Of a stretch of DNA of 64,000 nt, positions 1 through 64,000 are shown one piece after another; position 1 is the first letter of the stretch, and the number at the start of each line of letters is the position of its first letter. The notes under the pieces are model-generated. The model saw only the letters and a program-made list of their open reading frames with translations, made no database searches and had not been told where the DNA came from. The translations under genes and the position numbers were made by a program. Source of the DNA: Candidatus Woesebacteria bacterium (GTDB lineage Bacteria > Patescibacteriota > Microgenomatia > UBA8517); contig CP055308.1 in assembly GCA_013374855.1 (NCBI GenBank), positions 102,800 to 166,799 of the forward strand, given 5' to 3'.

Positions 1-330
1 TACAATCTGGCGGTTGCATATCGGGAAAAAGGAGAATTTGATAAAGCACTAACTGAAATGAAAAACACTCTTTCCTTTCTTGAAGAAGGTTCAGATGATA
101 GAAAGATCGTTGAGGAGGAAATTAAAAATATAGAATCCAAGAAAAAAGAAAAGGAAACAAAAAACCAGACAGAAACTAAAGAGCTGACTCCTCCAACAAA
201 ACCAGAAAGTGCATTGGAACCAAAAGTAAATCTACCTGAAGAAGCTGCACCTCCTTCCCCTGTTGCTACACCAGAGAACAAAGAATCAGAACCCACTCCA
301 ACAACCCCTTCTACTGAAGATCAACCATAA
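1..330 (+). CDS. C-terminal part of a TPR-repeat protein, 5' truncated by the window edge. It has a Pro/Thr/Glu-rich low-complexity tail.
   Basis: The frame is open from nt 1 (YNLAVAYREKGEFDKALTEM... is TPR-like). The listed ORF 58..330 is only the in-window Met-start portion. Confidence 0.45.
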   Translation, partial: YNLAVAYREKGEFDKALTEMKNTLSFLEEGSDDRKIVEEEIKNIESKKKEKETKNQTETKELTPPTKPESALEPKVNLPEEAAPPSPVATPENKESEPTPTTPSTEDQP

Positions 331-580
331 ATTGGAAGTATATTATACTAAACAATCCGAACAAAAATACGAGTTAAAATTCAAAAATAATATTAAATTT
401 TTGGCTTTTGGATTTTAATTTTAGCTATTGACTCTTAGGTCTCAAATTAACGCTCTTTTGCCCTTGTAATTTGATATTCTAAAATAACTAGCATTGTAAT
501 GTGTTCACAATCTTTATCTATAAAATCCCCCACAATTCAGACGGATAAAATCTAATTCCTATTTAGTTTTTAACTAAATC

Positions 581-1693
581 TCACTTTAGCACCGAAAGTG
601 GATTCAGGTGGGTACCCGACTTAATCACCTCAAAATGAAGATGTGTTCCGGTTGAGCGGCCAGTTGAACCCATCTTGCCAATAGCTGCACCGCGCGCAAC
701 AGTCTGCCCCACTTTAACATAAATTAAGGAAAGATGTGCATAAAGTGTTACATAACCATTACCATGATCAATCATAACGCGGTTTCCATAACCATAATTA
801 TCAGGCCAACCTGCAACAATAACTTTCCCGGCATCAGCTGCCAAAACATCAGGGGCTGATTTATTAGCAATATCAACTCCCTTATGATACCAAGCAAACC
901 GTTGAGTTATGGAACCAGATGCAGGCCAAACGAAATTGCCAGATGCAACAACAGTCCCCGCATCGGGAGTAATTTGTCTCATTCTTTCAGCAGGAGCTGT
1001 GGGTATTTCCGCAGGCATTACACCATCCGGCACAATCACAATCTGCCCAACAGCCAAAGCAAATGTCTCGTCGTTTATAAAAGTGTTATAAGGAAAATCT
1101 ACAATCGCCTGGGGCGAAGCATCATATTTTTTAGCTATAGAATAAACTGTATCCCCCTTTTGAACCTTATGTGAAACACCTGTAACAGGCAAAATTTCAA
1201 GCTTCTGCCCTACTTTTATAGTACCCTTTTTATCAAGTTTGTTCTGCCAACGGATGGTATCTTCTGAAACATTAAACTTTTGAGCAATTGAAGAAATTGT
1301 GTCCCCCGCAGCAACAGTATATTCTATTATTTTCTCACGGATTCTGTCTGAAACTATTGTTTCTGTAGCATCTTCCTCTGTTGCCGATGCCAATACAGAA
1401 GGAGCAGAAGAAACACTCCAAGGGTCAATGTTTCTACCGGGAAATTCATTTGCTACAATAGGGGCAATAAAAACACCTATCCCTGCCAAAGCTGCCATAC
1501 CTGTGTGAACAAATTTGCTTGCTAGCTTCCCCCTTCTCTTATACAAAGCAGCAGCAAAAACTTTTTTACCAGCCTCAAACTTAAAAAAAGAAAGACGCAA
1601 CCGATGGAAAAGAAAGTAAGAAAGCTCTCTAGAAAAAAGTTTAATCTCCTCCCAAAGCTCCAATACCTGTTCCAAAGAGTCTCCCATTTGCAA
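581..1693 (-). CDS. LysM-domain M23 family metallopeptidase (peptidoglycan hydrolase)
   Basis: Two LysM-like segments (YTVAAGDTISSIAQKFNVS, HKVQKGDTVYSIAKKY). The C-terminal M23 signature is GYGNRVMIDHGNGYVTLYAHL...GSTGRSTGTHLHFEV. Confidence 0.85.
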   Translation of the reverse strand: MQMGDSLEQVLELWEEIKLFSRELSYFLFHRLRLSFFKFEAGKKVFAAALYKRRGKLASKFVHTGMAALAGIGVFIAPIVANEFPGRNIDPWSVSSAPSVLASATEEDATETIVSDRIREKIIEYTVAAGDTISSIAQKFNVSEDTIRWQNKLDKKGTIKVGQKLEILPVTGVSHKVQKGDTVYSIAKKYDASPQAIVDFPYNTFINDETFALAVGQIVIVPDGVMPAEIPTAPAERMRQITPDAGTVVASGNFVWPASGSITQRFAWYHKGVDIANKSAPDVLAADAGKVIVAGWPDNYGYGNRVMIDHGNGYVTLYAHLSLIYVKVGQTVARGAAIGKMGSTGRSTGTHLHFEVIKSGTHLNPLSVLK

Positions 1694-1844
1694 GAATAAA
1701 AGTTATCATATAGAAAAGAAGAAGTCAAAGAATAATTACGAATTCTATTATTAGACATTTGCCCGTTTTTATGGAATATTAGCTTGCCAGAAGTCCAAAT
1801 GGAAAATTATCCAACCAAACTAGAAAGTTTGATGAATTACTCTA

Positions 1845-3329
1845 TTATTTGCAACTCGCATCAGCACAACAAGGATCATTGCAAATATACATTATTTGTT
1901 CTTTCCCAGTAGACTGTATCCCTTTAGAAGCGCTCCAAACATTTTGTACAAAAGGCTCGGTAATCAAATAACGAAAACCTTCCTTCTTTTGCGCATAATT
2001 TGACGCCATCTGCGCCAACCAAATTTGAAGTTCAGTTGAGCTTTTGAAGCTTAAATTGCCCCTATTTAGATTGCTTTGTTTCGAAAAAAACAACGAACCA
2101 CCAGTAGGATCAGGAACACCATTTAAAAATTGGTTATAAATTTCTTGAACTATACTCAAAGTTGCAGAAAACCGAGAACTTTGTGAAGGACATTTATCAG
2201 GATTCTGCAAACACCTATCTATCGCTTCTTGTGTAGCCTGCTCAAGAGTCATCCCAGACCAATTGCCTAAAATACTACTCAACATAGGAGCTAGAGCTTG
2301 TGTATAAGTTGAGGCAGTACCCGCAGATGCTCTATTTAAAAGCACCCACGCCATCAGAGATTGATAACTCACAGGATCCGTACCATTTGATGCCTCAGCA
2401 AAAACCGTAGCAGCAATATGAGACAGTGGAATATTTATTTGTTGTCTGGGAACTGATGAGGTACTGCCCTGAACATTTGAAGTCAGAATTATACTCCTCA
2501 AATTTGGCAAGGATTGAGATTGAGATTGAGAAGGAATTTGATTTTGATCTTTAGTTTGAGAGGTTGCCGGCATATTCAAAGACTTACTTACGGCGCCTAA
2601 TATAATATAAGGATTATTCACAAGATTATCCTCAGTAGCAAGTTCATCTGGAGACCCATCCAAGTCAGTGTCAATATAGATTTTGCCATATTTTGAAGAT
2701 AAAGCACCAGCAAAATCTAGTATTGTCAACACTGCTGTTAAAGTACCCTTTTGCTTCTTTGATATCTGATGAGTTTTCCCGGCAGAGTCATTCCAATAAC
2801 AATAATTTGCTGAACAAAAACATGAAGAAGTAGCCATTCCAAGTGCGCACGGCTCTGCGGATGGAGGTTTAGAATCGTTTGGGACAGAAGAAACTATTTG
2901 TTTCAAAACCATCTCAAGATGTTTATCCTCTGTTGAATCGTTTGCACTCCTCCCATCAGTATTGTAAGGAGGTTGTGGGTTATTCATATTTTGAACTAAA
3001 CCTTGCGTATTTACTCCAACTCCACCACCTGTGTTATACGGAGGTTGAGGTATATTAATATTCTGCAACAGCTTACTTAAATCTTTATTTTTCTCCTTCT
3101 CCCTTTCTCTTTGCCACTCCTGAGTATCTGGCAATGTAGTATGTGGGGATGTTCCACCTCCTACTCCTCCCGGGTCAATCACTGCCATTATCTTCACAAG
3201 AGTCGGATTATCCCTATTTGTTGCCAAAAGGACAGCTGATATTAATGAGGAAATAAAAAAAACGGTTATCACCACCCCTGCTGTAGTATTTATTAGAAAT
3301 CTGACTTTCCTAATTTTAGGCAGAAACAT
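1845..3329 (-). CDS. Hypothetical secreted/membrane-anchored protein with an internal NPQPPYNTxG repeat
   Basis: N-terminal TM/signal anchor, S/T/Q-rich, a duplicated motif NxNxPQPPYNT(G/D)G, and multiple Cys. No recognisable catalytic motif. Confidence 0.5.
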   Translation of the reverse strand: MFLPKIRKVRFLINTTAGVVITVFFISSLISAVLLATNRDNPTLVKIMAVIDPGGVGGGTSPHTTLPDTQEWQREREKEKNKDLSKLLQNINIPQPPYNTGGGVGVNTQGLVQNMNNPQPPYNTDGRSANDSTEDKHLEMVLKQIVSSVPNDSKPPSAEPCALGMATSSCFCSANYCYWNDSAGKTHQISKKQKGTLTAVLTILDFAGALSSKYGKIYIDTDLDGSPDELATEDNLVNNPYIILGAVSKSLNMPATSQTKDQNQIPSQSQSQSLPNLRSIILTSNVQGSTSSVPRQQINIPLSHIAATVFAEASNGTDPVSYQSLMAWVLLNRASAGTASTYTQALAPMLSSILGNWSGMTLEQATQEAIDRCLQNPDKCPSQSSRFSATLSIVQEIYNQFLNGVPDPTGGSLFFSKQSNLNRGNLSFKSSTELQIWLAQMASNYAQKKEGFRYLITEPFVQNVWSASKGIQSTGKEQIMYICNDPCCADASCK

Positions 3330-3584
3330 TATACTTTAATCTTAAACACTCGTGAAAAATTAATCAAGAGGTTCCTCATTTTAACTATCACCTGCTAATA
3401 CTGGCAGACAAGATGCAATAAAAATTGTCCCACAACCTTGGTAATTGTCTATTACCCAATAACAACTAACTTATACCCACACTTATTAAAATCCAAGCTA
3501 ACACGATATAATTAATTCGATTAATCTTGATTTGTTTGTGTCATAAATTTCAACTGGAAGTCAAGTTTTGAGTTCTTTGAGTGA

Positions 3585-4904
3585 TTATCCTTTTGTCAAT
3601 TTATTAAGAAATTCCTTGTTGTCTTCTGTTTCTTTTAATTTTTGCAAGAAAAGCTCTGTTCTCTCATCATCACTCATCAAATCAAGCATCCGCCTCATTG
3701 TCAGAATCTTTGGCATATCTTCTTTATCATACAAAAGCTCCTCTTGCCTTGTCCCAGAGCGGGTCAAATCAATTGCCGGAAAAATCCGTCGCTCAGCTAA
3801 CTTCCTGTCCAAATGAAGTTCCATATTACCTGTCCCTTTAAATTCCTCATAAATAAGATCGTCCATTCTGCTTCCTGTGTCAACAAGACAGGTGCCAATA
3901 ATTGTCAAGCTTCCACCATTTTCAATTTTTCTTGCTGCACCGAAAAACTTCTTTGCCGGGAAAAGTGCCATAGGGTCAAAACCTCCGGAAAGTGTTCTGC
4001 CAGAAGTTGGAAGCGCCAAGTTATAAGCACGAGCCATTCTGGTTATAGAATCAAGCAAAATAACAACATCCGCACCGTTCTCAACCATTCTTTTTGCTTT
4101 CTCCAAAGCAAGTTCACCCACTCGTGTTTGATCAGCAGGTGCCTCATCAAAATTGGAAGCAACAACCTCTCCTTTACCAGCAGTTACGGCCTCCATATGA
4201 CGCTTAATATCGGTAACCTCTTCGGGTCGCTCACCAATAAGAACAGCCATAAGATGGACCTTTTTAGCTTTTGATTTTGAATCCCCTTCAGGGTAATTTT
4301 TGGCAATTCCAGCAATAATATCTTTCATCAGCCAAGTCTTACCCGCTTTCGGCGGAGAAACAACTAAACCGCGCTGCCCAAAACCAATCGGGGCAATCAG
4401 ATCAATAACACGGGTAGAAAGCGGTTCTTTGCCGGTTGAAAGATTGATCCGTGTATCAGGATAAATAGCCGTCATATCATCAAGATCAACTCGCTCTGTT
4501 GGAAGCTCTTCCACTGGTTTTCCATTGACATTTTCCACCTTAAGAAGCCCCCAATAGCGTTCATTTTCCTTAGGCCGTCTTGCCTGACCACCAACCCAAT
4601 CACCAACACGCAAATTAAACCGCCTGATTTGGCTTGCTGAGATATAAATATCACGATCCGACGGGTGATACTTTGGACGAAGAAGGCCAGACCCTTCACG
4701 AGCAATATCCAAAACCCCCTCAACATATTCAGTCGGCAGATTTGCATCCGGTATAACACGTTCATCAACCGTCAAAAGAGGTTTGCCATTACCTTGAGGT
4801 TCAATTGCTACCTGCCCTTTTCCCAAGTTACCTGCCACATCAGGTTGTGGTAAAGACTGATTCTGATCCGCCATTAAAAAAGGTTCATCGTTTGTCATAA
4901 CCAA
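3585..4904 (-). CDS. rho: Transcription termination factor Rho
   Basis: Walker A GFGQRGLVVSPPKAGKT and ERPEEVTDI. Rho RNA-binding and ATPase domains are collinear, with LLDSITRMARAYN at the C-terminus. Confidence 0.9.
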   Translation of the reverse strand: MVMTNDEPFLMADQNQSLPQPDVAGNLGKGQVAIEPQGNGKPLLTVDERVIPDANLPTEYVEGVLDIAREGSGLLRPKYHPSDRDIYISASQIRRFNLRVGDWVGGQARRPKENERYWGLLKVENVNGKPVEELPTERVDLDDMTAIYPDTRINLSTGKEPLSTRVIDLIAPIGFGQRGLVVSPPKAGKTWLMKDIIAGIAKNYPEGDSKSKAKKVHLMAVLIGERPEEVTDIKRHMEAVTAGKGEVVASNFDEAPADQTRVGELALEKAKRMVENGADVVILLDSITRMARAYNLALPTSGRTLSGGFDPMALFPAKKFFGAARKIENGGSLTIIGTCLVDTGSRMDDLIYEEFKGTGNMELHLDRKLAERRIFPAIDLTRSGTRQEELLYDKEDMPKILTMRRMLDLMSDDERTELFLQKLKETEDNKEFLNKLTKG

Positions 4905-5110
4905 GGATTTAGATTAACTTAGTTTCATTTCGTCAAAAGGAAGAAACCTTAAGTTCCCGAGGGGGAAACTATTGTTAGTTTATGACAAAGGCAAAAAGTT
5001 GTCAATAGGAAAAAGAAGCAGCAGCAAATATCAGGAAACTGATATCAGGCAAACTCATACAAATTATCCCTAAAGAAAATGAAACAAAAATCATAAGTTA
5101 TTAAAAAGTT

Positions 5111-8100
5111 TTAACTTTTGAGCTTTGGTTTACCTCCCCTCATCAAAAGCAAAACTGATATACCACCAACCAAAAATCCAATCCATTGCAAAGCTTGCGG
5201 CCAGAAGAAAACAAAAACCTTAAAGCTACCCTCTCCCGATTTAGAATCACCCGCAGGAATCAACCACCCATTTGCCCAAGAGTTAACTTTCAAGTGTTTG
5301 AGTAATTTGTAGCCTCTAATTTCTAATTTGGAACTAGGTATCTCCAGCGCCACCCATCCCTTATCAAAACCCTGCGGTAGAACTAATATCTCATAACGAG
5401 CATTGTTTAACGACCGACCATCAAAACCCACCTGAACTTTATATCCCCAAGTGCCATATTTTTTAACACTCAAAACTTCAAGATTGTTTTGCTCACCTTT
5501 AAGGGAGCCTCCTTTAAAGGTAGTAAGCTGATAAAACCAGTCTATGTCAATAGGTATAAAAGTAATATCTTCTATAATGTTTTCTGACATTATTTTGCCA
5601 AATGAACGTGTTTCGATATTTAAAGTGTAACCTTCTGGAATATTCTCGTAGCTTTTTGTAAATTCGTAAACTTCTTTGCTTTCTGATGGATAAATCACAA
5701 AATAACTATCAAAATCTCCATTTTTATCTGCTTTCAAAAGCTCTTCCAAATCCATTCTTCCTGTCCGCAAGTTTTGAAGATAAACCTTCAAACTTCTCCC
5801 TGCTAGGTTTTTACCCTTTATTCTCATAAGCCAAGCACGGCTGCGGTCAAGAGTCGGATAATAAAACCAGTCACACGACACTCCTCCATCATAGGCTCCA
5901 TAAAAATTTCCCTTATCAAGACGCTTTTTAACCGCGATTCCTTTCTTTTTTAGATCACAGTTGTAACCTTCTTTGAAACCTTGCTCTTCTCCAAATTTTT
6001 CCTCTATTTTCTCAACAACAGGCAGAACTACCTTAGCCAAATAATCTTTATTTTCCACCACCAAACTTTCCCTTTCTCCATCATCTAGTATCCGAAAAGA
6101 GACACTTGCCCGCGGATCAAAATTGACAAAAGGGAAAGCCGGCGTTGACAAACCGTCATCTCCGCTTACATATTCCCCATAATTTTGATATATATAGTCA
6201 TATTTTGAATATTTTAAGTCGGAATTGATACTAAAAAAATTCCCCGGAGTCTGGACAGGGTCGGACCCTGTCCAAGAAGAAAAGTGATAAACTGTTAAAA
6301 ATCCAAACTGGGCAACTTTTTCAATACGGGAGGATTTATCAAAGAGATCCTTAATTTGCTTGAAATACAAAATTTTGCCATCACCGCCAGCGTTCACCAC
6401 CGATTCATCAAGCAAAAGATAGGAAACATTATACTTCTCAAGCACCTTCTCAAATTCACTAACAACTTCCTTATTCCACTTTTCTATACCTTCTTTTAGC
6501 TCTTCCTCCCTCTTGCAATCCTTCTTGTCTTGACAGGGTCGGACCCTGTCCAAATCAATCAGATGATATTTGTAAAGAGTGCTTGATGCTTCATTGTAAA
6601 AACTCTCGTTATAAGGACTCCAACGATCATAATCTCTTATTAAAATAGGTCTTTCTATGCCAAAACCCAAGAAACCAGATCCCTCATACTTCCATTCGTG
6701 ATATTCCCAACCCCAAAGACTATAAACAGGAAAAACTGCTATTCTTCCATCATAATTCCTCATATAATCAAAAAGCTCAAAATACTCTGATGGCAAATCT
6801 CTTCTTACAATAGAGCTAATCAACTCACCATTAAAAAATGGCCAGCAACGATACACTAAAGCAAAAAAGACTAAAGCAGATAATAAAGAATAAACCAAAA
6901 ACCTAATCCTAAAGCGACCAAATAAAGAAAACAAATAATAAAAGAAGACTCCAAAATAAAAAGAAAGAGAAAATTGGTAAAGAATAGAAAACTTAGTAAA
7001 AGGCATTCGAAAACCTTCTCTAAAAACGTCGTATCTATCAACGAGTATGCCGTATATTCTACCTAAGGGGCCGTTAATATTTTGTAAAAAAAACAAAGAT
7101 ATCAATAAAATAGAAATAAAAGACCAAAGTTCTTTTTTCTTTGCAAAAAAAGAAAAAAATATTCCAATAACACAAATAACAAACAAAAGAAAACCAAGCT
7201 CTTTTAGGTAAGGAGAATTCAAATGGGAATTCCAGGAAGCCATCAAATCGACAAAAGTATTATTCTCAAAATCAAAAGCCCGCCAATCAAAAAGAAAATT
7301 TTTCCCCAAGACAACATCCTGCCAACTTCCATAATCTTGGTTTCTCAAAAAAACTTCGGGAGAGAAAAGCTGGTTAATCTTCGAGTCAATTATTACTGAA
7401 GAAGCATTGAGTATACTATACAAATTTGGTAAAAGCCAATACGCATTGAGAGCAATCTGAAGAAATAAAACAAGAAACACTTTTTTAAAAGTAATAAAAT
7501 TTCTTGAAAGCACAAAATAAACTCCAAGAAAAGCAACAAAACAGACAAGAAAAGCCAAATACAAAGCAGAGGCATAAGCCATTGATGAAGCAAAAAAAGT
7601 AAAAATAGAAAACCAAAAAAGACTGTGCTTATCCCCACTCCTCAAAAATTTCATCAAAAACAAAAAAATCCAGGGTAAAAATCCAAATTGAACACAAAAC
7701 ATCTCAAAAGGAACGTAAAAATGTTGAAGTGTAATAAGATTTAGAAGATAAAAAAGAGAAGCAAGAAACGCAGAAAAATTGGTTGCTAATTTGTTATTCT
7801 CTTCAAAAATAAATTTAAAAGCAAAATAAAAACCCAAAGGCCCTAAGAATAAACATAAAAAAACAAAACTGTAACGCAAGAAGTTCTGGGGAAAGAAAAA
7901 TGATTCAAGCCATAAAATAAAAATACGAGGCAAATCAGCCATATGAGAATGGGTAAAAAGATCCCCCACCCCTTGGTCTTCCCTCCAAACACCAGAGAAA
8001 GCTCTCTGAAAAGCCAAACGAAAATCAAATTCAGGATGAAGTGAGTCCCAACCCAGTAAATAAGTTCCGGATTGATAATTTTTATAAGCGATAAAAAAAA

Positions 8101-8164
8101 CAGTAAGAAAAATTAAAAAAGGAAAAAGTAATCTTTCCAAGTAACGCAAAGTTTTAGAAAACAT
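5111..8164 (-). CDS. Large polytopic membrane protein (1017 aa). It has about 12-14 N-terminal TM helices, a ~450-aa soluble domain and a C-terminal TM. It is possibly a GT-C-fold glycosyltransferase.
   Basis: Hydrophobicity pattern. There is an acidic first loop (GWDSLHPEFDF...REDQGVGD). The architecture resembles the STT3/PMT/ArnT family, but no firm motif match was found. Confidence 0.55.
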   Translation of the reverse strand: MFSKTLRYLERLLFPFLIFLTVFFIAYKNYQSGTYLLGWDSLHPEFDFRLAFQRAFSGVWREDQGVGDLFTHSHMADLPRIFILWLESFFFPQNFLRYSFVFLCLFLGPLGFYFAFKFIFEENNKLATNFSAFLASLFYLLNLITLQHFYVPFEMFCVQFGFLPWIFLFLMKFLRSGDKHSLFWFSIFTFFASSMAYASALYLAFLVCFVAFLGVYFVLSRNFITFKKVFLVLFLQIALNAYWLLPNLYSILNASSVIIDSKINQLFSPEVFLRNQDYGSWQDVVLGKNFLFDWRAFDFENNTFVDLMASWNSHLNSPYLKELGFLLFVICVIGIFFSFFAKKKELWSFISILLISLFFLQNINGPLGRIYGILVDRYDVFREGFRMPFTKFSILYQFSLSFYFGVFFYYLFSLFGRFRIRFLVYSLLSALVFFALVYRCWPFFNGELISSIVRRDLPSEYFELFDYMRNYDGRIAVFPVYSLWGWEYHEWKYEGSGFLGFGIERPILIRDYDRWSPYNESFYNEASSTLYKYHLIDLDRVRPCQDKKDCKREEELKEGIEKWNKEVVSEFEKVLEKYNVSYLLLDESVVNAGGDGKILYFKQIKDLFDKSSRIEKVAQFGFLTVYHFSSWTGSDPVQTPGNFFSINSDLKYSKYDYIYQNYGEYVSGDDGLSTPAFPFVNFDPRASVSFRILDDGERESLVVENKDYLAKVVLPVVEKIEEKFGEEQGFKEGYNCDLKKKGIAVKKRLDKGNFYGAYDGGVSCDWFYYPTLDRSRAWLMRIKGKNLAGRSLKVYLQNLRTGRMDLEELLKADKNGDFDSYFVIYPSESKEVYEFTKSYENIPEGYTLNIETRSFGKIMSENIIEDITFIPIDIDWFYQLTTFKGGSLKGEQNNLEVLSVKKYGTWGYKVQVGFDGRSLNNARYEILVLPQGFDKGWVALEIPSSKLEIRGYKLLKHLKVNSWANGWLIPAGDSKSGEGSFKVFVFFWPQALQWIGFLVGGISVLLLMRGGKPKLKS
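6252..6274. repeat. GC-rich palindromic element copy 1 (tggacagggtc-g-gaccctgtcca) inside the 5111..8164 CDS
   Basis: Perfect 11-bp inverted arms around a single central nucleotide. It shares the 22-bp core GACAGGGTCGGACCCTGTCCAA with copy 2. Confidence 0.75.
6531..6553. repeat. GC-rich palindromic element copy 2 (gacagggtc-g-gaccctgtc) inside the 5111..8164 CDS
   Basis: Identical 22-bp core, 279 bp from copy 1. It is translated in a different reading frame from copy 1 (DRVRPCQD versus GSDPVQT), so the repeat is at the DNA level. Confidence 0.75.
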
Positions 8165-8280
8165 ACTTATTATTTTATTCTAATACCAGACAAAAATAAA
8201 AAGGCCCTGCACAAAATAAATTTCAACATCCAAAGGATGAAGAAAAGTGCAGGGCCAGTATCGAGGCAAAAACTCTTATT

Positions 8281-9189
8281 CTATCGACTCACGGTCGTGT
8301 GCATTGTTGCAAGAATGCGATCTCCTGCGTGCACAATAACCATTACATCGACAGTTTCACAGGCATTCGGTTGAATACCACAGTTTGCACCAGCATTAAT
8401 TGAACTCCCCGCGTTTAACACGTCGCCCGTTATTGAGTTCCGTAGCGTTGGATAGTTCAGCATATTAGCCGCTGCATGACTGGTTAATCCCCAGACTGCC
8501 CATTCAAGAGCTTCACCATTCCAGTAGCGTCCCATAACGGTAAAGCCGTTATTAACGCTCTGATCGCGCCAAGTAAAGCTTTCGTTCATTACATTGAACA
8601 AAATGATCAGACAACCTTTACGGTCTTGACCTTCAACATTTTGGCACGAATAGCTAAACTTAGGCGAGGTAAACTTGTAATCACCGCTTATAAGCCGATA
8701 GTGCCAGGCTGGTATAACCCAGTCACAGCGTTGATCCTGCTCACAGAACGGCGAATCATCCTGTCCGTACTCTACTCCGTCAGCGACATTAAAATCAGCC
8801 ACTTTCGGATTGGCAACGTTTGGAAACGTCGGCCAGAGTTCCGGCGCTGGCGCTCGGACCTTCGGCAGCCAAGCTGCAACGATTGGATCGTCTTTTAGAT
8901 CAATTTCGTTAATTTCCCAACCATTGTTAGAAAACTGTGCAGCTAAAGTTGCCGGCGGTACTCCATCAGTTAGATCCACGGGGCTTGATGCTTCTTGCGT
9001 ATTTTGTGCAAGATTTGCTACTTGCGTAGCCAATCCCGACACTGTTTGAGCAAGTTCAGCTTGCTGAGTAGCTAGTAATGCCAAGACTTCAGATTCTACA
9101 TTCGGCTCAACTGGTTCCCGCCCCTTTACCGCATCGCACGCGGTAAGGAGGAGAATCGAAACAACAACCAAAACAAGTATTTTCTTCAT
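8281..9189 (-). CDS. Hypothetical lipoprotein (lipobox LLLTAC), Cys-containing, in a GC-elevated gene
   Basis: AGGAGG lies 7 nt upstream of the ATG at 9189. Signal peptide is MKKILVLVVVSILLLTAC. About 48-50% GC against about 35% in the flanks. Confidence 0.7.
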   Translation of the reverse strand: MKKILVLVVVSILLLTACDAVKGREPVEPNVESEVLALLATQQAELAQTVSGLATQVANLAQNTQEASSPVDLTDGVPPATLAAQFSNNGWEINEIDLKDDPIVAAWLPKVRAPAPELWPTFPNVANPKVADFNVADGVEYGQDDSPFCEQDQRCDWVIPAWHYRLISGDYKFTSPKFSYSCQNVEGQDRKGCLIILFNVMNESFTWRDQSVNNGFTVMGRYWNGEALEWAVWGLTSHAAANMLNYPTLRNSITGDVLNAGSSINAGANCGIQPNACETVDVMVIVHAGDRILATMHTTVSR

Positions 9190-9607
9190 GGCTTCCTCCT
9201 CTGTGAATATAGACTTTTTCTCTGGCAAGAGAACTCACCTAACGGTGAGGGTCTGAAAACTAAAAACAAAAATAAAAACAAATTAAACCTTTAATTTTCA
9301 GAATCCCACCGTCAGATAAGAAATCTGCCAGAGGTTTTTTGCCTCGATTTGTTAAGGTGCTAAAATCACCTTTTTAAAGAAGGGTTTTGTAGTCTTGAAA
9401 AACTTCTCGCAAAAGAAAAGCCAAACCACAAACACCCTTTCTGCTCTTGAAAGCAGAAGCATATTTTCGGTTCTCTCTTCCTCTTTCTTTTAAATTTAAA
9501 AAAACAGGAGAGCTCACACCCCCATACAAAAGCTAACCAAAAACACTTATTCTGCTTTCAAAAGCCAGTCTCTGTCTTTAAAGGAGAACCCCCTAAAGGC
9601 AAAGTTA

Positions 9608-9859
9608 TTAAAGAGCAAATTTTTTAGATAAACGATAGAATAAAAACCCTGTGCCAAGAAGTCCTGCAGCAACAAGAAGAGGATAATCTTCAATTCCAGT
9701 TTCAACCGGTTTGTGTTCAGGTGCTTTTACACCACAAACAACTCCGCCACCGTAAACGGTTGTGCAAACAGTTTCCTGAGCAAAAGCAGTGTTTACCCTG
9801 CCCAAGACAACTGTCAAAAATGCAAATATAACTATAAGTCTTTTCATAATGATAAGCAA
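9608..9859 (-). CDS. Small secreted protein with a C-terminal sorting-signal-like architecture (candidate sortase substrate)
   Basis: N-terminal signal peptide. The C-terminus reads ...EHKPVETG-IEDYP-LLVAAGLLGTGFLFY-RLSKK: a pentapeptide-like motif, a hydrophobic segment and a basic tail. It sits directly next to the sortase gene. Confidence 0.6.
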   Translation of the reverse strand: MLIIMKRLIVIFAFLTVVLGRVNTAFAQETVCTTVYGGGVVCGVKAPEHKPVETGIEDYPLLVAAGLLGTGFLFYRLSKKFAL

Positions 9860-9901
9860 TTATACTCTATAGTTTTTTATTTGTCAAGCGCTATAGGATA
9901 A

Positions 9902-10618
9902 TTATACCTCCAACAACCTTGCATACTTAAAAATCCTAATAGGAGAAGTTAAAGATTCGCAAGTATAAAGAATCAAATCAGCTGAATAATCATCAATCTC
10001 TTCACCTTTTCCTTCCGCATAAACTTCGTAAACATATTTCCTCTGCCGCCAAACAACCTCAACCGTGTCACCAACTTTAACTTTCGGCAGATTATAAAAA
10101 GAATTCTTCAAACGATACGGAACACTCCACTTAAGATAACCATAACGATGAGCTGCCAAAATAACAGGCAATTGGCGATCATAAGGAGTTCCAAAATCAG
10201 GCACTCGCCAAACACCAACTTTCAAAGCTTCCTCATAACTTTCAACCGGTTTCTCATTAATCTTAGTATTAATACCCACAGAAGGAATAATTATCATGTT
10301 CTCAAGCGGCAAAGAAGGATCAAACCTAGGTTGATATTTTTCCACAACAGGCATTGGGGGCAAAACAACAGATTCTGTCTTATGAGCTTTTCTGATAAGC
10401 AAAGACGGTAGTTTTGCACCAGAGCCAATAAAATATACAACTGAAGGAAAATACAATACCAAAAGAACCAAAAGGGAAGCTAGAATTGCAAAAACAGCAA
10501 GCAAGCGCAAAATTTTAGCCATGGAAAAACGAGCCTTGGCAGGAATTAAACTTACAACCTGAACAGGCTCTCCAACAAATTGGCTTTGATAATAGGTATT
10601 CAAATAAAGGTTTTCCAT
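9902..10618 (-). CDS. Sortase family transpeptidase
   Basis: N-terminal TM, a conserved His (VILAAHRYG), the catalytic Cys in LILYTCESL (TLxTC-like) and a downstream Arg. Order and spacing are as in sortases. Confidence 0.8.
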   Translation of the reverse strand: MENLYLNTYYQSQFVGEPVQVVSLIPAKARFSMAKILRLLAVFAILASLLVLLVLYFPSVVYFIGSGAKLPSLLIRKAHKTESVVLPPMPVVEKYQPRFDPSLPLENMIIIPSVGINTKINEKPVESYEEALKVGVWRVPDFGTPYDRQLPVILAAHRYGYLKWSVPYRLKNSFYNLPKVKVGDTVEVVWRQRKYVYEVYAEGKGEEIDDYSADLILYTCESLTSPIRIFKYARLLEV

Positions 10619-10777
10619 AAATAAAGCAAAAGGGCGCTTGTTTTGCCCTTAAGGAGCGGGTAGATCGCCTGCCCTACAATCCACCCGCCCCGCAAAGACA
10701 AACTCAAACGCCCTCTAATAAAACTATAAGACTTTTATATCTAAGGTCTAAAACAGCCGTATAACGGCAATTGGCTC

Positions 10778-11005
10778 TTGACAGACTTTTGTTTTGGTAA
10801 TAAATAATTTAAAGGGAAAAGTTTTAAGCCTGTCCTTCTCCGCTTCAGGCGGAGAAAGCCTAAAAAAGAGCATTCGGCGAAAAAGTTATCTTTTTCGCAA
10901 GCTTTGCTTAGTCGTGGTTATTTTATCCGATGTGTTCGGAACCCTACCAGCGATAAGCGAGGCTTGCCCATCCCGGGCCGGGTGCTCTTTTTTTGTTTCC
11001 AAAGT
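10778..11005 (+). ncRNA. Candidate small structured RNA, identity unknown. It has a putative sigma70-like promoter (TTGACA at 10778-10783) and ends at an intrinsic terminator (~10975-11005).
   Basis: GC-richer segment in an AT-rich intergenic region. Stems ccgcttcaggcggag and cggcgaaaaagttatctttttcgc. A cccg-ggc-cggg stem plus U-run lies ~300 bp before radA. The overlapping 75-aa ORF is low complexity. Confidence 0.3.
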
Positions 11006-11336
11006 ACCGCAATCATTCTAGCATCAAGAACCTTAAAAGTCAAACCCTATAATAAAAAATAAGTTAAAAATCACCACTCCTATAGTTTTTTTAATTAAAA
11101 AAATGCCATAAAATAGGCAAAATAAAAAATAATAAAAAATTGTGGATAAGTTGTTAACAAGATTGGTAGGTCAAAAAACAGATTTTAGAGCATTGAGTTA
11201 AGAATTATCAATCAAAAGCTGACAATTTCTAATTTTTAATTCTCGGCTACCCACTCTTTGATTCTATAATCTATATCCATAATCCTGACAATATTTTTTG
11301 CTTTTTAAGACACTTCTTTTTATACTTGAGAAAAAT

Positions 11337-12659
11337 ATGGCACAAGAAAAAACACAATATGTCTGCCAGCAATGTGGTTTCGCTCAACCCAAATGGTCCG
11401 GCAAATGTCCCAATTGCAACGCCTGGAATTCGATGGTTGAAACAATAACCCAAAGAGAGAATCAAAAAGATACAAGGAAAACAACGCCCGCTAATATACT
11501 CCCACTTGAGAAAATAAAACCTCAAGATTCAGAAAGAGTAAATACAGGAAGCATCGAGCTAAACCGCGTCCTTGGAGGTGGAATAGTCAAAGGACAAACA
11601 ATTCTTCTAGCAGGAGAGCCGGGTATTGGTAAATCAACACTTCTTCTACAACTTGCAAACAAAATCTCCACAGGTAGAAGTAAGGTAATATACGCCTCAG
11701 GTGAAGAATCAGCCTACCAAATTGCAGTCCGCGCCAAAAGACTTTCTGTCAAAAATCCAAATATTTCAATAGTTGAATCAACAGATATAGACAGCATTAT
11801 AGAATCGTTTGTCCAAAACCAAAAAAACCTTGCCCTTGTTATAGTTGATTCAATTCAAACTGTATCTACAAACGATCTTTCCGGACTTGCTGGATCAGTT
11901 GGCCAAGTAAGAGAATCTGCTTTTAGACTAGTCTCCTTTGCCAAAAAAAGCGGTGTTCCTGTTTTTATAATTGGCCATGTTACCAAAGAAGGAACAGTTG
12001 CCGGCCCTGCTGTTCTTGCGCATATTGTTGATACAATTTTATGGTTTGAAGGCGAAAAGACGATGCAATTAAGGCTAATTAGAGCTGTAAAAAACCGCTT
12101 CGGTCCAACAGACGAAGTGGGAATTTTTGAGATGACAGAAAAAGGCCTAACCTCGCTTACTAATGCGGACCGCATTTTCCTCTCAGAAGGAGCAAAAAAT
12201 GTATCAGGAAGTGCCGTTTCTTCCACACTACAGGGAACAAGGCCTGTTTTGGTTGAAATTCAAAGCTTGACAACCCCTACAAAATCGGCTTTCCCTAAAA
12301 GAATTGCACAAGGAATTGATTCAAAAAGACTGGAGCTCATTATTGCCATTCTTATCAAAAGATGTAACATCCCACTTTATGATCAGGACATTTTTGTCAA
12401 CGTAACAGGAGGAATAAAAATAGAAGAGAATGCCTGTGATTTGGCAGTTGCCCTTTCTATTGCCTCCTCTTACTACAACAAGTCACTTCCTCAAAAATCA
12501 ATTGCTGTTGGAGAGCTCGGTTTGCTTGGGGAAATAAGAGAGGTTATTGGACTTGAAAAACGCCTAAAAGAGGCAAAAAGATTAGGTTTTGAAAATCAAA
12601 TATGTTCAAAAGAATTTTCTTCCTTACAAGAGGTAATAAAGAAAACATTGAGAACATAA
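11337..12659 (+). CDS. radA: DNA repair protein RadA/Sms
   Basis: N-terminal zinc finger CQQCGFAQPKWSGKCPNC, Walker A GEPGIGKSTLLLQ, the KNRFG motif (AVKNRFGPTDE) and a Lon-like C-terminal domain. The start was moved to the ATG at 11337 (MAQEK). Confidence 0.9.
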   Translation: MAQEKTQYVCQQCGFAQPKWSGKCPNCNAWNSMVETITQRENQKDTRKTTPANILPLEKIKPQDSERVNTGSIELNRVLGGGIVKGQTILLAGEPGIGKSTLLLQLANKISTGRSKVIYASGEESAYQIAVRAKRLSVKNPNISIVESTDIDSIIESFVQNQKNLALVIVDSIQTVSTNDLSGLAGSVGQVRESAFRLVSFAKKSGVPVFIIGHVTKEGTVAGPAVLAHIVDTILWFEGEKTMQLRLIRAVKNRFGPTDEVGIFEMTEKGLTSLTNADRIFLSEGAKNVSGSAVSSTLQGTRPVLVEIQSLTTPTKSAFPKRIAQGIDSKRLELIIAILIKRCNIPLYDQDIFVNVTGGIKIEENACDLAVALSIASSYYNKSLPQKSIAVGELGLLGEIREVIGLEKRLKEAKRLGFENQICSKEFSSLQEVIKKTLRT

Positions 12660-12768
12660 AAGAGTATCTAGAATTTGCCTAACAACCTAAAATTAAAATA
12701 ACTAATTACCGAACTATGATCCCCCTCTCTACTCTCTTCCTTCTTCAAGAACTAGTATCCAACAAAAA

Positions 12769-13077
12769 TTAGCTTGAAGTCCTCCTCACTAAAGAAAGTA
12801 TTCTTGGACACAAGTCTGTAACGAACAATACCCCATTTCCAAGCTTAACATTTCTGGGAACAATAAAGATACCATCGTACCCAAGATTTTTCTGCAAAAA
12901 CAAAGAAAATAAAGACAAAGCGGAAGTTAATTCTTTAACATCAAAAGGAAGGTTCCTCCTAAATTTAGGAGGAATTTCTTCCAAATTATGTCCTTCTACA
13001 AAATCAGACACAGTAGCCGGAGTGCCACAGCAAGAACAAACCAATAATTTTGAAACAGGAACAATTCTCACAGGCAA
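12769..13077 (-). CDS. Hypothetical protein; the start is uncertain
   Basis: The frame is open up to ~13230 with no in-frame ATG. The track start at 13077 is a TTG. A CxxC-like motif (LVCSCCG) is present. No family was recognised. Confidence 0.35.
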   Translation of the reverse strand: MPVRIVPVSKLLVCSCCGTPATVSDFVEGHNLEEIPPKFRRNLPFDVKELTSALSLFSLFLQKNLGYDGIFIVPRNVKLGNGVLFVTDLCPRILSLVRRTSS

Positions 13078-13381
13078 ATTTATTTCTTTTGCAGATAATT
13101 TAATCTGCCAATCCTCCTCTTTTGCTAAAAAAGAAGCTTCATTTGTAATATCAGCATAACAATGAGCAACTCGTACTTTTTCTTCCAGTGGTAAATTCCT
13201 CCACCTACCGTTCTTATAAACCTTAACTACATTTTTTTATCCAATTCGTAAACAAACGAATCATTTCCTGCTGCAAACCATCTGTCTGATATATCCCCAC
13301 AACAGAAGGCAAAAGAATCTGTAATTTCAGTTTCTGCAACCCTATTTGAGAAAAGCCTTTCCACTCTCCAAAAGGCAGAGT

Positions 13382-14485
13382 TTACTTGTACCCAACTGGC
13401 TTTGAGGTCAAAACAAGCCCCAAACTTATCCTCTTTTCCGGAATATTAATCTCATCAATATAAACATTTACCCTATCTCCCACCTTAAGATTTGTAGCAG
13501 GCGGAATTTTGGTAATATGCAAAAGGCCTTCAATCCCAGGCTCCAAAACAATAAAGGCACCAAAATCAGAAATTTTTACTATTTCTCCTTCTAGTTTCAT
13601 CTCAGGAACATATTTCTTGGCTGCTTCTTCCCAAGGATCTTTCTGCGCCTGTTTTATTGAGAGAGCAAATTTATCCTCTTTAACCTCAATCACTTTTACC
13701 TTAACCTTATCCCCCTCCTTTACAACATCCTCAATTTTTTTGAATTTCTCCCAAGAAATCTCAGAAACCCTAACAAGACCCTCAACTTCAATCTCTTTTT
13801 TGCCTACAGAAACAGGAATTCTGACAAAGACGCCAAAATCATATATCCCAGAAACCACCCCATTATAAATTTCCCCTTCATTTAGATTTTTAATTGCCTT
13901 TTTCTTGGCTTCCATTTCTTCCTTCTCATAAATTGCTCTCTCAGACAATATAATTCTATTTGTGTCCTTATCTATATCTATAATTTTCAGAATAAGCTTT
14001 TTCCCAGAAAGTGAATTGATATTTGAGTCATTTTTCTCTGTAAGATGAGATTTGGGAACAAATCCAGTCAACCCAAAAACCAAAACCAAAACACCTGAAG
14101 AAGAAACACTTTTAACCAAGGCTGTTATTTCCTCTTGATTCTCAAAGGCTTTTTCTATCTTTTTCCAAATAAAATCTTTAGCAGTATCACGAAGAGAAAT
14201 AATAGTATAACCATCAGGGGTTTCAGGAATTAGAACTTTTCCTTCAACCTCATCTCCCACTTCAAGGTGTCTGACAAAATCTTTTGCTTCAATAAAGGCT
14301 TTTTCAGCAACAAGACCCAAAGACTTGCCACCTATATCAAGAACAAGAGAATTGGAGTTTTTCTCTACTACTTTACCTTTAACAACCTGCCCTTTTTTTA
14401 AAGGCTGCAACCTGCCTCCCAAAGAGGCAAGAACATCCTCCATTGTTAGATTTTTTTTTGCTTCCTTTTTACTTTTTTCTGTCAA
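13382..14485 (-). CDS. rpsA: 30S ribosomal protein S1 (multiple S1 domains)
   Basis: Repeated S1 OB-fold segments (GQVVKGKVV...; GEIYNGVVSGIYDFGVFV; GEIVKISDFGAFI). Confidence 0.8.
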   Translation of the reverse strand: MTEKSKKEAKKNLTMEDVLASLGGRLQPLKKGQVVKGKVVEKNSNSLVLDIGGKSLGLVAEKAFIEAKDFVRHLEVGDEVEGKVLIPETPDGYTIISLRDTAKDFIWKKIEKAFENQEEITALVKSVSSSGVLVLVFGLTGFVPKSHLTEKNDSNINSLSGKKLILKIIDIDKDTNRIILSERAIYEKEEMEAKKKAIKNLNEGEIYNGVVSGIYDFGVFVRIPVSVGKKEIEVEGLVRVSEISWEKFKKIEDVVKEGDKVKVKVIEVKEDKFALSIKQAQKDPWEEAAKKYVPEMKLEGEIVKISDFGAFIVLEPGIEGLLHITKIPPATNLKVGDRVNVYIDEINIPEKRISLGLVLTSKPVGYK

Positions 14486-14521
14486 TTTAAAAACCTCCTT
14501 TTTCCTATTTTGATCTTAAGT

Positions 14522-14648
14522 CTTTCGGCCTTGGCCTATTTTCGCGGTCTGTTGCCAGACAACTATCGTCGGCGCTTAGGCGTTTCACTTCTGAATTCGA
14601 AATGGGATCAGGTGGTTCCGCCTAGCTCTTAAAGACCGAAAGACTTAA
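14522..14648 (-). rRNA. rrf: 5S ribosomal RNA
   Basis: The reverse complement contains CCACCTGATCCCATTTCGAATTCAGAAGTGAAACGCCTAAGCGCCGA, which is the 5S loop B/C consensus. The terminal helix tctttcgg/ccgaaaga closes it. Confidence 0.8.
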
Positions 14649-14813
14649 AACCAAAATTTGCCAAACGGCAAAGCGAAAGAGAAAAAAGGGAAAACCATTT
14701 TAAGGTCTTCGACCAATTCGCACTGGGTAAGCTTAACTCCTTACGGAGCTTCCACCTCCAGCCGAATAACCTCGTATTCTGCGAGGGGTCTTGTGACGAA
14801 TCCTAATCTTGGG

Positions 14814-14849
<36 letters not shown>

Positions 14850-14988
14850 ACAAGGAATGTGGCTACCCGGCATTGCGGCTGACGCCACAACCGGCACACC
14901 AGGGATTCCTCCCTCCTGGTCCTCTCGTACTGAGGAGAGCTCCCCTCAAGATTCAACGCTCCCACCGGATAGAGTCCGAACTGTCTCG

Positions 14989-15023
<35 letters not shown>

Positions 15024-15036
15024 GGGCGAACAGACC

Positions 15037-15067
<31 letters not shown>

Positions 15068-15485
15068 CGGTGAGCCGACATCGAGGTAGCGAACCGCACC
15101 GTCGATATGGACTCTCGGGTGCGACTACTCTGTTATCCCCGGGGTAGCTTTTATCCGTTAAGCTCCGTGCCACCCACATAGCAATCGGAGGATCACTAAG
15201 GCCTGCTTTCGCACCTGCTCGGCCCGTCGGCCTCGCAGTCAAGCCAGCTTATGCCTTTACACTTAAAGCGCGGTTTCCATTCGCGCCAAGCTGACCTTTG
15301 CGCCCCTGCGTTACACTTTAGCAGGGTACCGCCCCAGTAAAACTGCCCATCTAGCACTTTCCCCCAACCTGTTTGCAAGGCTGTCAGGTAAGACTTGAAA
15401 TGTTCCAAAGAGAGGTATTACACTGGTGCCTTAAAGGCTCCCTCCTATTCTCGACAGTTGAAACACCCAAATCAATGCCAAACTG

Positions 15486-15516
<31 letters not shown>

Positions 15517-15584
15517 GTGGGAGTAGGCCGCGTCTTCACAGCCATCGCAATTTCGCCGAGTGAAGGCTTAAGACAGTTGTCAGC

Positions 15585-15625
<41 letters not shown>

Positions 15626-15648
15626 GGCTTCGCTACCGTAGAACAGTT

Positions 15649-16150
15649 CATTTTGTTATCCTGATAAACAGGCCTGTGATTTTACACAGTCTCTACATTT
15701 CTGTAGAGATCGGACTATATTATCTACCTCAAACCTTACAGATTAAGAGGTAGCTTGGCGTATAGTCTCTGAGGATTCCAGAACATCTTGAATCGAATAC
15801 TTTCTTTTGCGTCCCCTATCTTTATTAATTTCCTCTCTAATTTTTAATAATTCGGATAATCCATCTTTTGTAAGATGTTTCTTCTTATACATAATTTTTA
15901 CCGCCCTTTTAAAGAGAGAAAAATTATGTTTTTTGTTACTTGAAAGAAAATTGTATTTTGTAAAAAAAAGGAACAATTTTTTCCTGAAGAGCAGTTGGAT
16001 TTGTAAAATCAGATGTTCTGGTCTTTCCTGCTGATTGTCTCTATTCATCTGATTTTCACTGCCAACGAACATTTAAATCGTACCAGCAGTACAGATGACC
16101 TGCCAAGACTTCTCAGCATACAGCCAAGTTTTACAACTACAATTCTACTT
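15649..16150 (-). other. Group I intron in the 23S rRNA gene at the E. coli U1917 (helix 69) site
   Basis: Exon 1 ends ...GTAACTAT (U) and exon 2 resumes AACTGTTCTACGGTAGCG. The ~502-nt intervening sequence ends in G, is AT-rich, carries an ORF in rRNA sense and has no E. coli counterpart. Confidence 0.7.
15743..16072 (-). CDS. Intron-encoded ORF (109 aa), probably a degenerate or truncated homing-endonuclease-like remnant
   Basis: Basic C-terminus (KHLTKDGLSELLKIREEINKDRGRKRKY) resembling C-terminal regions of LAGLIDADG-type endonucleases. No intact LAGLIDADG motif was found. Confidence 0.35.
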   Translation of the reverse strand: MFVGSENQMNRDNQQERPEHLILQIQLLFRKKLFLFFTKYNFLSSNKKHNFSLFKRAVKIMYKKKHLTKDGLSELLKIREEINKDRGRKRKYSIQDVLESSETIRQATS

Positions 16151-17065
16151 ATAGTTACTGCTGCCGTTTACCGGAGCTTGAGTTCGCAGCGCGTAGCACC
16201 AAATCCCCAACTTACAGCTTGCAACTAACAATCCTTATTGATTGCAAGTTAAGCATTACTTTTGTTGGAAACTTAGTGCTACGCACCGCTCCCCTTAACT
16301 TACCGGCACTGGGCAGGCGTCAGCCCGTATACTTCGGCTTTTCGCCTTTGCACGGACCTGTGTTTTTGATAAACAGTCGGCTGACAGACTTTAGCTTCGC
16401 CCGCCAACAACTTTGCAGCTATTGACGGGAGGACATCTTGCGAACTTACGTCCAGCTTTTTTGCCGAGTTCCTTAAGCCTCCTTCTCTCGCCCGCCTTAG
16501 AGTACTCCTCCAACCCACCTGTGTTGGTTTGCGGTACGGCTTGACTTGAAACTCACTGCGAGCCTTTTTTAAGAAACAGAATGCGCTGAAATCGCCAACA
16601 TCTCTGCTGACTTTGCATCACTGCTTGAATAAACAAACAGACGGATTTTCCAATCTGTTCTTCCTCACAGCTTGCACCCGCTAAATTCACAAGCAGGCTC
16701 CAGACATCCCGTTCCGTCAGCCCCCAGTTGATAGCGTCTCAAGACAAGTACTGGAATTTTAACCAGTTATCCATCGACTACTCTCCACACAAAGTGGAGA
16801 CTTGCCTTAGGCACCGACTAACCCGTCCCCGACGAACGTTGGGACGGAAACCTTGGGTGTTCGGCGGCCCTGATTCTCACAGGGCTTGCTCGCTACTCAT
16901 GCCGGCATTCTCACTTCCAAACGCTCCACCCTGCCTTGCGGCAGAACTTCACCGCATTTGGAACGCTCCCCTACCGCGCTTGTCCAATGAACAAGCACCT
17001 CTGGCTTCGGTGTTCGGCTTATCCTCGATGAATCTTAGGCGCTTTTCCCTTCAACTAGTGAGCTG

Positions 17066-17108
<43 letters not shown>

Positions 17109-17730
17109 AGCTGTCTGAAGAGAAAAACTTCCTTTAAAACTTAGCCGCAACAGAAAAGAAAAACTTTTCTGCCGTTGACAAAAAGTCAAAAACTTAGAGA
17201 CCTTAGCCGAGAGTCTGGGTTGTTTCCCTTTAGTCACATCGGCTTAGCCCGATGTGGCTGTCTACCCACCCGTTATCAGCAGGTATTCGGAGTTTGGTTG
17301 GATTATCTCGGTTGCCCTCGATAACCCATCCAGTATCTCTACCCCCCACTAATTTATGATGGGCACGGTCCCTATAGACCTTTCGGGGAGAACCAGCTAT
17401 CTCCAGATTCGGTTGGCATATTACCCCTATCCACAAGTCATCCCATGGTATTGCAACACCAACGGGTTCGGACCTCCCCCACCAATTACGATGGGTTCAT
17501 CCTGCTCATGGATAGATCATCTGGTTTCGGGTCTGCTACTTGGTACTTGAACGCGCTATTCGCACTCGGTTTCCCTACGCCTTCCCCGCTCAAGGCAGGT
17601 TAAGCTTGCACCAAATAGCAACTCGCCGGCTCATTCTTCAATAGGCACGCTATCACTTGTCAATTAGACAAGCTCTAGCGGTTTGTCCGCAAATGGTTTC
17701 AGTTTCTATTTCACTGGGCGTCCCGCCCTT

Positions 17731-17769
<39 letters not shown>

Positions 17770-18413
17770 TACAGGTTGTATTTAGCCTTGGAGGATGGTT
17801 CCCCCAGCTTCCCACAGTGTATTTGCACCGTGGTACTCAGGAAATCCCAAGGAAATTTATTGCCTTTCGCATACAAGACTTTCACTTTCTATGGTCAGAC
17901 ATTCCAGACTGTTCTGCTAGACAATAAACTCCCCTTATTGGGCTCCTACAACCCCCCAAAAGCTCCCGAAGGAACCTTCGAGGTTTGGGCTTTTCCGCTT
18001 TCGCTCTCCGCTACTGACGGAATCACTATTGTTTTCTCTTCCTCGCCTTACTTAGATGTTTCAGTTCAGACGGTTCCCTCTACACACCTTAATAGGCGCT
18101 CCTAAGAGCGTCACTTGGGGTGTGAGTATACTGCGATAAAGCAGTATGGGTTTCCCCATTCGGACACCGACGGATCACAGCCTTTTGGCGGCTCCCCGAC
18201 GACTTTCGCGGCCTTACGCGTCCTTCTTCGGCAACCTGTACCTAGGCATCCACCATTTGCGTGAGTAGACCTTAAAATATTCGGCCTTCCCATTTTCTCT
18301 TTCGCTTTACCGTTTAATAAAGCGAAAAAAAGACCTCTTTCGTTGTCAATGTGCTGTGGACCATGGGAGAATAGAACTCCCAAACTTTTGGACTTGTCAC
18401 GCTCTTTTCTTAG

Positions 18414-18487
18414 TGGACCTGAGCGGAGTCGAACCGCTGACCTCATCATTGCAAATGATGCGCTCTAACCAACTGAGCTACAGGCCC
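18414..18487 (-). tRNA. tRNA-Ala (anticodon UGC)
   Basis: Cloverleaf GGGCCTGTAGCTCAGTTGG...TTTGCAA...GGTTCGACTCC with a G3:U70 pair. It lies immediately upstream (rRNA sense) of the 23S 5' end. Confidence 0.85.
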
Positions 18488-18786
18488 ATACTAAGACAGG
18501 CGCATGCAAGGAAAAGTTTAGCTATCCAAGCTAACGGACCATGTGTTTAAAGTGCAACAAAAAACCGGCCTTTTGAGCCGGTTGCCTAATAAAACAAATA
18601 ATATTCAAAATCACACGCCACAAAAAGGACGTAAATTTTTTGTAATATATTTAATTGCTTTCATTAAAAAACGCAAACCTGCTCAAAAAGGCAAGTGTCA
18701 TTATAATATAGAAAAGCAAATTTAGTCAAGAGCAAAAAAGTTTGCTTAAAAAATTTTTTTATCATAAAATAAGAATGCCGTTAAAA

Positions 18787-18859
18787 GGGCACGTAGTTCA
18801 CCGGCAGAACGCTTACCTGATAAGTAAGAAGTAGATGGTTCGACTCCATCCGTGCCCAC
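18787..18859 (+). tRNA. tRNA-Ile (anticodon GAU)
   Basis: GGGCACGTAGTTCACCGGCAGAACGCTTACCTGATAAGTAAG...GGTTCGACTCCATCCGTGCCCA. It is on the opposite strand to the rRNA genes. Confidence 0.75.
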
Positions 18860-19422
18860 AATTCTGGAGAAAAAAGATTATTGGGATGACAATATTTCTT
18901 AAACTAGAGTAAAATATTTTCTAAATTCATTCCGATTATAAAATTTAAAAAAATAAATGAATAAAAATCTTTTCAAAATGTTTTTTATTTCTCTTGTTAC
19001 GCTGTTTTTAATTTTTATAATCTCATTGCTTTACGGAATTTTTGTTATACCTAAAATAAACAAGAATGTTATATGCATTCAATCATTATCGCAGTCTTGC
19101 TTCCTTGGAAGTCCCATCTGTTTTAATTTTCCCAATCCCTGTTTCACACCACCCCTTTGGTTTCCTGCAAAGAAAATAAAATGAGAAATTATTAAGGTAA
19201 GATTTTGAGTAGGTGAAAACACCAGTAAACCAACCCGACGGTCACAACCCCATCTGTCAATTAGTCCGAATAAGCTACGAAAGAGATTAAAAATTGAAGA
19301 AAATGCTAACGCACCAAGAATTAAGTGAAAACACAAACACCCTTTTACTTGTTGAAAAGAAAGAAAAAAGATATAATTAAGCTGTCAGTCTGCTTAGTTC
19401 TGTTTTCCAACCTAAAGTTAAA

Positions 19423-20786
19423 ATGACAAAAGACATCGTCAAAGAAGACTTGCAAGAAAAAGAAAATTTCTCGCCAGCAACTCAAGTCAATAATAATAAC
19501 GATAAGCTTAGTAATCAGAATAAGCCATTAAGAGAGGTTCTATTTATTATTGCTGAAGTCGCTATACTTTCCGCAACTTTTTATGCAGGGATGAAATTTT
19601 CTGCAAAAAAGGAAATTGCAAAACCACCCGTATCCGAAACAAACGAACAATTTATCCCTACACCTACCATCATGCCCTCAGAAAGTGATGAGGAAATATC
19701 AATACCATCAGTACCACTAAAACCAAATGCCATTTCACCATCAATATTCGGTTTTACAAAAACCATTGATCTTCCGGGCATGGGTGTGTCCGAGCTGCTT
19801 TTCCCAAAAACACCAAAACTAGTTACTCTGACCCAAAAACCCATTATTCAGCAGATTTACCAGACGGCTCGATAATTTTTTATATTTATCATTATCAGGG
19901 AGGTTCCCGTCGCACTTGGTTTAGAGATAATATTGGATATCCCGAAAGCATCTTTGAACCCTTTGGAGCAAATAATCATCAAGGTTATTTAAGCATTCCC
20001 AAAGATTCTAGTGAAAATACAGGCACCTTTTATTATTTTGCAGTTGTTAGAACAAATGAGATGCTTGTAATTCAATACAACCCAGGAATAGACAACAACC
20101 AAAATAATCTAGACAAATTTAAAAGCTTTATTTCCACTGTTCAAGTAATTGAACCAAATTTACAGGGTATAGAAAGATCCGATCAAACGAAGAATGAAAT
20201 TGAACGCTGGAGTAGTATCAGAAAAACGATTTGGGAACAGCCAGATTTAGGATTTCGAATAACTGCACCTGAGTGGGTTGAATCAAGGGTTCCAAAGCCA
20301 AGAAAGGATGATGGAACAGTAGAATATACAGAATGGTCAAGAACTTATCCAGAGGCTGAAACTACTAAATTTAACTACGGTGGGGAAGAAACAGATGGTA
20401 TTGTTGTAAAAGGGCTTCTATTTGGCGGGGCACATATCGTATTCTTAAACTCAAAATATAATGGTAAAACTTTTAACGACGTAGCTAACAGCCTATTACT
20501 AGGAGCTGGCAACTGTTCAGTTGGGTGGAAAAATTCGAAATCAGAATGCGGAGATATTCATCCAGACTACTGTTATACAAAAGAAGAAGTTATACAAAAT
20601 TTAGTTGTAAGAAAAACTTCCAAATTTGGACCTTATACAGGCCAGCTAAGGGGAATAAGAGCTAGTTTTTCCCAAAAGAGAGACTGTCGCGGAGAAAACA
20701 TTTGGATTATTAAAGCAAAGAATGGGCAATTTGTTATCTCGACAATTTATCCAGATAGTGAAAAAATCAGATTAGAAGGATTTTAA
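19423..20786 (+). pseudogene. Frameshifted copy of the Cys-rich membrane-anchored protein gene at 27435..28781
   Basis: Two ORFs (19423..19875, 20061..20786) are collinear with the intact 460-aa paralog. The intervening 185 bp translates in a third frame to the homologous FYIYHYQGGSRR...VVRTNEMLV. DNA alignment shows a ~2-nt indel near 19805. Confidence 0.65.
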
Positions 20787-20956
20787 TTTTCTAAAACTCT
20801 ATTTTACAAAACAAAAATAACTATAAAAAACTACAGAGGAAAATTTAAATTAATCCAATTTATTAGGTTACACTAAATTAATTTATCCTAAAACATCGCC
20901 CACGCCAAAACCGACCCATATTAATGTATTAACACATTAATACAAAAAAAGAAAGT

Positions 20957-21943
20957 TCACTCATACCCATTAGGGTTTTTAGAGTGCCAGAGATAAGCAG
21001 TTCTTACTATATCATATATATTATATTTTGGTTTCCAGCCAAGCTCTTTTCTAATCTTTTGATTTGAAGCCCAAAGAGAATCAGCATCTCCTTCCCTTCT
21101 TGGACCAAATTTGTAATTAAGCTTCAGCCCTGTTGTCTCCTCCACAATATCAATCAGCTCTTTATTCGTTGTACCACTACCACACCCAACATTGTAAAAA
21201 CCACTATTTCCGCCACTTTCTAAGAATTCAAGAGCCCTAACATGAGCATCCGCCAAATCAAGAACATGAACATAATCCCTCTCACACGTCCCATCTCTTG
21301 TTTTGTAGTCATTTCCAAAAATAGTAAATGAGGAATCTGACAAGGCAGCCTTTAACATAAGCGGTATAATATGACTTTCGTTGGGATGATCCTCACCCAA
21401 TTCCCCGTCTAAAGATGCGCCAGCTGCATTAAAATATCGCAAGGAAACAAACTCAAGAACAGAAGCCCTGTTCATCCAACTCAAAATTTTTTCTATCATC
21501 AACTTTGTCTCACCATAAGGATTAAGAGGGTTCCTTGGGTCATCTTCTTTTATGGGCAGACTCACGGGGTTTCCATAAACACCAGCAGAGGAAGAGAAAA
21601 CTATCTTCCCAACCCCAAAAACCTTCATTGCATCAAACAAATTAAGACTCAAACCAACATTTGTATTAAAGTAAAGTGAAGGCTCCCTCATTGACTCCCC
21701 CATCTGGATAAGACCCCCTAAATGAATAACACTATCTGGATTTTCTTTTTCAAAAACTTGTAAAAGCTTTTCCTTTTCCTTCAAGATATCAATCTTATAA
21801 AACCTAAATCCCTCTACTGCTTTTTCATGGCCTGAAGAGAAATTATCAACTACAAAAGGGTCATATCCTGATTTTTCAAGCGCTCTTATTACAAAACCTC
21901 CTATATACCCAGCCCCTCCTGCAACAAGAACCTTTTTGCCCAT
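20957..21943 (-). CDS. galE: UDP-glucose 4-epimerase / NAD-dependent epimerase
   Basis: N-terminal GGAGYIGGFV Rossmann motif and GalE-like collinearity (YxxxK region, ...HVLDLADAH...). Confidence 0.85.
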   Translation of the reverse strand: MGKKVLVAGGAGYIGGFVIRALEKSGYDPFVVDNFSSGHEKAVEGFRFYKIDILKEKEKLLQVFEKENPDSVIHLGGLIQMGESMREPSLYFNTNVGLSLNLFDAMKVFGVGKIVFSSSAGVYGNPVSLPIKEDDPRNPLNPYGETKLMIEKILSWMNRASVLEFVSLRYFNAAGASLDGELGEDHPNESHIIPLMLKAALSDSSFTIFGNDYKTRDGTCERDYVHVLDLADAHVRALEFLESGGNSGFYNVGCGSGTTNKELIDIVEETTGLKLNYKFGPRREGDADSLWASNQKIRKELGWKPKYNIYDIVRTAYLWHSKNPNGYE

Positions 21944-22043
21944 AAAACAATTATATCAATCAATTTCCTAAATCAAACTCGCAAAAGAAAGCCTTTGCAG
22001 AAAAAAGATAAAATTATGCACTAACTGCTATAATTAGTAGTGT

Positions 22044-24230
22044 ATGTTCCAAAATCAAGATGAAATAATCACATTAAATCTTAAAGTTCCAAGAAACAGC
22101 AAGACAACACCCGAAGCCTGCCAAACCTTTCTGTCTGCCCTGACCCAAATAAACGCAGTCTCTTTTTGGGAGAGACTAATAGGCACTATTGTTCAACCCC
22201 TTGCTTTAGAAATAGCTCTTGTTAATCAGCAGATAAGATTCCAGATCTCGGCAGACAAAGACATTACCCCTTTTGTCGCAACCCAGCTTCAATCAAACTA
22301 CCCTCTTGTAATAATAGAAAAAACAGCAGACCCTCTTTCCTACCCACAAGTTTATAACATTAATATTAATCCTCTTGAAATAATTTCTCTTTCTCTAAAA
22401 AAAGGAAATTACTATCCAATAGCAACATATGACACTTTTTCTGATATAGATCCCCTGTCATCTATTCTATCTATTCTTTCAAAATCAACACCTGATACGT
22501 TTGCAATAATTCAATTTGCTCTTGAGGCAACAGATTCCTCTTGGCAACAAAAAGGAGCGTCTTTTGCTGAAAAGGGAACAAAAAATGACGATGGTACTTA
22601 TTCCCCAAGAGCGGACAAAAATATAATAAATGATAAAATTTCTTATACAGGTTTTAGAACCTCAATAAGAATTGCTTCAAACCAAACTAGAACCGTAAAA
22701 GAGTTGGCTAGTGCCTTCGGAGTTTTTGCAAGAGCCGACGGAAATTCTTTTAAAACCGAAAAAAGAAAATTTACGTTTTTAAGAACCGACAACAGAAAAG
22801 ATCTGATTTTAAGAAAAGTTAAAGGAAATCAAATACTAAATATAAAAGAACTTGCTACCCTATGGCATTTGCCTTCAGAAAAAATAAAAGTACCAGGAAT
22901 TGGCTGGGGACATTCCGTTTTATACGAACCGCCAGAAAATCTACCAGTTGCCACAGCGGATGAGGAGACAAAAAAAGATATAAACTTCTTTGCCAAAACC
23001 ATCTTTAGAAACCAAGAAGTGATTTTTGGAATAAAAAGCAAAGACAGAACCCGACACATCTGGGCAGTTGGAAAAACAGGAACAGGTAAATCAACAATGA
23101 TGGCAAATATGATTATTGATGACTTTAAAAAAGACCGGGGGGTTGCATATATTGACCCTCATGGAGACACTTGTGACATTCTTCTTGATTACATCCCCTC
23201 ACACAGAATAAATGATACTGTTTATTTCGACCCATCAGATCGAGATTTTCCTATTGTAATAAATCCGCTTGAGGTTACAAACAAAGAAGAGGCAGAACTT
23301 GTAGTCTCAGGGCTAATGAGTATTTTTACCAAAGTATGGGCAAATGTTTGGTCTGCCAGAATGGAATACATCCTGCGAAATTCTTTTATGAGCTTAACTG
23401 AATATCCAAACGCCACACTTGCTGATGTATTAAAAATACTTGTTGATAAAGGTTTCAGAAACAATGTCTTGCAAAAAGTTACAGACCCAAGTTTGATTCA
23501 TTTCTGGAAAGAAGAGTATGAAAAAATGCCTGACAGGCTTCAAAAAGAAGCCATCGCTCCAATTCAAAACAAGGTTGGACAATTTGTAACATCCCCACTT
23601 ATAAGGAGAATAATCGGCAAGCCAAAAAGCACCCTTTCTCTTGAAAAAGTAATAAATGAGGGAAAAATACTTCTTGCCAACCTTTCCCAAGGAAGGCTGG
23701 GTGAAGACAATGCAAACCTGCTTGGAGCGATGCTTATTACTCAAATTCAGCTTGCTGCGATGAGGCGTGTAAACATACCTGTAGAACAAAGGCGACCTTT
23801 CTACTTATTTGTTGACGAGTTTCAAAATTTTGCCACAGACTCATTTATAAAAATACTTTCAGAGATAAGAAAATACAATCTTTCCCTCACTCTTGCCAAT
23901 CAGTATATGGCACAAATTCCAGAAAATGTAAGAAAAGCAATTCTTGGAAACGCTGGAACAATAATCACCTTTTCTGCGGGGGCAGAAGATGCATCTGTTT
24001 TAAGCAAGGAATTTGCCGAGGTTTTCTCCGAAAACGATCTTGTTAATCTTGCCAATTACCAAATAGCAATAAAGCTAATGATTGACGGCCATTCTTCCCG
24101 ACCTTTTCTTGCACAAACATTGCCACTTCCCCTTTCAAAAAACCAAAACAGAGAAAAAATAATAGAAGTCTCACGACAGCGATACGCAGATAAAACAGCA
24201 GGTATTAGGCATAACTTCTCAACAAACTAA
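22044..24230 (+). CDS. VirD4/TraG/TrwB-like P-loop ATPase (type IV secretion system DNA-binding-domain protein family). This copy has no N-terminal TM.
   Basis: Walker A AVGKTGTGKST and Walker B FYLFVDEFQNFA. 728 aa. It is a paralog of 61051..63369. Confidence 0.55.
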   Translation: MFQNQDEIITLNLKVPRNSKTTPEACQTFLSALTQINAVSFWERLIGTIVQPLALEIALVNQQIRFQISADKDITPFVATQLQSNYPLVIIEKTADPLSYPQVYNININPLEIISLSLKKGNYYPIATYDTFSDIDPLSSILSILSKSTPDTFAIIQFALEATDSSWQQKGASFAEKGTKNDDGTYSPRADKNIINDKISYTGFRTSIRIASNQTRTVKELASAFGVFARADGNSFKTEKRKFTFLRTDNRKDLILRKVKGNQILNIKELATLWHLPSEKIKVPGIGWGHSVLYEPPENLPVATADEETKKDINFFAKTIFRNQEVIFGIKSKDRTRHIWAVGKTGTGKSTMMANMIIDDFKKDRGVAYIDPHGDTCDILLDYIPSHRINDTVYFDPSDRDFPIVINPLEVTNKEEAELVVSGLMSIFTKVWANVWSARMEYILRNSFMSLTEYPNATLADVLKILVDKGFRNNVLQKVTDPSLIHFWKEEYEKMPDRLQKEAIAPIQNKVGQFVTSPLIRRIIGKPKSTLSLEKVINEGKILLANLSQGRLGEDNANLLGAMLITQIQLAAMRRVNIPVEQRRPFYLFVDEFQNFATDSFIKILSEIRKYNLSLTLANQYMAQIPENVRKAILGNAGTIITFSAGAEDASVLSKEFAEVFSENDLVNLANYQIAIKLMIDGHSSRPFLAQTLPLPLSKNQNREKIIEVSRQRYADKTAGIRHNFSTN

Positions 24231-24440
24231 CAAAAATAACACAACAGAAAATAGCCAATTTTTTTATTACCAGTCGAAATTTGAGGTTCTACCGCAAAGA
24301 CCTAAAACTTAAAATTTAGTTTTCAAAAGACTGTTAAACACAATTGAAAATTCAATACCCAGATTATGGCTGGAAGAGGTGCCCCGTTTTTTAAAAGAAA
24401 AACGGCGACATTAAAACTTGGGTGTATAAACACTCCTTAG

Positions 24441-25935
<1,495 letters not shown>

Positions 25936-26070
25936 GACAGAGGTGTATTGCTTTGACTTTCAATACACATGCCTTGCCCATTGGAGTAATTCCAATGCCT
26001 CAAAATTGAGGTCTCCCAGCCATAATTTGGATATTGAAATTTTCAACTGTTAAGGTGCCCGCTTTTAATT

Positions 26071-26094
26071 AAAAAACCCACCAGACGGTGGGCT
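26071..26094 (-). terminator. Intrinsic terminator downstream of the RRM gene, before the 16S 5' flank
   Basis: Minus-strand agcccaccgtctggtggg followed by tttttt. Confidence 0.5.
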
Positions 26095-26205
26095 ACCAAA
26101 TAAGCTTTCGTCTGGTTTAAAACAGTTCCATTTCAAAAGATGCCTTGCGGCAAGAAATATTCTACCACAAGCACAACTCAAGTCAATATCGTATTTACCT
26201 CTATA

Positions 26206-26469
26206 TTATCTTTGCTTTGGAGGTCTTGCTATATTAACAACCAAATTTCTTCCACCAACCTCTTTCCCATTCAAACCTTCAATCGCACTTTGTGCCATCT
26301 CCTCTGTTGCAAAAGTAACAAAACCAAAGCCTTTAGATCTGCCTGAAAACTTATCGGAAAGAACAATCGCATCGACCACTTCGCCAAATTCAGAAAAGAT
26401 TTTCCTCAGTTCATCAGAATTAACAGAATAAGGCAGATTGCCTACATATAATTTCTTTTTATCTTCCAA
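26206..26469 (-). CDS. RNA-binding protein with a single RRM domain
   Basis: RNP-2 LYVGNL and RNP-1 KGFGFVTF. Confidence 0.85.
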   Translation of the reverse strand: MEDKKKLYVGNLPYSVNSDELRKIFSEFGEVVDAIVLSDKFSGRSKGFGFVTFATEEMAQSAIEGLNGKEVGGRNLVVNIARPPKQR

Positions 26470-26605
26470 GATTTCTCACCCCCTCATAATTCTCTTGGTG
26501 AGAAATACTTTTGGAGGAATCTGCCTTAAGACAAGGAAGAGCCACCAAGAAGTATTCTACCTCAAGACAAACCATTATAACATACAGAATAATCAAAGTA
26601 TAGGA

Positions 26606-27250
26606 CTAATTACTTTTGCTTCTTTTTGATTTTATATACTCAAAGACAATAGGCATGACAGAAATTAAAATAATCGCAACAATAACCAAAGAAAAGTGCT
26701 CCTTAACAGAAGGTAGGTTTCCAAAAAAATAACCAGCAAGGGTAAAACCAAACGTCCAGACAAAACCACCAAAAATGTTATAGCTGATAAACTTACCATA
26801 ATGCATCTTACCAACTCCTGCTACAAATGGAGCAAAAGTGCGGACTATTGGGACAAATCTTGCAAGAAAAATAGTCTTGCCCCCATGTTTCTTGTAAAAC
26901 TCCTGAGTCTTGTCAATATGCTCTTGATTTATAAAAGGAATTCTGGGGTTATCCACAATTTTTTGACCAAAAAAATGGCCAATCCAATAGTTGGCTGTAT
27001 CTCCCAAAACTGCTGCCGCAAAAAGAATCAAAAGAAGCCAACTTAAATGAAGCGAACCAAGTGCTGCAAAAGCTCCGGCTGCAAAAAGAAGCGAATCACC
27101 GGGCAAAAATGGCGTAAAAACAAAACCAGTTTCAGCAAAAATAATAAAAAAAAGAATAAGATGGGTTAAAGCTCCATAATCTTTTATAATCTCCCCCAAA
27201 TGGGTATCAATATGTAAAATAAAATCAAATATTGAAAGCAAAAAATCCAT
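26606..27250 (-). CDS. DedA/SNARE-associated family membrane protein
   Basis: DedA signature (FTPFLPGDSLLFAAG...RFVPIVRTFAPFVAG), 214 aa. Confidence 0.8.
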   Translation of the reverse strand: MDFLLSIFDFILHIDTHLGEIIKDYGALTHLILFFIIFAETGFVFTPFLPGDSLLFAAGAFAALGSLHLSWLLLILFAAAVLGDTANYWIGHFFGQKIVDNPRIPFINQEHIDKTQEFYKKHGGKTIFLARFVPIVRTFAPFVAGVGKMHYGKFISYNIFGGFVWTFGFTLAGYFFGNLPSVKEHFSLVIVAIILISVMPIVFEYIKSKRSKSN

Positions 27251-27434
27251 ACAAAAAAGATTTTCTTTTTTTTGTAAGTAAAAAGCAAGAGGAAAAAAAT
27301 TTTCAACAAAGAAAAATTATCTCAAAGAAACACTCCTGTATCAAATCTCGATCTTAATCTAAAGCCCAAAAATAATCCTTAGACAAAAATATTAGTGCTT
27401 GACTAAACTATGTGTAACAAAACATAATAAAATT

Positions 27435-28781
27435 ATGGAAGAAAAAGCAAATCTAGCAGGAGGCAAGAACAAACCACTTTACCCTCAAACCACTGTTGAC
27501 AATAAGTTTATTAATCAGAAAAAAATCAAGTTTGTTCTGCTTGTTGTTACCGAAATAGTTATACTCTCAATCACATTCTATGCAGGTATGAAATTCTCCA
27601 CAAGAAACGAAACTTCAAAAACAGCCGCAACTGAAACAAAGGAACAATTTACTTATACCTCTACCCCCACTCCTACTCCTCCTACAACTGATGAGGAAGT
27701 ATCAAGACCAGTAATACCATTGAAGCCAGATGTTATTGTGCCAACAGCATTCGGTTTTATAAAAAAAATTGATCTTCCCGGTATAGGTGTCCGCGCCTCT
27801 TTTCCTGAGAACACCAAAATTACTTATTCTGATCCAAAGACTAACTATACAGCACATTTACCCGACGGATGGATAAGTTTTTATATTTATGATTATCAAG
27901 GAGGTTCACGTCGTTTGTGGTTTAGAAATAACATTGGTCGACCTGAAAGCATATTTGAGAATTTTGGAGCAAATAATCACCAAGGCTATTTAAGTATTTC
28001 CAAAGACTCTAGTGGAAATATATATGACCTTTATTACTTTGCTGTTGTTAGAACAAATAAGATGCTCGTAATTAATTATGGCACAGGAACAGACAGCCAA
28101 AAACTTGATAAATTTAAAAGCTTTATTTCTACTGTCCAAATAATTGAACCCAATTTGCATGACATAGACAGAAAGGACCAAACAGAATTTGAAACTCAAC
28201 GCTGGAGTGACACTAGAAAAACAATTTGGGAACGGCCAGATTTGGGGCTTCGAGTAACAGCACCCGAGTGGATTGAGTCAAGAGTTCCAAAAGGAAGAAA
28301 AGATGATGGAACATGGGAATATTCAGAGTGGTCAAGAATCTACCCTGAGGCTAAAGCTAGTAAATTTAACTACGGTGGAGAAGAATCAGATGGAATTGTC
28401 ATAACAGGATCGTTCTTTGGAGGAGAACATATAGTTTTTTTAAATCCTAAATATACTGGTAAAACTTTTAATGAGGTGGTAAACAATCTGCTTCCAGGAG
28501 CTGGTTTCTGTTCTACAGAATGGAAAAACTCAAAATCTGAGTGTGTAGATATTAACGCAGATTATTGCTATACTAAAGACGAAGTTATCCAAAATTTGGT
28601 CTTGCGAAAAACCGCTAAATTTGGTCCCTACACTGGCCAATTACGAGGAATAAATGCCACTTTTTCTCAAAAGAGAGATTGCCGTGGAGAAGACATTTGG
28701 CTTATTCAAGCAAAGGATGGTCAGTTTGTTCTTTCAACAATTTATCAAGATGCCGAGACAATCAGACTAGAAGGGTTTTAG
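27435..28781 (+). CDS. Cys-rich membrane-anchored/secreted protein of unknown function (intact paralog)
   Basis: N-terminal TM anchor, a T/P-rich linker (TSTPTPTPPTTDEE) and a C-terminal ~300-aa domain with six Cys. The track ORF begins at 27399; the start was moved to the second Met because it aligns better with the paralog. The start is uncertain. Confidence 0.7.
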   Translation: MEEKANLAGGKNKPLYPQTTVDNKFINQKKIKFVLLVVTEIVILSITFYAGMKFSTRNETSKTAATETKEQFTYTSTPTPTPPTTDEEVSRPVIPLKPDVIVPTAFGFIKKIDLPGIGVRASFPENTKITYSDPKTNYTAHLPDGWISFYIYDYQGGSRRLWFRNNIGRPESIFENFGANNHQGYLSISKDSSGNIYDLYYFAVVRTNKMLVINYGTGTDSQKLDKFKSFISTVQIIEPNLHDIDRKDQTEFETQRWSDTRKTIWERPDLGLRVTAPEWIESRVPKGRKDDGTWEYSEWSRIYPEAKASKFNYGGEESDGIVITGSFFGGEHIVFLNPKYTGKTFNEVVNNLLPGAGFCSTEWKNSKSECVDINADYCYTKDEVIQNLVLRKTAKFGPYTGQLRGINATFSQKRDCRGEDIWLIQAKDGQFVLSTIYQDAETIRLEGF

Positions 28782-28972
28782 CTCCTACAATCCTCTTGTG
28801 TAAACAAAGAGAAAAATCGTACATCACAAAATAAATAAAAACTAGAAATTATAAGTAAAGAACTTGAAATAGACTTGTTCTATTAAAGCTTTCAGCTTTC
28901 AAAAATACAAATTGAGGAATATTCGAAAAAGAAGGCATACAAATTCAAAATCATTGAAAACTTTACTACTAG

Positions 28973-29043
28973 CTGCGGGGCTAGGATTCGAACCTAGATA
29001 GCAGGATCCAAAGTCCTGAGTCCTACCGTTAGACGACCCCGCA
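28973..29043 (-). tRNA. tRNA-Gln (anticodon UUG)
   Basis: TGCGGGG...CAGGA-CTTTGGA-TCCTG...CTAGGTTCGAATCCTAG-CCCCGCA-G. U1:A72 and G73 as in bacterial tRNA-Gln. Confidence 0.75.
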
Positions 29044-29110
29044 AAGTATAGAAATTATAGCAAAAGTCTAGTATTTTTAAAATTAGAATGGTAAAATATC
29101 TTTTGCCTCT

Positions 29111-29183
29111 TGGGCCCGTAGCTCAATGGCAGAGCGCCAGCCTTTTAAGCTGGGCGTTGGAGGTTCGAGTCCTCCCGGGCTCA
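29111..29183 (+). tRNA. tRNA-Lys (anticodon UUU)
   Basis: GGGCCCGTAGCTCAATGGCAGAGCGCCAGCCTTTTAAGCTGGG...GGTTCGAGTCCTCCCGGGCTCA. Confidence 0.8.
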
Positions 29184-29235
29184 CAAAACACAATCTACCC
29201 CTTTTTTAAAACTAGTTTTAGTAAATTGGAAGCTA

Positions 29236-29697
29236 TCACTTCCCCTCTCTCACTTTTCCTATCTTTTTCAGTTTTTCCCTTAACTCATCTATTTCGTATT
29301 TAGAAAGATCTATATTTGCTTTTTTACATTCAATTAGAGCAAGCAAATACCTTCTTGCTATTCTGGCATCATCTATCTTTAGAAATCTTATCGGATCAGG
29401 CGCAGCAATTCCAAACGTATCTATGTAGAGAGTAGCAAAAAATACCGTCCTGTAAATTCTGGCTCCTGTTATGTTTTCTATTTGTATAGGATATTCAAAC
29501 TTGGAAAACAAACTGTTTCTTGTAATCGTAACTCTATTGGGGCAGATTGTAATCTTGTCAGGAAAAAGTTCAAAAGGAAAAACAGATTTTGTTTCGAAAA
29601 TTATCTTTCTTGATTTTTCAACCAGAAGATCCAATTCGTTGTCTTTATCAACTTTTTCCGAAGCAGCCTCATACACACCACCCGAGTGCAAAGGCAT
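29236..29697 (-). CDS. Hypothetical protein (153 aa)
   Basis: ORF with a plausible start. No motif was recognised. Confidence 0.5.
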   Translation of the reverse strand: MPLHSGGVYEAASEKVDKDNELDLLVEKSRKIIFETKSVFPFELFPDKITICPNRVTITRNSLFSKFEYPIQIENITGARIYRTVFFATLYIDTFGIAAPDPIRFLKIDDARIARRYLLALIECKKANIDLSKYEIDELREKLKKIGKVREGK

Positions 29698-29756
29698 TTG
29701 TAAAGATTATATCACAAAAAAAATGGTACTTGCAAAATCACAAGTCATTGCAAATC

Positions 29757-31649
29757 TTAGCCAGCTCCACCCCCACCCCCACCTCCACCGCCTCCACCAC
29801 CACCTGAAAATCCACCTGAAGAACCAACACCACGCGCTCCACTTGCAGACAAAGACAAAGACGATAAAGCCGATCCCAACCCAGAAAAAGAGGATTGAAA
29901 AACAGAAATAGAACTTCCTGGCATTCCAGAAAAACCAACAAATAATGGCGATTTCTCAAACTCTTGAGAATATTTAATAGGAAGTTGAGATAGCGCCTTA
30001 ACAGAAACTCCAAGAACAGAGCCGTAAACCAAATATTTCTCCCAAAGAACGACTGAATCTATTGGGTAATTCTTGGTAACTGAATACTCTTTTAAAAAAC
30101 GTCTAAAGGCAAGCCAGCCGGCAAATTCCATATTCCCCTTCTCTGTTCTTTTGTCCATCACAAAAAGCAGGACAAAAAGTGAAAGAAAAAACAAAAACAA
30201 AAAAGGAATCATCGCAAAATACAATCCCAATCCCACACTTCCAAACAAAACAATAGGGAAAAACCAGAAGCTAAGAAAACTAAGAAAGAAAAAAACTGCC
30301 AATTCTATTCCCAATCTTTTTTTAAGATCAGAAGCTTTCTTTTCCAAATATCCAAGATCTACTAAATCCTCACCTGCTTTTCTTATATCCTGCCAAAAAG
30401 AATAGGCTCTAGAAGGTGAATTTCTCCCTATGTTTTTTATCTCATCAAAACTAATTTTCTCCTTTTCAGAAAACAAAAGAGCAATAAGTTTTTTCTCATA
30501 TTTATTCATACTTTTACTTCCATCAATTAACACTAGATAATACTTATCAGTAAAACCCCCCAGTAGTTTTTTTGTTTTCTCCTTACCTATCGATAATATT
30601 CCTCTTCTGACCAAATCAATAATAGTTGAGGTTATAGCCTTACCATTCACTTTCTTTTCAACTAAAGCTTGAACATAAATAGGATGCAAATCACTCGGAG
30701 GTTCGTGAAGTTTGCCAGCGAGATTAACTTCAGGAACTTTTGGATCTTTTCCATACCTATACCAGGCCAAAAACCAATAAACCATTCGCCAGATTATCAA
30801 AACCAATATAAACAAGATCAGAAAAACAGGAAACCAGTTTTTTGTTTTTGTCTGAAAAGAAAATTTTTGCTCTTCTTTAAGTATATATTCTAATGTCTTG
30901 TCTGAACTCTGCGCAAAAACAGCTCCTTCAAGTTTTGGAAAAAGAACTCTCACTTCAAAAAAAGTTTCTGCCGGCAAATTCTCAGCTGAAAAATTAATTT
31001 CCCTATTTGAAACTATATTTATTTTTCCATTTAAAGGACCATGACCAAAAGCCCAAATAGAATCACTTGAGGCCTCGTGAGGCAAATAAACTTTAGCCTC
31101 CACTTTTTCTACCCCCTTTTCCCACTGGTCACCCACTAGTTGCCAATAAAACTCAGAAATATCTTTTTGATTGATGATTGCATTTTTTATTTTGTATCTT
31201 AAAGTAAAAGTTTTTTCTCTATATGAAGCTGTATAAAACCATTTGACATAAAATTTGTCTGCAGTAATATCTATCGTGTAGGTAGAAGGGGTAGAAAGGT
31301 TATTCTCAACAAAAACACCATTCTCATCAGAAATAGAAAAATCTTCTACTTGGTAGTTAGCACATCCCAAACATTTGGCAGATAAATTTATCCACTGATC
31401 TGCCCAAGAAAAAGACCCATCAAAATAATAAGTTCTTGATTCCTGTATTATTGCCGATCCGTCTTTTTGAAGATGTACTTCAATTGATAATTTTGGAATT
31501 GAATAGTCTTTAGCAAAAGTTGAGAAAGGAAAAGCAAAACAGAAAGAAAAGATCAAAAACAAAAGCAAAACCCCTTTTTTAAACATTAAAACAATCTTAT
31601 CACAAAAACAAATCCCCATGACAAGGTCTGTCCTTGTCTTCAGACCCAA
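29757..31649 (-). CDS. DUF2207-like membrane protein with a C-terminal poly-glycine tail
   Basis: Signal peptide, large extracytoplasmic domain, TM helices, and a C-terminus ...SGARGVGSSGGFSGGGGGGGGGGGGGAG. This architecture is typical of DUF2207. Confidence 0.65.
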   Translation of the reverse strand: MGLKTRTDLVMGICFCDKIVLMFKKGVLLLFLIFSFCFAFPFSTFAKDYSIPKLSIEVHLQKDGSAIIQESRTYYFDGSFSWADQWINLSAKCLGCANYQVEDFSISDENGVFVENNLSTPSTYTIDITADKFYVKWFYTASYREKTFTLRYKIKNAIINQKDISEFYWQLVGDQWEKGVEKVEAKVYLPHEASSDSIWAFGHGPLNGKINIVSNREINFSAENLPAETFFEVRVLFPKLEGAVFAQSSDKTLEYILKEEQKFSFQTKTKNWFPVFLILFILVLIIWRMVYWFLAWYRYGKDPKVPEVNLAGKLHEPPSDLHPIYVQALVEKKVNGKAITSTIIDLVRRGILSIGKEKTKKLLGGFTDKYYLVLIDGSKSMNKYEKKLIALLFSEKEKISFDEIKNIGRNSPSRAYSFWQDIRKAGEDLVDLGYLEKKASDLKKRLGIELAVFFFLSFLSFWFFPIVLFGSVGLGLYFAMIPFLFLFFLSLFVLLFVMDKRTEKGNMEFAGWLAFRRFLKEYSVTKNYPIDSVVLWEKYLVYGSVLGVSVKALSQLPIKYSQEFEKSPLFVGFSGMPGSSISVFQSSFSGLGSALSSLSLSASGARGVGSSGGFSGGGGGGGGGGGGGAG

Positions 31650-31977
31650 TTAGTATGCGAGCCACAGGAATTTATTTTGGAAGCAACATCTCCTTGATCT
31701 TCAACAATTATACATGATTACTTCTGACTCAGTCATGATCCGAACTGTACTTAACTACCAGTAGTTATTAGAACCATATGATATATAAAAGGAATTCTAT
31801 AATTGGTAGTCAAGATAATAAAGCAAAAATCTGGTAAAATTGAATCGTGTTCTATTATACCTAAGCTAACGGATGACAAAAGTCATCGCTTGCGGGATGC
31901 TTTTTGTATCTTCCCAAAAGCACAAGTAAACGAATGATATGAAGAGATTTTATTATTGCAAAAGGGGGTGATACAGC

Positions 31978-32448
31978 ATGAAGAAAATCCTTAAATGGGG
32001 TCTTATCGGCTTTATAGTGCTTATTGTTCTAGGAACTATTGGGAAAGCACTCACACCAAGCAATCAAGAGTTAAACAGTCAAGAGCAACAAACTGAAGCT
32101 CCTAGCCCCGTTACAGAATCTACAAGACAAGTTTTATCACTGAATCATAGTGAGTTGCTTAAAATAGCCAAAGATAGTCCTAATAGCGTAATTGGAAAGA
32201 CCTATGGCATGACTCTGTATCTTGAACAGGCACCTACAACCACTCAAGCTGAGTTTATGACTAAACCTGACGACAATAGTATGGATACAATCCTCGTTTT
32301 ATGTAACATGGATGCAAACGATCTCAATAAGCTAGATGGCGCTTCTGCTCAAAAGAGAGATTACAAACCATACGATTTATCAGTGAGTTTCACTGAATAT
32401 AATAGCCAAGTAGGTTTGTATTATAAGGCTCAGTGTGTTTTGAGGTAA
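31978..32448 (+). CDS. Hypothetical small secreted protein
   Basis: Signal peptide MKKILKWGLIGFIVLIVLGTIGKA. It lies in a segment with atypical composition next to tRNA-Glu. Confidence 0.45.
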   Translation: MKKILKWGLIGFIVLIVLGTIGKALTPSNQELNSQEQQTEAPSPVTESTRQVLSLNHSELLKIAKDSPNSVIGKTYGMTLYLEQAPTTTQAEFMTKPDDNSMDTILVLCNMDANDLNKLDGASAQKRDYKPYDLSVSFTEYNSQVGLYYKAQCVLR

Positions 32449-33047
32449 GAGGTAAGTTCTTAGTTCAAACTATACTTGAAACAGTTCAATTTGGTTTGTT
32501 GTATAAAGTATACAGTGAGATATAGTTTGTGTTACAAATCTCTGATAGTGAATTTGATGAGGGCTGGTAGAAAGAAGGATCTCTTTAAGTTTATAAGGGA
32601 AAAGCGGTCCACAGTCTCAGATATAGGACTTTCCTATCAGGTAAATTTCACTTGATAGCGATAATCTACTTGGAAACACCAGAAAAGATAAGATTACTTG
32701 GAGGAAAATTTAGTTTAAAAGATCTTTTTATGCTTTCTTATAGTTGCAGAGGTTAAAAAATATGGTTTGAAGCATGAAAAACTTCATGGTCTGTGGTATG
32801 CGCTTTTTGGTGAAAAAAAGAAGATAATGGGCAGAAGCTATGCTGAGCTAGTAATAGGATGCATTTTGGGACACGCCCAAATACTAGTAACTATAGGTAT
32901 TAACGGAAATGTATTATTTTATGACCCATACATTACTCTTTTCAAACACAGAAGTAAAATCCTCTTTCCCTGTAATTTAAGTTGGAAGATGGTTATTCGT
33001 ACCAGAATCACTAATGGTTAACAGTCAACTGTTAACTTGTTAATCTG

Positions 33048-33121
33048 TGACCCCAGTGGGATTCGAACCCACGATTTTCGGGATGAAAGCCCGATGTCCT
33101 AGTCCACTAGACGATGGGGCC
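33048..33121 (-). tRNA. tRNA-Glu (anticodon UUC)
   Basis: GGCCCCATCGTCTAGTGGACTAGGACATCGGGCTTTCATCCCGA...GGTTCGAATCCCACTGGGGTCA. Confidence 0.8.
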
Positions 33122-33171
33122 AGTAAAATTTATTTTACCATCTAAAGGTCAATAATGCTAGAATACAAAAT

Positions 33172-33723
33172 ATGAAAAAACTAAACGCCAAAATTTTAAG
33201 AAAGAAAAAGCCGGCAGAAGACATACTTAAAAAAATAAAAAGAACACCCATTTACTTTGTACTTGATGAGGTTCTCGATACATACAATATAGGCTCTTTG
33301 TTTCGCCTTGCCGATGCTGTGGCAGCTAAAAAAGTTTTCCTTTGTGGCAATATGGAATACCCTCCATCTTCAAGAATACACAAAGCCGCAGTAGGAACAG
33401 AAAACTGGGTTCCTTGGGAAAAGGTAGAAAAAACAATTGATGCAGTCAACAAACTAAAAAATGAGGGTGTACAAGTTATTGTTGTTGAACAATCACCAAA
33501 ATCTATAAGTTATAAAGAACTTAATTCAAGAGCAAAATTTCCTTGTGCAATTGTAGTAGGAAATGAATCATTCGGTGTAAAAGGAGAGGTCCTAAATATC
33601 GCAGATATTATAGTAGAGCTGCCTATGCTTGGAATAAACAAATCATTCAATGTTTGGGGAACAGCTGCAGTTGTAGCCTACAAAATACTAGAAAACTGGA
33701 TTATTCCCCCAAAGCAGCCTTAA
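33172..33723 (+). CDS. SpoU/TrmH-family RNA 2'-O-methyltransferase
   Basis: SPOUT motifs (VVEQSPKS..., IVVGNESFGV, LPMLGINKSFNVWGTAAVVAY). Confidence 0.8.
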   Translation: MKKLNAKILRKKKPAEDILKKIKRTPIYFVLDEVLDTYNIGSLFRLADAVAAKKVFLCGNMEYPPSSRIHKAAVGTENWVPWEKVEKTIDAVNKLKNEGVQVIVVEQSPKSISYKELNSRAKFPCAIVVGNESFGVKGEVLNIADIIVELPMLGINKSFNVWGTAAVVAYKILENWIIPPKQP

Positions 33724-34513
33724 CAACAGGTTCCATCTCAGAAAAGCTATAAGCCCCATCAAATCGTTTGTCGTTTACAAAAAACCAGGGAGTACCCGAA
33801 ACACCAAGCTCGCGTGCAAGAGCCATATCAGCGTTCAGTCTCTGATCATATTTGCCGCTGTCAAGACAGGCTTTCATCTTATCGGGGTCAACAGCTGATT
33901 TAAGAAACTGTGCTAATTCTTGAGACTTGGTTTTATCATTTTTTACCTTTTCATTCAGCAAATTATAACCGGCAGAAGACATTAAAAGATCGTGGACTTC
34001 CCAAAATTTGTCCATTTCATAAGCACAATATAAAGCTTTAGCTCCCATTTCCCCGCTACCATGACCAGGGAAGTAAATGTAAACAAAAGAAGCTTTACCC
34101 TCATCAAGAAGCTTTTTCATCTCAAGAACCGGTGCACGGTAGGTGCCTCCATCAGAAACCAACCTAAATCTATCACTTGACCTGTTAAGCTCGGGGTTTT
34201 TGCCAGAAGCTATCCCACAAAAGGGACAACTAGCATCAGATACTTCAACAAAAATCACCTTTCTCTCTTTATCTCCAAACTTAATTACATCTTTATCAAA
34301 CAAACCCTTTATAGTATCAAGAGAAATTGTAGGCTGGGGTTGTTGCACCGGTTGTTCTAAATTTGTATTTGTCTTGGTAACTGTCGTATTCTGGCTTTCT
34401 GAGTTTTTTACTCTTTGCCACAATACGCCAACAAAAAAAGCCAAAATCACTGAAAGAATCATAAAGAACGGAGAGGTTTTCTCAAAGAAGCTTTCTTTCT
34501 CCTTTTCTGCCAT
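33701..34513 (-). CDS. DsbA-like thioredoxin-fold thiol:disulfide oxidoreductase (membrane-anchored)
   Basis: N-terminal TM, CxxC active site SDASCPFCG, and DsbA-like C-terminal helices. Confidence 0.75.
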   Translation of the reverse strand: MAEKEKESFFEKTSPFFMILSVILAFFVGVLWQRVKNSESQNTTVTKTNTNLEQPVQQPQPTISLDTIKGLFDKDVIKFGDKERKVIFVEVSDASCPFCGIASGKNPELNRSSDRFRLVSDGGTYRAPVLEMKKLLDEGKASFVYIYFPGHGSGEMGAKALYCAYEMDKFWEVHDLLMSSAGYNLLNEKVKNDKTKSQELAQFLKSAVDPDKMKACLDSGKYDQRLNADMALARELGVSGTPWFFVNDKRFDGAYSFSEMEPVVKAALGE

Positions 34514-34545
34514 AGGGCTAATTTTGTCCTAAGAAAACAATTTTG

Positions 34546-35475
34546 TCAACCTCCAATTTCTTCAAGATAAGCAAGAACATCCAAAGCCGCCATGCAGCCA
34601 AACCCGGCAGCAGTTACAGCCTGCTTGTACTTAAAATCAAAAACATCTCCTGCCACAAAAACACCTTCTACACTCGTCTTTGTACTATCAAAAACTTTAA
34701 CATATCCTTTTTCATCAAGTTCGATAAACCCTTTAAAAATTTCACTTTGGGGAATATGCCCTATAGCTACAAAGAGTCCATCGAAAGGCTCTTCCCTTTC
34801 TTCACCCGTTTTGTTATTAACCAAAACCAAGCTGGTAAGTTTGTTCTCACCTTTTGCTTCTTTTACCTCTGTATTCCAATAAACCTTAACTTTAGGGTTC
34901 TGTAAAACCCTATCCTGCATAATTTTTGATGCCCTAAACTCATCTCTTCTGTGAATAATCACTACCTCAGAGGCAAATTTTGTCAGAACTAAAGCCTCCT
35001 CCATTGCAGAATCCCCCCCACCCACAACTGCTACCTTCTTGTCTTTAAAGAAAGCAGCATCACAAGGAGCACAAGAAGAAACACCTCTTCCTATAAGTTC
35101 CTTAACACCAGGTGCATCAAGCCATTTAGTAGCTGCTCCTGTGGCAACAATTATAGATTTTGATTTATAAGAAGCCTGATCTGTCCTTGTCTCAAAATAA
35201 ACACCTGCCAATTTAATCTCTTTTGCATCCTCATACCTTATAATACTACCAAACCTTTCAGCCTGAAGCTTCATTTTTCCCATCAATTCTGGTCCCAAAA
35301 TACCTTGTGGAAAACCGGGAAAATTTTCTACATCAGTTGTCAACATCAACTGGCCTCCCCAAGAGGAACCTGCTAAGACTAAAGTAGACGCCGCCCCCCG
35401 CGAGGTATAAATTGCCGCAGTCAGACCAGCAGGGCCAGACCCAATTATTAAAACATCCCAAACCTTCTCTTCCAT
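34546..35475 (-). CDS. trxB: Thioredoxin reductase
   Basis: FAD motif VLIIGSGPAGLTAA, redox-active CAPC (SSCAPCDA) and NADPH motif VAVVGGGDSAMEEA. Confidence 0.9.
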   Translation of the reverse strand: MEEKVWDVLIIGSGPAGLTAAIYTSRGAASTLVLAGSSWGGQLMLTTDVENFPGFPQGILGPELMGKMKLQAERFGSIIRYEDAKEIKLAGVYFETRTDQASYKSKSIIVATGAATKWLDAPGVKELIGRGVSSCAPCDAAFFKDKKVAVVGGGDSAMEEALVLTKFASEVVIIHRRDEFRASKIMQDRVLQNPKVKVYWNTEVKEAKGENKLTSLVLVNNKTGEEREEPFDGLFVAIGHIPQSEIFKGFIELDEKGYVKVFDSTKTSVEGVFVAGDVFDFKYKQAVTAAGFGCMAALDVLAYLEEIGG

Positions 35476-35478
35476 AAA

Positions 35479-35895
35479 CTAAACACCCTGTTGCGAGTTA
35501 TTTCCCCCACCTTCTTCTACTTGAGATTCTGGAGAAACAGCTTCTCCAGTTCCATATTGCACAGACTGATCAACTGGATTAACCTGTTCAGCTTGTGTTT
35601 GAGAAACCTCCGATACTGATGGTTGAACAACACCAGATTCACTTACTACAGGTTGAGATGTATCTGGAACTAAGGGCTCTGCTGCAAATGGTACATCTCC
35701 AACTTTTTCAGGTTCCTCCGGCATTGGAGCAGGACCAGCCATTGGGGGCTCCTGAGTAACCTGTTGACCTCCAACTTGATATGTTGGCTGATCAGAAAGT
35801 GGTTGTTGACTAATAGCCATATCTTGAGTTGGTTGACTGGACATCATTCCTGTTGGTTGTTGTTGATTTTGGTCATTTGGATCCATGATTATCAC
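35479..35895 (-). CDS. Q/P/S-rich low-complexity protein (probably intrinsically disordered), between trxB and trxA
   Basis: 138-aa ORF abutting the trxB start. The composition is dominated by Q, P, S, V and E. No TM. Confidence 0.45.
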   Translation of the reverse strand: MIIMDPNDQNQQQPTGMMSSQPTQDMAISQQPLSDQPTYQVGGQQVTQEPPMAGPAPMPEEPEKVGDVPFAAEPLVPDTSQPVVSESGVVQPSVSEVSQTQAEQVNPVDQSVQYGTGEAVSPESQVEEGGGNNSQQGV

Positions 35896-35904
35896 CTCCT
35901 TTTT

Positions 35905-36222
35905 TCAAGCTTTCTTTAACAAATCTTCAAATCCTTGCTTGCCTGCAAAACCCACCTGACGAGAAACTTCTTTACCCTCCTTGAACAAGATTGTAGTAGG
36001 AATAGACATCACTCCATAAAGAGAAGCCAAATCAGAATTCTCATCTACATTAACCTTAAAAAAATCCACCTTGCCCTGATAATCGTTTGAGAGTTCTTCC
36101 AACACAGGCTCTGCCATACGACAAGGACCACACCATGGAGCCCAAAAATCAACAAGTACAGGATTTTGAGCCTTCAAGACCTTGTTCTGAAAATCAGTTG
36201 ATCTTATATCCAAAAGTGCCAT
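35905..36222 (-). CDS. trxA: Thioredoxin
   Basis: Active site WAPWCGPCRM, 105 aa. Confidence 0.9.
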   Translation of the reverse strand: MALLDIRSTDFQNKVLKAQNPVLVDFWAPWCGPCRMAEPVLEELSNDYQGKVDFFKVNVDENSDLASLYGVMSIPTTILFKEGKEVSRQVGFAGKQGFEDLLKKA

Positions 36223-36262
36223 ACAAAAAGAATATAAATATCAAATCAAATATTGTCAACTA

Positions 36263-36799
36263 TCAAAAAACAAAGGAAATCAAGACAAACAAGGCAAAAA
36301 TAGAAAGCCAATAAAAAAGATGCTTGCCTTTAGGGATTTCCAATCTAAAAAAACCAGAAGACCAAGAATCAAGATTGCCTTTCACTAACAAATCAGAAAG
36401 TTGATTAACTAAAAGATGGAGTGTAAAAGCCAAGACCAATCCAACCGCGAAAAGACTGGATGAAGAAGTAAAAATCCAAAACGTCAAAATAAAAAATAAA
36501 AGTTGAAAAGAAAAAGAATGAAAAGCAGAAACCCCAATTGAATCATCATTTTCCAAAAGTGAATAAAAGGCAGATACATATTTTTTTTGAGATAAAAAGG
36601 TCTTGAAAGACAAAAAAGATTTACTCTCCTCTTTATAAAAAAAGCTGTAAAAGATGTGGTCCAAATCTGGTAAAAACGTACCAATTAATCCACCTATCCA
36701 AAAAGGAAAGCTACCCAAAGAAAAAAAATTCCTCCTTATTGCAACAAAGATAAAGAAGGAAAATAAGAAAAGATAATGAACAAGAAGTTTTTGTTTCAT
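36263..36799 (-). CDS. Hypothetical integral membrane protein
   Basis: Four to five predicted TM helices. No motif was recognised. Confidence 0.5.
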   Translation of the reverse strand: MKQKLLVHYLFLFSFFIFVAIRRNFFSLGSFPFWIGGLIGTFLPDLDHIFYSFFYKEESKSFLSFKTFLSQKKYVSAFYSLLENDDSIGVSAFHSFSFQLLFFILTFWIFTSSSSLFAVGLVLAFTLHLLVNQLSDLLVKGNLDSWSSGFFRLEIPKGKHLFYWLSIFALFVLISFVF

Positions 36800-36831
36800 A
36801 CCTTAATAATAACCTCAAAAACACATCTCTT

Positions 36832-37116
36832 TCAACCTTTGATTTCAAAATCAACAAATTCGCCTTTAGAACATCCCCACTCAGCATCAACTGATTTAAC
36901 TTTAGCAAGCGGTGGGCCATTTTTAATTTTTTCTAAAAAGGACAAAAGTAATCTTTTTTCCCCTTCTGCAACTATCCTCACACTTCCATCCCCCTCATTT
37001 CTAACCCAGCCACAAATACCCAAAGAGCGAGCAATACGGGCAGTAAAAACCCTAAAAAAGACCCCCTGCACCTTGCCAAAAACAGACACCTCTAATCTTG
37101 ACTTTTCCATAAGCAA
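36832..37116 (-). CDS. acyP: Acylphosphatase
   Basis: VxVxGxVQGVFFR signature and a WVRNxxDGSV motif, 94 aa. Confidence 0.85.
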   Translation of the reverse strand: MLMEKSRLEVSVFGKVQGVFFRVFTARIARSLGICGWVRNEGDGSVRIVAEGEKRLLLSFLEKIKNGPPLAKVKSVDAEWGCSKGEFVDFEIKG

Positions 37117-37421
37117 GAACTAAGTAATACCATCTCTCCAACAAAAACAACTCCCTCATCTACCAGTTTTTTCTTTTGAACAAACTTTCCTCCAAAAGCA
37201 TAACCTTCAGATAGAGACCCATTCCAGAACACAACTCTATGACAGGGAATTTTTTCTGGATCTGAATTTTGATGAAGAATTCTTCCTACAAATCTTGGAC
37301 TTATTTTAATTCCTGAATTTAGTTTATTCACCAATACCGCAACTTGCTTGTAGGTTAAAACTTTACCTTTTGGAATTTGTGATACTACTTTGTAAATCAA
37401 GTCCGAAACTTTAGGATTCAT
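37092..37421 (-). CDS. ogt: Methylated-DNA-protein-cysteine methyltransferase, DNA-binding domain protein (Ogt-like; the active-site PCHR is present)
   Basis: IPCHRVV motif plus the helix-turn-helix region YKQVAVLVN. It overlaps the acyP start by 25 nt. Confidence 0.7.
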   Translation of the reverse strand: MNPKVSDLIYKVVSQIPKGKVLTYKQVAVLVNKLNSGIKISPRFVGRILHQNSDPEKIPCHRVVFWNGSLSEGYAFGGKFVQKKKLVDEGVVFVGEMVLLSSCLWKSQD

Positions 37422-37635
37422 TTGGAATTATTATACAGAACAAGCAAAAAAGAGTGAAAGACAACTGAAAAACAAGAACCGAAAAGCAAAAGAACAAACA
37501 AAACCCTCATGGAGAACAATTCAAAAGTTATCGAAATCCTGAATTTTGAATTGAAAATTCAACTTTTAATTTTTAAGTTAAATCTGTTTTTTCTTGTGAT
37601 TTGTTTATTGAACTTTTATTCTATAAAAAAGATAA

Positions 37636-37926
37636 CTATTTCTTTTCTTTCTTCAGCTGATTGAGCTTCCACATAAACAACCTTGGTTTTGATTTAACAT
37701 TTTTTGCATCTTTTACAAAATTTCTTGCTGCCTCTAGAAGGCCGCGTGGAGTTTCCTTTGCAAGCTTTATATAAAGCGAGCGGTTTTTCAAATCCCCAAG
37801 CTCACGAGCCAGCTCGTAGCCATACTTCTGAAACTCGTAAGTAATATATTTATCTTCATCTGATTTGAAATCAGAAAGAATATCGGCAATATTAAAAAAA
37901 GAACCTTGCGTCTTTGTTTTTTTCAC
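37636..37926 (-). CDS. Hypothetical protein (96 aa)
   Basis: ORF only. Its stop overlaps the pth start. Confidence 0.4.
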   Translation of the reverse strand: MKKTKTQGSFFNIADILSDFKSDEDKYITYEFQKYGYELARELGDLKNRSLYIKLAKETPRGLLEAARNFVKDAKNVKSKPRLFMWKLNQLKKEKK

Positions 37927-38459
37927 TTTAGGAAAACTCTTTTCAAAAAATCGGAAGCTACCTTTTCAATGACACCTCCTATTATTTTCTCTTCAGCAGG
38001 CAAGAAATCTTTTAATATATACTCTTCACCTTTTTCTTTGTTTTCTTTACTTCTATTGTCAACCCCAAGCCTTATATGCCAAAAAGAACTGCTACTAAGT
38101 AAATCAATTATCGAAAAAACACCATTGTGAGTTTTTGGAGGTTTGTCAAAAACTATTTTATATTGGCCTAAAGGAATATCCAGATCATCATACGCAAGCC
38201 AAAGTTGAGAAATAGGTATCTTGTAAAAAGAAACTATTTTAGATACTGCTTTCCCTGAAAAATTCATCATCGTTTGAGGTTTTGCCAAGATTAAGTCGTC
38301 AATCTGGCAAAGTAAAGAGTCAAATTTTTTGCTATAAGAAAAGTAAAGACCTTCTTCTTTCAAGGTTTCAAAAACCTTATCAACAAACACAAAACCCACA
38401 TTGTGTCGGTTCTTCCGATAGCTCTCTCCTTTGTTTCCCAGACCCGCCAAAAGTTTCAT
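37923..38459 (-). CDS. pth: Peptidyl-tRNA hydrolase
   Basis: MKLLAGLGNKGESYRKNRHNVGF matches the Pth N-terminal signature. The start was set at the second Met. Confidence 0.85.
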   Translation of the reverse strand: MKLLAGLGNKGESYRKNRHNVGFVFVDKVFETLKEEGLYFSYSKKFDSLLCQIDDLILAKPQTMMNFSGKAVSKIVSFYKIPISQLWLAYDDLDIPLGQYKIVFDKPPKTHNGVFSIIDLLSSSSFWHIRLGVDNRSKENKEKGEEYILKDFLPAEEKIIGGVIEKVASDFLKRVFLK

Positions 38460-38486
38460 ACAGAAGTATTTTATCACTTCCTACTT

Positions 38487-39119
38487 TTAACTCTGTTTTA
38501 CAAAAGGAACAAAATGGAAAATACCAAATTTTTCTTTTCTAAATTCCCCCGACTTAAGTTTTGTCAATCGAAGCATCACTTTGTCTTCTCCCTCTCCAAC
38601 AGGTGCTATTATTCTGCCACCAACTCTAACTTGCTCCCGAAGAGCAATGGGGACAGGATTATAAAGCCCTGCTGTTACTATTACTCCATCAAAAGGGCTC
38701 GCCTCTTCCCAGCCAAATTCACCATTTCCCTTTCTTACAAATATATTTTTATAATCTAACCTTTTTAACCTTTTTCTTGCTTCTTTTGCCAACCTACCTA
38801 TAATCTCAATTGTATAAACTTCTTTAAAAAGATAAGACAAAACTGCAGCTTGATATCCACTACCTGTACCTATCTCCAAAACTTTATCTCTCTTTTTAAG
38901 ACCTGATATTAAAAGATGACTCATAAAACAAACAGTGTAAGGCTGGGAAATTGTCTGTCCACAAGCAATAGGTAAAGCATTATCCGAATAAGCAAGATGC
39001 ACATACGAAGGTAATACAAACTTCTCACGGGGGACCTTTTTCATAGCAGAAAAAACAGCTAAAGCATTAAGCCTATAATATTTTCTAATCTGCCTAATCA
39101 TTTCGGCAGAATCAGACAT
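38487..39119 (-). CDS. pcm: Protein-L-isoaspartate O-methyltransferase
   Basis: TISQPYTVCFM, SAM motif VLEIGTGSGYQAAVL, and GGRIIAPVGE. Confidence 0.85.
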   Translation of the reverse strand: MSDSAEMIRQIRKYYRLNALAVFSAMKKVPREKFVLPSYVHLAYSDNALPIACGQTISQPYTVCFMSHLLISGLKKRDKVLEIGTGSGYQAAVLSYLFKEVYTIEIIGRLAKEARKRLKRLDYKNIFVRKGNGEFGWEEASPFDGVIVTAGLYNPVPIALREQVRVGGRIIAPVGEGEDKVMLRLTKLKSGEFRKEKFGIFHFVPFVKQS

Positions 39120-39121
39120 AC

Positions 39122-39487
39122 TTAAATCATCTTTGCCACAAATTTACCAATATAAGGAAGCTCCCACTTTTCCCCAGAATACGCTTTATAAATAAGCATA
39201 AGCCACAAAACAAAGCCTCCAATCCAGACAACTCCCCCCAATAAGGCAGGAATCCATGCAAGAAATATTGTCAGACCCAATACAACCCCCAAAATTCCCA
39301 CAAGCCAAGAGGCAACAAAGAAAACCAAAGTAACAGCTATCGATTGCATTGCATGAAACCTCACAAATGGGTCTTTTTCCATAATAAGAAAAATAATTCC
39401 TGTAATTGCTCCCAAGACATAGGAAAGAGCAGCAGCGGTTTCCTTTTTTAATCCAGTTCCTTCTTTTTTAGTTTCAGCCATTCTCAA
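39122..39487 (-). CDS. DUF4870-like small membrane protein
   Basis: AALSYVLGxxxGIIFLIMEKDPFVRFHAMQS followed by two TM helices. Confidence 0.55.
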   Translation of the reverse strand: MRMAETKKEGTGLKKETAAALSYVLGAITGIIFLIMEKDPFVRFHAMQSIAVTLVFFVASWLVGILGVVLGLTIFLAWIPALLGGVVWIGGFVLWLMLIYKAYSGEKWELPYIGKFVAKMI

Positions 39488-39605
39488 TCACCCCCTTTTA
39501 ACTATATTCTCAGAAAAAAAACAATAAGTCAACATCTTGCAGAAAAAGAACAATGGACTTTACCACTTATTTTGTATTAATGTATTAATACATCAAAACA
39601 AAAGA

Positions 39606-40574
39606 TCAAGAAAATTCAAAGAAGAGAAAAGCAAAATAAAGAAAAAGTAAAATAAAACCATCTTTTCTTCCAAAACTTCCATTATGCATCACCAAACTCC
39701 CAAAAAGAATAAAAAGAAGAATAAAGACTAAAATAGAACGAAGATAAGAATCAAGGAAAATTACTCCGGTTGGACTCAAAAATGAAATAATTCCTGCAAC
39801 TAAACTAAAATTGGCAACTAAAGAACCAAGAACACCTCCCAAAAACATAGAATTTTCTCTATCTTTGATTGCTCTTACGGAAAACGCCAACTCCGGAAGG
39901 GTTGTAGAAAAACCTACCAGCATAAAGCCAACAGCAAAAAAGGAAATATTCAAAAAAGAGGAAAGATTAATTGCCGACCTTACAATAACCCAGGCCGAAA
40001 GTAAAAGCCCACCAAAACTCAAAATTATCTTAGCAAATTCCTTCCATAATTTAAAACCAAAAATATAAACTTCTGGAAAGTGTGGTAAAGCCAGATGTCG
40101 TCCAAAAGAAAGATGTTTTTCTCTTCCAGATTGAGATAAAAACACCTTTAAGCAGAAAAAGTAGCTAAAAAGTAAAATTAACCCATCAAACTTCGAAAGA
40201 CTACCATCAATAGCAAGAATAAGAAAAATCCCAAGGGATAAAAAAACAAACTTCAAATCGTGTTTAAAAAATGGCGTATTAGCGCTAACCCTACCAAAAA
40301 TAACAGCTAAAAATCCCACCAAGAAAGAAACATTAGCAAGACTACTCCCTATTATATTACCCATCGACAAAGAAGACCTATTCTCAAAAGCAGAAGCAAC
40401 AGCAACCACTATTTCAGGAAGGCAGCTCCCCAAAGCAACTAGCACCGCAGAAACCGCAAAAGCACTTGAGGAAACTTCAAGACTAAACTTTCTCAAAGAA
40501 TGAACGACTAAATCAGCAATTCTAACAAGCAAGAAGGAAAAAAATAAAATTAAAAAAAACCAAAGGAATATCAT
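39606..40574 (-). CDS. Na+/Ca2+ exchanger (CaCA) family membrane protein
   Basis: Two alpha-repeats (GNIIGSSLANVSFLVG, GFSTTLPELAFSVRAI). About 10 TM helices. Confidence 0.7.
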   Translation of the reverse strand: MIFLWFFLILFFSFLLVRIADLVVHSLRKFSLEVSSSAFAVSAVLVALGSCLPEIVVAVASAFENRSSLSMGNIIGSSLANVSFLVGFLAVIFGRVSANTPFFKHDLKFVFLSLGIFLILAIDGSLSKFDGLILLFSYFFCLKVFLSQSGREKHLSFGRHLALPHFPEVYIFGFKLWKEFAKIILSFGGLLLSAWVIVRSAINLSSFLNISFFAVGFMLVGFSTTLPELAFSVRAIKDRENSMFLGGVLGSLVANFSLVAGIISFLSPTGVIFLDSYLRSILVFILLFILFGSLVMHNGSFGRKDGFILLFLYFAFLFFEFS

Positions 40575-40608
40575 ACTTAATAAAATATACTAAAAGAAGC
40601 AATAAAAA

Positions 40609-42318
40609 TCAGGAGATTTTATAAATCCTTTTTATCTCAGGAACCGTTGTTGCCTCAGATAAACTCTTATCATCTCTCACTCTAACTAATCTTGGAAAAC
40701 GAAGCGCAAAACCGCAAGAATGAACCGGGCTTTTGGTTATCTCATCTGCCGCAACTTCAACCACTACTGACGGCTCAACCCAAAAATCAGGAAGTAATGT
40801 TTTATCCACCTCTCCATATTCTTTTGGTTTAACCTCTGTTTTAATTTTATTCAAAAGTCTGTACATCTCCTCAAACTGTTCATCAGTAAGACCTGTACCC
40901 AGCTTAGTGATGGTTAAAATTTTATCTTTTTGCACAACCCCCAACAAAAGGCCACCCAAACCAAATTTTGTTCTTTTTCCTTTGCCCACATAATAACCCA
41001 TAACCACACAATCTATTGTGTCTGCCAATTTTCCGGCTGATTTCTTTTCCTCTTTTATCTTCACCCACCGCCATCCAGTTCTGCCAGAGACATAAGGACT
41101 ATCCATTTTTTTAACCACAATCCCCTCATAACCACGAACCGAATATTCTCTAAACTTTTCTTCTATCAAAGAATAAGAATCTGCTGGTACAAAATCAACA
41201 ACTCTAAAAACAGAATTCTCTTTAACAACATTTTTCAAAATACTCTTTCTTTCAGTATAGGGATTGTTCATCAAATTAACTTCAGATTCCAAAAGGATAT
41301 CAAAAACATAAAATTGTATGGGGACTGAATAAGAATAAGATTCTATATTATGCTTTCTCCTTCTTGTCATGGTTGTCTGAAAATCAGCTATTCTTTTTCT
41401 CTCCTCATCTACTCCAACCGCCTCTGTATCAAGAATCAAAGAAGAAGAATTGCTTGCTTCTTCAATTTTTAAAAGCTCTGGAAACATCCAAGAGACCTCA
41501 TTCAAATTGCGAGTGTATGCCTTAACAAAACCATCTTTTCCTTTTTTATAATGAATCTGGAGCCTCAGGCCATCAATCTTGGGCTCAATACCAACCCTCC
41601 CCATTTTCTTAATTATCTCCTCAGGATCTTTCAGTCTTTGGGCAAGCATTGGCAAAACAGGAACACCCACAACAGGGGAGATATTTTTGACAGCTTCATC
41701 AATCCCAAAATTCTTGACCTTCATCGCCAGAAGACCAACATCAGGCAAAACAAAATATGCTCTCTCAAGCAACGGCTTCTTGGACTTATCACCTGTCTCG
41801 TACCAAGAAAGAGCGTCCAATATGGTTTTATCTGAGAACCCAAGGCGCAACTTACCCAACGGAATTCTTGTAATAAATTTGGAAGAAAGCGGGTCAACAA
41901 AAGACAAAATTTCAGCAAAATTTCTAATCTTTCTCTCTTGGCTTCCTTCTCCAGAATCAAGTGCTACTTTAAGGAGTAGGTCATAGATTTCCTCAACTGT
42001 GGGATCCTTTTTACTTTCACTCTTGTTCAAATTAAAAGAAACATCTCCCAAATCACCAACTCTTTTAAAAACCTCAATAACCTTACTTTTCTCAACAGAA
42101 AAAGCCAAAGAAAGAGATTCTATAACCATCTTTTCTGCCAGATTAAAAACAATACCCTCATATTTCGGCTTCAAAAGCCCCAAAACTAAATAACAAACTT
42201 TATCAATTTCTTCTTTTTTACTCTCTTTAAAAAGCTCAGCTAAAATTTCGGTTATTTTGATTCTTGAAGTATTTTTCTCAAGCTGTTCAAGATATAAAGA
42301 AAGCTTACTAAATCTCAT
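40609..42318 (-). CDS. ATP-dependent DNA ligase
   Basis: Adenylation motif I EPKIDGLR plus nucleotidyltransferase and OB-domain collinearity. 569 aa. No adjacent Ku gene. Confidence 0.8.
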   Translation of the reverse strand: MRFSKLSLYLEQLEKNTSRIKITEILAELFKESKKEEIDKVCYLVLGLLKPKYEGIVFNLAEKMVIESLSLAFSVEKSKVIEVFKRVGDLGDVSFNLNKSESKKDPTVEEIYDLLLKVALDSGEGSQERKIRNFAEILSFVDPLSSKFITRIPLGKLRLGFSDKTILDALSWYETGDKSKKPLLERAYFVLPDVGLLAMKVKNFGIDEAVKNISPVVGVPVLPMLAQRLKDPEEIIKKMGRVGIEPKIDGLRLQIHYKKGKDGFVKAYTRNLNEVSWMFPELLKIEEASNSSSLILDTEAVGVDEERKRIADFQTTMTRRRKHNIESYSYSVPIQFYVFDILLESEVNLMNNPYTERKSILKNVVKENSVFRVVDFVPADSYSLIEEKFREYSVRGYEGIVVKKMDSPYVSGRTGWRWVKIKEEKKSAGKLADTIDCVVMGYYVGKGKRTKFGLGGLLLGVVQKDKILTITKLGTGLTDEQFEEMYRLLNKIKTEVKPKEYGEVDKTLLPDFWVEPSVVVEVAADEITKSPVHSCGFALRFPRLVRVRDDKSLSEATTVPEIKRIYKIS

Positions 42319-42346
42319 AAGAAGATTATAACACCTAAAAGATCAG

Positions 42347-42547
42347 TCAAGTTTTACCCATCATCGTGGAAAAGAAAAAATAAGCAAAAACAACAACCCC
42401 AATAAACAAAATGCCAAAGATTAAGTTCAAAAAACCACCGTTTTCTTCATGAAGTATCTTATTTATTCCCTCTCCAATTAAAGTCAAGCCAAAAAGACTG
42501 GGTAACACCAAAATCATATACAAAAACTGAGGGTCGTTGGGCGACAT
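42347..42547 (-). CDS. Small hydrophobic protein (66 aa)
   Basis: Two predicted TM helices. Confidence 0.35.
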   Translation of the reverse strand: MSPNDPQFLYMILVLPSLFGLTLIGEGINKILHEENGGFLNLIFGILFIGVVVFAYFFFSTMMGKT

Positions 42548-42558
42548 TTTATTTCATC

Positions 42559-43623
42559 TTATTTCTTTGCTATAACATACCTTGCTGCTTTAGTTGAACC
42601 TTCTTTTTTAATTATACCCTTTTCAAGCAACACTCTTAAATCGCGAAGTATTGTGTCTTCTGATACCATATCCAAAACTCTCCTTAACTCTCTCATCCCT
42701 GCCCCACCTGTATCTGAAATATACTCAACTAACCTTACTTGTCTTTCGGTTAATGCTATTTGCTCACCAACTTTAAGTTTGAGTCTTGTGTCAAGTGATA
42801 TCCTTCTTACTTTTTCTTTGACTTTCTCAAGCTCAATAGCTACAACCTCTGTAAAATACTCAAGCCAAGTTGTTAAATCCCTATCGTTTATACTTGGCGA
42901 TTGTTTATCTACAAGAGAAAGAGCCTGATAATAAACAAAAGGATCTGCATCAAAATGTTCCTCAAGAGAGAAAAACTTTTTAATATCATAGCCACTTTTT
43001 ATTAAAACCAAAGTAGAAAAAGCTCGTGCTGTTCTTCCGTTCCCCTCAACAAAAGGGTGTGCGGCAACCAAAAAGTAGTGAACAACGCCTGCCAAAATAA
43101 CAGGATGAATATCTTTTGCGCCATCGCTGTTTAGCCATTCAATCAAGTCCTCAATAAGGTGGGGCACTTCAACAAAAGCAGGTGGGCGCAAAATTACATC
43201 TCCTGTCTCTTCATTTTTTATAACAACCTGCACTCTTCTAAAAACACCTGCCTCTTGTTCTGGAACAAGTTTATCAACTGTAAGTTTGTGAATATCAAGA
43301 AGCATAGAAACTTCATACCCTCCCCTTTTGAATGCTAGTTCATCCAAAAGTTCAACAACATTTCTATAATTGATAACCTCTTGAATATCGCGGTGCCTTG
43401 CAACTATCGACTCTCCCTCTAAAATCTTTTTGGTCTGGAGCAAAGACAAATCATTTCCTTCGATGTGGGTACCATGATGAACTGTACGAACAAAAGCATC
43501 AGACCGAAACTGCTTCTCAAAAGAAGGAACAAGAGGAGCGTTTTCTATAACCTCCTTAGCAGCCTCAATTCTCCCAATAAAACGAAGTATTTTGTTGGTT
43601 ATTGTGTATTTTGGAGAGTACAT
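42559..43623 (-). CDS. Fic/Doc family protein with a C-terminal winged-helix domain
   Basis: Canonical Fic motif HPFVEGNGRTARAF. The start was moved to MYSPKY (43623), because the longer track ORF overlaps the divergent gene at 43682. Confidence 0.8.
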   Translation of the reverse strand: MYSPKYTITNKILRFIGRIEAAKEVIENAPLVPSFEKQFRSDAFVRTVHHGTHIEGNDLSLLQTKKILEGESIVARHRDIQEVINYRNVVELLDELAFKRGGYEVSMLLDIHKLTVDKLVPEQEAGVFRRVQVVIKNEETGDVILRPPAFVEVPHLIEDLIEWLNSDGAKDIHPVILAGVVHYFLVAAHPFVEGNGRTARAFSTLVLIKSGYDIKKFFSLEEHFDADPFVYYQALSLVDKQSPSINDRDLTTWLEYFTEVVAIELEKVKEKVRRISLDTRLKLKVGEQIALTERQVRLVEYISDTGGAGMRELRRVLDMVSEDTILRDLRVLLEKGIIKKEGSTKAARYVIAKK

Positions 43624-43681
43624 ATCCCTATTATAGCATTTTTTCTGCAGCTGTTGCGGTAAAAATATGTTAAAATAAATC

Positions 43682-43984
43682 ATGGCAAAATCTTTCCACC
43701 AAGAAGAGGTAGAAAAACAAGAGATGATCAAAAAAGCTGTCGAAGAAGCACAAAAAATAAGAAAGCAATTTATCAAAAAAACACTTGACCTTGCCACTTC
43801 TGGATTTGGACTGGTTGCTGCTCTTGCATGGAACGAGCTGATCAGAGAAACTGTAAATACATACATTAAGCCTTTTTTTGGAAAACAATCTGGAATAATT
43901 TCTCTTGCAATTTATGCTCTCCTTGTCACTTTCTTGGCAGTGTTTATAACCTACAATCTAAGTAGATGGTCAGAAAAAAAATAA
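43682..43984 (+). CDS. Small membrane protein (100 aa)
   Basis: Charged N-terminal helix, a TM pair (GFGLVAALAW..., ISLAIYALLVTFLAVFI). Confidence 0.5.
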   Translation: MAKSFHQEEVEKQEMIKKAVEEAQKIRKQFIKKTLDLATSGFGLVAALAWNELIRETVNTYIKPFFGKQSGIISLAIYALLVTFLAVFITYNLSRWSEKK

Positions 43985-44102
43985 AAACCTAATTCATAAA
44001 TCCCAAATTCACTAACCTTCCGCCGATAATTACAATCTAGACAACAGGTAGTAGATGGCAGAATTTTTAAAAAATATACTAGATCCAAAAAAACAAAATA
44101 AA

Positions 44103-44351
44103 CTAATTATTAGATGGGCCAGAAGCTGGATCGATTTTAATAGGCCTACCATCAGGATCTTCACCTATACCTTCGGTAATATCTGTAACTATAACTGTTG
44201 TACCTGTCTCTTGCGCAATTATTCTTGCAGCATCAACAGCCAAACTGTTCGGGTCAACAGGCTTTCCTTCAGATCCAATTGTTATCACCTTACCCTTTTT
44301 AATCCCTTTAGGATTGCTCTCTTTCTCTGTCATAACTTTATTATATAACAA
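44103..44351 (-). CDS. Hypothetical small protein (82 aa)
   Basis: ORF with a G/D/P-rich C-terminus. No motif. Confidence 0.35.
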   Translation of the reverse strand: MLYNKVMTEKESNPKGIKKGKVITIGSEGKPVDPNSLAVDAARIIAQETGTTVIVTDITEGIGEDPDGRPIKIDPASGPSNN

Positions 44352-44377
44352 TCTGTATACTACTTCCTACCATAAAC

Positions 44378-45535
44378 TTACAATTTAATCATCAAAAAAG
44401 AAGCAAAACCCCCAATATAATGGTCGTCGGCGGTTGTAATAATGCTTTGACCCAAAGAAAAATTCGCGTAATTACCTTTCCTCCCAAGAAGATCGAAAAT
44501 TATCTTTCTGTGCTCGTGATCTAACTCCGAAAAAATATCATCAAGCAAAAACAAAGGCTTGTCTCCGGAAATCATTTCAATAAAACAAAACTCAGAAAGC
44601 TTAAGCCACAAAACAGCCATTCTTTGTTCACCACGAGAACCAAAACGCGAAAGATCACGTTCTTTTTGGTTTGAATTTTTCGCCTTAAAGATAATATCAT
44701 CTCTGTGGGGACCTACCAAAGTAGTTGCTGCTGCAATTTCCTCCTGTGCATATTGCTCAAGCCTTGCCTCACTAATAGCGCTTTTGTCATATTCCAACTT
44801 AAAATCATTAAAATTACTGCCAATTTCAAGTTTATTTGCAAAATCAACAAACTCCTCCCTTTTTCTTGATATATAATCTCCATTTTTAATAAGCAATCTA
44901 TCCCAAAAAAGAAGCTGGCTTCGAGACAATCCCTCTTCCCTAATTCGCAAAAGAAGCCTGTTTCTTTGCTTTAAGCCTTTCTCGTAAGAAAGAATTGATC
45001 TTCTGTATTCCCTGTCAACTTGAGAAAGAACATTATCCAAAAACTTACGCCTCAAAGCTGGAGATTGTGTCACTAAATCCATATCCCAAGGACCAAAAAG
45101 AACAGTTTTTAAATTACCCGCAAAATCAACCAATCGTTTTGAAATATCATTAACAAGAAGCTTCTTCCTTGGAGCTTTCTCAAACTTATCCCCACCAATA
45201 TCTATCTCCCCCCGCGTAAGCACCACCTCCAAACTATTAGCTTGTCTGAAGCTACTAACATTGGGTTTATCAAGATTACCTCCACTTCCGATCTCTCTAT
45301 TCCCCTCAAACTCTAGTTTTCCCTCCACTCGCGCAAGACTAGCATCATAATTTATCATTTCCTCTTCTATTTTTGCCTTAAAACTTTTGCCTGTTGAAAG
45401 AAGAAAAATAGATTCAAGAATATTCGTTTTACCCGACGCATTGGGACCTATAATCACATTAACCAAACTATCAAATTCAAAAATCCTCTTCTTTATATTT
45501 CTAAAGTTCTCAAGCTTTAAATTCCTTAAAGTCAT
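44378..45535 (-). CDS. recF: DNA replication and repair protein RecF
   Basis: Walker A GPNASGKTNILESI, SMC-like signature region and Walker B LLLDDIFSELD. Confidence 0.85.
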   Translation of the reverse strand: MTLRNLKLENFRNIKKRIFEFDSLVNVIIGPNASGKTNILESIFLLSTGKSFKAKIEEEMINYDASLARVEGKLEFEGNREIGSGGNLDKPNVSSFRQANSLEVVLTRGEIDIGGDKFEKAPRKKLLVNDISKRLVDFAGNLKTVLFGPWDMDLVTQSPALRRKFLDNVLSQVDREYRRSILSYEKGLKQRNRLLLRIREEGLSRSQLLFWDRLLIKNGDYISRKREEFVDFANKLEIGSNFNDFKLEYDKSAISEARLEQYAQEEIAAATTLVGPHRDDIIFKAKNSNQKERDLSRFGSRGEQRMAVLWLKLSEFCFIEMISGDKPLFLLDDIFSELDHEHRKIIFDLLGRKGNYANFSLGQSIITTADDHYIGGFASFLMIKL

Positions 45536-45559
45536 AAGTATAATCGTATGATACTACAT

Positions 45560-46657
45560 ATGAGAATACTTTTTTTAACAGCATCCTATCTACCTACAAT
45601 AAACGGGGTCAGTATTCACATAAGAGACCTAAAAAAAACACTTCAAAAAATGGGCCACAAAGTTTTTGTTCTTGCGCCAACTTTTCCCGGTTATCAAGAT
45701 ATTGAAAAAAACATAATAAGATACCCTTCACTTCCAAACCCATTTGCGCAAAATTATCCACTTGGAATACCAATAATTAGAATTGATAAAATAAAAAAAA
45801 TAAAGCCAGATATAATCCACACACACCACCCGCTAATCATAGGCAAATTTGCAAGCTACCTTTCCCAAAAATTGTCCGTTCCACTTTTTTTTACAGCTCA
45901 TACAAGATACGACCAATATCTAAACTATTACTTCCCTCATGGATACCAAATCACATCAAAAGTAATAATCAAAGACTTAAAAAACTTATCTCAAAAATGC
46001 AAAAAGATAATCTGTCCTTCACCTGAAACAGAAAAAAGATTAAACAAGATTGGAATCAATAACACAAGAGTAGTTTTCAACGGAGTCGATACAAAAATTT
46101 TCAATCCAGGTTTAAACCAAACCAAAATACCAACATTAGTATTTACAGGAAGATTAGAAAGGGAAAAAAATCCAACATACCTCATCAAAATAGCTAAAAA
46201 TCTAAAAGAAAGAAATTTCAATTTTAAAATGCTTATCATAGGAGACGGAAAACTTCTTCCAGAAATTTCAAAACTAATATTTAAAAACAAATTAGAAAAC
46301 AATATCACTCTTGGAGGCAAAATAAATCAAGAAGTCCTGCCATCAATATACCAATCAGCAAACCTGTTTATTACTCCATCAAAATCAGAGGTTATGCCAC
46401 TATCACTTCTTGAAGCACTTGCCTGCGGGCTCCCAGTAATTTGCCTTGAAAAATCAAACCTTGAATCTTTGATAATTAACAAAAAAAATGGACTTTTATT
46501 AAAAGACAACCCCAAAACGGTAGCCGAAGCTATTATTGATCTTTTTAAAGAAAGAGAACTTCTTGAAAAAATGTCACACGAAGCTAGGAAAACAGCACTA
46601 AAGTATTCTGTGGAGAAAAATGCTAAAGAAATAATCAAAACTTATCTAGAAAAATAA
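45560..46657 (+). CDS. Glycosyltransferase family 4 (GT-B fold)
   Basis: N-terminal MRILFLTASYLPTINGVS, with the C-terminal EALACGLPVI motif typical of GT4. Confidence 0.8.
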   Translation: MRILFLTASYLPTINGVSIHIRDLKKTLQKMGHKVFVLAPTFPGYQDIEKNIIRYPSLPNPFAQNYPLGIPIIRIDKIKKIKPDIIHTHHPLIIGKFASYLSQKLSVPLFFTAHTRYDQYLNYYFPHGYQITSKVIIKDLKNLSQKCKKIICPSPETEKRLNKIGINNTRVVFNGVDTKIFNPGLNQTKIPTLVFTGRLEREKNPTYLIKIAKNLKERNFNFKMLIIGDGKLLPEISKLIFKNKLENNITLGGKINQEVLPSIYQSANLFITPSKSEVMPLSLLEALACGLPVICLEKSNLESLIINKKNGLLLKDNPKTVAEAIIDLFKERELLEKMSHEARKTALKYSVEKNAKEIIKTYLEK

Positions 46658-46660
46658 AAC

Positions 46661-47527
46661 CTATTTTTGGCAACCTTCACAAAAATAGGTACCCCGGCCG
46701 CCAAGTTGTATCTTTTTAATTTCCGCACCACAACGAGGACAATTTTGACCAACCTTTCCATAAACAAAAGTAAAATCCTGATACTTGCCTTCTGTGCCAT
46801 CAACATTCACAAAAGTGTTCTCACTTGAACCACCTCTTTTTATACCATCTTTTAGGACTTTTATTATAGAATTGTATAAGTTATTCTGTTCATAATCCCT
46901 TAAACTATTTGCAGGTCGTCTTGGGTCAATTCCCGCAAGAAAAAGTGCATCGTTGGCATAGATATTCCCAATTCCGGCAATTTTTTCCTGATCCATTAAT
47001 ATCAATTTAACCGCTTTCTTGCTCTTACTTAAAATATTCGAAAAATCTTTCAGTGTTAGAGTTGGCAAAGAAGGAGAGGGAACAGCAGGAGGTTCATAAC
47101 CCAGCCTTTTGACTAACTCTTCAGGTTTAAATTCAGAATTCTTAACAACCTTAATCCAACCAAATACACGAAGGTCGTTAAAGTAAAGAAAGCCATTTCT
47201 GTCAAGCTTAAAAACAACACGTGTGTATCTTCCCGGAAGGCCACCAACAATTTTTTCAGAAAGAGGGGGTGGTTTTCTTAAATTCGGTCCGCGATAAACA
47301 AGCTGACCCGTAAGTTTTAGGTGAACAATCAAAGAAAAATCATTATCAAGACCAAGAAACAAAACTTTTCCAAATCGACTAAACTCTACAAAACAAGATC
47401 CAATAATATCCCTCCTATCTCCCAAAAAGGATCGTTTATCAGACACTATAACGTCTTCAATCTTGTGTCCTTTGAGAAAAGTCTCAAGCTGGCTTCTAAT
47501 TGCTTCTACTTCTGGTAATTCTGGCAT
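46661..47527 (-). CDS. mutM: Formamidopyrimidine-DNA glycosylase
   Basis: N-terminal MPELPEVE, H2TH domain and a C-terminal zinc finger CPRCGAEIKKIQLGGRGTYFCEGCQ. Confidence 0.9.
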   Translation of the reverse strand: MPELPEVEAIRSQLETFLKGHKIEDVIVSDKRSFLGDRRDIIGSCFVEFSRFGKVLFLGLDNDFSLIVHLKLTGQLVYRGPNLRKPPPLSEKIVGGLPGRYTRVVFKLDRNGFLYFNDLRVFGWIKVVKNSEFKPEELVKRLGYEPPAVPSPSLPTLTLKDFSNILSKSKKAVKLILMDQEKIAGIGNIYANDALFLAGIDPRRPANSLRDYEQNNLYNSIIKVLKDGIKRGGSSENTFVNVDGTEGKYQDFTFVYGKVGQNCPRCGAEIKKIQLGGRGTYFCEGCQK

Positions 47528-47565
47528 AAGTCAATAAAATTCAAGAGCACACAAATAATCTACTC

Positions 47566-48720
47566 TCATAATACTTTTATGATAACCCTTTCTATTCCTT
47601 TTACAAACAAACCCCTACTAAATCTACGGGCATTTGCTTGGATTCTTTTTCTATCCCAATTTATCTTACTAAATTCACAAACAGCACTTCTTATAGATTC
47701 CTCATCTGTAGAATTAATCAAAATCCCTGTCACACCATCAATAACAGTCTCCTTAAACCCCCCTCCGTTATAGGCGATAACAGGCGTACCTGCAGCTTGG
47801 GCCTCAACAGGAGTAATACCAAAATCCTCATCACGAGCAAGCGCTATAAACCCTTTTGCAAGAGCATACAATTTGTAAAGCTTGTCATCAGAGACCCTTC
47901 CAAGCAATTCAATGTTTCCACCAGAAACTTCTTTTAATCTTTTTATCACATCCGAGTAACCAGCAGCCTCACCAACAATTTTGAGCTTATAAGGCAAATT
48001 TTTAAAAGCAACCGCTGCCTCTTCTATTCCCTTTGCTCCAACCAGCCTTGAGACTACCAAAAAATAATCCTCTTTTTGCGATGTTCTCAAGTTTCGAGAC
48101 ACTTTTTGAATTTTTTCCACTTCCACCGGCGGATAGACAACGACAGCATCCCGCCTGTAAAACTTTTGTATTCTTTGTCTTACATTTTCTGAATTAGCAA
48201 TAAAAACATCAACTCCTGCTCTAATAGGAATTCTATCTCTTTTTGGAGGTTGAGCAGTTAAAAAATCATAAAGCCTTATAAAATGTCCAACGATAGCAGC
48301 ATAAACCTTGACAGGCCAATATCTTGTAAAACCAACTGAAGTTTCATATCCATAAAGCCAACGAGGAGGAGTATGACAATAAGCAACAACTTTTGTCTTT
48401 GCTCCAATCTTAAAACCTCGTGTTACATACCAACTACAAGAAGTAATAACCAAATCATAATCTGATAAATCAAAGCTTCCCCAAATAACAGGAATTAAAA
48501 AACGAAGAGGACTATAAAGCTTTCCTAGCTTTAAAAGAGGGGCTAGAAAACTTTCAATTATTTTTTTATCCTTAAATTCTCTGTGCGCAGTTGATCCTTT
48601 TACACAAAAAGCAGTATAAATAGGAGCATCAGGAAAAATTTCAGTCAATGTCTTCAAGACTCTCTCTGCCCCACCAAACTCTTTTATGTAATCGTGAACT
48701 AAAGCAACTTTCATATCCAA
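47566..48720 (-). CDS. Glycosyltransferase family 4
   Basis: GT-B fold with a conserved E...E motif region (GITPVEAQAAGTPVIA). Confidence 0.8.
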   Translation of the reverse strand: MDMKVALVHDYIKEFGGAERVLKTLTEIFPDAPIYTAFCVKGSTAHREFKDKKIIESFLAPLLKLGKLYSPLRFLIPVIWGSFDLSDYDLVITSCSWYVTRGFKIGAKTKVVAYCHTPPRWLYGYETSVGFTRYWPVKVYAAIVGHFIRLYDFLTAQPPKRDRIPIRAGVDVFIANSENVRQRIQKFYRRDAVVVYPPVEVEKIQKVSRNLRTSQKEDYFLVVSRLVGAKGIEEAAVAFKNLPYKLKIVGEAAGYSDVIKRLKEVSGGNIELLGRVSDDKLYKLYALAKGFIALARDEDFGITPVEAQAAGTPVIAYNGGGFKETVIDGVTGILINSTDEESIRSAVCEFSKINWDRKRIQANARRFSRGLFVKGIERVIIKVL

Positions 48721-48765
48721 ATTAAGAACTAATGCTAAATCAAGAGCAAGTATTGCAAATTATCA

Positions 48766-49677
48766 CTAAAACAGCTTTCCCTGACTTTCCGAAACAAAAA
48801 CTTTTCCCAATTCTTTTGCCCTTTTTGCCAAGGTTTTAAAACCAATTCTTTCAAATGTGTCAAAGACAGCCTGTCTATCAATCTGCCATTTTTTTAGATC
48901 ATCAAAATTTACCTCCAATGGCACTTTATCCTCAATCTTTGCCAATCTATAAGAAAGTTCGCCATCCTTTTTACCATCAAGCAAGACTTTGGCAAGTTTG
49001 GGAGGAAATTTATCAATTGACGAATAAATTTTATCAAGAGAACCATACTTTGATAAAAGAGAGATGGCTGTCTTTGGCCCAATTCCTCTTACCCCAGGAT
49101 AATTATCAGACGAATCACCAACCAAAGCTTTGTAATCTACAACTACAGAAGGTAAAATTCCTAATCTTTCTTCTACATCCTTTTCTTTATAAATTCTACC
49201 CTGTGTTACTCCTTTCTCCATCAGATAAACACGAATCTTTTTTGCATCATCAACAAGTTGCAATATATCTCTGTCTCCTGTAACAATAATGATTTCTTCA
49301 AAACCTGCCCTGTGTGCCTTTTCTGCAAGAGTCCCTATTACATCATCTGCTTCAAAACCAGCAACGGAAAAGATGGGTATTCCAAAAGACTCTATCACTT
49401 CTTTTGTTATATCAATCTGAGAAATAAATTCCTTATCTGCCTCTGGACGTTGAGCTTGATAAGACTCATAAATTTCTTTTCTAAAAGTTTTTTCTTTTCG
49501 ATCAAAACAAACAGCAATATGAGTTGGCCGTAAATCTGAAATCAATCTAAAAAGTATAGAAACAAATCCGTATACAGCATTAACCTGGCCAACTTTTGAG
49601 GTCAAAGGAGGAAGAGCATGATAAGCACGGTAAAGAACCGCATGACCGTCTATTAAAACAAGCCTACTCATAAACAA
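48766..49677 (-). CDS. 5'-3' exonuclease (FEN/Pol I N-terminal nuclease family)
   Basis: LVLIDGHAVLYRAYHAL and acidic clusters (IIVTGDRDILQL). H3TH region is present. Confidence 0.85.
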   Translation of the reverse strand: MFMSRLVLIDGHAVLYRAYHALPPLTSKVGQVNAVYGFVSILFRLISDLRPTHIAVCFDRKEKTFRKEIYESYQAQRPEADKEFISQIDITKEVIESFGIPIFSVAGFEADDVIGTLAEKAHRAGFEEIIIVTGDRDILQLVDDAKKIRVYLMEKGVTQGRIYKEKDVEERLGILPSVVVDYKALVGDSSDNYPGVRGIGPKTAISLLSKYGSLDKIYSSIDKFPPKLAKVLLDGKKDGELSYRLAKIEDKVPLEVNFDDLKKWQIDRQAVFDTFERIGFKTLAKRAKELGKVFVSESQGKLF

Positions 49678-49720
49678 ATAGTAGATACAAAGTAGTAAGT
49701 AGTTAGCATAAGAAATAGAA

Positions 49721-51577
49721 CTATTCTCCCTTTAATATTTTCTCAAACTCATCTCGTGTCAACGTTTCTTTTCTCAGAAGCTCTTCTACAACAGCATCAA
49801 GTTTTTTCCTTTTAGTTCTCACAATCTTTAACGCCTCTTGATAGCAAGAATCAACTATCTTTTTTATTTCAAGATCTACTTTTTCCTGCATTGAAGGAGA
49901 GATGTTGGCAGGCTCATACCACTCCATCTTTCCAAACTCTGAAACATCATACTGCGGTCCAAGATTCAACGGCCCCAAATCACTCATTCCAAATTCAACA
50001 ACCATCGCCCGGGCAATAGATGTTGCCTTATCAATATCGTTTGCCGCACCAGATGTCATTTCATTAAAAACAATTTTTTCTGCAGCTCTTCCTCCAAGCA
50101 TAGCAGTAATTTGAGAAAGAAGTCTACTTCTTGTCTCGTGAGTCCTGTCTGCCGCCGGTGGAATAAGTGTGTGCCCCAAACTCATACCACGAGCAACAAT
50201 CGAGATTCTCTCAACAGGATCCATTTTAGGAAGAAAATAAGAAACAACAGCATGACCTGCTTCATGATAGGCAGTTATTTTCTTATCCTCCTCACTTTGA
50301 AGTTTCTTTTTAGCAGGGCCAAGTTTAACTTTAGTTGCCGCTTCTTCCAAATCTTCCAATTCTATCCCCTTTCTGTTGGCACGCGCAGCAAGAATGGCTG
50401 CCTCATTTAGCATATTTTCAAGATCTGCTCCAGAAAAACCAACAGTGCGGTCTGCGATCTTTCCCCAATCAACCCTAACTGAAAACTTCTTACCTCGCGC
50501 GTGAATTTTAAGAATTGCCTCCCTCCCTTCTTTATCTGGCATATCAAGCACTACTCTTCTATCAAACCTACCCGGTCTAAGCAAAGCGGGATCCAAAAGA
50601 TCGCCTCTGTTTGTAGCAGCAATCACAACAACATTATCGTTTGGAGTAAAACCATCCATTTCCACTAATATTTGGTTTAAGGTTTGTTCACGCTCATCAT
50701 GTCCTCCTATAAAACCACGGCCTCTTTGTCTGCCAATAGCGTCAATCTCATCAATAAAGATAATGGAAGGGGCTGCTGCTTTTGCTTGAGCAAAAAGATC
50801 GCGAACCCGCGACGCCCCAACCCCAACCAGCATTTCCATAAACTCGCTCCCTGCCATTGAAAAAAACGGAACACCCGCTTCACCTGCTACAGCTCGAGCA
50901 AGAAGAGTTTTTCCAACACCAGAGGGACCAAAAAGCAAAACCCCTTTGGGTGTACGAGCGCCAATTTTTCGGTATTTTTCGGGACTCTTCAAGAAATCCA
51001 CCACTTCTTCAAGCTCCTTCTTGGCATCATCAACCCCAGCAACATCGGCAAAAGTAACATTCTGTTTCCCCTTGGCAAAAAGCCTGGCACGTGATTTTCC
51101 AAAAGAAAAAATGTCCCCTGCCGCCCTATTTTGGGCTTTGATTATAAAAAGAAAAATAACAGCAAAAAGAATAACAGGCAAAATTGTGGCAAGAATATCA
51201 ACTACAGTTTTGGACAAAGACTGGTCAACTACTTTATATTTAACTTTTGAAGGCTCAATTCCTTCCCTTGAAAGAAGCTCTGAAAAACTTTCCGAGGGTT
51301 CTTTAACAGAAAACTTAGTTGAACCATCAGCATAATTTAAAACCAATTTCTCATCCTGTACCAAGACTTCTGTTATTTTACCCTCTTTTATGTCATTTAA
51401 AGCCTGAGAAATATCAACATTTGTGCTTGTTTTTCCAAGTTCAATTAAAGAAAGAACAAAAGGGAGAAACAAAATCAGAAAAACAAAAAATAAAAGAATA
51501 CGCCAGATGTTTATTTTTATTCTAAATTCTAACTTTTTCCTCATCTCAGGGATTTTCATCCCTTTTTCATTTTTCAT
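49721..51577 (-). CDS. ftsH: ATP-dependent zinc metalloprotease FtsH
   Basis: N-terminal TM, AAA Walker [12 protein letters not shown], and the HEAGHA zinc motif. Confidence 0.9.
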
Positions 51578-51619
51578 ACCAAGCTATTATATAGTAGCAA
51601 TTTGTTTGGAGCAAGCAGG

Positions 51620-51973
51620 CTAATAAACCCTCGTCCCATCTTCAACTTTCTTATCAAGCGAAAAAAGAACTGGTGCAACACTCTCATCTTCTGAAGGAAC
51701 AGCCATTATCATCATACATTCACTAAACTCCCCTTCAGGGCCAATCTTTTTAGGTTGTAAGTTAACAACAAAAGGAAACTGCCTCCCTATCAGATCTTCT
51801 GGTTTATAAAACTTCATAATCCCCGAAAAGCATAGCTTTTCCCCAATTTCTTCCCCAAAATTTACTTTGAGTCTCATTACCCAATGGCTCCATTCCGGTA
51901 CATTGGCCTCAACTACAGTACCAACGCGAATATCCACTTTTCTGAAAGTATCAAAATCTATATTTTCAGTCAT
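51620..51973 (-). CDS. tRNA-binding domain protein (CsaA/Trbp111/MetRS C-terminal domain-like OB fold)
   Basis: FRKVDIRVGTVVEANV pattern of the EMAP-type tRNA-binding domain, 117 aa. It overlaps the trpS stop. Confidence 0.65.
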   Translation of the reverse strand: MTENIDFDTFRKVDIRVGTVVEANVPEWSHWVMRLKVNFGEEIGEKLCFSGIMKFYKPEDLIGRQFPFVVNLQPKKIGPEGEFSECMMIMAVPSEDESVAPVLFSLDKKVEDGTRVY

Positions 51974-52962
51974 TTTTTAAAATAAAGACCCATCTTTTCT
52001 TTCACTTCGCTCAAAACAGAAGAGACTATCTTCCGAGCTCTCTTTGCCCCATCATAAATTACCTCATCTACAAAACCTTTCTTTGACTCAAGCTCAAAAG
52101 CCCTTTTTTGAATAGGCTTAATCTGCTCGTAAATTTCCTCAGCCAAACGAGTTTTCAATTCCTGATATCTAATCCCCTCACCTAAATATTTTTTCTCATA
52201 AGAAAACCTCTCTTCCTTCCCCAAGAAAAGCTCAACCAATTGTAAAAGAACTGCCACCCCACCTTCTTTGGGAACCGCACTCCCCTTACCCAAATCAGTA
52301 GGAACTTTAGCGAGCTTTGTTTTTATATCAGAAAAGGAGTCGCCCAAAGAAATATAACTTCCTTCAACCGACTTACTCATTTTCCCCTCACCTGTTAAAG
52401 ACGGTACATATTCACCTTTTGTGGCAAACCGCTTGGGTTCCGGAAAAGAAAGATTATATTTATCGTTCATTTTTCTGGCAATTTCTCTTGCCACTTCAAG
52501 ATGAGGTTCCTGATCCACACCAACAGGAACAAGTTCTGCCTTATAAGCCAAAATATCAGCAGACATTAAAACCGGATAATTAAGAAGAGCAACAGTCGCC
52601 CCATCTGGATGTTGTTTAATCTTTTCCTTATAGGTTGGCAAATGAAGCATTCTGGCAACTGTCACGGCAGATGATAAAAGATGAGCAAGATAAGCATGCT
52701 CTGGAACAAGGGACTGAACCGTGATTATCGACTTTTCAGGATCCAAACCGCAGGCGAGATAATCAATAACCACCTGCTTTGTATATTTTGCTAAATTTTC
52801 TTTATCATAAGGAGTCGTAATGGCATGTAAATCCATAACCATATAGATAGTTTCGTAATCTGGATTTTCCTGAAGTTCAAGATACCCCCTAACCCCACCA
52901 AGATAATTTCCAAGATGAAGCCTGCCTGTAGGACGCGAACCTGAAAAAACTCGTCTTTTCAT
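51970..52962 (-). CDS. trpS: Tryptophan--tRNA ligase
   Basis: Class I HIGH-like TGRLHLGNY and KMSKS. 330 aa. Confidence 0.9.
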   Translation of the reverse strand: MKRRVFSGSRPTGRLHLGNYLGGVRGYLELQENPDYETIYMVMDLHAITTPYDKENLAKYTKQVVIDYLACGLDPEKSIITVQSLVPEHAYLAHLLSSAVTVARMLHLPTYKEKIKQHPDGATVALLNYPVLMSADILAYKAELVPVGVDQEPHLEVAREIARKMNDKYNLSFPEPKRFATKGEYVPSLTGEGKMSKSVEGSYISLGDSFSDIKTKLAKVPTDLGKGSAVPKEGGVAVLLQLVELFLGKEERFSYEKKYLGEGIRYQELKTRLAEEIYEQIKPIQKRAFELESKKGFVDEVIYDGAKRARKIVSSVLSEVKEKMGLYFKK

Positions 52963-53348
52963 AGGGTTATTTTACCCTAAAGAGGAATTAATTCAAAATT
53001 CTAACGCTCGTGCATTGCTTCTTCAAAAGATTCTATCCTCTGCAATATCCTACCCGCTAATCATTCAGTTCTCTGTTACTGACAAAGTCTATAATACTCC
53101 TTCAACTTTGAAGCAGGTCATCAAGATTCTTATTTTTATCAAAAATTCCTGAAAATTAAAAATAAAATCTCGCTGACAGCATTAGTGGCTTTGGCAAGGA
53201 AAAGGATAAAATGGAAAGGAAATCACCGCAGTCGCATCTGCATTGTTAGCCTCCCATTAAGCGAGCTCGCTTACAAAAAAATTTTTGATACTTTGAAACA
53301 GAATTCTTTTGACAGCTAAGAGAATCATTGGTATCTAGTTATTAATTT

Positions 53349-54374
53349 CTAAGTCTTTTTGATCTTATAGACCGCCGCCTTTTTCCCCGAAACCAGAATA
53401 TCATGTTTTTCAATTAGAACTAGCTTTCCATAGAAATGCTTCATTGTCTTTTCAAACAATTCCTTTTGAGCAGTTAAAACTACCATCAAACCATTTCTCC
53501 TAATAACTCGCAAAAACTCCTTAACCATTTTTATATAAAAATCAGGGAGATCAAATTTCTCTTGTTCATAAATTCCCCAAGGAGGGTCCGTAACTATTTT
53601 ATCAATCGTGTCGTTACCCATTACCTGCAAATCGAGCGCATCATAATTTGTTACAGTTATTCTTCTTTTTAACTTATCTACACGTTCTTTTAGATATTTA
53701 TACATTTTGGGATCTTTATCATTTGCAATAATTTGCCTGTAGGGTAAAACCGTTCTTTCTAAAGGAATTGCTCCCGAGCCAGCAAATGGGTCAAGAAAAA
53801 CATCTTGAGGTTTTGGCTCTGATAATAAACAGAGAATATGAGCTAATTCTGGCCTGAGTTCTCCTTTGCGAAGTATCTTTTTATAATTAGGAGTTTTAGT
53901 AAGTCTCATCCCGACAAAACAGAATCCCTCTCTTCGCTTAAGAAACCATATCTCAATATCTGGTTTTGCTCTATTTATCTTAAGTTTAAATGTCTTTCCT
54001 AAAAAATTTTCTAGATTTTCTAACATTTTTTTGTCTGTGGAAACAAGACGATTCTCTTCGGAAACAATTACTCGAAAACTTCTTCTGTCCTTGATTATTT
54101 TAGAAGGAAATTGCCCTATCAAGTTCCCCTTCTGTAAAAAAATTTCGATGAGGTCCCTAACAGAGAATATTTCTTTGCCGTCAAAAAACTGAAGCAGCCA
54201 AAAGGTGTTGTTGAAAAAACGAAGAGTTAGAATTCTCCTTAGCGTTTCGTTGCTTTTATACATAATAAGACCATCGAGAACAAGATCGATTTGCACGTCT
54301 TTCAGCTTCTTTTTGAGAGCATCCTTGACCACTTCTTGAAACCCCGTAATAAACGTCGAGTAATAAATTTCCAT
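53349..54374 (-). CDS. SAM-dependent methyltransferase with a THUMP-like N-terminal domain (UPF0020/RlmL/Trm14-like), paralog A
   Basis: SAM motif FLDPFAGSGAIP and catalytic DPPWG. An N-terminal ~150 aa non-MTase domain. Tandem to a paralog. Confidence 0.6.
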   Translation of the reverse strand: MEIYYSTFITGFQEVVKDALKKKLKDVQIDLVLDGLIMYKSNETLRRILTLRFFNNTFWLLQFFDGKEIFSVRDLIEIFLQKGNLIGQFPSKIIKDRRSFRVIVSEENRLVSTDKKMLENLENFLGKTFKLKINRAKPDIEIWFLKRREGFCFVGMRLTKTPNYKKILRKGELRPELAHILCLLSEPKPQDVFLDPFAGSGAIPLERTVLPYRQIIANDKDPKMYKYLKERVDKLKRRITVTNYDALDLQVMGNDTIDKIVTDPPWGIYEQEKFDLPDFYIKMVKEFLRVIRRNGLMVVLTAQKELFEKTMKHFYGKLVLIEKHDILVSGKKAAVYKIKKT

Positions 54375-54405
54375 AAATATCAGACTCTTAATTAGAATTT
54401 TAAAA

Positions 54406-55428
54406 TTACGGCTTAATAAAGTAGTAAACCCCAGCCTTCCTTCCCGAAACTAGAATATCGAAAGTTTCATTAGGAAGCCATTCTAAGTTTTCGATCGCTT
54501 CTTCCATTTCATCTCTAGCTGCTGTAAGAATAACTAATCTTCCTTTACTCCTTAGAACTCGTCTCATCTCCCTTAACATTTCATAGTAAAATTTCCTGGG
54601 ATCTGATTTAAATTTTTTAAATATACCCCATGGGGGGTCAGTAACTATAACATCAACAGATTCACCTCGAATCTCTTTCATTTGCAAAGCATCTCCCCGC
54701 ATGACTCTCGTTCCTGGAAATTTCCTAAGTCGTCTTTTTGCTACCTCAACGCCTTTGGGGTCAATATCCATACCAATTATCTCCTTATAGGCAAAATGTT
54801 TAGCCCTTGACAGAAGGATTGCTCCAGACCCTGCAAATGGATCGAGAAAAACATCTTGGGGTTTTGGCTGTGAAATAAAATTAAGAAGATATGAAATTTC
54901 TCTACTTAATTCCCCTCTTTCTCTTTTTTCTCTATCGTTAGTTAACCTTAGGCCATAGTAACTTTCCCCGCTTCTGCGGATAAGAAACCAGATCTCAAAA
55001 TCTGGCTTGCTTCGATTAACTTGAACACCTAAGGATTTTGATGTTACTCTTTCCAATCTATTCATTTGTTTAGGTGATATTGGTCTTAGTTCGCCCTCTT
55101 CTGAAACCCTAAAACGAAAGGAGCGCCATCCAAAAAATCGGATAATCTGCCTTGCCATCAACGTAGATTCACGATCGATATTATTAAATAAAGACTCTAC
55201 AATTCTTGGTAAATTACTTGTATCAGAAAATTGCTGACGACTTAGAACAAGAAAAGCGTTCTGAAAAAAAGGTAAATTTTGCACTTGTTCAGGAGATAAC
55301 CTGCTGGAAAAAAATATGACACTACCATCGTACCTCCCCAAAGAAGCATCTGGGTCCTTCTCTATTAAGGCTCGGCCAACAACATCCCCTAATCCTGGAG
55401 GAAATGCCGAGAGGTATTCTGGTGTCAT
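54406..55428 (-). CDS. SAM-dependent methyltransferase with a THUMP-like N-terminal domain, paralog B
   Basis: FLDPFAGSGAIL and DPPWG. Same architecture and length (340 against 341 aa) as the adjacent gene. Confidence 0.6.
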   Translation of the reverse strand: MTPEYLSAFPPGLGDVVGRALIEKDPDASLGRYDGSVIFFSSRLSPEQVQNLPFFQNAFLVLSRQQFSDTSNLPRIVESLFNNIDRESTLMARQIIRFFGWRSFRFRVSEEGELRPISPKQMNRLERVTSKSLGVQVNRSKPDFEIWFLIRRSGESYYGLRLTNDREKRERGELSREISYLLNFISQPKPQDVFLDPFAGSGAILLSRAKHFAYKEIIGMDIDPKGVEVAKRRLRKFPGTRVMRGDALQMKEIRGESVDVIVTDPPWGIFKKFKSDPRKFYYEMLREMRRVLRSKGRLVILTAARDEMEEAIENLEWLPNETFDILVSGRKAGVYYFIKP

Positions 55429-55481
55429 AAGTTAATTTTTATTTTTTAACTACCTAAAAATATTTAAATATATTATACCCG

Positions 55482-56225
55482 TTATACTACCCGAAAAAAA
55501 CATTGTGTACAGGATCGCAACATTTTCGACATTCCTCCTTTCTGAATAAGGTAGTTAATCGGTGTCATATTATTTAATGATTCGTGTGGTCTAATGCAGT
55601 TGTAATATATCATATATTCAGCTAAGTTTTTGTTGTATTGTTTTTGGTCATATATGAGATTGAGGTTTGGTTCAATAAAATCTTCATTTAGTGTTTTGTT
55701 GAATCGCTCAACTACACCATTTATTCTTGGACATCTCGGATAGGTGAAAAGATGTTTAATGTTTTGTTTTTGAAGATAACTTCTAAGGTGCTTTAGAAAC
55801 TCCTTTCCGTTGTCTGTTTGGACTGTGTGGATTTTGTAAGGCAAGATAAACTGGAACTTTTTAAAGAAATCTACTGTGTTTTTTGAATTAAGTCTTCTGT
55901 ATGTCAAGGAAAGGGCAGATTTCCCTTGAACATCAATTGCCTGGTACATATACCATTTTTGTCCATCAATAATCTTTTCCACAGTATCCATTTGGATGTA
56001 GCCTAATTCTTCTGGTTTAGGTGCATACCTGACCCTTGATTTTTTCTTCCTTTTGGCTTCATTATGAGCCCATTTAGATGTAGGATCGTGATATATTCTA
56101 GCTGGTTTGTAATAAAACAGATTATTTCTTTTAATAATTCTCCCAATGGTTGCAGTTGATACCATTTGGAGATTATTTTGCAAACAAAACTCATCAAGTT
56201 GAGGCTTGAGTTTGTATTTGCTCAT
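55482..56225 (-). CDS. IS transposase orfB (DDE/rve integrase core)
   Basis: DDE catalytic core pattern (YIQMDTV ... TDNGKEF ... RPHESL). Confidence 0.75.
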   Translation of the reverse strand: MSKYKLKPQLDEFCLQNNLQMVSTATIGRIIKRNNLFYYKPARIYHDPTSKWAHNEAKRKKKSRVRYAPKPEELGYIQMDTVEKIIDGQKWYMYQAIDVQGKSALSLTYRRLNSKNTVDFFKKFQFILPYKIHTVQTDNGKEFLKHLRSYLQKQNIKHLFTYPRCPRINGVVERFNKTLNEDFIEPNLNLIYDQKQYNKNLAEYMIYYNCIRPHESLNNMTPINYLIQKGGMSKMLRSCTQCFFRVV

Positions 56226-56623
56226 TCTTTAGAACAAATTCTCTTTTCGTTCTGATATACTCAACAATCTTTGGATCTGTTCTTGGGTATCTAACACTTT
56301 TTGGTTTAGTTGAGTTGGGTACAAGACCTTGGATACCTTTTCTTTCTTTGATTCTCTTTTTCCAAACATAGATAAGCTTTCTGTCTACTCCAAATGCCTG
56401 TTTGGTTGCTTTTTCTCCAAAGTGTTCATAGAACAAGATAATCTTTTGTCTTTGGGCAGCTACCTCACTTTTGTCATATAGCCTTAAATGAGAAATCAAC
56501 TTAATCACCCCCTTTGAGATTGGTATTTTAAACCATCTCATTGGAACTCCTGTAGACCTAGCCATTAGAAGTCAATGTCGAATATGTATCTGATCCTGTG
56601 CATTTTTTCTCGGTCTTAAAAAT
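55491..56623 (-). mobile_element. Insertion sequence (~1.13 kb), IS3/IS481-like, with imperfect ~40-bp terminal inverted repeats and a two-ORF (frameshift) transposase
   Basis: The left end ccgaaaaaaacattgtgtacaggatcgcaacattttcgacatt matches the reverse complement of the right end ccgagaaaaaatgcacaggatcagatacatattcgacatt (shared blocks ccgaRaaaaa, acaggatc, attcgacatt). It encloses orfA and orfB. Confidence 0.7.
56194..56565 (-). CDS. IS transposase orfA (HTH DNA-binding part)
   Basis: 123-aa basic HTH-type protein. It overlaps orfB by 32 nt in a different frame, which is an IS3-style frameshift arrangement. Confidence 0.65.
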   Translation of the reverse strand: MARSTGVPMRWFKIPISKGVIKLISHLRLYDKSEVAAQRQKIILFYEHFGEKATKQAFGVDRKLIYVWKKRIKERKGIQGLVPNSTKPKSVRYPRTDPKIVEYIRTKREFVLKNEQIQTQAST

Positions 56624-56749
56624 TTTGTTTTAAGTGAGCTCTGCCAAATGTCGGGGTGAAAATATAGTGGAGTCGGTTTGTTGCAATTTCCTCTCTCCTT
56701 GTAATCTTTTCCCTCACCACAGGCGTTATCAATCAACATTTAATAGTAG

Positions 56750-56822
56750 TACCAAGGGTGGGATTCGAACCCACGATCTTCGCGTTATGAATGCGCTGCT
56801 CTAACCACTGAGCTACCTTGGC
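56750..56822 (-). tRNA. tRNA with a CAU anticodon (Met elongator, or Ile2 if lysidinylated)
   Basis: GCCAAGGTAGCTCAGTGGTTAGAGCAGCGCATTCATAACGCGAAGATCGTGGGTTCGAATCCCACCCTTGGTA. The anticodon stem has two non-WC pairs. Confidence 0.65.
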
Positions 56823-56981
56823 AAAGTAAAATGTATTTTACCATAAAAAGCCGCAGAGTATAAAGCATTCTTTAGCCTGCAAAGTTTGGTCTCCCAAAAA
56901 ACACTCTCACCTACTCTAATTTACCCATCACAATCCTATCCATTGAATCACCACCCACAGACTGATATAATAATCTTGTCA

Positions 56982-57051
56982 TGCGGGGTAGTGTACGGCT
57001 GCACGGAAGGCTCATAATCTTCCAGACTGGGTTCGACTCCCAGCCCCGCAA
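56982..57051 (+). tRNA. tRNA with a CAU anticodon, possibly the initiator
   Basis: TGCGGGGTAGTGTACGGCTGCACGGAAGGCTCATAATCTTCCAGACTGGGTTCGACTCCCAGCCCCGCA-A. The acceptor stem and A73 resemble the bacterial initiator (CGCGGGG/CCCCGCA) but with U1:A72, and the three anticodon-stem G:C pairs are missing. Confidence 0.55.
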
Positions 57052-57063
57052 CACAAAACTCTC

Positions 57064-57453
57064 CTAATAATAAAGATTAAAAACATCAAACCATCTTTGC
57101 CAAACAGGTTTTTCCTCTTGAACTTTTCGTGGTTCAAAATCGGTAACGAGTTTTTCTAATTCCTCATCATCAGGAAGGATTACTACCACCTCTCCTTCTT
57201 TTGCCATTCCAAGACTATCCCGTAGTCTCCTTTCTATGTATAAATCTGAACCAAGTTCTTCAATCCTCTTTTTTATACTTTCATTCTCCACCTTTAAACT
57301 TTCAACTATTCTCTCTTTCTCCTCAACACTAGATGAAGCTTCTTTAAACCTCAAAAAATTGTCCCAAAAGGTCTTCAAAGATACTGCCAAAACAAAAATA
57401 GAGACGATTGTTACAACTTTTTCTCTCAAATCACTTATAACATACCTACTCAT
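57064..57453 (-). CDS. FtsB/DivIC-like septum formation initiator (single TM plus coiled coil)
   Basis: N-terminal TM, a coiled coil (EEKERIVESLKVENESIKKRIEELG) and the RRLRDSLGMAKEGEVV motif typical of FtsB/DivIC. Confidence 0.55.
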   Translation of the reverse strand: MSRYVISDLREKVVTIVSIFVLAVSLKTFWDNFLRFKEASSSVEEKERIVESLKVENESIKKRIEELGSDLYIERRLRDSLGMAKEGEVVVILPDDEELEKLVTDFEPRKVQEEKPVWQRWFDVFNLYY

Positions 57454-57555
57454 AATTTCTAACTTTGCGCCCCTATAGTATTAATAAAGGGGTTGAATCC
57501 ACAACAATTTATGCTATCATATAAAAGATAACCTCTGCCTCAATTATTAACGAAA

Positions 57556-58422
57556 ATGGAACAAACAGCCTTAAGAACAGTCCTTCCCGAATTTATAAAA
57601 AGCCTAACCGAAAAGGGCCGTTCTCCTTCAACTATTATAGCCTACAAGGCAGATATAGAACAATTTGTGGACTTCGCTGAAAGCAAGCAAAAACCCTTCA
57701 TCCAATCAGTGGGTAGCGAATTTATATCCTCATACCGCGACGCATTGCTTGCTGATAAATACACGCCCAAAAGTGTTTCAAGAAAGCTGAATGCCATAAA
57801 GACATTCTTTAAATACCTCAAAAACCAAAACTACATAAGCAACGATCCCGCTCAAGAAGTTGCTCATCCCAAAATTGAAGGGAAAAAGCCTAGATACCTC
57901 TCCAAAATTGAATACAGAGCACTAAGAGATACAGTAAGAGATGATATAAGAACAACCGCTATTGTTGAGCTAATACTTCAGGCAGGCTTGAGAATTTCAG
58001 AAGTAGCAAATTTAAAAATGAAAAATATAGGGGACGATAAACTAACCATAGAGGCTTATGCAAGCCAACCTCAAAGAGTAGTTCCTTTAAACAAAAGAGC
58101 TAAAGAAGCTTTAGAAAATTACATTAAAAACACAAGACCAAAAGCTGATTCTGATTTTGTCTTCGTCAGTAAAAACGGAAAACCACTTGCAATAAGAAAC
58201 ATAAGATTGGTAATCAACAAATATATGCAAAAGGCAGAATTGCCAAACTATTCTGTAAATGATCTGCGAACCACATTTATAATAGAAAACTTAAAAGCCG
58301 GAGTAAGTCTTACCTATCTTTCACAAGTGGCAGGACACAAAAGAATATCAACCACAGAATCCTACCTTCAACTCGCCGAAGTCCAAGAAGCAGGAAATAA
58401 ACAAGAGCTAACTGAATTGTAA
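57556..58422 (+). CDS. Tyrosine site-specific recombinase (XerC/XerD-like)
   Basis: N-terminal SAM-like domain. The catalytic region has R...HKRISTTESYLQL (H-x-x-R...Y). Confidence 0.8.
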   Translation: MEQTALRTVLPEFIKSLTEKGRSPSTIIAYKADIEQFVDFAESKQKPFIQSVGSEFISSYRDALLADKYTPKSVSRKLNAIKTFFKYLKNQNYISNDPAQEVAHPKIEGKKPRYLSKIEYRALRDTVRDDIRTTAIVELILQAGLRISEVANLKMKNIGDDKLTIEAYASQPQRVVPLNKRAKEALENYIKNTRPKADSDFVFVSKNGKPLAIRNIRLVINKYMQKAELPNYSVNDLRTTFIIENLKAGVSLTYLSQVAGHKRISTTESYLQLAEVQEAGNKQELTEL

Positions 58423-58699
58423 GTGAAACCATAATTTTGGTCAAGTATACTAAATAGCAAATGAAGGCAAATGATGTTTCAGCGGGATATTTCAGAAGTT
58501 CAAACCTAGAAGAGAGAATAGATGAAATTGTAAACAGAATAGCTTCTATTTCCAACTTCAAACCGAAAAGCATCTTATAAGCAAAAGTGGTTGGTGGGGT
58601 TCAAAGAAAATTGGCGCTTTCCATTACAAAGGTACTTATGAAGGCAACCCCTGCGTACTAAAAATCCAAGGAGTTAAACCAGAAACAAGCGAAGTTTTT

Positions 58700-59479
58700 A
58701 TGATAGAATCCTTCAGGAAACAAAACGAAAGTTCTATAATAAGACCACCCAAAATATATTATCAAATACCTTGGGACGAAAAGTTTGGTTATGAAGCTTA
58801 TATAATGGAAGATGTTGGAAACAACTTGGTAGTCAAAGTGCCGTCAACTAAAGAAGAGATAGAAGAATTCTTTACTTTTTACAGAGAATACCGCGCAAAT
58901 TGCAGGAAAAAACCATGGGTTAAAAAACCAAAAGAGACTACAGCAGAAACAATCAAAAACAGGTTTGAGAGATGGACAAAAGCAAGTTTCGAGATTTACC
59001 CAGACCACCCATTTCGCCAAAAAGAAGATCAAAAACTTATAAAAGAAGCTATTGATGTTCTCACCTCTGAATACAGGGGAGTGAAACTAGAATTTGTACA
59101 CGGACATTTTTCCCATCGAGACCTCTATCGTGTTAATGACAAAATAGTAATACTTTCAAACCTATACTGGACATGGAAACCTCCGTTTTACGATACCATA
59201 TTTGCCAGACACTGGGTCAGATATGAGCTTGCTGACAAGGAGAATTTAACACCAAAACAAATAGAAAATCAGCTTCGCACCTGGGATGATCAAATAACTA
59301 AAATTCCAATCAACAATGAAGAAAGAAAGCTCCTTGACCTTGCTTTACTTGAAAGAGCGGCAGCTGGTTTAAATCTTGACGCGCTTAGCGTTAAAACAAA
59401 CAAACCTTGTGCCAAATTTATAGTGGAGCAAACCAGAAACGAGCTTCAATACCTTCTGGACAAGCTTAGTAAATCCTAA
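58700..59479 (+). CDS. Hypothetical protein with a possible protein-kinase-like/aminoglycoside-phosphotransferase-like fold
   Basis: HGHFSHRDLYRVNDKIVILSNLYW resembles the APH/ChoK catalytic loop (HGDxxxxN). Weak call. Confidence 0.4.
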   Translation: MIESFRKQNESSIIRPPKIYYQIPWDEKFGYEAYIMEDVGNNLVVKVPSTKEEIEEFFTFYREYRANCRKKPWVKKPKETTAETIKNRFERWTKASFEIYPDHPFRQKEDQKLIKEAIDVLTSEYRGVKLEFVHGHFSHRDLYRVNDKIVILSNLYWTWKPPFYDTIFARHWVRYELADKENLTPKQIENQLRTWDDQITKIPINNEERKLLDLALLERAAAGLNLDALSVKTNKPCAKFIVEQTRNELQYLLDKLSKS

Positions 59480-59488
59480 AAGGGCCGG

Positions 59489-59561
59489 TGGTCCGGGGAG
59501 GATTCGAACCTCCGACTTCCATTTTATAAGAATGGCACTCTAACCGCTGAGTTACCGGACC
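59489..59561 (-). tRNA. tRNA-Ile with anticodon UAU (reads AUA)
   Basis: GGTCCGGTAACTCAGCGGTTAGAGTG-CCATT-CTTATAA-AATGG-AAGTC-GGAGGTTCGAATCCTCC-CCGGACC-A. A clean cloverleaf with U33 and A37. Confidence 0.7.
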
Positions 59562-59676
59562 AGAAAAACCTTCAATATAGCTATTATATTATATATTTTG
59601 TCTCATATTTTGACAAACACACCCTACTAAAACAAACTTGCCAAAAAAATAAAAAAAAGGTAAATTAAAAAAGCAA

Positions 59677-61050
59677 ATGACTAATATATTCAAGGCCTAC
59701 GACATCCGCGGAAAGTATCCTGAAGAGCTAAACGAGGAAATAGCATATAAAATAGGCAGAGCTTTCGCCAGACTAATCCAAGAAGAAAAGAACAAAGATA
59801 ACATATCAGTAGGAGTAGCCAACGATATGAGATTATCAAGCCCACAATTGAAAGGAAAGTTAATACAAGGACTAATAGACAATGGATGTTTGGTATATGA
59901 TATGGGTTTTGTTTCCACTCCTACCTTTTACTTTGGAATAAGTTACAACAATTATGATGCGGGGGTTCAAGTCTCTGCTTCGCACAATCCTCCTGAATAC
60001 AACGGCTTTAAAATGGTCAGAAGCAAATCTGCCCCAGTAAGTGAAAACACAGGTATAAGGCAAATTCAAGAATGGATAACAGAAAGTAATTGGGAAGAAA
60101 AAATAAAAGGAAGCTACCGCCCCTGTAATAACACCACCCAAAGCGCGGTCGACAGCCTTACCAAAGAAATACCGCTTGAGAAAATAAAACCAATGAAAAT
60201 AGTTGTCGACCCAGCCAATTCTATGGGGATTCTTGATGTAGAAGCTTTCTTTTCTAAACTGCCTCAAATAGAATTAGTTAAGATAAACTTTGAACTTGAC
60301 GGAAAATTTCCCTCTCATGAACCAGACCCATTAAAAGAAGAGAATTTAGAACAAATTAAAAGAAAGGTTATTGAAGAAAAGGCGGATCTTGGTATAGCAA
60401 CTGATGGTGATGCAGATCGTTATTTCTTTATAGACAATGAAGGAAACACCATCAGGCAAGAAATTCTACGGGGAATTATGGCTCAGATTGCAATAAAAGA
60501 AAATCCCGGTGCTACAGTGTGCTACGACATAAGACCTGGAAAAATAACTAAAGACATGATAGAAGAAGTGGGAGGAAAAGCTTCAGTCACAAGAGTTGGA
60601 CATTCACTTATAAAAGAACAGATGATAAAAGAAGGTGCTGTCTTTGGAGGAGAGTCTTCTGGCCACTACTTTTACAAAACCAACTGGGGGGTTTTTGAAA
60701 CACCATTTATTTTGCTTGCAAAATTCCTTCTTTTTGTAAGCCAACAGGAAAAACCAGTTGCCGACATAATAAAGCCTCTTAAAAAATACCCAAACTCAGG
60801 AGAAATCAACATTAACCTTTCTGAGACAACAGACAAAAATAAAGTCTTGGAAACAATCAAGGAAAGATACAAAGATGGAGAGATAGATGAATTAGACGGA
60901 GTAAGTGTTACTTACAACGACTTTTGGTTTAATGTAAGAGCATCAAACACAGAACCCAAAATTAGGCTAACTGTAGAAGCGATAAATCAACAAATAATGG
61001 AAAAAAGGAAAGAAGAAATATTTAATCTGATTCAATCACTGATAGCCTAA
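59677..61050 (+). CDS. Phosphomannomutase/phosphoglucomutase (alpha-D-phosphohexomutase)
   Basis: IFKAYDIRGKY, active-site Ser loop SASHNPPEYNGFK and metal loop ATDGDADR. Confidence 0.85.
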   Translation: MTNIFKAYDIRGKYPEELNEEIAYKIGRAFARLIQEEKNKDNISVGVANDMRLSSPQLKGKLIQGLIDNGCLVYDMGFVSTPTFYFGISYNNYDAGVQVSASHNPPEYNGFKMVRSKSAPVSENTGIRQIQEWITESNWEEKIKGSYRPCNNTTQSAVDSLTKEIPLEKIKPMKIVVDPANSMGILDVEAFFSKLPQIELVKINFELDGKFPSHEPDPLKEENLEQIKRKVIEEKADLGIATDGDADRYFFIDNEGNTIRQEILRGIMAQIAIKENPGATVCYDIRPGKITKDMIEEVGGKASVTRVGHSLIKEQMIKEGAVFGGESSGHYFYKTNWGVFETPFILLAKFLLFVSQQEKPVADIIKPLKKYPNSGEININLSETTDKNKVLETIKERYKDGEIDELDGVSVTYNDFWFNVRASNTEPKIRLTVEAINQQIMEKRKEEIFNLIQSLIA

Positions 61051-63369
61051 TTACAGCCTTGCCCTTCTTGCTATTTCAGCCTCTACCTCTCTTACATCCC
61101 TACCATACTTAAGTCTGCTCATCTCCTTTATAATTTCTGCCACTTTTGGATTCTCCATCTTTTTTACCTCACTCATATCTTTTGTAGTATCAATAGAGAA
61201 AGGAGGCACTGGTTCATTGTGCACAATAGTTTTAACAAAAGCGTTAAATCGTTCAATATTCAAAAGATCTTCCTCACTGAAAGTGGGAGCAAATTCACGC
61301 GCCAAATAGGAAGCGTCTGTCACACCTACCCTAAAAGCTATTTTTGTTCCCACATTCCCAAAAACAGCATTTTTAACTTCTTCTTCCATTTGACCAATAA
61401 ACTGGTTGGCAACACAAAGATTAAGTCTGTATTTTCTTGCTTCAGAAAGAATTACAGCAAAATCGGGTGTGGCAAAATTTTGAAACTCATCAACATAAAG
61501 ATAAAAATCGCGCCTTTTTTCCTCTGGCGTGTCTTGTCTACTCATTGCTGCCATTAAAATCCTTGGTACTAAAATTAAGCCCAGAAAGCTTGAGTTTTCC
61601 TCACCCAACTCCCCTTTTGCCAAATCAATAAGCAAAATCTTCCCCTGATCCATTACCTCTCTGAAAGAAAACGATGATTTCGACTGACCGATAATATTTC
61701 TCATCATTCTGTTTGTAACAAACCTACCAAATTTGGAAACTGTGTAGTCCAAAACCTCCGATTTATGGAAATCGGCAGTCTGGGCTATCTGGTCTGTCCA
61801 ATAACGGCGCACCATTGGATCTGTAACCTTTGGCAAAAGCTCTTGCACAAAGCGTGAATCAGTCATAATACGCACAACTTCGATAAATGTATTTCCCTCT
61901 TCCGCCATTGCTGTAAGCATTGCATTTCTTACTCCATGTTCAAAGCGAGGACCAACAATACCGGTTTTGTAAGGATCAAAAAGTTTATACATTAGGTTAA
62001 TAACTGAAGTTGCTACAAAATGTTTTTGGTCTTCGGTTTTTGCTTCCAACAAATTAAGTCCCATTGGTCGTTCTGTATCTGCTGGATTAAAATAAATAAC
62101 ATCCTCTGCTCTCTCTGGTGGAATCAGGGGTAGAAGTTGCCGAACTGTATCATGAGGATCGATAAAACAGATTCCTTTGCCTTCCTTTATATCCTGAATC
62201 ATCATTTGTTTCAAAAGTTCAGACTTACCAGTTCCAGTTGCACCTATTATGTATATATGTCTTCTTCTATCGTCATCCGAGATACAAACCCTTCTTCTGA
62301 TACCTCTAAACACACTCATCCCCAAGAAAAGCCCTTCTTCAGGAATCTGGCTTGGTGCGGGAGCTCTTTTTGCGTTAAGCCACTGAATGTTTGGAGTTGT
62401 CACACTACGATTTGGAAAGTGATATATGGTTGCCAACTCTTCAGAATTCAACACTGAAGGTCTGTTACCCCAAAAGTGAAACATCGGCTGATACCGGTAG
62501 AGAAAATCTTCCATAAAAGAAGCCTTATGGCGAATTTTTCTTGACTTAAAACCATTATTCTCACTTGAGAATTGTTCAAAAGCGCCTGATATGTTAGTAA
62601 GGTGCATCTTGGCAAGTTCTGTTGTTTCAGCAACCACTACAAACCTAATGGTTACCTCAAAACCGGGTTTACCTATTTTTGACTCAATTGCTTCCAAGAC
62701 TCTGCCTGAAACACTAAATTTCGCCTTTTCTGGGTCTGATTCACGCTTCTTTGTTTCTGAAATAAAAGAAGATCCATCTTTCTGCCATTTGGACTCGGCA
62801 GGAGAAATTACAATCTGAATAGCAGCAGCTTCTTTCTCCCCCATTTTTGCCAGGACCGAAGTTATAGGTAAAAGCGGATCAACTGCCAAATCTTTGTAAA
62901 CCTTTATCGGCTTAAAATTCTCCGCTCTTAACTGAAGAGACTTATAGGCAACCTTGCCTGTTTCATTAAATATGTTATACTCAGGAACTTCAACCACCTC
63001 CGCATCTGGATAGGCACCATTTATCTGTTTTTCTATCAAGTCTTTGTATCTACTTGGGCACCAAACATAAAAATTGATATAACCCTCGCGTGCTACAATT
63101 TCAAAAGAAATAGAAGGCTGAAAAGAAAATTTCTGTTTCCAGCCTCCTTTTTTGATTGAATAAAGCGAAGCAAAAACCTGTTCCATTGCATCTATTTTTA
63201 CCTCATTGGTCCGCGGAACAAGTACACGAAGAAGGACAGAATCAAGAGATTCCTTTTCTCTTCCCCTCCATCTAAAAATAGTGAAGATAAAAAAACCAAA
63301 TCCAGCCAGAAAAAAGACCGAAAAAAGAACCAAAACTATCAAAGCCAAAATGGTCGTTGGGTCAATCAT
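61051..63369 (-). CDS. VirD4/TraG/TrwB-like P-loop ATPase with an N-terminal transmembrane anchor
   Basis: N-terminal TM pair, Walker A IIGATGTGKSE and Walker B FYLYVDEFQNFA. 772 aa. Paralog of 22044..24230. Confidence 0.6.
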   Translation of the reverse strand: MIDPTTILALIVLVLFSVFFLAGFGFFIFTIFRWRGREKESLDSVLLRVLVPRTNEVKIDAMEQVFASLYSIKKGGWKQKFSFQPSISFEIVAREGYINFYVWCPSRYKDLIEKQINGAYPDAEVVEVPEYNIFNETGKVAYKSLQLRAENFKPIKVYKDLAVDPLLPITSVLAKMGEKEAAAIQIVISPAESKWQKDGSSFISETKKRESDPEKAKFSVSGRVLEAIESKIGKPGFEVTIRFVVVAETTELAKMHLTNISGAFEQFSSENNGFKSRKIRHKASFMEDFLYRYQPMFHFWGNRPSVLNSEELATIYHFPNRSVTTPNIQWLNAKRAPAPSQIPEEGLFLGMSVFRGIRRRVCISDDDRRRHIYIIGATGTGKSELLKQMMIQDIKEGKGICFIDPHDTVRQLLPLIPPERAEDVIYFNPADTERPMGLNLLEAKTEDQKHFVATSVINLMYKLFDPYKTGIVGPRFEHGVRNAMLTAMAEEGNTFIEVVRIMTDSRFVQELLPKVTDPMVRRYWTDQIAQTADFHKSEVLDYTVSKFGRFVTNRMMRNIIGQSKSSFSFREVMDQGKILLIDLAKGELGEENSSFLGLILVPRILMAAMSRQDTPEEKRRDFYLYVDEFQNFATPDFAVILSEARKYRLNLCVANQFIGQMEEEVKNAVFGNVGTKIAFRVGVTDASYLAREFAPTFSEEDLLNIERFNAFVKTIVHNEPVPPFSIDTTKDMSEVKKMENPKVAEIIKEMSRLKYGRDVREVEAEIARRARL

Positions 63370-63370
63370 A

Positions 63371-63718
63371 TTAACTTTTACCTGCTTTCAATAAACCCAC
63401 AATCTGCCAACCAAAAACTCTAGCCTTCTCAATAAGCCTTAACCAAAACCTAGCCAGCCATGTTTTCGCCTCATCTGGAGAACCTTTACTTTCTTCCTCC
63501 AAGACCGCTTCCGGCTTTGGTAATTCTATTATAATTTTTTTGGTCTGCGGAGTCTGAATAAGTGGTTTCCCCTGATCGTCAGTAACCTGTTTCTGAAATT
63601 GTGTAGGAACAACCTGAACACCTGGAATATTTTTTTCAATACTTTCTGGAAGACTATCAGGTCTTTCAACTGCTTGTGGCTGCTCAATCTGTCCTTCTCT
63701 TTCCACTTGAGTTGCCAT
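63371..63718 (-). CDS. Hypothetical small protein (115 aa), probably co-transcribed with the downstream ATPase
   Basis: Its stop is 2 nt from the ATPase start codon. Charged Q/E-rich sequence. Confidence 0.45.
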   Translation of the reverse strand: MATQVEREGQIEQPQAVERPDSLPESIEKNIPGVQVVPTQFQKQVTDDQGKPLIQTPQTKKIIIELPKPEAVLEEESKGSPDEAKTWLARFWLRLIEKARVFGWQIVGLLKAGKS

Positions 63719-63763
63719 GAGTTCATTATATAGCAGACAACAAAGTTATAGTAGCCAGAAAAT

Positions 63764-64000
63764 TTAAGAAGATTTCCAGATTTCCTCTTTTACTCCACTT
63801 TTAAAATTAATCCATCTACCCAAAATGAACAAATAATCAGACAACCGATTAATATACGCAAGAACCAATGGTTCAATTTCTCTTTGAATAGCAACCAATC
63901 TTCTTTCAGCCTTTCTTGCAAGAGATCTGGTATAAAAAAGGCCCGTTGCAATCACATCTCCACCCAAAAAAATAAAAGAGGTTTGCACCGGCAATTTGCT
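63764..64000 (-). CDS. C-terminal part of a PduO-type ATP:cob(I)alamin adenosyltransferase; the gene continues beyond the window
   Basis: YTRSLARKAERRLV and RLSDYLFILGR match the PduO/MMAB-type ATR signature. No in-window start. Confidence 0.55.
   Translation of the reverse strand, partial: SKLPVQTSFIFLGGDVIATGLFYTRSLARKAERRLVAIQREIEPLVLAYINRLSDYLFILGRWINFKSGVKEEIWKSS

Follow-up and report, generated by a model that had tools for sequence, protein, structure and literature searches.

Palindromic repeats in a Woesebacteria glycosyltransferase-like gene as probable REP-type elements of a Patescibacteria REP/RAYT system

We examined a 64,000-nucleotide (64-kb) stretch of the genome of a Candidatus Woesebacteria bacterium (the window), in which two copies of a short palindrome lie inside a single gene (Table 1). 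A search with the host protein returned 494 homologs, some of them carrying PF10131/PF20176; those that were named came from Patescibacteria (Woesebacteria-type). The structure model of the host protein (mean pLDDT of 75) had AftD, an arabinofuranosyltransferase of mycobacteria, as its best PDB fold match (6W98, E 1e-12), with OST/PglB next. An earlier note on this DNA had described a 22-mer repeated within the gene, and the sequence (GACAGGGTCGGACCCTGTCCAA) was indeed exact at 6254-6275 and 6532-6553 on the plus strand; the number of 22-mer matches expected by chance was zero (100 shuffles). The arm GACAGGGTC had no other site in the whole 64 kb, and the stretch common to both copies reached 27 nt with a single mismatch (6249-6275 versus 6527-6553). 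Also as described, the repeat is GC-rich in an AT-rich gene (14 of 22 positions, or 64% G+C, versus 34% for the surrounding stretch) and is an inverted repeat around one central base, with arms of 11 bp in copy 1 and 9 bp in copy 2.

Table 1. Coordinates of the host gene and of the palindromic elements in the window.
Feature	Position	Strand	Description
Host gene	5111..8164	-	1017-aa polytopic membrane protein, GT-C glycosyltransferase fold (AftD/OST-like)
REP copy 1 (protein site B)	6252..6275	.	TGGACAGGGTCGGACCCTGTCCA; perfect 11-1-11 palindrome at 6252-6274
REP copy 2 (protein site A)	6531..6553	.	T-GACAGGGTCGGACCCTGTC-CAA; 9-1-9 palindromic core at 6532-6550
Third REP-like element, variant type 2	31620..31638	.	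GACAAGGTCTGTCCTTGTC, reverse complement of GACAAGGAC-N-GACCTTGTC

Rather than being extragenic, both copies are part of a well-supported coding sequence and are translated from the minus strand in different frames, as the earlier reading of GSDPVQT and DRVRPCQD had implied: copy 1 is read as W-TGSDPV-Q (aa 631-638, with TGSDPV at aa 632-637) and copy 2 as L-DRVRPC-Q (aa 538-545, with DRVRPC at aa 539-544). As single-stranded DNA, copy 1 folds into a hairpin of -10.7/-10.9 kcal/mol (z of -3.6/-4.7) and copy 2 into one of -7.8/-8.0 kcal/mol. The two are perfect palindromes of 19-23 bp that form the stem-loop typical of REPs, which are palindromes of 20-50 nt (dG from -7.8 to -10.9 kcal/mol, z from -3.3 to -4.7). 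The third element of the window, with a 7-bp stem and a 5-nt loop (-6.6/-6.8 kcal/mol), is located at or upstream of the 5' end of an open reading frame on the minus strand (29757-31649). In the model, site A (residues 539-545) is a coil flanked by helices 517-531 and 547-577, and site B (632-637) is a coil flanked by strands 623-628 and 642-645 of a soluble domain. Both REP-encoded peptides are predicted to be carried by the extracytoplasmic domain of the glycosyltransferase. Site A also marks the start of a clade-specific insertion of ~33 aa.

Three orthologs from different metagenomes (L103, L104 and L105; 58-60% identity) carried palindromes at the same two codon positions. At site B, the core was identical at 19 of 19 positions save the centre base in L104 and L105 and had one mismatch in L103; the centre base alternated between C and G among the orthologs. 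Site A was perfect in L103 and read GACAAGGACGGACCTTGTC in L104 and GACAATGACGGACATTGTC in L105, with both arms altered together in the latter two. This conservation was observed in genes that are 65-71% identical at the nucleotide level and whose third codon positions are ~51% identical in pairwise comparisons and 25% identical in all four genes. By contrast, all five of the non-centre third-codon positions of site B were identical across the four genes. Both copies are therefore old, vertically inherited and conserved at the nucleotide level, and in our best explanation they date back to an ancestor shared by at least four species. The earlier note had proposed a search for orthologs lacking the encoded residues, and the outcome was mixed. 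The closest orthologs align without gaps because they have the same palindrome at the same codons, and in a more distant ortholog (P0006) the protein alignment opens a gap of 7 aa precisely at site A. The same alignment revealed no length difference at site B in distant orthologs. Hence, of the two sites, the alignments support an insertion origin for site A only. A further ortholog (L106, 52% identity) had neither palindrome.

The element belongs to a repeat family. Several Patescibacteria metagenome-assembled genomes (MAGs) contained 5-16 perfect copies each of its 19-bp core, GACAGGGTC-N-GACCCTGTC: 16 in Beckwithbacteria JBDRQW01, 10 in MAG070, 9 in CAZOLB, 8 in CAZVYS, 6 in CAZBTH and 5 each in CAYSOR and Woesebacteria MGHG01. 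The element is therefore far from unique to the two sites of the window, a possibility that the earlier note had raised, in the related genomes that were scanned. A scan of 596 Gb (one genome per species) with the type 1 pattern, GACAGGGTCNGACCCTGTC, retrieved 102 stretches, clustered in these few MAGs, versus the ~9 that we estimate by chance (596e9/4^18); type 2 copies correspond to GACAAGGACNGACCTTGTC. A search of viral contigs gave a single hit. Many of the carrier MAGs are labelled 'uncultured Gammaproteobacteria', yet their genes are up to 96.5% identical in amino acid sequence to Woesebacteria contigs. For this reason, we rejected a 'cross-phylum' spread to MAGs labelled Gammaproteobacteria or Pseudomonadales, and we read the distribution as essentially Patescibacteria. 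The remaining matches were singletons in GC-rich genomes, whose number fits the approximately nine expected by chance and which we regard as such. The 'Gammaproteobacteria' labels on this set of carrier MAGs look wrong. A literature search for the sequence of the element itself returned primers only.

Outside the palindrome, the flanks were random save for a T at position -1 (90%) and its mirror A, and the usual repeated unit is therefore the 21-bp TGACAGGGTCNGACCCTGTCA, equivalent to seven codons. The GTAG/CGTC tag was absent: of 210 flanks, 6 had GTAG and 2 had CGTC. Slightly over half of the copies in AT-rich loci (55 of 104) were inside open frames of at least 150 codons, although some of these were at the ends of the frames and may be extragenic. 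The peptides in these frames were confined to the stop-free readings of the element (TGSDPV, 38; DRV[RG]PC, 13; QGxTLS, 4), and the host genes elsewhere encoded a class I aminoacyl-tRNA synthetase, PheT, RecJ, UvrC, MgsA, TsaD and an ABC ATPase. Compared to solved homologs, TsaD was 7 aa longer at LTGSDPV and the ABC nucleotide-binding domain was 10-12 aa longer where two elements lie, and MgsA had no change in length. Since neither MgsA nor site B (against distant orthologs) differed in length, the evidence for insertion extends to some of the copies only. Intergenic copies often formed doublets 8 nt apart that were flanked by extra TGACAG half-sites.

All-against-all clustering of every open reading frame in the 102 loci identified one recurrent family (13 loci, 209-252 aa), whose gene usually touches a palindrome. 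Pfam Y1_Tnp (PF01797) matched all eight of the members scanned (E from 1e-7 to 1e-12). The motifs YH..NRG, MPNHxH (HUH) and RYIH.NP (with the catalytic Tyr) were invariant in the 13 members, and MPNHFH and RYIH.NP were invariant in both the set of 13 and one of 42 sequences, as is characteristic of HUH/Tyr enzymes. The best NCBIfam match was NF047646 (REP_Tyr_transpos), at 41-47 bits against a trusted cut-off of 80 and versus 20 bits for IS200. Further, the model of one RAYT, P0151 (pLDDT of 82), had as its top Foldseek match 4ER8 (E 3.6e-6, TMt of 0.68), ahead of the TnpA proteins of ISDra2 and IS608; 4ER8 is the E. coli TnpA-REP (RAYT) bound to a REP hairpin. A PDB sequence search with the family retrieved ISDra2 TnpA only, as a weak match. 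The RAYT-specific motif after the tyrosine is NP(L/V)(R/K)xG (Nunvar 2010, PMC2817692). In the family described here the NP was nearly invariant and some members had NPVK-LTG; the residues that follow are REP-encoded and variable. In five loci (L062, L041, L102, L085 and L099) palindromes lay 1-30 bp from the gene on each side, and in L054 and L040 a single copy was seen, on the upstream side only; most of these loci had a further copy inside the RAYT gene, just after the catalytic Tyr. In L107 and L109, palindromes were at 11-23 bp on both sides. Palindromes that bracket the transposase gene are the REPtron architecture that defines RAYTs (PMC2817692; PMC8266576). RAYT membership is thus suggested by the predicted fold, the motifs and the gene context rather than by a trusted family score.

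No Y1/RAYT gene was found inside the 64-kb window, where tblastn searches with the RAYTs gave nothing significant. The source genome, however, very probably encodes P0151 (233 aa; profile search). P0151 and the window's protein (P0001) each lie on a single NCBI contig, 802,554 bp long in both cases, and the link rests on this shared length and on a Logan contig of another assembly (L107) that contains the P0151 locus. The counts for the source genome refer to two stretches, with 3 elements in the 64-kb window and 8, mostly intergenic, in the 14.7 kb of L107. Two of the latter were perfect copies with the window's own flanks, tgGACAGGGTCCGACCCTGTCca; the 23-mer form of copy 1 also flanks the RAYT locus of the source genome. 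Three other copies had one mismatch (two of them just after the stop codon of the RAYT gene) and the remaining three were the variant GACAAGGACGGACCTTGTC, two just before the start codon and one within the gene. In the syntenic L109, whose RAYT is 82% identical, this variant flanked the gene on either side and also occurred within it. The third element of the window (31620-31638, type 2) is of the same variant. The 'compensated' variant GACAAGGACGGACCTTGTC is therefore a second REP subfamily, genome-wide and flanking the RAYT gene.

We consider it highly probable that the 22-mers of the window are a REP-type repeat of a Patescibacteria REP/RAYT system (REPtron) that is carried in frame in loops of the protein and tolerated there. 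The reading follows from the core bracketing a RAYT-like gene and from the very probable presence of a RAYT in the source genome. Thus, among the alternatives in the earlier note, the one that invoked a miniature palindrome inserted in frame and tolerated in loop regions was essentially right. The suggestion of a protein-binding site holds in part: the likely binder would be the RAYT transposase, and binding is predicted to be to the folded single strand. Characterized RAYTs recognize a hairpin on single-stranded DNA and cleave and rejoin alongside it (PMC3479197; PMC8266576). By analogy, the RAYT would bind the folded hairpin on single-stranded DNA, such as the lagging-strand template, and would then cleave and rejoin beside it, spreading or maintaining copies around the chromosome. 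Two copies would have landed, or been created, in stop-free frames of the AftD-like GT-C gene, each adding ~7 residues to unstructured extracytoplasmic loops that could tolerate them. The data show a repeat family associated with a RAYT, located in loops of the protein and conserved in orthologs; we found no empty-site polymorphism, and mobility and the catalytic mechanism are inferred. Candidates for what keeps the intragenic copies intact are homogenization mediated by the RAYT, template switching at the palindrome, or selection on the hairpin.

The last of these candidates borders on a reading that is compatible with a REP origin, namely, that the intragenic palindromes are REP-derived elements exapted by the host, either as an mRNA hairpin (acting in translation, stability or co-translational folding) or as a duplex protein site. 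In its favour, the hairpins are stable, with z values of -3.3 to -4.7, and perfect or near-perfect copies persist at the same codons in four species despite the divergence of the genes (only 65-71% identity, and ~51% at third positions). The joint change of both arms at site A of L104 and L105, with the hairpin kept, also fits, yet it is not evidence of site-specific structural selection, because GACAAGGACGGACCTTGTC represents a REP subfamily found genome-wide, with copies beside the RAYT gene. For the same reason, site A of L104 is not a one-off structural compensation, and we rejected site-specific compensatory evolution as proof of an RNA structure. The same element is, moreover, found in intergenic DNA and in dozens of genes unrelated to one another, and its perfect Watson-Crick symmetry, free of G-U pairs, is a better fit to a process at the DNA level than to selection on RNA. 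Template switching can keep palindromes perfect with no need for selection. Taken together, exaptation by the host is unlikely. Less probable still is that the palindromes are the ends or solo remnants (PATE/MITE-like) of ordinary autonomous IS200/IS605 elements instead of the REPs of a domesticated, single-copy RAYT. The protein does belong to Pfam Y1_Tnp and also resembles the TnpA of ISDra2 and IS608, and hairpins bracket the gene as in an IS200 element. Against this, the palindromes far outnumber the gene, no tnpB adjoins it, and the syntenic neighbourhoods of L107 and L109 are those expected of a fixed chromosomal gene. The Y1 genes of one MAG (L032, L074, L086 and L102) are 38%, 33%, 39% and 79% identical to one reference, as divergent paralogs rather than identical IS copies would be. 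The NCBIfam RAYT model also scored well above the IS200 model, and the top fold match was 4ER8.

The uptake-sequence and restriction-modification explanations of the earlier note fared worst, and we give them, together with a recombination site, almost no credence. In their favour, the element is a conserved word that is tolerated in coding DNA in many genomes of one lineage, and it contains GGACC/GGTCC. Uptake sequences occur roughly once per kb, whereas the density here was ~5-16 perfect copies per genome and 3 elements in 64 kb. Tyrosine recombinase sites have a crossover region of 6-8 bp, for which a centre of 1 nt leaves too little room. The copies instead cluster around, and bracket, a Y1 transposase gene, with no tie to GGACC recognition, and clustering of the open reading frames revealed no recurrent restriction-modification or recombinase gene in the loci. 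Other candidates were rejected as well. A search of positions 1-20000 for the template/variable repeat pair of a diversity-generating retroelement with a hairpin by its variable repeat identified none, and PF05635 genes were confined to the ortholog contigs. The pattern GACAG-N9-CTGTC recalls Tn5 mosaic ends with a 9-bp target, as in a library or assembly artefact, but the flanks are TGACAG rather than AGACAG and the sites are mid-contig in MEGAHIT, SPAdes and older Banfield-lab assemblies. Readings as a promoter -35 box (TTGACA), parS, matS or a Fur-like operator were discarded because the placement of the element with respect to genes varies and the middle of open reading frames is the site of many copies.

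REP or REPIN sequences and their RAYT (TnpA-REP) proteins form REPtrons (Nunvar 2010, PMC2817692; Bertels and Rainey 2011, PMC3116915; Messing 2012, PMC3479197; Corneloup 2021, PMC8266576). The system described here resembles them in having a short GC-rich palindrome that is dispersed in multiple copies and brackets a Y1/HUH gene that is probably not itself multi-copy, and in that the REP variant changes with the RAYT clade, type 1 accompanying the L062 clade and type 2 the P0151/P0226 clade. Its intergenic doublets are like REPINs and its perfect short palindromes are like 'group 3' REPs. It differs in the lack of the GTAG/CGTC tag, in a unit of just 21-23 bp in which one centre base is free, in the location of about half of the copies in long open frames, and in a host lineage, the Patescibacteria, with genomes of ~0.8 Mb. 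Further, the RAYT, of ~230 aa, has additional helical structure at its C-terminus and a score under the NCBIfam cut-off, and its gene contains a REP copy next to the catalytic Tyr. Copy numbers are also low (5-16 perfect per MAG) in comparison with the hundreds of REPs in E. coli or Pseudomonas. The IS200/IS605 and PATE elements rely on an enzyme of the same superfamily and follow the same hairpin-recognition logic on single-stranded DNA, but they move as whole multi-copy units, whereas here the hairpins alone seem to be multi-copy.

REPs inside genes are already known from Opitutus, Thauera and others, frequently in genes of replication and repair and in some cases as two copies in one open reading frame, and so are Rickettsia palindromic elements (RPE) (Di Nocera 2013, PMC3733652). 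The intragenic REPs are GTAG/CGTC-tagged, mostly dimers, and add 20-30 aa, compared to the single 21-bp units of 7 aa described here (PMC3733652). Shared with both groups are the in-frame location of palindromic repeats in genes for known proteins, often twice per open reading frame, the many replication and repair hosts (here, UvrC, RecJ, MgsA, aminoacyl-tRNA synthetases and TsaD) and the presumed position in loops or linkers. RPE-1 is much longer than the present unit, at roughly 100-150 bp. Apart from the shared in-frame location, the element differs from an RPE in its unit of 21-23 bp, its lineage and its association with a RAYT. The small dispersed repeats (SDR) of Nostoc, which Elhai et al. 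reportedly described in 2008 as 21-27 nt in length and for which an RNA intermediate is said to have been proposed, are also hairpin-forming, mobile-looking repeats of ~21-27 nt that are among the smallest known. We know of no transposase associated with the Nostoc repeats, whereas a cognate Y1 transposase is evident here. The points of difference from known intragenic repeats are thus the lineage, the very short untagged unit, the high intragenic fraction and the REP within the RAYT gene. To our knowledge, work on REP/RAYT systems has been limited almost entirely to Proteobacteria, and we found no papers linking REPs or RAYTs to Patescibacteria/CPR in the literature searched.

These results suggest that REP/RAYT replicators persist even in ultra-small, streamlined genomes. 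The very small untagged unit (21 bp, 7 codons) may serve as a model for the recognition of a perfect hairpin by Y1 enzymes, and the host genes could offer naturally occurring cases of essential proteins that include peptides encoded by repeats. The REP/RAYT reading would also account for the odd GC-rich palindromes and the 'TGSDPV / DRVRPC' peptides of CPR proteins. More speculatively, the intragenic REPs may not be passive: copies at fixed codons could have been actively kept identical to the REP population of the genome for a very long time, via RAYT-mediated replacement or conversion or via selection on the hairpin. Although we hold this to be doubtful, it would mean that a reduced genome of ~0.8 Mb keeps a REP/RAYT 'symbiont' whose members are written into proteins that are essential and, in addition, into the gene for the RAYT.

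The RAYT gene, which encodes a Y1/HUH REP-associated tyrosine transposase, carries its own REP within the coding sequence. The palindrome lies directly after the catalytic-Tyr motif RYIHLNP in four loci, at the site where canonical RAYTs have NP(L/V)(R/K)xG. In P0151, the 233-aa member at L107, the REP encodes residues 156-162, which have pLDDT values below 50 in the model.

Palindromes also occur next to one another. Two neighbouring palindromes sit within the coding sequence of an ABC-transporter ATPase domain (loci L029 and L026); one of them is a further variant, GAAAAGGGTCCGACCCTTTC, and at L026 one palindrome arm is also partly duplicated. Because two palindromes are adjacent, one is a variant and an arm is partly duplicated, the sequences suggest nested or serial events in this gene. 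Intergenic doublets, formed by two palindromes separated by 8 nt, have a REPIN-like look and are flanked by solitary TGACAG/CTGTCA half-sites, which might serve as a guide or cleavage motif. In the window, a third REP-like palindrome adds to the two copies described in the earlier note and is positioned at the 5' end of a minus-strand ORF or just upstream. The same ORF closes with a run of ~13 glycines (…SGGFSGGGGGGGGGGGGGAG).

Positions of the palindromes and other features.
Feature	Location	Remark
Intragenic REP of RAYT gene	L107:10011-10029; L062:2141-2159; L041:528-546; L109:6474-6492	
ABC-ATPase palindrome pair	L029:3000-3100; L026:100-260	
Intergenic doublets with half-sites	L019, L024, L046, L053, L057, L066, L068, L098, L100	
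Third REP-like palindrome, GACAAGGTCTGTCCTTGTC	window 31620-31638	variant subfamily
Neighbouring ORF	window 29757-31649 (-)	
Glycine run	window 29757-29820	
Identical run	window 5553-5578	ATTATAGAAGATATTACTTTTATACC
23S rRNA	window 14697-18276	3580 nt
5S rRNA	window 14523-14640	
16S rRNA	window 24441-25934	

The longest run of the glycosyltransferase gene that is identical across all four orthologs (26 nt, IIEDITFIP) probably reflects strong constraint on a protein motif whose codons are AT-biased. Elsewhere in the window, the 23S rRNA match exceeds the 2925-nt model and, therefore, contains an insertion of ~650 nt, perhaps an intron or intervening sequence. The rRNA operon is unlinked, as 6 kb separate the 16S gene from the 23S-5S pair.

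Genes of MAGs labelled uncultured Gammaproteobacteria or Pseudomonadales (CAZBTH01, CAZOLB01, CAZVYS01, CAYSOR01, CAYIWI01, CAYSID01 and others; loci L005-L100) share up to 96.5% identity with Woesebacteria contigs (e.g., L055 versus L065); judged from these matches, the taxon labels look wrong. The same 19-mer was also present in Bacteroidota contigs (L050, L052 and L090 of the Chitinophagaceae MAG CAWFMT01, and L070), where its flanks are extended (ACCCT...AGGGT). These copies may represent an independent family with the same core outside the Patescibacteria.

Follow-up and report, generated by a model that had tools for sequence, protein, structure and literature searches.

The single 23S rRNA gene found within the 64-kb window, by which we mean the whole stretch of 64,000 nucleotides analysed here, is most probably interrupted at helix 69 by a 502-nt group I intron whose ribozyme has been kept while the homing endonuclease gene inside it has been broken by a deletion. 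We put the probability of this explanation as a whole, a group I intron of the L1917 lineage without P2, with a complex P5 arm and with an ORF in the P6 loop, at about 0.88. For a working ribosome, the 23S rRNA of this genome would have to be spliced at helix 69. The window also offers a clean, datable snapshot of an endonuclease gene midway between intact and lost, in an intron whose ribozyme is still under selection; beyond annotation, its significance is otherwise small.

A complete bacterial LSU rRNA gene was identified with Rfam at 14697..18276 on the reverse strand, with a length of 3580 nt versus the 2925 positions of the model. Alignment to E. coli K-12 rrlH (locus L083) with MAFFT placed the 502-nt insertion, 15649..16150, directly after E. 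coli position 1917, that is, between U1917 and A1918 in the loop of helix 69. When the two flanks are joined they align locally as ...GUAACUAU(1917) followed by A(1918)ACUGUUCUACGGUAGCG and, over a longer stretch, as ...GGCAGCAGUAACUAU(1917) followed by A(1918)ACUGUUCUACGGUAGCGAA, which is the helix 69 loop; this loop is conserved right to the junction on either side. The insert has a G+C content of 33.7%, versus 48.9% for the 23S gene. Its first nucleotide is A at 16150 and its terminal (omega) nucleotide is G at 15649, aligned to a G in 45 of 46 homologues. An earlier note on this DNA had described a 23S gene of ~3.59 kb carrying an AT-rich insert of ~500 nt that lacks an E. coli counterpart and ends in G, and had placed this insert at the U1917/helix-69 site; each of these points holds, and the boundaries given there are exact to the nucleotide. 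The features of the intron and its flanks are collected in Table 1.

Table 1. Features of the L1917 intron, its exon flanks and its gene remnant (window positions; RNA letters in the sense of the rRNA)
Feature	Position	Strand	Basis or remark
Whole group I intron, 502 nt	15649..16150	(-)	MAFFT, junction alignment, homologous boundaries in 45 related loci
P1 5' exon strand AACUAU, ending in U1917	16151..16156	(-)	Pairs present in 45-46 of 46 sequences
Internal guide sequence GUAGUU, P1 3' strand	16135..16140	(-)	Pairs with AACUAU, 6 bp
P3 5' strand CUUGGC	16123..16128	(-)	Pairs with 15754..15759; 100% of cells paired
P4, UGCUGA with UCAGCA	16113..16118 + 16029..16034	(-)	Within P4-P5 domain 16029..16118
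P5, GUCUU with GAGAC	16105..16109 + 16037..16041	(-)	Fold and covariation
Extended P5a-c arm with A-rich bulge (AAAAU)	16045..16098	(-)	Fold
P6, GGA with UCC	16026..16028 + 15773..15775	(-)	A-U to G-C in 3 sequences
P6a, CCAGAACAUCU with AGAUGUUCUGG	16011..16021 + 15778..15788	(-)	11 of 11 bp in the window copy
J6/7 UCA, P7 5' strand GACUAUA (15761..15767) and P3 3' strand GCCAAG (15754..15759)	15754..15772	(-)	Rfam, pair counts
P8 hairpin, CUACCUC ... GAGGUAG	15724..15753	(-)	Double-sided changes in 7 of 7 pairs
P7 3' strand UAUAGUC	15713..15719	(-)	Pairs with 15761..15767; pseudoknotted with P3
P9 hairpin, GAAA tetraloop	15691..15708	(-)	Double-sided changes in 6 of 7 pairs; 99.7% of cells paired
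P9a peripheral hairpin	15674..15689	(-)	U-A to C-G versus L001
P9b peripheral hairpin	15660..15672	(-)	In P9 region 15660..15708
3' exon start, AACUGUUCUACGGUAGCGA	15630..15648	(-)	Begins at A1918, completes helix 69
LAGLIDADG_1 gene remnant, 101 codons and stop	15743..16048	(-)	Homologues, DNA alignment with L001
Deletion junction, just past the P6a 5' strand	16011..16014	(-)	Position ambiguous by ~3 nt
U8 run with +1 insertion (G+U6 in L001)	15962..15969	(-)	Frame returned to that of the C-terminal half

Four smaller expansions relative to E. coli are present elsewhere in the 23S gene, none of them intron-like: ~81 nt after Ec1877 (16191..16271), ~44 nt after Ec279 (17933..17976), ~42 nt after Ec1010 (17152..17193) and 22 nt after Ec155 (18101..18122). 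The ends of the 81-nt insert can be paired by eye, which suggests a long hairpin. The 5S rRNA gene (14523..14640) lies downstream of the 23S gene and a tRNA-Ala gene upstream of it. The rRNA genes are unlinked, with the 16S gene at 24441..25934 (-), ~6 kb upstream of the tRNA-Ala/23S/5S group (region 14523..25934). The gap between 16S and 23S holds tRNA-Ile(GAT) at 18787..18859, on the strand opposite to the rRNA genes, as well as an NAD-dependent epimerase gene (20957..21943, (-)), a gene for a VirD4/TraG/TrwB-like coupling ATPase (22044..24230, (+)) and two ORFs without a Pfam match. Exact look-ups of the intron ORF and of two other window proteins found no contig; the epimerase was located only on a 4.9-kb Logan contig of SRR6186653, a sample in which DNA of this organism is thus present. 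Opposite the 23S gene and its intron run four antisense ORFs of 71-138 aa (15373..15753, 15807..16034, 16013..16228 and 16728..17144, all (+)), which we take to be spurious and not for annotation as genes.

The group I identity of the insert is indicated by a curated RNA model, by the anatomy of its sequence and by covariation. In a 701-nt search, Rfam RF00028 (Intron_gpI) matched the window copy at 15691..15858 with 39 bits (E = 2.2e-8), under the gathering threshold of 50 bits; the aligned part is the J6/7-P7-P3'-P8-P7'-P9 block. This score is low because a 264-nt gene remnant separates P4-P6 from P7-P9, and Rfam's curated threshold thus misses this intron. The closest relative, a 723-nt intron on contig FWPU01019374.1 (hereafter L001) that is ~90% identical to the window intron and contains the gene of an intact endonuclease (P0002), scores 56.5 bits, and the ORF-less intron of locus L014 scores 79.1 bits. 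Both exceed the 50-bit cut-off and, therefore, the family is a group I intron family at the curated threshold. Within the aligned block, J6/7-P7 matches the Rfam consensus UCAaAGACUAAAcG, while UCAGAGACUAUACG and AUAUAGUCCGA match the consensus with high posterior probability and do not vary within the family.

Covariation was evaluated on a manually modelled structure in alignment A3, which comprises 46 sequences (45 related loci and the window). Standard pairs make up 90.7% of the pair cells, versus 31-41% in controls in which the 3' partners were slid by 1-3 columns, and the covariation score is 0.398 versus ~0.06 in the controls; 0 of 500 shuffles reach 0.398. Compensatory changes occur in P3, P4, P5, P6, P8 and P9; P1 and P7 are paired and do not vary. 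In P1, all 46 sequences have a U•G pair at the 5' splice site, and P7, the predicted guanosine-binding helix, is paired in 95% of cells. Changes on both sides affect five of the six P3 pairs, 11 of the 46 sequences covary in P4 from U-A to G-C, P5 covaries as well, and in P8 a C-G to U-A change is seen even against L001. P2 is absent, the spacer between P1 and P3 consisting of GUAAAA only. The endonuclease gene lies in the loop closed by P6 and P6a, at a place where ORF-less relatives have a short hairpin. The 50.7% of P6a cells that are paired in the alignment reflect its generally poor alignment by MAFFT, which in the window copy split this helix over the deletion gap; P6a is instead supported by the window's own 11-bp pairing, by covariation visible to the eye at a few loci and by the short hairpins of the ORF-less relatives. 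P10 is weak in the window copy and in L001, where two or three pairs are possible; in relatives at a greater distance it has 5-6 bp and covaries with the exon (such as ACGGUU with AACCGU in L017). An unconstrained minimum-free-energy fold paired the P7 5' strand partly with the region after P3, and only helices supported by the family were kept.

The proposal of a group I intron in the earlier note is thus borne out by the U•G pair in P1, the omega G, the covarying helices, the match of P7 to Rfam and the close relatives that pass the threshold, and the fold contains a P3-P9 core with a P3/P7 pseudoknot. This core, together with the LAGLIDADG_1 homology described below, rules out an RNase III-type intervening sequence as well as a group II intron.

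A 109-aa ORF at 15743..16072 (-), which the earlier note had reported, does exist, but its start at 16072 does not stand: the ATG there is incidental and missing from L001, and the ancestral start is the ATG at 16048..16046 (MNRDNQQ...), which leaves 101 codons. A Pfam search gave no LAGLIDADG match to the 109-aa ORF even at E values up to 10, and a WH_MCM3_C match at E = 0.19 is meaningless. In a large protein collection, the ORF matches 26 proteins of 122-183 aa, 25 of which are annotated PF00961 (LAGLIDADG_1), with 47-82% identity to these 25 and E values down to 3.9e-38; the named sources of the matching proteins include Woesebacteria and Jorgensenbacteria. The best match (P0002, 177 aa, 82% identity) is a single-motif LAGLIDADG_1 protein that itself matches the Pfam domain at 1.3e-21 over residues 26-123. 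The LAGLIDADG family is recovered through homologues though not through the Pfam profile, and this homology rules out a GIY-YIG origin. The likeness of the C-terminus to the tail of LAGLIDADG endonucleases, also remarked on earlier, extends over ~80 residues that are 60-82% identical to intact LAGLIDADG_1 proteins of 162-183 aa.

Much of what is left of the gene is written in the same nucleotides as the ribozyme. The N-terminal codons overlap P5'/P4'/P6/P6a, and the C-terminal codons (DVLESSETIRQATS) overlap P6a'/P6'/J6-7/P7/P3'/P8, with the stop codon UAA (15743..15745) in loop L8. The N-terminal peptide MNRDNQQERP (16011..16048) is encoded by P5'/J5-4/P4'/P6/P6a and the C-terminal peptide DVLESSETIRQ (15754..15790) by P6a'/P6'/J6-7/P7/P3'; both are conserved in the endonuclease subfamily. 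These terminal peptides are well preserved in the remnant because their nucleotides serve a second use as ribozyme helices. Judged by its homologues, the 109-aa ORF is a remnant of a LAGLIDADG_1 homing endonuclease of the 177-aa type and not a functional member of that family, and it should not be annotated as protein-coding.

The lesion itself can be read from the comparison with L001. The window intron has a 223-nt deletion relative to L001 (pairwise alignment A1, columns 190-412; also in A3). The lost codons, ~18-92, contain the LAGLIDADG motif GWYFAGFVDGEGSF and the greater part of the Pfam domain. The gap is clean, with well-aligned flanks and without long bounding repeats. Together with the 1-nt insertion in the U-run, the net loss versus L001 is 222 nt, and the reading frame is shifted over the 14 codons that separate the two lesions: upstream of the U-run, the expected NPTALQEKIVPFF appears in another frame of the three-frame translation. 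The earlier note's description of a degenerate ORF without the catalytic motif is explained by these two changes. In the retained C-terminal codons, the window copy differs from L001 by 14 synonymous and seven amino-acid changes, as well as in the stop codon; therefore, most of the divergence from L001 took place under selection on the protein. From this, we suggest that the deletion is recent, and the activity of the endonuclease has presumably been lost in the window copy.

A net change of -222 nt is a multiple of three, so that a single ORF still runs from the native start through the C-terminal half to the native stop. This could mean that the 101-aa remnant is expressed and functional, for instance as an RNA-binding splicing helper, and that selection kept its frame through the +1 insertion. 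We consider this extremely unlikely. An in-frame net outcome has a one-in-three chance, 14 codons remain out of frame between the lesions, the remnant lacks the LAGLIDADG helix and most of the domain core, and the terminal codons are conserved as ribozyme helices rather than for the protein.

The ribozyme core of the window intron shows no decay. Outside the deletion, it departs from columns conserved in at least 90% of the family at 5 of ~147 positions. One departure converts a G•U to an A-U pair in P4 and strengthens this helix; another leaves L9 a GNRA loop; and two lie in joining regions and are shared with family members that have an intact gene (L054 and L072). The remaining one changes a glycine conserved in at least 90% of the family to aspartate, at a site that serves the protein only and has no role in the RNA.

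This last substitution also bears on the quality of the assembly. The deletion allele is known from a single assembled contig only: its junction has no exact match in JGI metagenome contigs, where the 5' junction common to the window and L001 is matched only by L001's own contig. The +1 change moreover sits in a homopolymer run, and it has been cautioned that shortened endonuclease genes may be artefacts (PMC11270868). It could accordingly be argued that the deletion and frameshift arose in sequencing or assembly, and that the real intron is intact, ~725 nt long and in possession of a functional endonuclease gene. Against this stand the clean 223-nt gap with its well-aligned flanks and lack of long bounding repeats, and the glycine-to-aspartate change, which is expected under relaxed selection on the protein; we find an artefact very unlikely.

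Another alternative is that the insertion is not cleanly ligated out. It might be retained in mature 23S rRNA as an expansion of helix 69, or be removed without ligation to leave a fragmented 23S rRNA. The Simkania L1931 intron, a group I intron of bacterial 23S rRNA, is reported as unspliced in the title of a reference cited in PMC11270868, and in the window copy the endonuclease is gone together with any maturase help it gave. If true, helix 69 would be interrupted, fragmented or expanded, with an altered B2a intersubunit bridge, which would be remarkable. We nevertheless regard this as very unlikely, since conservation and covariation extend to the full catalytic core, the U•G pair and the terminal G, the window copy is without core decay, the helix 69 loop is conserved on both sides and would be disrupted by a 502-nt insert, and published work on the CPR describes rRNA insertions as being removed from transcripts (PMC11270868).

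The intact core instead suggests that the window intron is actually spliced, and that it would need no protein for this. In the mechanism we propose, the transcript would fold into the P3-P9 core, and exogenous guanosine bound in P7 would attack the phosphodiester after U1917, which would be held in P1 by the guide sequence GUAGUU via the U•G wobble. The freed 3'-OH of U1917 would then attack after the terminal G (15649), joining U1917 to A1918 and restoring helix 69. The predicted ligated junction is GUAACUAU joined to AACUGUUC (with longer flanks, ...CAGUAACUAU joined to AACUGUUCUACGG), and the intron-less L1917 target, written as DNA, would be GCAGUAACUAUAACUGUUCUACGG.

The relatives of the window intron place it among several states of the same element. 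One genome per species was scanned with protein guidance, which gave 80 loci, almost all of them in Patescibacteria. This agrees with the CPR context that the earlier note had mentioned for rRNA introns: all close relatives are Patescibacteria MAGs. At 45 of the 80 loci, the flanks GUAACUAU and AAC.G..CUA.GGU enclose an intron of 696-814 nt, and the intact relatives encode proteins of 162-183 aa. The nearest relatives of the 23S gene and intron are L001, with 94% identity in exon 1, and then Ca. Microgenomatus and Woesebacteria at ~72-73%, which makes the genome a member of the Patescibacteria (CPR) that is probably Microgenomates/Woesebacteria-like. Among 110 intron cores, a sample biased toward intact genes, P4'/P6 and J6/7 lie 17-44 nt apart in the 27 that have no ORF and 455-550 nt apart in the 80 that hold a full gene; in the window their distance is 264 nt. 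Outliers are 901 nt, probably spanning two introns, and 365 nt in L060, which is possibly spurious and is the only intermediate in this sample besides the window. Natural ORF-less L1917 introns occur in L014 (866..1131, 266 nt) and L049 (2653..2889, 237 nt), where a short hairpin takes the position of the endonuclease gene. Full, partly deleted and ORF-less introns all occur at the L1917 site, and the window copy is the intermediate.

L1917 introns with LAGLIDADG genes were described from Synechococcus sp. C9 (743 nt, 181-aa endonuclease) and Thermotoga subterranea (774 nt, 168-aa endonuclease) (Haugen et al. 2007, PMC1995217), with an architecture that lacks P2, has a complex P5 and carries the ORF from P6 through P7, P3 and P8 (PMC1995217). 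Compared with these by description, the window intron shares the site, the absence of P2 and the complex P5, and its ORF likewise lies in P6 through P7, P3 and P8; it differs in its length of 502 nt and in a gene that is without a LAGLIDADG motif after the 223-nt deletion. In the CPR subgroup to which the window intron belongs, the frame starts earlier than in the published L1917 ORFs, in the 3' strands of P5a/P5/P4 rather than in P6, and stops in L8, whereas the published ORFs stop in P9.

In a survey of CPR rRNA genes, 82% of the 23S genes had insertions (Tsurumaki et al. 2024, PMC11270868), among them a class at position 1917, '23IS6', that encodes LAGLIDADG_1 (PMC11270868). Versions with ORFs, without ORFs and with 'degenerate ORFs with large deletions' were reported, their non-ORF regions being highly similar, and a cyclic homing model served to interpret them (PMC11270868). 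The window intron agrees with '23IS6' in clade, site, protein family, group I-like RNA and pattern of ORF states; there is no categorical difference, and what the window resolves is the exact lesion and a close intact relative. The window intron is a further instance of a published phenomenon (PMC1995217, PMC11270868).

The life cycle of homing endonucleases, as outlined in references cited in PMC11270868, consists of invasion, fixation, degeneration and loss. It is a model rather than a family, and the window supplies an intermediate stage of it: full, partly deleted and ORF-less versions coexist, and the ribozyme is kept while the gene decays. We propose that the intron first spread by homing, with the P6a loop encoding the single-motif LAGLIDADG_1 endonuclease, ~175 aa long, that drove it. 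The ancestral enzyme, whose nearest solved relatives are I-SmaMI and I-OnuI-type enzymes, would have been homodimeric and would have cut intron-less alleles at L1917. The 223-nt deletion would then have destroyed the gene by taking out the helix for catalysis and dimerisation as well as the DNA-binding sheet, while the +1 insertion in the U-run would merely happen to keep the frame open. The intron would now be immobile, with its removal relying on the ribozyme plus any host factors, and with a dead endonuclease it would therefore be inherited vertically only. The window intron would thus represent the 'degeneration' stage of the gain-degeneration-loss cycle.

Outside the CPR, Raghavan and colleagues reportedly described group I introns in the 23S rRNA of Coxiella burnetii in 2007, one of which is said to be named Cbu.L1917. 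By that description, these and the window intron are all group I introns of bacterial 23S rRNA in the helix 69 region, in different phyla.

In many related Patescibacteria, the 23S gene contains a further group I core that is mostly without an ORF and lies ~15 nt downstream of the L1917 intron, at an L1931-like site (for example, L064 3577..3851, and also L037, L029, L025 and L060). This core shares the AAUCAGCAGGAAAG P4'/P6 motif with the L1917 intron; the 23S gene of the window has no second intron of the L1931-like kind. We also observed the CPR-type L1917 intron with its endonuclease on contigs titled as MAGs of uncultured Pseudomonadales, Gammaproteobacteria, Planctomycetia and Bdellovibrionales (including loci L005, L007, L008, L011, L022 and L024), which are probably mislabelled or mis-binned Patescibacteria.

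Follow-up and report, generated by a model that had tools for sequence, protein, structure and literature searches.

A genomically encoded tRNA-Ile(UAU) in a Woesebacteria genome: a probable lysidine-independent route to AUA decoding

Introduction

Reading of the isoleucine codon AUA by a tRNA-Ile2(CAU) that carries lysidine, made by TilS, is usually described as near-universal in bacteria. Bacillus subtilis cannot do without TilS (PMC3919564), and in reviews the UAU anticodon is treated as lost in prokaryotes, with rare exceptions. In the literature, nine species in three clades lack tilS and have a UAU gene, and a few carry both (PMC3575796); 19 species with a UAU tRNA are recorded in tRNADB-CE. 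The eukaryotic UAU anticodon is modified, according to a review.

In Mycoplasma mobile, U34 of the UAU tRNA is unmodified, Arg865 of IleRS (at the wobble-contact site) is needed, and the ribosome rejects AUG (PMC3575796). Its UAU tRNA was judged most similar to its own GAU tRNA (Silva et al., PMC1635315), and in Mycoplasma tilS is flanked by pth and ftsH (PMC1635315), its classical neighbors in Mollicutes.

Here we describe a tRNA-Ile(UAU) gene from a Candidatus Woesebacteria bacterium (class Microgenomatia, phylum Patescibacteria, in the candidate phyla radiation or CPR), found in a stretch of 64,000 nucleotides (GCA_013374855.1, contig CP055308.1, positions 102,800 to 166,799), referred to below as the window. 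The reading that we prefer, at a probability of roughly 0.8, is that this tRNA is the AUA reader of the cell, replacing tRNA-Ile2(CAU) and TilS, and that the two CAU tRNAs of the window serve initiation and methionine elongation.

Results and Discussion

The window and its features

The window has a G+C content of about 38%, and its DNA is also found on a 14-kb contig of run SRR6186653. ARAGORN finds eight tRNA genes in it, and among the proteins it encodes are a sortase, VirD4-like ATPases and large proteins that match no family. The features discussed are collected in Table 1.

Table 1. Features of the window, with positions counted from its first nucleotide.
Feature	Positions	Strand	Basis and remarks
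ORF of 1017 aa	5111-8164	-	Zero Pfam matches
Split rRNA operon	14523-25934		Protein genes between its two parts
23S rRNA gene	14697-18276	-	3580 nt against a 2925-nt model
Group I intron-like match in 23S gene	15691-15858		RF00028, 39 bits, below gathering score of 50, E = 1.4e-7
tRNA-Ile(GAU), AUU/AUC reader	18787-18859	+	ARAGORN and Rfam
VirD4/TraG-like coupling-protein ATPase	22044-24230	+
16S rRNA gene	24441-25934	-	6.2 kb from tRNA-Ala/23S/5S
pth	37923-38477	-
ATP-dependent DNA ligase	40609-42318	-	All three domains
ftsH	49721-51577	-	Pfam
Stand-alone tRNA-binding-domain protein	51620-51973	-	PF01588; between Trp/Tyr-RS and ftsH
Two tandem UPF0020 (RMKL-like) methyltransferase paralogues	53349-55428	-	Near ftsH
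IS-like pair, HTH protein and rve-family transposase	55482-56565	-	Adjoins the CAU tRNA pair
Elongator tRNA-Met(CAU)	56749-56822	-	ARAGORN and Rfam, 67.6 bits
Initiator-type tRNA(CAU), atypical	56982-57052	+	ARAGORN and Rfam, 49.6 bits
Xer-type tyrosine recombinase	57556-58422	+	Pfam Phage_integrase and SAM-like N-terminal domain
tRNA-Ile(UAU)	59489-59561	-	73 nt, A73, CCA not encoded; ARAGORN and Rfam RF00005
Candidate sigma-70-like promoter, TTGTCA-N17-TATAAT	59588-59616	-	Consensus scan, 11/12 matches; pattern match only
GlmM-like gene	59677-61050		Between tRNA-Ile(UAU) and VirD4-like ATPase
VirD4/TraG-like coupling-protein ATPase	61051-63369	-	Pfam DUF8128 and TrwB_AAD_bind

Several of these are observations in their own right. 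The 23S rRNA gene is about 650 nt longer than its model, and its intron-like match is overlapped by a 109-aa ORF that has zero Pfam matches. The tRNA-Ile(GAU) gene lies on the strand opposite the rRNA genes.

The tRNA-Ile(UAU) gene

Read as RNA, the gene is GGUCCGG-UA-ACUC-AGCGGUUA-GAGU-G-CCAUU-CUUAUAA-AAUGG-AAGUC-GGAGG-UUCGAAU-CCUCC-CCGGACC-A. All 21 stem pairs, across four stems, are Watson-Crick; the anticodon loop is CUUAUAA (U33, U34 A35 U36, A37, A38), the variable loop has 5 nt, and the discriminator A73 is followed by CCG, so that the CCA end is not encoded. The Rfam tRNA model matches at full length and scores 71.9 bits (gathering score 29; E = 9.5e-14). ARAGORN includes two more bases at the 3' end, the CC past A73, and so reports the minus-strand gene as 59487-59561. 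The thermodynamic fold has a z of -3.4 against shuffles, and the promoter candidate of Table 1 ends 26 nt upstream of the 5' end of the tRNA.

A first-pass annotation of the window had described a cloverleaf with this loop, U33, a UAU anticodon and A37 at the same place. ARAGORN, Rfam and direct reading all bear it out, with the coordinates right and the strand, which had been left unstated, minus; in the ARAGORN run that it had suggested as a check, the anticodon is called as tat and isoleucine is assigned; the gene is not a pseudogene. As far as the sequence can tell, the gene is confirmed as genuine and working-looking.

Identity elements of E. coli tRNA-Ile are A73, C4-G69, U12-A23, A37, A38 and C29-G41. 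The first five are present here, and pair 29-41 is A-U, not C-G, by rules that were set in E. coli and may differ for a CPR IleRS. Compared by eye, tRNA-Ile(UAU) and tRNA-Ile(GAU) of the window have little in common beyond universal positions. The derivation of a UAU tRNA from a GAU tRNA, an idea put forward for M. mobile by Silva et al., was considered for this gene and rejected, the two Ile tRNAs being unrelated in sequence by this comparison.

AUA codon use and meaning

The frequency of AUA, to which the first-pass annotation had pointed as a check, is 27.1 per 1000 codons in 35 window genes, every one of which uses the codon; it accounts for 36% of Ile codons and is more frequent than AUC or AUG. 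A study of TilS rates AUA usage above 10 per 1000 as "high."

The meaning of the codon was judged from the FtsH and GlmM proteins of the window, aligned with their E. coli counterparts. Window AUA codons stand opposite E. coli V/L/I in 24 cases out of 36 and opposite Met in one; for AUU/AUC the corresponding figures are 33 and 2 of 44, and for AUG they are 8 and 5 of 22. Given this abundance together with the V/L/I alignment, AUA is, as far as codon counts and alignments go, an ordinary and heavily used Ile-like codon here, with no sign of reassignment.

Could the UAU tRNA nonetheless be charged with an amino acid other than isoleucine (methionine, for example, as for AUA in many mitochondria), or read AUG as well as AUA? 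Unmodified U34 can in principle wobble with G, and some other CPR lineages have one stop codon reassigned. The alignments speak against a changed meaning, since AUA is opposite V/L/I about as AUU/AUC are and is opposite Met only once, against 5 of 22 for AUG; so does the tRNA itself, with its A73, C4-G69, U12-A23, A37 and A38. MetRS, for its part, depends on C34. We consider a change in meaning to be extremely improbable.

Conserved neighborhood and spread of the UAU family

The best named relatives of the window FtsH belong to Candidatus Woesebacteria. The closest complete genome is CP058602.1 (= GCA_013426185.1; 818,817 bp), whose FtsH (P0011) is 84% identical to that of the window and whose gene order around ftsH is the same. 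The upstream neighbors of the window ftsH are a tRNA_bind protein and a Trp/Tyr-RS; the stand-alone tRNA-binding-domain protein is also found in CP058602.1, and a UAU gene is present there at the syntenic site.

In Microgenomatia relatives more generally, the order Xer recombinase (left), tRNA-Ile(UAU), VirD4-like ATPase (right) is conserved, and adjoining this block are DivIC and two CAU tRNA genes. Relative to these, the window block has two added genes, a 259-aa ORF of unassigned function and the GlmM-like gene. Copies of the recombinase, 42-66% identical, lie beside the tRNA in 13 loci and in CP058602.1 (L111); the ATPase is 52-82% identical in 12 genome loci.

A sample blind to the tRNA was obtained by searching metagenome contigs with the ATPase alignment, which gave 80 metagenome loci. 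Of the 28 relatives that are at least 60% identical in the ATPase and whose contigs continue for 2.4 kb or more downstream, 23 have a tRNA-Ile(UAU) within about 2.3 kb downstream of the ATPase. More than two CAU tRNAs were seen in no locus of this sample.

A pattern scan of species-representative genomes, with the D loop, the anticodon loop (CUUAUAA) and the T loop fixed and all else left free, gave 107 loci with about 100 distinct sequences; these matches give no prevalence, the loop pattern being an undercount (in the tRNA-blind sample, the loop reads CUUAUAC in 10 of the 38 tRNAs). By record title, 73 loci belong to explicit CPR lineages (Saccharibacteria 27, Parcubacteria-group names 21, Microgenomates group 14, "Patescibacteria group" 10, Peregrinibacteria 1), 19 to "uncultured Gammaproteobacteria," 8 to an unspecified "bacterium," 4 to Firmicutes, and 1 each to Oligosphaeraceae, Streptomyces and Aenigmatarchaeota. 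The gammaproteobacterial titles look like mislabels or placeholders: the loci inspected (L008, L010, L013, L017, L022 and L103) have the Woesebacteria-type tRNA trio and/or the VirD4-like ATPase, a gene content that says CPR. Records with this title also include L003 and L100, the latter a 0.9-Mb chromosome.

Among the matches outside CPR are those in a Streptomyces boninensis chromosome (L098), in Oligosphaeraceae (L048) and in Aenigmatarchaeota (L073). Those in Firmicutes (L024, L030, L039 and L095), together with L092, which is titled only "bacterium" and has the tRNA of L030, form a further set; the Firmicutes copies are presumably similar to a tRNA-Ile2(CAU) of the Bacillus type in which U replaces C34.

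From the pattern-scan sequences, 93 were aligned with zero internal gaps. In this alignment 99.6% of stem cells are paired, as against 18-42% in slid-register controls; both sides have changed at 16 of the 21 pairs, and the covariation score is 0.686, compared with 0.160 in shuffles. A73 is invariant and C4-G69 is present in 78 of the 93, at positions that the search pattern did not fix. Taken with its neighborhood, the UAU gene looks lineage-typical and not an oddity of this genome, common in the phylum and universal-looking in the class.

These results also bear on whether the tRNA might be a recently acquired or decaying gene, carried in on a mobile element and standing outside the core translation apparatus. 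Its neighbors do have mobile-element-like Pfam matches (tyrosine recombinase, IS transposase, VirD4/TraG-like ATPase), and integration often takes place at tRNA genes. Dozens of Microgenomatia contigs, however, have the tRNA flanked by this recombinase and this ATPase, at 42-92% identity, which marks the two as conserved chromosomal neighbors and not as signs of a mobile element; the DUF8128 ATPase in particular, 52-92% identical across many CPR contigs, is thus a core gene and not plasmid cargo. The strong compensatory evolution of the tRNA family, the zero broken pairs of the window copy and the use of AUA in every window gene also stand against recent acquisition, which we regard as very improbable and already largely refuted.

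The two CAU tRNAs

A textbook bacterial initiator tRNA has a C1xA72 mismatch, three G-C pairs at 29-31:39-41, and A11:U24. The plus-strand CAU tRNA of the window fails these features, having U1-A72, A29-U41/G30-C40/G31.U39 and U11:A24; its D loop has 6 nt. The first-pass annotation had noted its GCGGGG acceptor stem, A73 and U1:A72 pair, and so it reads: the stem is UGCGGGG/CCCCGCA, with U1-A72, G2-C71 and C3-G70 followed by four G-C pairs, and with A73. We take the stem at 2-7:66-71 to be the same as that of E. coli tRNA-fMet, and G2-C71, C3-G70, G4-C69 and A73 presumably match the determinants of the formylase.

Orthologues with the same unusual body vary between U1 and C1 opposite A72. One of them (L118) is identical to the window gene at RNA positions 2-44 and has C1, which gives the classical C1xA72 mismatch; this mismatch occurs with the same body in L128, L150 and L063 as well. 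In more distant CPR loci (L002, L020, L080 and L181), a canonical initiator stands at the same position, beside the elongator gene.

In CP058602.1, a group I intron of about 214 nt interrupts the orthologue between positions 33 and 34, and Nakagawa et al. (2026; PMC13011429) list this gene as "Met (CAT) 33/34"; the tRNAscan-SE-based labels in that study call this initiator type "Met." An initiator is indispensable, and the source genome probably has just one further CAU tRNA; by elimination, the plus-strand gene would work as the initiator, off the textbook definition as it is.

The minus-strand gene has the features of an elongator tRNA-Met: a UUCAUAA loop, C11:G24, and G1.U72 (G1-C72 in relatives). 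It is always paired with the initiator-type gene in relatives. An A31.C39 mismatch closes its loop, leaving only three or four anticodon-stem pairs, and a loop-closing mismatch (A.C or A.A) recurs in orthologues compared by eye. That the two CAU tRNAs are the initiator and elongator Met tRNAs, as the first-pass annotation had proposed, agrees with the C1xA72 orthologues of the one and with the UUCAUAA loop and G1-C72 or G1.U72 pair of the other.

tilS, IleRS and the tRNA census

Searches for TilS were made at several levels. In six frames of the window, the only match to its SGGxDS motif is a spurious one inside the 16S gene, and in 108 loci the motif finds only ORFs judged by sequence to be MnmA- and ThiI-like, and no TilS. 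PF01171 is absent from Pfam results on about 50 window ORFs. tblastn with the E. coli protein against 191 loci (1.39 Mb) gave zero matches, a weak test in that the loci cluster around few genomic sites. No tilS lies beside ftsH or pth in the window, and the ftsH surroundings are equally tilS-less in CP058602.1. An IleRS gene was likewise not found in the window or the fetched loci by tblastn with E. coli IleRS, matches reaching only about 22% identity; the class I synthetases matched, of about 700 aa and about 820 aa, are judged from sequence to be ValRS and LeuRS.

How many CAU tRNAs does a genome of this kind have? For 95 complete Patescibacteria genomes, tRNA counts are available in Table S2 of Nakagawa et al. 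(PMC13011429). We tabulated its ARAGORN columns, where a CAU-anticodon Ile2 can be counted only as Met. For CP058602.1 the table has Ile = 2 and CAT = 1, and with the intron-split gene added this makes exactly two CAU tRNAs. The genome itself agrees, with GAU, UAU, and one intact and one split CAU tRNA, the last two orthologous to the window pair.

Across the census, which counts per amino acid and not per anticodon (the second Ile gene being confirmed as UAU for CP058602.1 and the loci fetched), 39 genomes combine two or more Ile genes with no more than two CAT genes: all 12 Microgenomatia, all 7 Dojkabacteria, WWE3, UBA1384, Doudnabacteria, and 13 of 20 Paceibacteria. Another 44 have a single Ile gene and three or more CAT genes (28 of 36 Saccharimonadia, all 7 JAEDAM01, Kazan-3B-28, and 3 of 5 Gracilibacteria), 10 genomes of mixed lineages have 2 Ile and 3 CAT, and 2 are odd cases with other combinations. 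An intron-aware survey of the same 95 genomes lists an Ile2 gene in no Patescibacteria (PMC13011429). That study does not discuss the Ile/CAT pattern, and UAU and TilS are absent from its main text.

The principal rival to the preferred reading is redundancy: tilS and a tRNA-Ile2(CAU) would lie outside the window, and AUA would be read by both a lysidine-bearing (LAU) and a UAU tRNA. Double-system bacteria are known, having been proposed for Lactobacillus casei/plantarum, Cyanothece and Ferrimonas (PMC3575796). The 10 of 95 census genomes with two Ile-anticodon and three CAT genes show the required gene counts within the phylum, and the part of the source genome inspected comes to about 71 kb (64 kb + 7 kb). 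Against redundancy, none of the 12 complete Microgenomatia has a third CAT gene in the published census, no Ile2 gene is listed by the intron-aware survey, and TilS was found nowhere in the window or in the 1.39 Mb of related loci. The first-pass annotation had held that tilS plus three CAU tRNAs would make the UAU gene redundant; at the tRNA level, the syntenic genome CP058602.1 has only two, both orthologues of those in the window. We consider redundancy unlikely.

For AUA, the UAU tRNA gene probably replaces the lysidine system in this lineage. Under the preferred reading, the tRNA would be transcribed from its own promoter, gain its CCA post-transcriptionally and be charged by IleRS, after which U34 would pair with the A of AUA; no other tRNA of the cell would decode AUA, a situation like that of M. 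mobile. This reading further predicts that tilS is missing from the whole source genome; that IleRS is adapted to U34, either by a basic residue at the wobble-contact site (the position of Trp905 in E. coli and Arg865 in M. mobile) or by being of the eukaryote/archaeal IleRS2 type; and that competition from tRNA-Met, the ribosome, or some modification of U34 limits how far U34 misreads AUG.

Novelty and wider meaning

Reading of AUA by a UAU tRNA without TilS is a known kind of system, to which the Woesebacteria gene adds one member; for this genome itself the gene is the lineage norm, and it will already have shown up for anyone running a tRNA finder on CPR genomes. The wide spread of the UAU route across CPR, on the other hand, appears to be undescribed in the literature searched. 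In this non-exhaustive search, no paper combined "lysidine" with "Patescibacteria" or "candidate phyla radiation," none combined tilS with Microgenomates, Parcubacteria or Woesebacteria, broader searches gave only general papers on CPR, and papers on TilS, IleRS and ava2C made no mention of CPR. The statement in the first-pass annotation that a genomic UAU anticodon is known only from a minority of bacteria thus holds for the literature; it does not carry over to Patescibacteria, where the gene is common.

Taken together, the window, the loci collected from genomes (107) and from metagenomes (80), and the published census suggest that the UAU route is broader than described, a whole CPR class and roughly four in ten complete CPR genomes appearing to use it. 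If that is so, textbooks would have to redraw how the two AUA-decoding systems are distributed, many natural sets of IleRS, tRNA and ribosome would become available in which to ask how U34 avoids AUG, and models that take UAU to be the ancestral reader of AUA would be affected. A more tentative proposal, which we put at somewhat under even odds, is that lysidine-free UAU decoding, instead of being a set of scattered late exceptions, may be the standing solution in much of Patescibacteria (Microgenomatia and Dojkabacteria throughout, Paceibacteria for the most part, and about 40% of complete genomes), and maybe ancestral to that radiation. In that case a sizeable part of bacterial diversity would lack TilS, and these cells would keep U34 off AUG by means of their own (IleRS, ribosome, or U34 modification).

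Comparison with known AUA-decoding systems

The closest parallel in gene content is with M. mobile (Silva 2006, PMC1635315; Taniguchi 2013, PMC3575796), which likewise has a reduced, low-G+C genome with heavy AUA use and a genomic tRNA-Ile with a TAT anticodon, and likewise has neither an Ile2-type CAU tRNA nor a tilS beside ftsH/pth. The two differ in that the loss in M. mobile stands alone within a genus that has tilS, whereas the state in Patescibacteria appears to be common to a whole class and much of the phylum; and in that the M. mobile UAU tRNA was judged most like its GAU tRNA, whereas in the Woesebacteria genome the two are unrelated in sequence. Bifidobacterium and Neorickettsia also read AUA with a UAU tRNA and without TilS, their feature being a horizontally acquired eukaryote-type IleRS (IleRS2; PMC3575796).

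The canonical pairing of tRNA-Ile2(CAU) with TilS achieves the same end, reading AUA as isoleucine without reading AUG, and its tRNA resembles the UAU tRNA in body (8-nt D loop AGYGGUUA, A37 A38, A73); it differs in having C34, where the UAU gene encodes U34 and lysidine is therefore unneeded. This canonical system persists in other CPR classes, for example Saccharimonadia, in which 28 of 36 complete genomes have one Ile gene and three or more CAT genes.

In the eukaryotic UAU anticodon, both U34 and U36 are modified to pseudouridine. A UAU anticodon is genomically encoded in archaea and eukaryotes (Nanoarchaeum, Korarchaeum, the eukaryotic cytoplasm) as it is here, and a DPANN archaeon, the Aenigmatarchaeota locus, matched the same tRNA-Ile(UAU) search pattern; these tRNAs differ from the Woesebacteria one in belonging to another domain, with another IleRS and other modification enzymes.

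Follow-up and report, generated by a model that had tools for sequence, protein, structure and literature searches.

The window, as we call the whole 64,000-nucleotide stretch of Candidatus Woesebacteria DNA that was analysed, carries two ATPases of the VirD4/T4CP family, A and B, in which the motor is preceded by a separate domain, DUF8128. They belong to two old, vertically inherited paralog lineages kept in fixed housekeeping synteny, an observation added by the present work. The presence of about two VirD4-like genes per Patescibacteria genome, rarely near virB4, was already known from a 2025 survey that counted 5,713 T4CP homologues in 2,918 genomes (PMC12102498). Two copies are the phylum-wide norm and nothing peculiar to this window. 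On balance, we lean towards reading A and B as ancient Patescibacteria paralogs of the monoderm/archaeal-type T4CP, acting as motors for a domesticated, relaxase-less T4SS.

Coupling-protein motors of A and B

The features discussed below are as follows.
61051..63369, minus strand: paralog A, intact ORF of 772 aa
A, residues 4-33: N-terminal TM helix, single in the AlphaFold model
A, residues ~44-315: DUF8128, predicted VirB4-NTD-like domain
A, residues ~346-772: P-loop motor of T4CP type, interrupted by an all-helical insertion
A, motor motifs: Walker A, residues 376-383; Walker B, residues 623-628; helical insert, residues ~446-560
22044..24230, plus strand: paralog B, 728 aa, DUF8128 and T4CP-type motor, no TM segment
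63371..63718, minus strand: partner ORF of 115 aa, its stop 1 nt before the A start codon
63764..64000, minus strand: 3' end of the cob(I)alamin adenosyltransferase (CobAT) gene, cut by the window edge
57064..57453, minus strand: DivIC, a neighbour of A given as context, not as a proven part
57556..58422, plus strand: XerC/D-like tyrosine recombinase, also a neighbour given as context, not as a proven part

A and B are paralogous along their whole length, with 32% identity over 737 aa (BLASTP, E=1e-117). The Walker motifs that the initial annotation had read in both genes are present and intact, IIGATGTGKS and FYLYVDEFQNFAT in A and AVGKTGTGKS and FYLFVDEFQNFAT in B. Seven residues of A (G376, T378, G379, G381, K382, D627 and E628) do not vary among 58 homologues.

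Both proteins scored beyond the Pfam gathering cut-offs for TrwB_AAD_bind (PF10412; 37.4 bits for A and 34.2 for B, cut-off 20.5) and TraG-D_C (PF12696; 26.6 and 36.1 bits, cut-off 22), which bears out the VirD4/T4CP assignment first proposed. FtsK and HerA, named at the outset as the families whose best match would speak against it, did not fit. FtsK_SpoIIIE remained under its Pfam cut-off in both proteins, its combination with a gamma KOPS-binding domain was not found, and FtsK was a much poorer structural match. The HerA set of central domain, N-terminal HAS barrel and NurA or Sir2/DUF partner was not found either, although DUF87, the Pfam model of the HerA central domain, was over its cut-off for B. 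Among NCBIfam models, the best matches were T4CP models and CedD. The T4CP equivalogs (TraD, TrbC and CD1115 VirD4-like) gave at best 39.9 bits against cut-offs of 250-800, and CedD matched B with E=4.5e-11 and 42 bits against a cut-off of 600 bits, so that B is no CedD orthologue. The CedD profile has 527 positions, with the Walker A of B near 206, and the region ahead of its motor is thus shorter than in A and B.

Sequence models did not identify a VirB4-type ATPase in either protein. AAA_10 matched B only (E=0.017, 14.6 bits, cut-off 27.5), TIGR00929 gave E=0.016, CagE_TrbE_VirB of Pfam had no match and the VirB4 models of NCBIfam matched only with E of 2e-4 or higher. Aligned by hhalign with the C-terminal halves of plasmid VirB4 proteins, the motor obtained a probability of 6%.

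Structure models were made for A and for its N-domain. In the comparison of the A model with TrwB-deltaN70, 86% of the latter aligned. [quoted passage not shown] The insert of A comprises eight helices in the AlphaFold model (residues 446-560), between strands 424-427 and 578-582; it is uninformative for telling T4CP from VirB4, because a similar insert occurs in the C-terminal domain of VirB4. Unlike VirD4, TrwB and TraD, A and B carry the DUF8128 domain of about 300 aa ahead of the motor, in A behind the anchor, and they are chromosomal, unlinked to relaxase or virB4 genes, and present as two conserved paralogs.

The membrane anchor also differs. T4CPs usually have an N-terminal TM domain of two helices, and TM-less T4CPs exist. 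A had been described as having a TM pair, but its only hydrophobic stretch is continuous and spans about 26 residues (I7-F32, followed by RWRGRE), and the AlphaFold model has one helix there; the stretch is 26-35 residues long in orthologues. We found no hydrophobic segment in B, which agrees with its earlier description as a soluble paralog beside the 16S gene. It is located between the unlinked 23S and 16S rRNA genes, 211 bp from the latter.

The DUF8128 domain and plasmid-borne relatives

The N-terminal region of about 300 aa common to A and B is a separate domain, DUF8128 (PF26449). Precomputed Pfam data assign it to A (P0001, L001) and, among 240 listed A- and B-type homologues, to 237. 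Used alone as a phmmer query, it retrieved 2,465 cluster representatives; literature searches for PF26449 or DUF8128 returned nothing. The models predict for DUF8128 a fold resembling the VirB4 N-terminal domain, and with such a fold the architecture differs from that of canonical VirD4. VirB4 structures were the best full-length Foldseek matches, and the full A model aligned with full-length TrwK over about 850 columns (E=1e-16). The layout of an N-domain followed by a C-terminal ATPase, and the length, resemble A in VirB4 (TrwK of R388, 7O42/8RTD; Thermoanaerobacter C-terminal domain, 4AG5). However, DUF8128 showed no sequence similarity by hhalign to the N-terminal half of VirB4-like ATPases from Firmicutes, and the plasmids that carry the DUF8128 family also encode a separate, true VirB4.

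The N-terminal domain of VirB4 binds VirB3 and VirB8 and pairs VirB4 subunits. If the predicted likeness is true, it provides a concrete docking hypothesis through VirB3/VirB8/VirB4-type contacts, and it bears on the evolution of coupling proteins from VirB4.

Homologues on Bacillus and haloarchaeal plasmids cover about 85% of the query in tblastn searches. DUF8128 alone matched a B. subtilis plasmid protein with E=2e-23, and hhalign against the plasmid proteins gave probabilities of 99.5% for DUF8128 and 99.9% for the motor. The Bacillus proteins, annotated as 'DUF87 domain' (for example on NZ_OX419581.1 and NZ_CP154917.1), have the two-domain layout of A over residues 43-702, at about 25% identity, and lack a TM anchor, as does B. 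Their genes occupy the coupling-protein slot of Tcp-type conjugation modules, directly upstream of a replication-relaxation (relaxase-type) gene, and the modules include TcpC/D/E, a cell-wall hydrolase and, as a gene of its own, an AAA_10 VirB4-like ATPase. On the haloarchaeal plasmids, DUF8128 and the ATPase are encoded by split gene pairs, the N-domain being a separate polypeptide, whereas they are fused in A and B.

In contrast with the full conjugation modules of the Bacillus plasmids, the CPR genes have no such genes nearby. The absence of VirB4, VirB6 and relaxase genes from the window, as first annotated, held in Pfam scans of 30 of its larger ORFs, seven of which had no match (494, 1017, 315, 460, 259, 241 and 150 aa). 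It also held in jackhmmer searches with the Bacillus plasmid VirB4, relaxase, TcpC, TcpD, TcpE and a 1126-aa protein as probes; neither the window nor any of 90 loci gave a match. Neither the window, nor the stretch of about 5 kb to its left, nor the 10 kb on either side of 80 related loci yielded a T4SS gene; linkage to a relaxase or T4SS channel gene was seen for the plasmid homologues but not in the window or those flanks.

As the nearest non-CPR homologues are plasmid-borne, and about 2.6 kb separate A from a tyrosine-recombinase gene, the two genes might be decaying T4CP genes without current function, left by an integrated conjugative element or plasmid. This is highly improbable. Both ORFs are intact, with catalytic residues invariant among the homologues, they are well conserved and hold a syntenic position across classes, and they have the same GC content as the genome around them. 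No conjugation gene, relaxase or other, was found nearby, and the recombinase is of the Xer type, as its SAM_1 domain shows, and keeps synteny with DivIC. We rejected the remnant hypothesis on synteny, conservation and GC content.

Genomic neighbourhood and proposed role

The partner and A had been annotated as a two-gene operon. They are only the tail of a longer same-strand run, NrdR-RNR-CobAT-partner-A, with gaps of 8, 45 and 1 nt, in which CobAT is the last of the conserved NrdR-RNR-CobAT genes ahead of the partner. Promoter and terminator scans gave matches no better than expected from shuffled sequences. Phosphoglucomutase is a further housekeeping neighbour in the A region, besides NrdR, RNR and CobAT. 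An Xer-like gene lies at about 0-5 kb from A in 37 of 80 genome loci (L009-L088) and DivIC in 29, and both are syntenic with A in many CPR classes.

Orthologues of the two genes are 73-78% identical across Woesebacteria, and B-type orthologues 65-93%; the slot of B between the 23S gene and 16S/DedA is also kept in another locus (L007). A-like and B-like genes are adjacent in L073 and form a single cluster in L079/L080, where the gene of a Sigma70_r4+HARE-HTH DNA-binding protein lies between them. Homologue searches matched at least 598 species representatives, and the 2025 survey counted about two copies per genome (PMC12102498). Together, this wide presence, the conserved synteny and the uniform GC content argue for the status of core chromosomal genes.

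The same context bears on a possible function in anti-phage or anti-plasmid defence, as an ATPase of the HerA, DptH or MADS-mad8 kind. The best PADLOC match was mad8 (E=7e-21 for A, E=1e-16 for B), several weak HerA matches were obtained, and DUF87 scored over its cut-off in B. Nevertheless, of the 314 positions of the mad8 profile only 24-254, the P-loop core, are matched, and the predicted N-domain is VirB4-like rather than a HerA HAS barrel. A and B are surrounded not by the eight mad genes, methyltransferase included, but by housekeeping genes; no methyltransferase, nuclease or Sir2 partner adjoins them in the window. The text of the MADS preprint does not state the nature of mad8. Near-universal orthologues in fixed housekeeping synteny are also unlike variable defence islands. 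We therefore rejected a defence function on genomic context and regard it as very unlikely.

Most Patescibacteria encode a relaxase-less, MPF-FATA-derived T4SS on the chromosome.

In our preferred reading, A and B as motors of such a T4SS, each protein would assemble into a hexameric ring, driven by ATP, on the cytoplasmic side of the membrane. The single TM helix of A, N-out/C-in by the positive-inside rule, would hold it there, and B may be recruited through protein contacts, possibly via the VirB4-NTD-like domain. The rings would feed a macromolecular substrate to, or receive it from, the MPF-FATA-derived, relaxase-less T4SS encoded elsewhere on the chromosome. The substrate may be DNA, RNA or protein, which may be exported or, as with archaeal CedD, imported. 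The clustering of A-like and B-like genes in L073 and L079/L080 speaks for this role, as a functional link between the two. A precedent is CedD/TedD, the VirD4-like ATPase of archaeal Ced/Ted DNA import, which is chromosomal and unlinked, has a TM anchor only in some species, and is essential for a domesticated, non-conjugative T4SS-like machine (PMC11823120). DNA import has been demonstrated for CedD, whereas A and B are known here from sequence and models. The Patescibacteria T4SS, which the one species examined needs in order to grow as an epibiont, is relaxase-less and has no known substrate. The DUF8128 ATPases, which occur almost throughout the phylum, are strongly conserved and come as two old paralogs, are the evident candidates for the motor that would select its substrates. 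The translocation apparatus for epibiosis suggested initially is still a plausible idea.

In the S. epibionticum T4SS cluster, Wang et al. (2023) recognised no coupling protein. We counted this against the T4SS-motor role, together with the lack of a T4SS gene in the window and in the flanks of the related loci, the low NCBIfam scores, the mere 148 of 5,713 patescibacterial T4CP genes that lie near virB4, and the presence of T4CP homologues in more genomes than VirB4 (2,918 versus 2,417, the dataset stated for the VirB4 search being 3,035 genomes; PMC12102498). The t4cp homologue of S. epibionticum is also non-essential, while its T4SS genes are essential (PMC12102498).

These survey data fit an exapted, T4SS-independent nucleic-acid translocase, which might take up host DNA or RNA for nucleotide salvage, or act in FtsK-like chromosome segregation or resolution with the Xer-like recombinase and DivIC. 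Exaptation was raised by the survey authors themselves (PMC12102498). The synteny with these two genes and with NrdR-RNR-CobAT points the same way, as do the DNA-binding protein gene between the A-like and B-like genes in L079/L080, the use of a VirD4-like ATPase for import in CedD (PMC11823120) and a patescibacterium feeding on host RNA (2026 preprint). However, CedD still operates with a T4SS-like apparatus, and in small, stable CPR genomes synteny may be plain gene-order conservation. We hold such a translocase to be a serious candidate, though an unlikely one. Should the A/B pair be T4SS independent, it would amount to a core translocase that has gone unrecognised across a very large radiation of bacteria.

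It may also be, and this we put forward as a speculation with rather poor odds, that DUF8128 proteins are a third, hitherto undescribed class of T4SS ATPase, with a VirB4-type N-domain and a VirD4-type motor, dating from the split between coupling protein and VirB4. In CPR, A and B would then form a double ring via their N-domains, like the central and outer VirB4 of R388, with the partner as adaptor. The complex would mediate CedD-like import of host nucleic acid, tied to the adjacent RNR genes and to the RNA feeding reported for a patescibacterium.

The small partner protein

The TAA stop of the partner and the ATG of A are separated by one base. The initial annotation called this protein acidic, which is right for part of it. 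Over its first 84 aa the protein is acidic (pI 4.5), poorly conserved and probably disordered. The C-terminal 31 aa form a conserved, basic amphipathic helix (TWLARFWLRLIEKARVFGW, pI 11.7), and the whole protein has a pI of 5.6, with 17 D/E against 16 K/R. The partner, which matched no Pfam or NCBIfam family, may dock on A or on the membrane by this helix, whose description is an addition of the present work. Orthologues are 35-40% identical and conserve the C-terminal motif, which was present in 28 of 71 upstream ORFs compared with 3.2% of background ORFs.

Two coupling-protein-like ATPases and a small partner

The three ORFs singled out in the initial annotation, two VirD4-like ATPase genes (A and B) and a small partner of A, were all present in the window:

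61051..63369, minus strand, A, 772 aa
63371..63718, minus strand, partner, 115 aa
22044..24230, plus strand, B, 728 aa

A and B shared 32% identity over 737 aa (E=1e-117) in an alignment spanning both proteins end to end, including approximately 300 residues N-terminal to the ATPase. Their GC content equals that of the surrounding genome. Both proteins contain the Walker A and B motifs given in the initial annotation, and the key residues of these motifs were invariant in a 58-sequence alignment covering both lineages. TrwB_AAD_bind and TraG-D_C scored above the Pfam gathering cut-offs in A and B, DUF87, the HerA central domain, was marginal in A and above the cut-off in B, and FtsK_SpoIIIE fell below it for both. 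The top NCBIfam matches were coupling-protein models (TraD, TrbC, CD1115 VirD4-like) and CedD, all far under their curated thresholds. The motor falls in the VirB4/VirD4/HerA branch rather than with FtsK. A best match to FtsK or HerA, which would have refuted the initial VirD4/T4CP family call, was not obtained; that call was correct. A had also been credited with a TM pair. We found one hydrophobic stretch of approximately 26 residues followed by RWRGRE, and residues 4-33 form a single helix in the AlphaFold model, indicating that there is no such pair.

A single base separates the TAA stop of the partner from the ATG of A. Rather than a two-gene operon, the pair closes a longer series of genes on one strand, NrdR - RNR - Cob(I)alamin adenosyltransferase - partner - A, in which gaps of 8, 45 and 1 nt occur. 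Promoter and terminator scans gave matches not above chance. At 61050/61051, the stop codons of A (minus strand) and of the convergent phosphoglucomutase gene (plus strand) abut with 0 intergenic bases, leaving no room for a terminator. The description of the partner as acidic holds only for its first 84 residues (pI 4.5); the last 31 are basic (pI 11.7) and form an amphipathic helix with a hydrophobic moment of 0.54. For the whole protein the pI is 5.6. It matched no family in Pfam or NCBIfam. A small ORF lies 5′ of A in most Microgenomatia and Dojkabacteria loci. The partner sequence drifts fast (35-40% identity among Woesebacteria), and the C-terminal helix W-x-x-x-W/F-x-x-R-x-x-K is kept in 28 of 71 ORFs upstream of A, versus 3.2% of background ORFs.

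The DUF8128 domain and plasmid relatives

Residues ~45-340 of A carry the precomputed Pfam annotation PF26449 (DUF8128), of which our literature search found no mention. In Foldseek searches with the full model, the best match was full-length TrwK (~850 columns, E about 1e-16); TrwB came behind it (~430 columns, E about 6e-12). Modeled alone, DUF8128 gave a confident prediction (pLDDT 89.5, pTM 0.88). That query lacks the P-loop domain, and its matches included no further P-loop proteins, nor 4AG5, an entry with the VirB4 C-terminal domain only; the match is therefore most probably to the VirB4 N-terminal domain. When DUF8128 was compared by hhalign with two Firmicute VirB4-like ATPases, no sequence similarity to their N-terminal halves emerged. 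DUF8128 appears to resemble the VirB4 N-terminal domain, a relationship seen in predicted structure only.

tblastn of A against plasmids matched 605 records (Bacillus, 286; Streptomyces, 93; Staphylococcus, 34; Sulfolobus, 12; and several haloarchaeal genera), the best spanning ~85% of A, DUF8128 included. DUF8128 alone matched 53 plasmid records, among them a Bacillus subtilis protein (E=2e-23, 28% identity over 306 aa), and hhalign probabilities to plasmid proteins were 99.5% for DUF8128 and 99.9% for the motor. On two B. subtilis plasmids, the gene immediately downstream of the A homologue is of the replication-relaxation (relaxase) type, and both modules contain further conjugation genes as well as a distinct ~850-aa ATPase of VirB4 size. 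On the 63.6-kb plasmid, the TcpC, TcpD and TcpE families are represented and the ATPase matches Pfam AAA_10; the 27.5-kb plasmid additionally encodes a cell-wall hydrolase. The position of the homologue is that of the coupling protein in monoderm conjugation modules. B. subtilis plasmid NZ_OX419581.1 also carries genes for a Flp/Tad-type pilus upstream of the module (482..3690 of locus L089), namely CpaB, one AAA ATPase and a T2SS/T4P/T4SS-family ATPase. On haloarchaeal plasmids, the DUF8128-like part is its own gene just upstream of the ATPase gene. In Haladaptatus plasmid NZ_CP085328.1 (11911..15840 of locus L090), this gene is ~350 aa long, immediately precedes the T4CP-like ATPase gene, and is itself preceded by a 1,072-aa hypothetical gene.

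Distribution and possible function in Patescibacteria

A-type orthologues share 73-78% identity across Woesebacteria and B-type orthologues 65-93%; both types occur together in one Woesebacteria genome and in one 170-kb contig. Full-length A-like genes (40-74% identity) were found in Levy-, Gottesman-, Davies-, Curtiss-, Roizman-, Shapiro- and Collierbacteria, and in Dojkabacteria, WWE3, Saccharibacteria, Doudnabacteria and Berkelbacteria. An A-like match was obtained in at least 598 species representatives, and DUF8128 alone retrieved 2,465 cluster representatives at 50% identity. Among the genome loci compared (L009-L088), many plainly CPR contigs from species-representative MAGs bear the title "uncultured Gammaproteobacteria," "Pseudomonadales," "Bathyarchaeia," "Limisphaerales" or "Methylomirabilota." Mislabeling or misbinning is the likely cause, and the taxon names of those records are therefore untrustworthy.

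The position of B is constant between unlinked 23S and 16S genes. In distant lineages with a gene pair, the first gene is clearly A-type (about 650 versus 370 bits), whereas the second is barely nearer B (about 520-540 versus 500-515 bits) and may retain a TM helix; the duplication is therefore old and anchor loss lineage specific. The A-like and B-like genes are adjacent in locus L073 and share one same-strand cluster in L079 (9110..17305) and L080 (9164..18455), which hints that the paralogs act together. Between them, L079 and L080 have a conserved ~175-aa ORF and a 346-aa Sigma70_r4 + HARE-HTH DNA-binding protein; a ~175-200-aa ORF also lies downstream of A in L075, L077, L081 and L084.

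As initially reported for VirB4, VirB6 and relaxase, we found no T4SS gene in the window, nor within ~5 kb past its left edge or in the retrieved flanks of related loci. This setting is largely published: a survey found 5,713 VirD4-like T4CP homologues across 2,918 genomes of Patescibacteria and placed just 148 near virB4, so that it was already known that such genes exist, how many copies there are and that they are unlinked (Quinonero-Coronel et al. 2025, PMC12102498). In its 3,035-genome dataset, VirB4, of an MPF-FATA-derived clade, was in 2,417 assemblies and relaxases were nearly absent; the S. epibionticum t4cp homologue was not essential, and the authors raise exaptation as a possibility (PMC12102498). 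The essential T4SS cluster of S. epibionticum has no recognisable coupling protein or relaxase (Wang et al. 2023). The observation on A and B is real. In the literature, we found no description of the N-domain's predicted likeness to VirB4, of two separate orthologous lineages, of the partner or of the plasmid homologues in the T4CP slot. What we add is evolutionary and architectural, the latter being an N-domain predicted to be VirB4-like joined to a VirD4-like motor.

The best reading, which we hold somewhat more probable than its negation, is that A and B are membrane-associated hexameric coupling and translocation motors of the domesticated CPR T4SS. A would be anchored via its N-terminal helix and B recruited by protein contacts, possibly through its VirB4-like N-domain. 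[quoted passage not shown] The main rival, doubtful in our view, is a T4SS-independent translocase serving nucleic-acid uptake or, with the neighboring Xer and DivIC genes, an FtsK-like role. A-type synteny reads NrdR - RNR - CobAT - small ORF - A ... XerC/D-like recombinase - DivIC - TrpRS - FtsH. Given the same synteny and distribution, a defence ATPase is very unlikely and a mobile-element remnant even more so. In one Woesebacteria relative (L005, 12952..14322), the product of the FtsH gene is 1,053 aa long and contains an intein (Intein_splicing + LAGLIDADG_3).

Other features of the window

The rRNA genes (14523..25934) are unlinked: 5S and 23S occupy 14.5-18.3 kb, whereas 16S occupies 24.4-25.9 kb. 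Within the ~6.2 kb separating 23S and 16S are tRNA-Ala, tRNA-Ile(GAU), three small or unannotated ORFs, a GalE-like epimerase and B, and this layout is kept in relative L007. The 23S gene (14697..18276, minus strand) is 3,580 nt long versus a 2,925-nt model, implying about 650 nt of insertion(s); in relatives L007 and L008, LAGLIDADG homing-endonuclease ORFs occupy the equivalent site. On the minus strand at 1845..10618, three large ORFs (494, 1017 and 315 aa), with no Pfam match even at E<=0.05, adjoin a sortase gene (9902..10618) and may encode sortase-anchored surface proteins. Four further features were recorded:

40609..42318, minus strand, three-domain ATP-dependent DNA ligase (domain matches DNA_ligase_A_N/M/C)
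42559..43866, minus strand, Fic/DOC-domain protein
53349..55428, minus strand, two tandem RMKL-like (UPF0020) methyltransferase paralogs
59487..59561, minus strand, tRNA-Ile with anticodon UAU, unusual for bacteria

Ligases of this type are known mainly from archaea and eukaryotes; here the genome is bacterial. In most bacteria, AUA is decoded by a lysidine-modified CAU tRNA.
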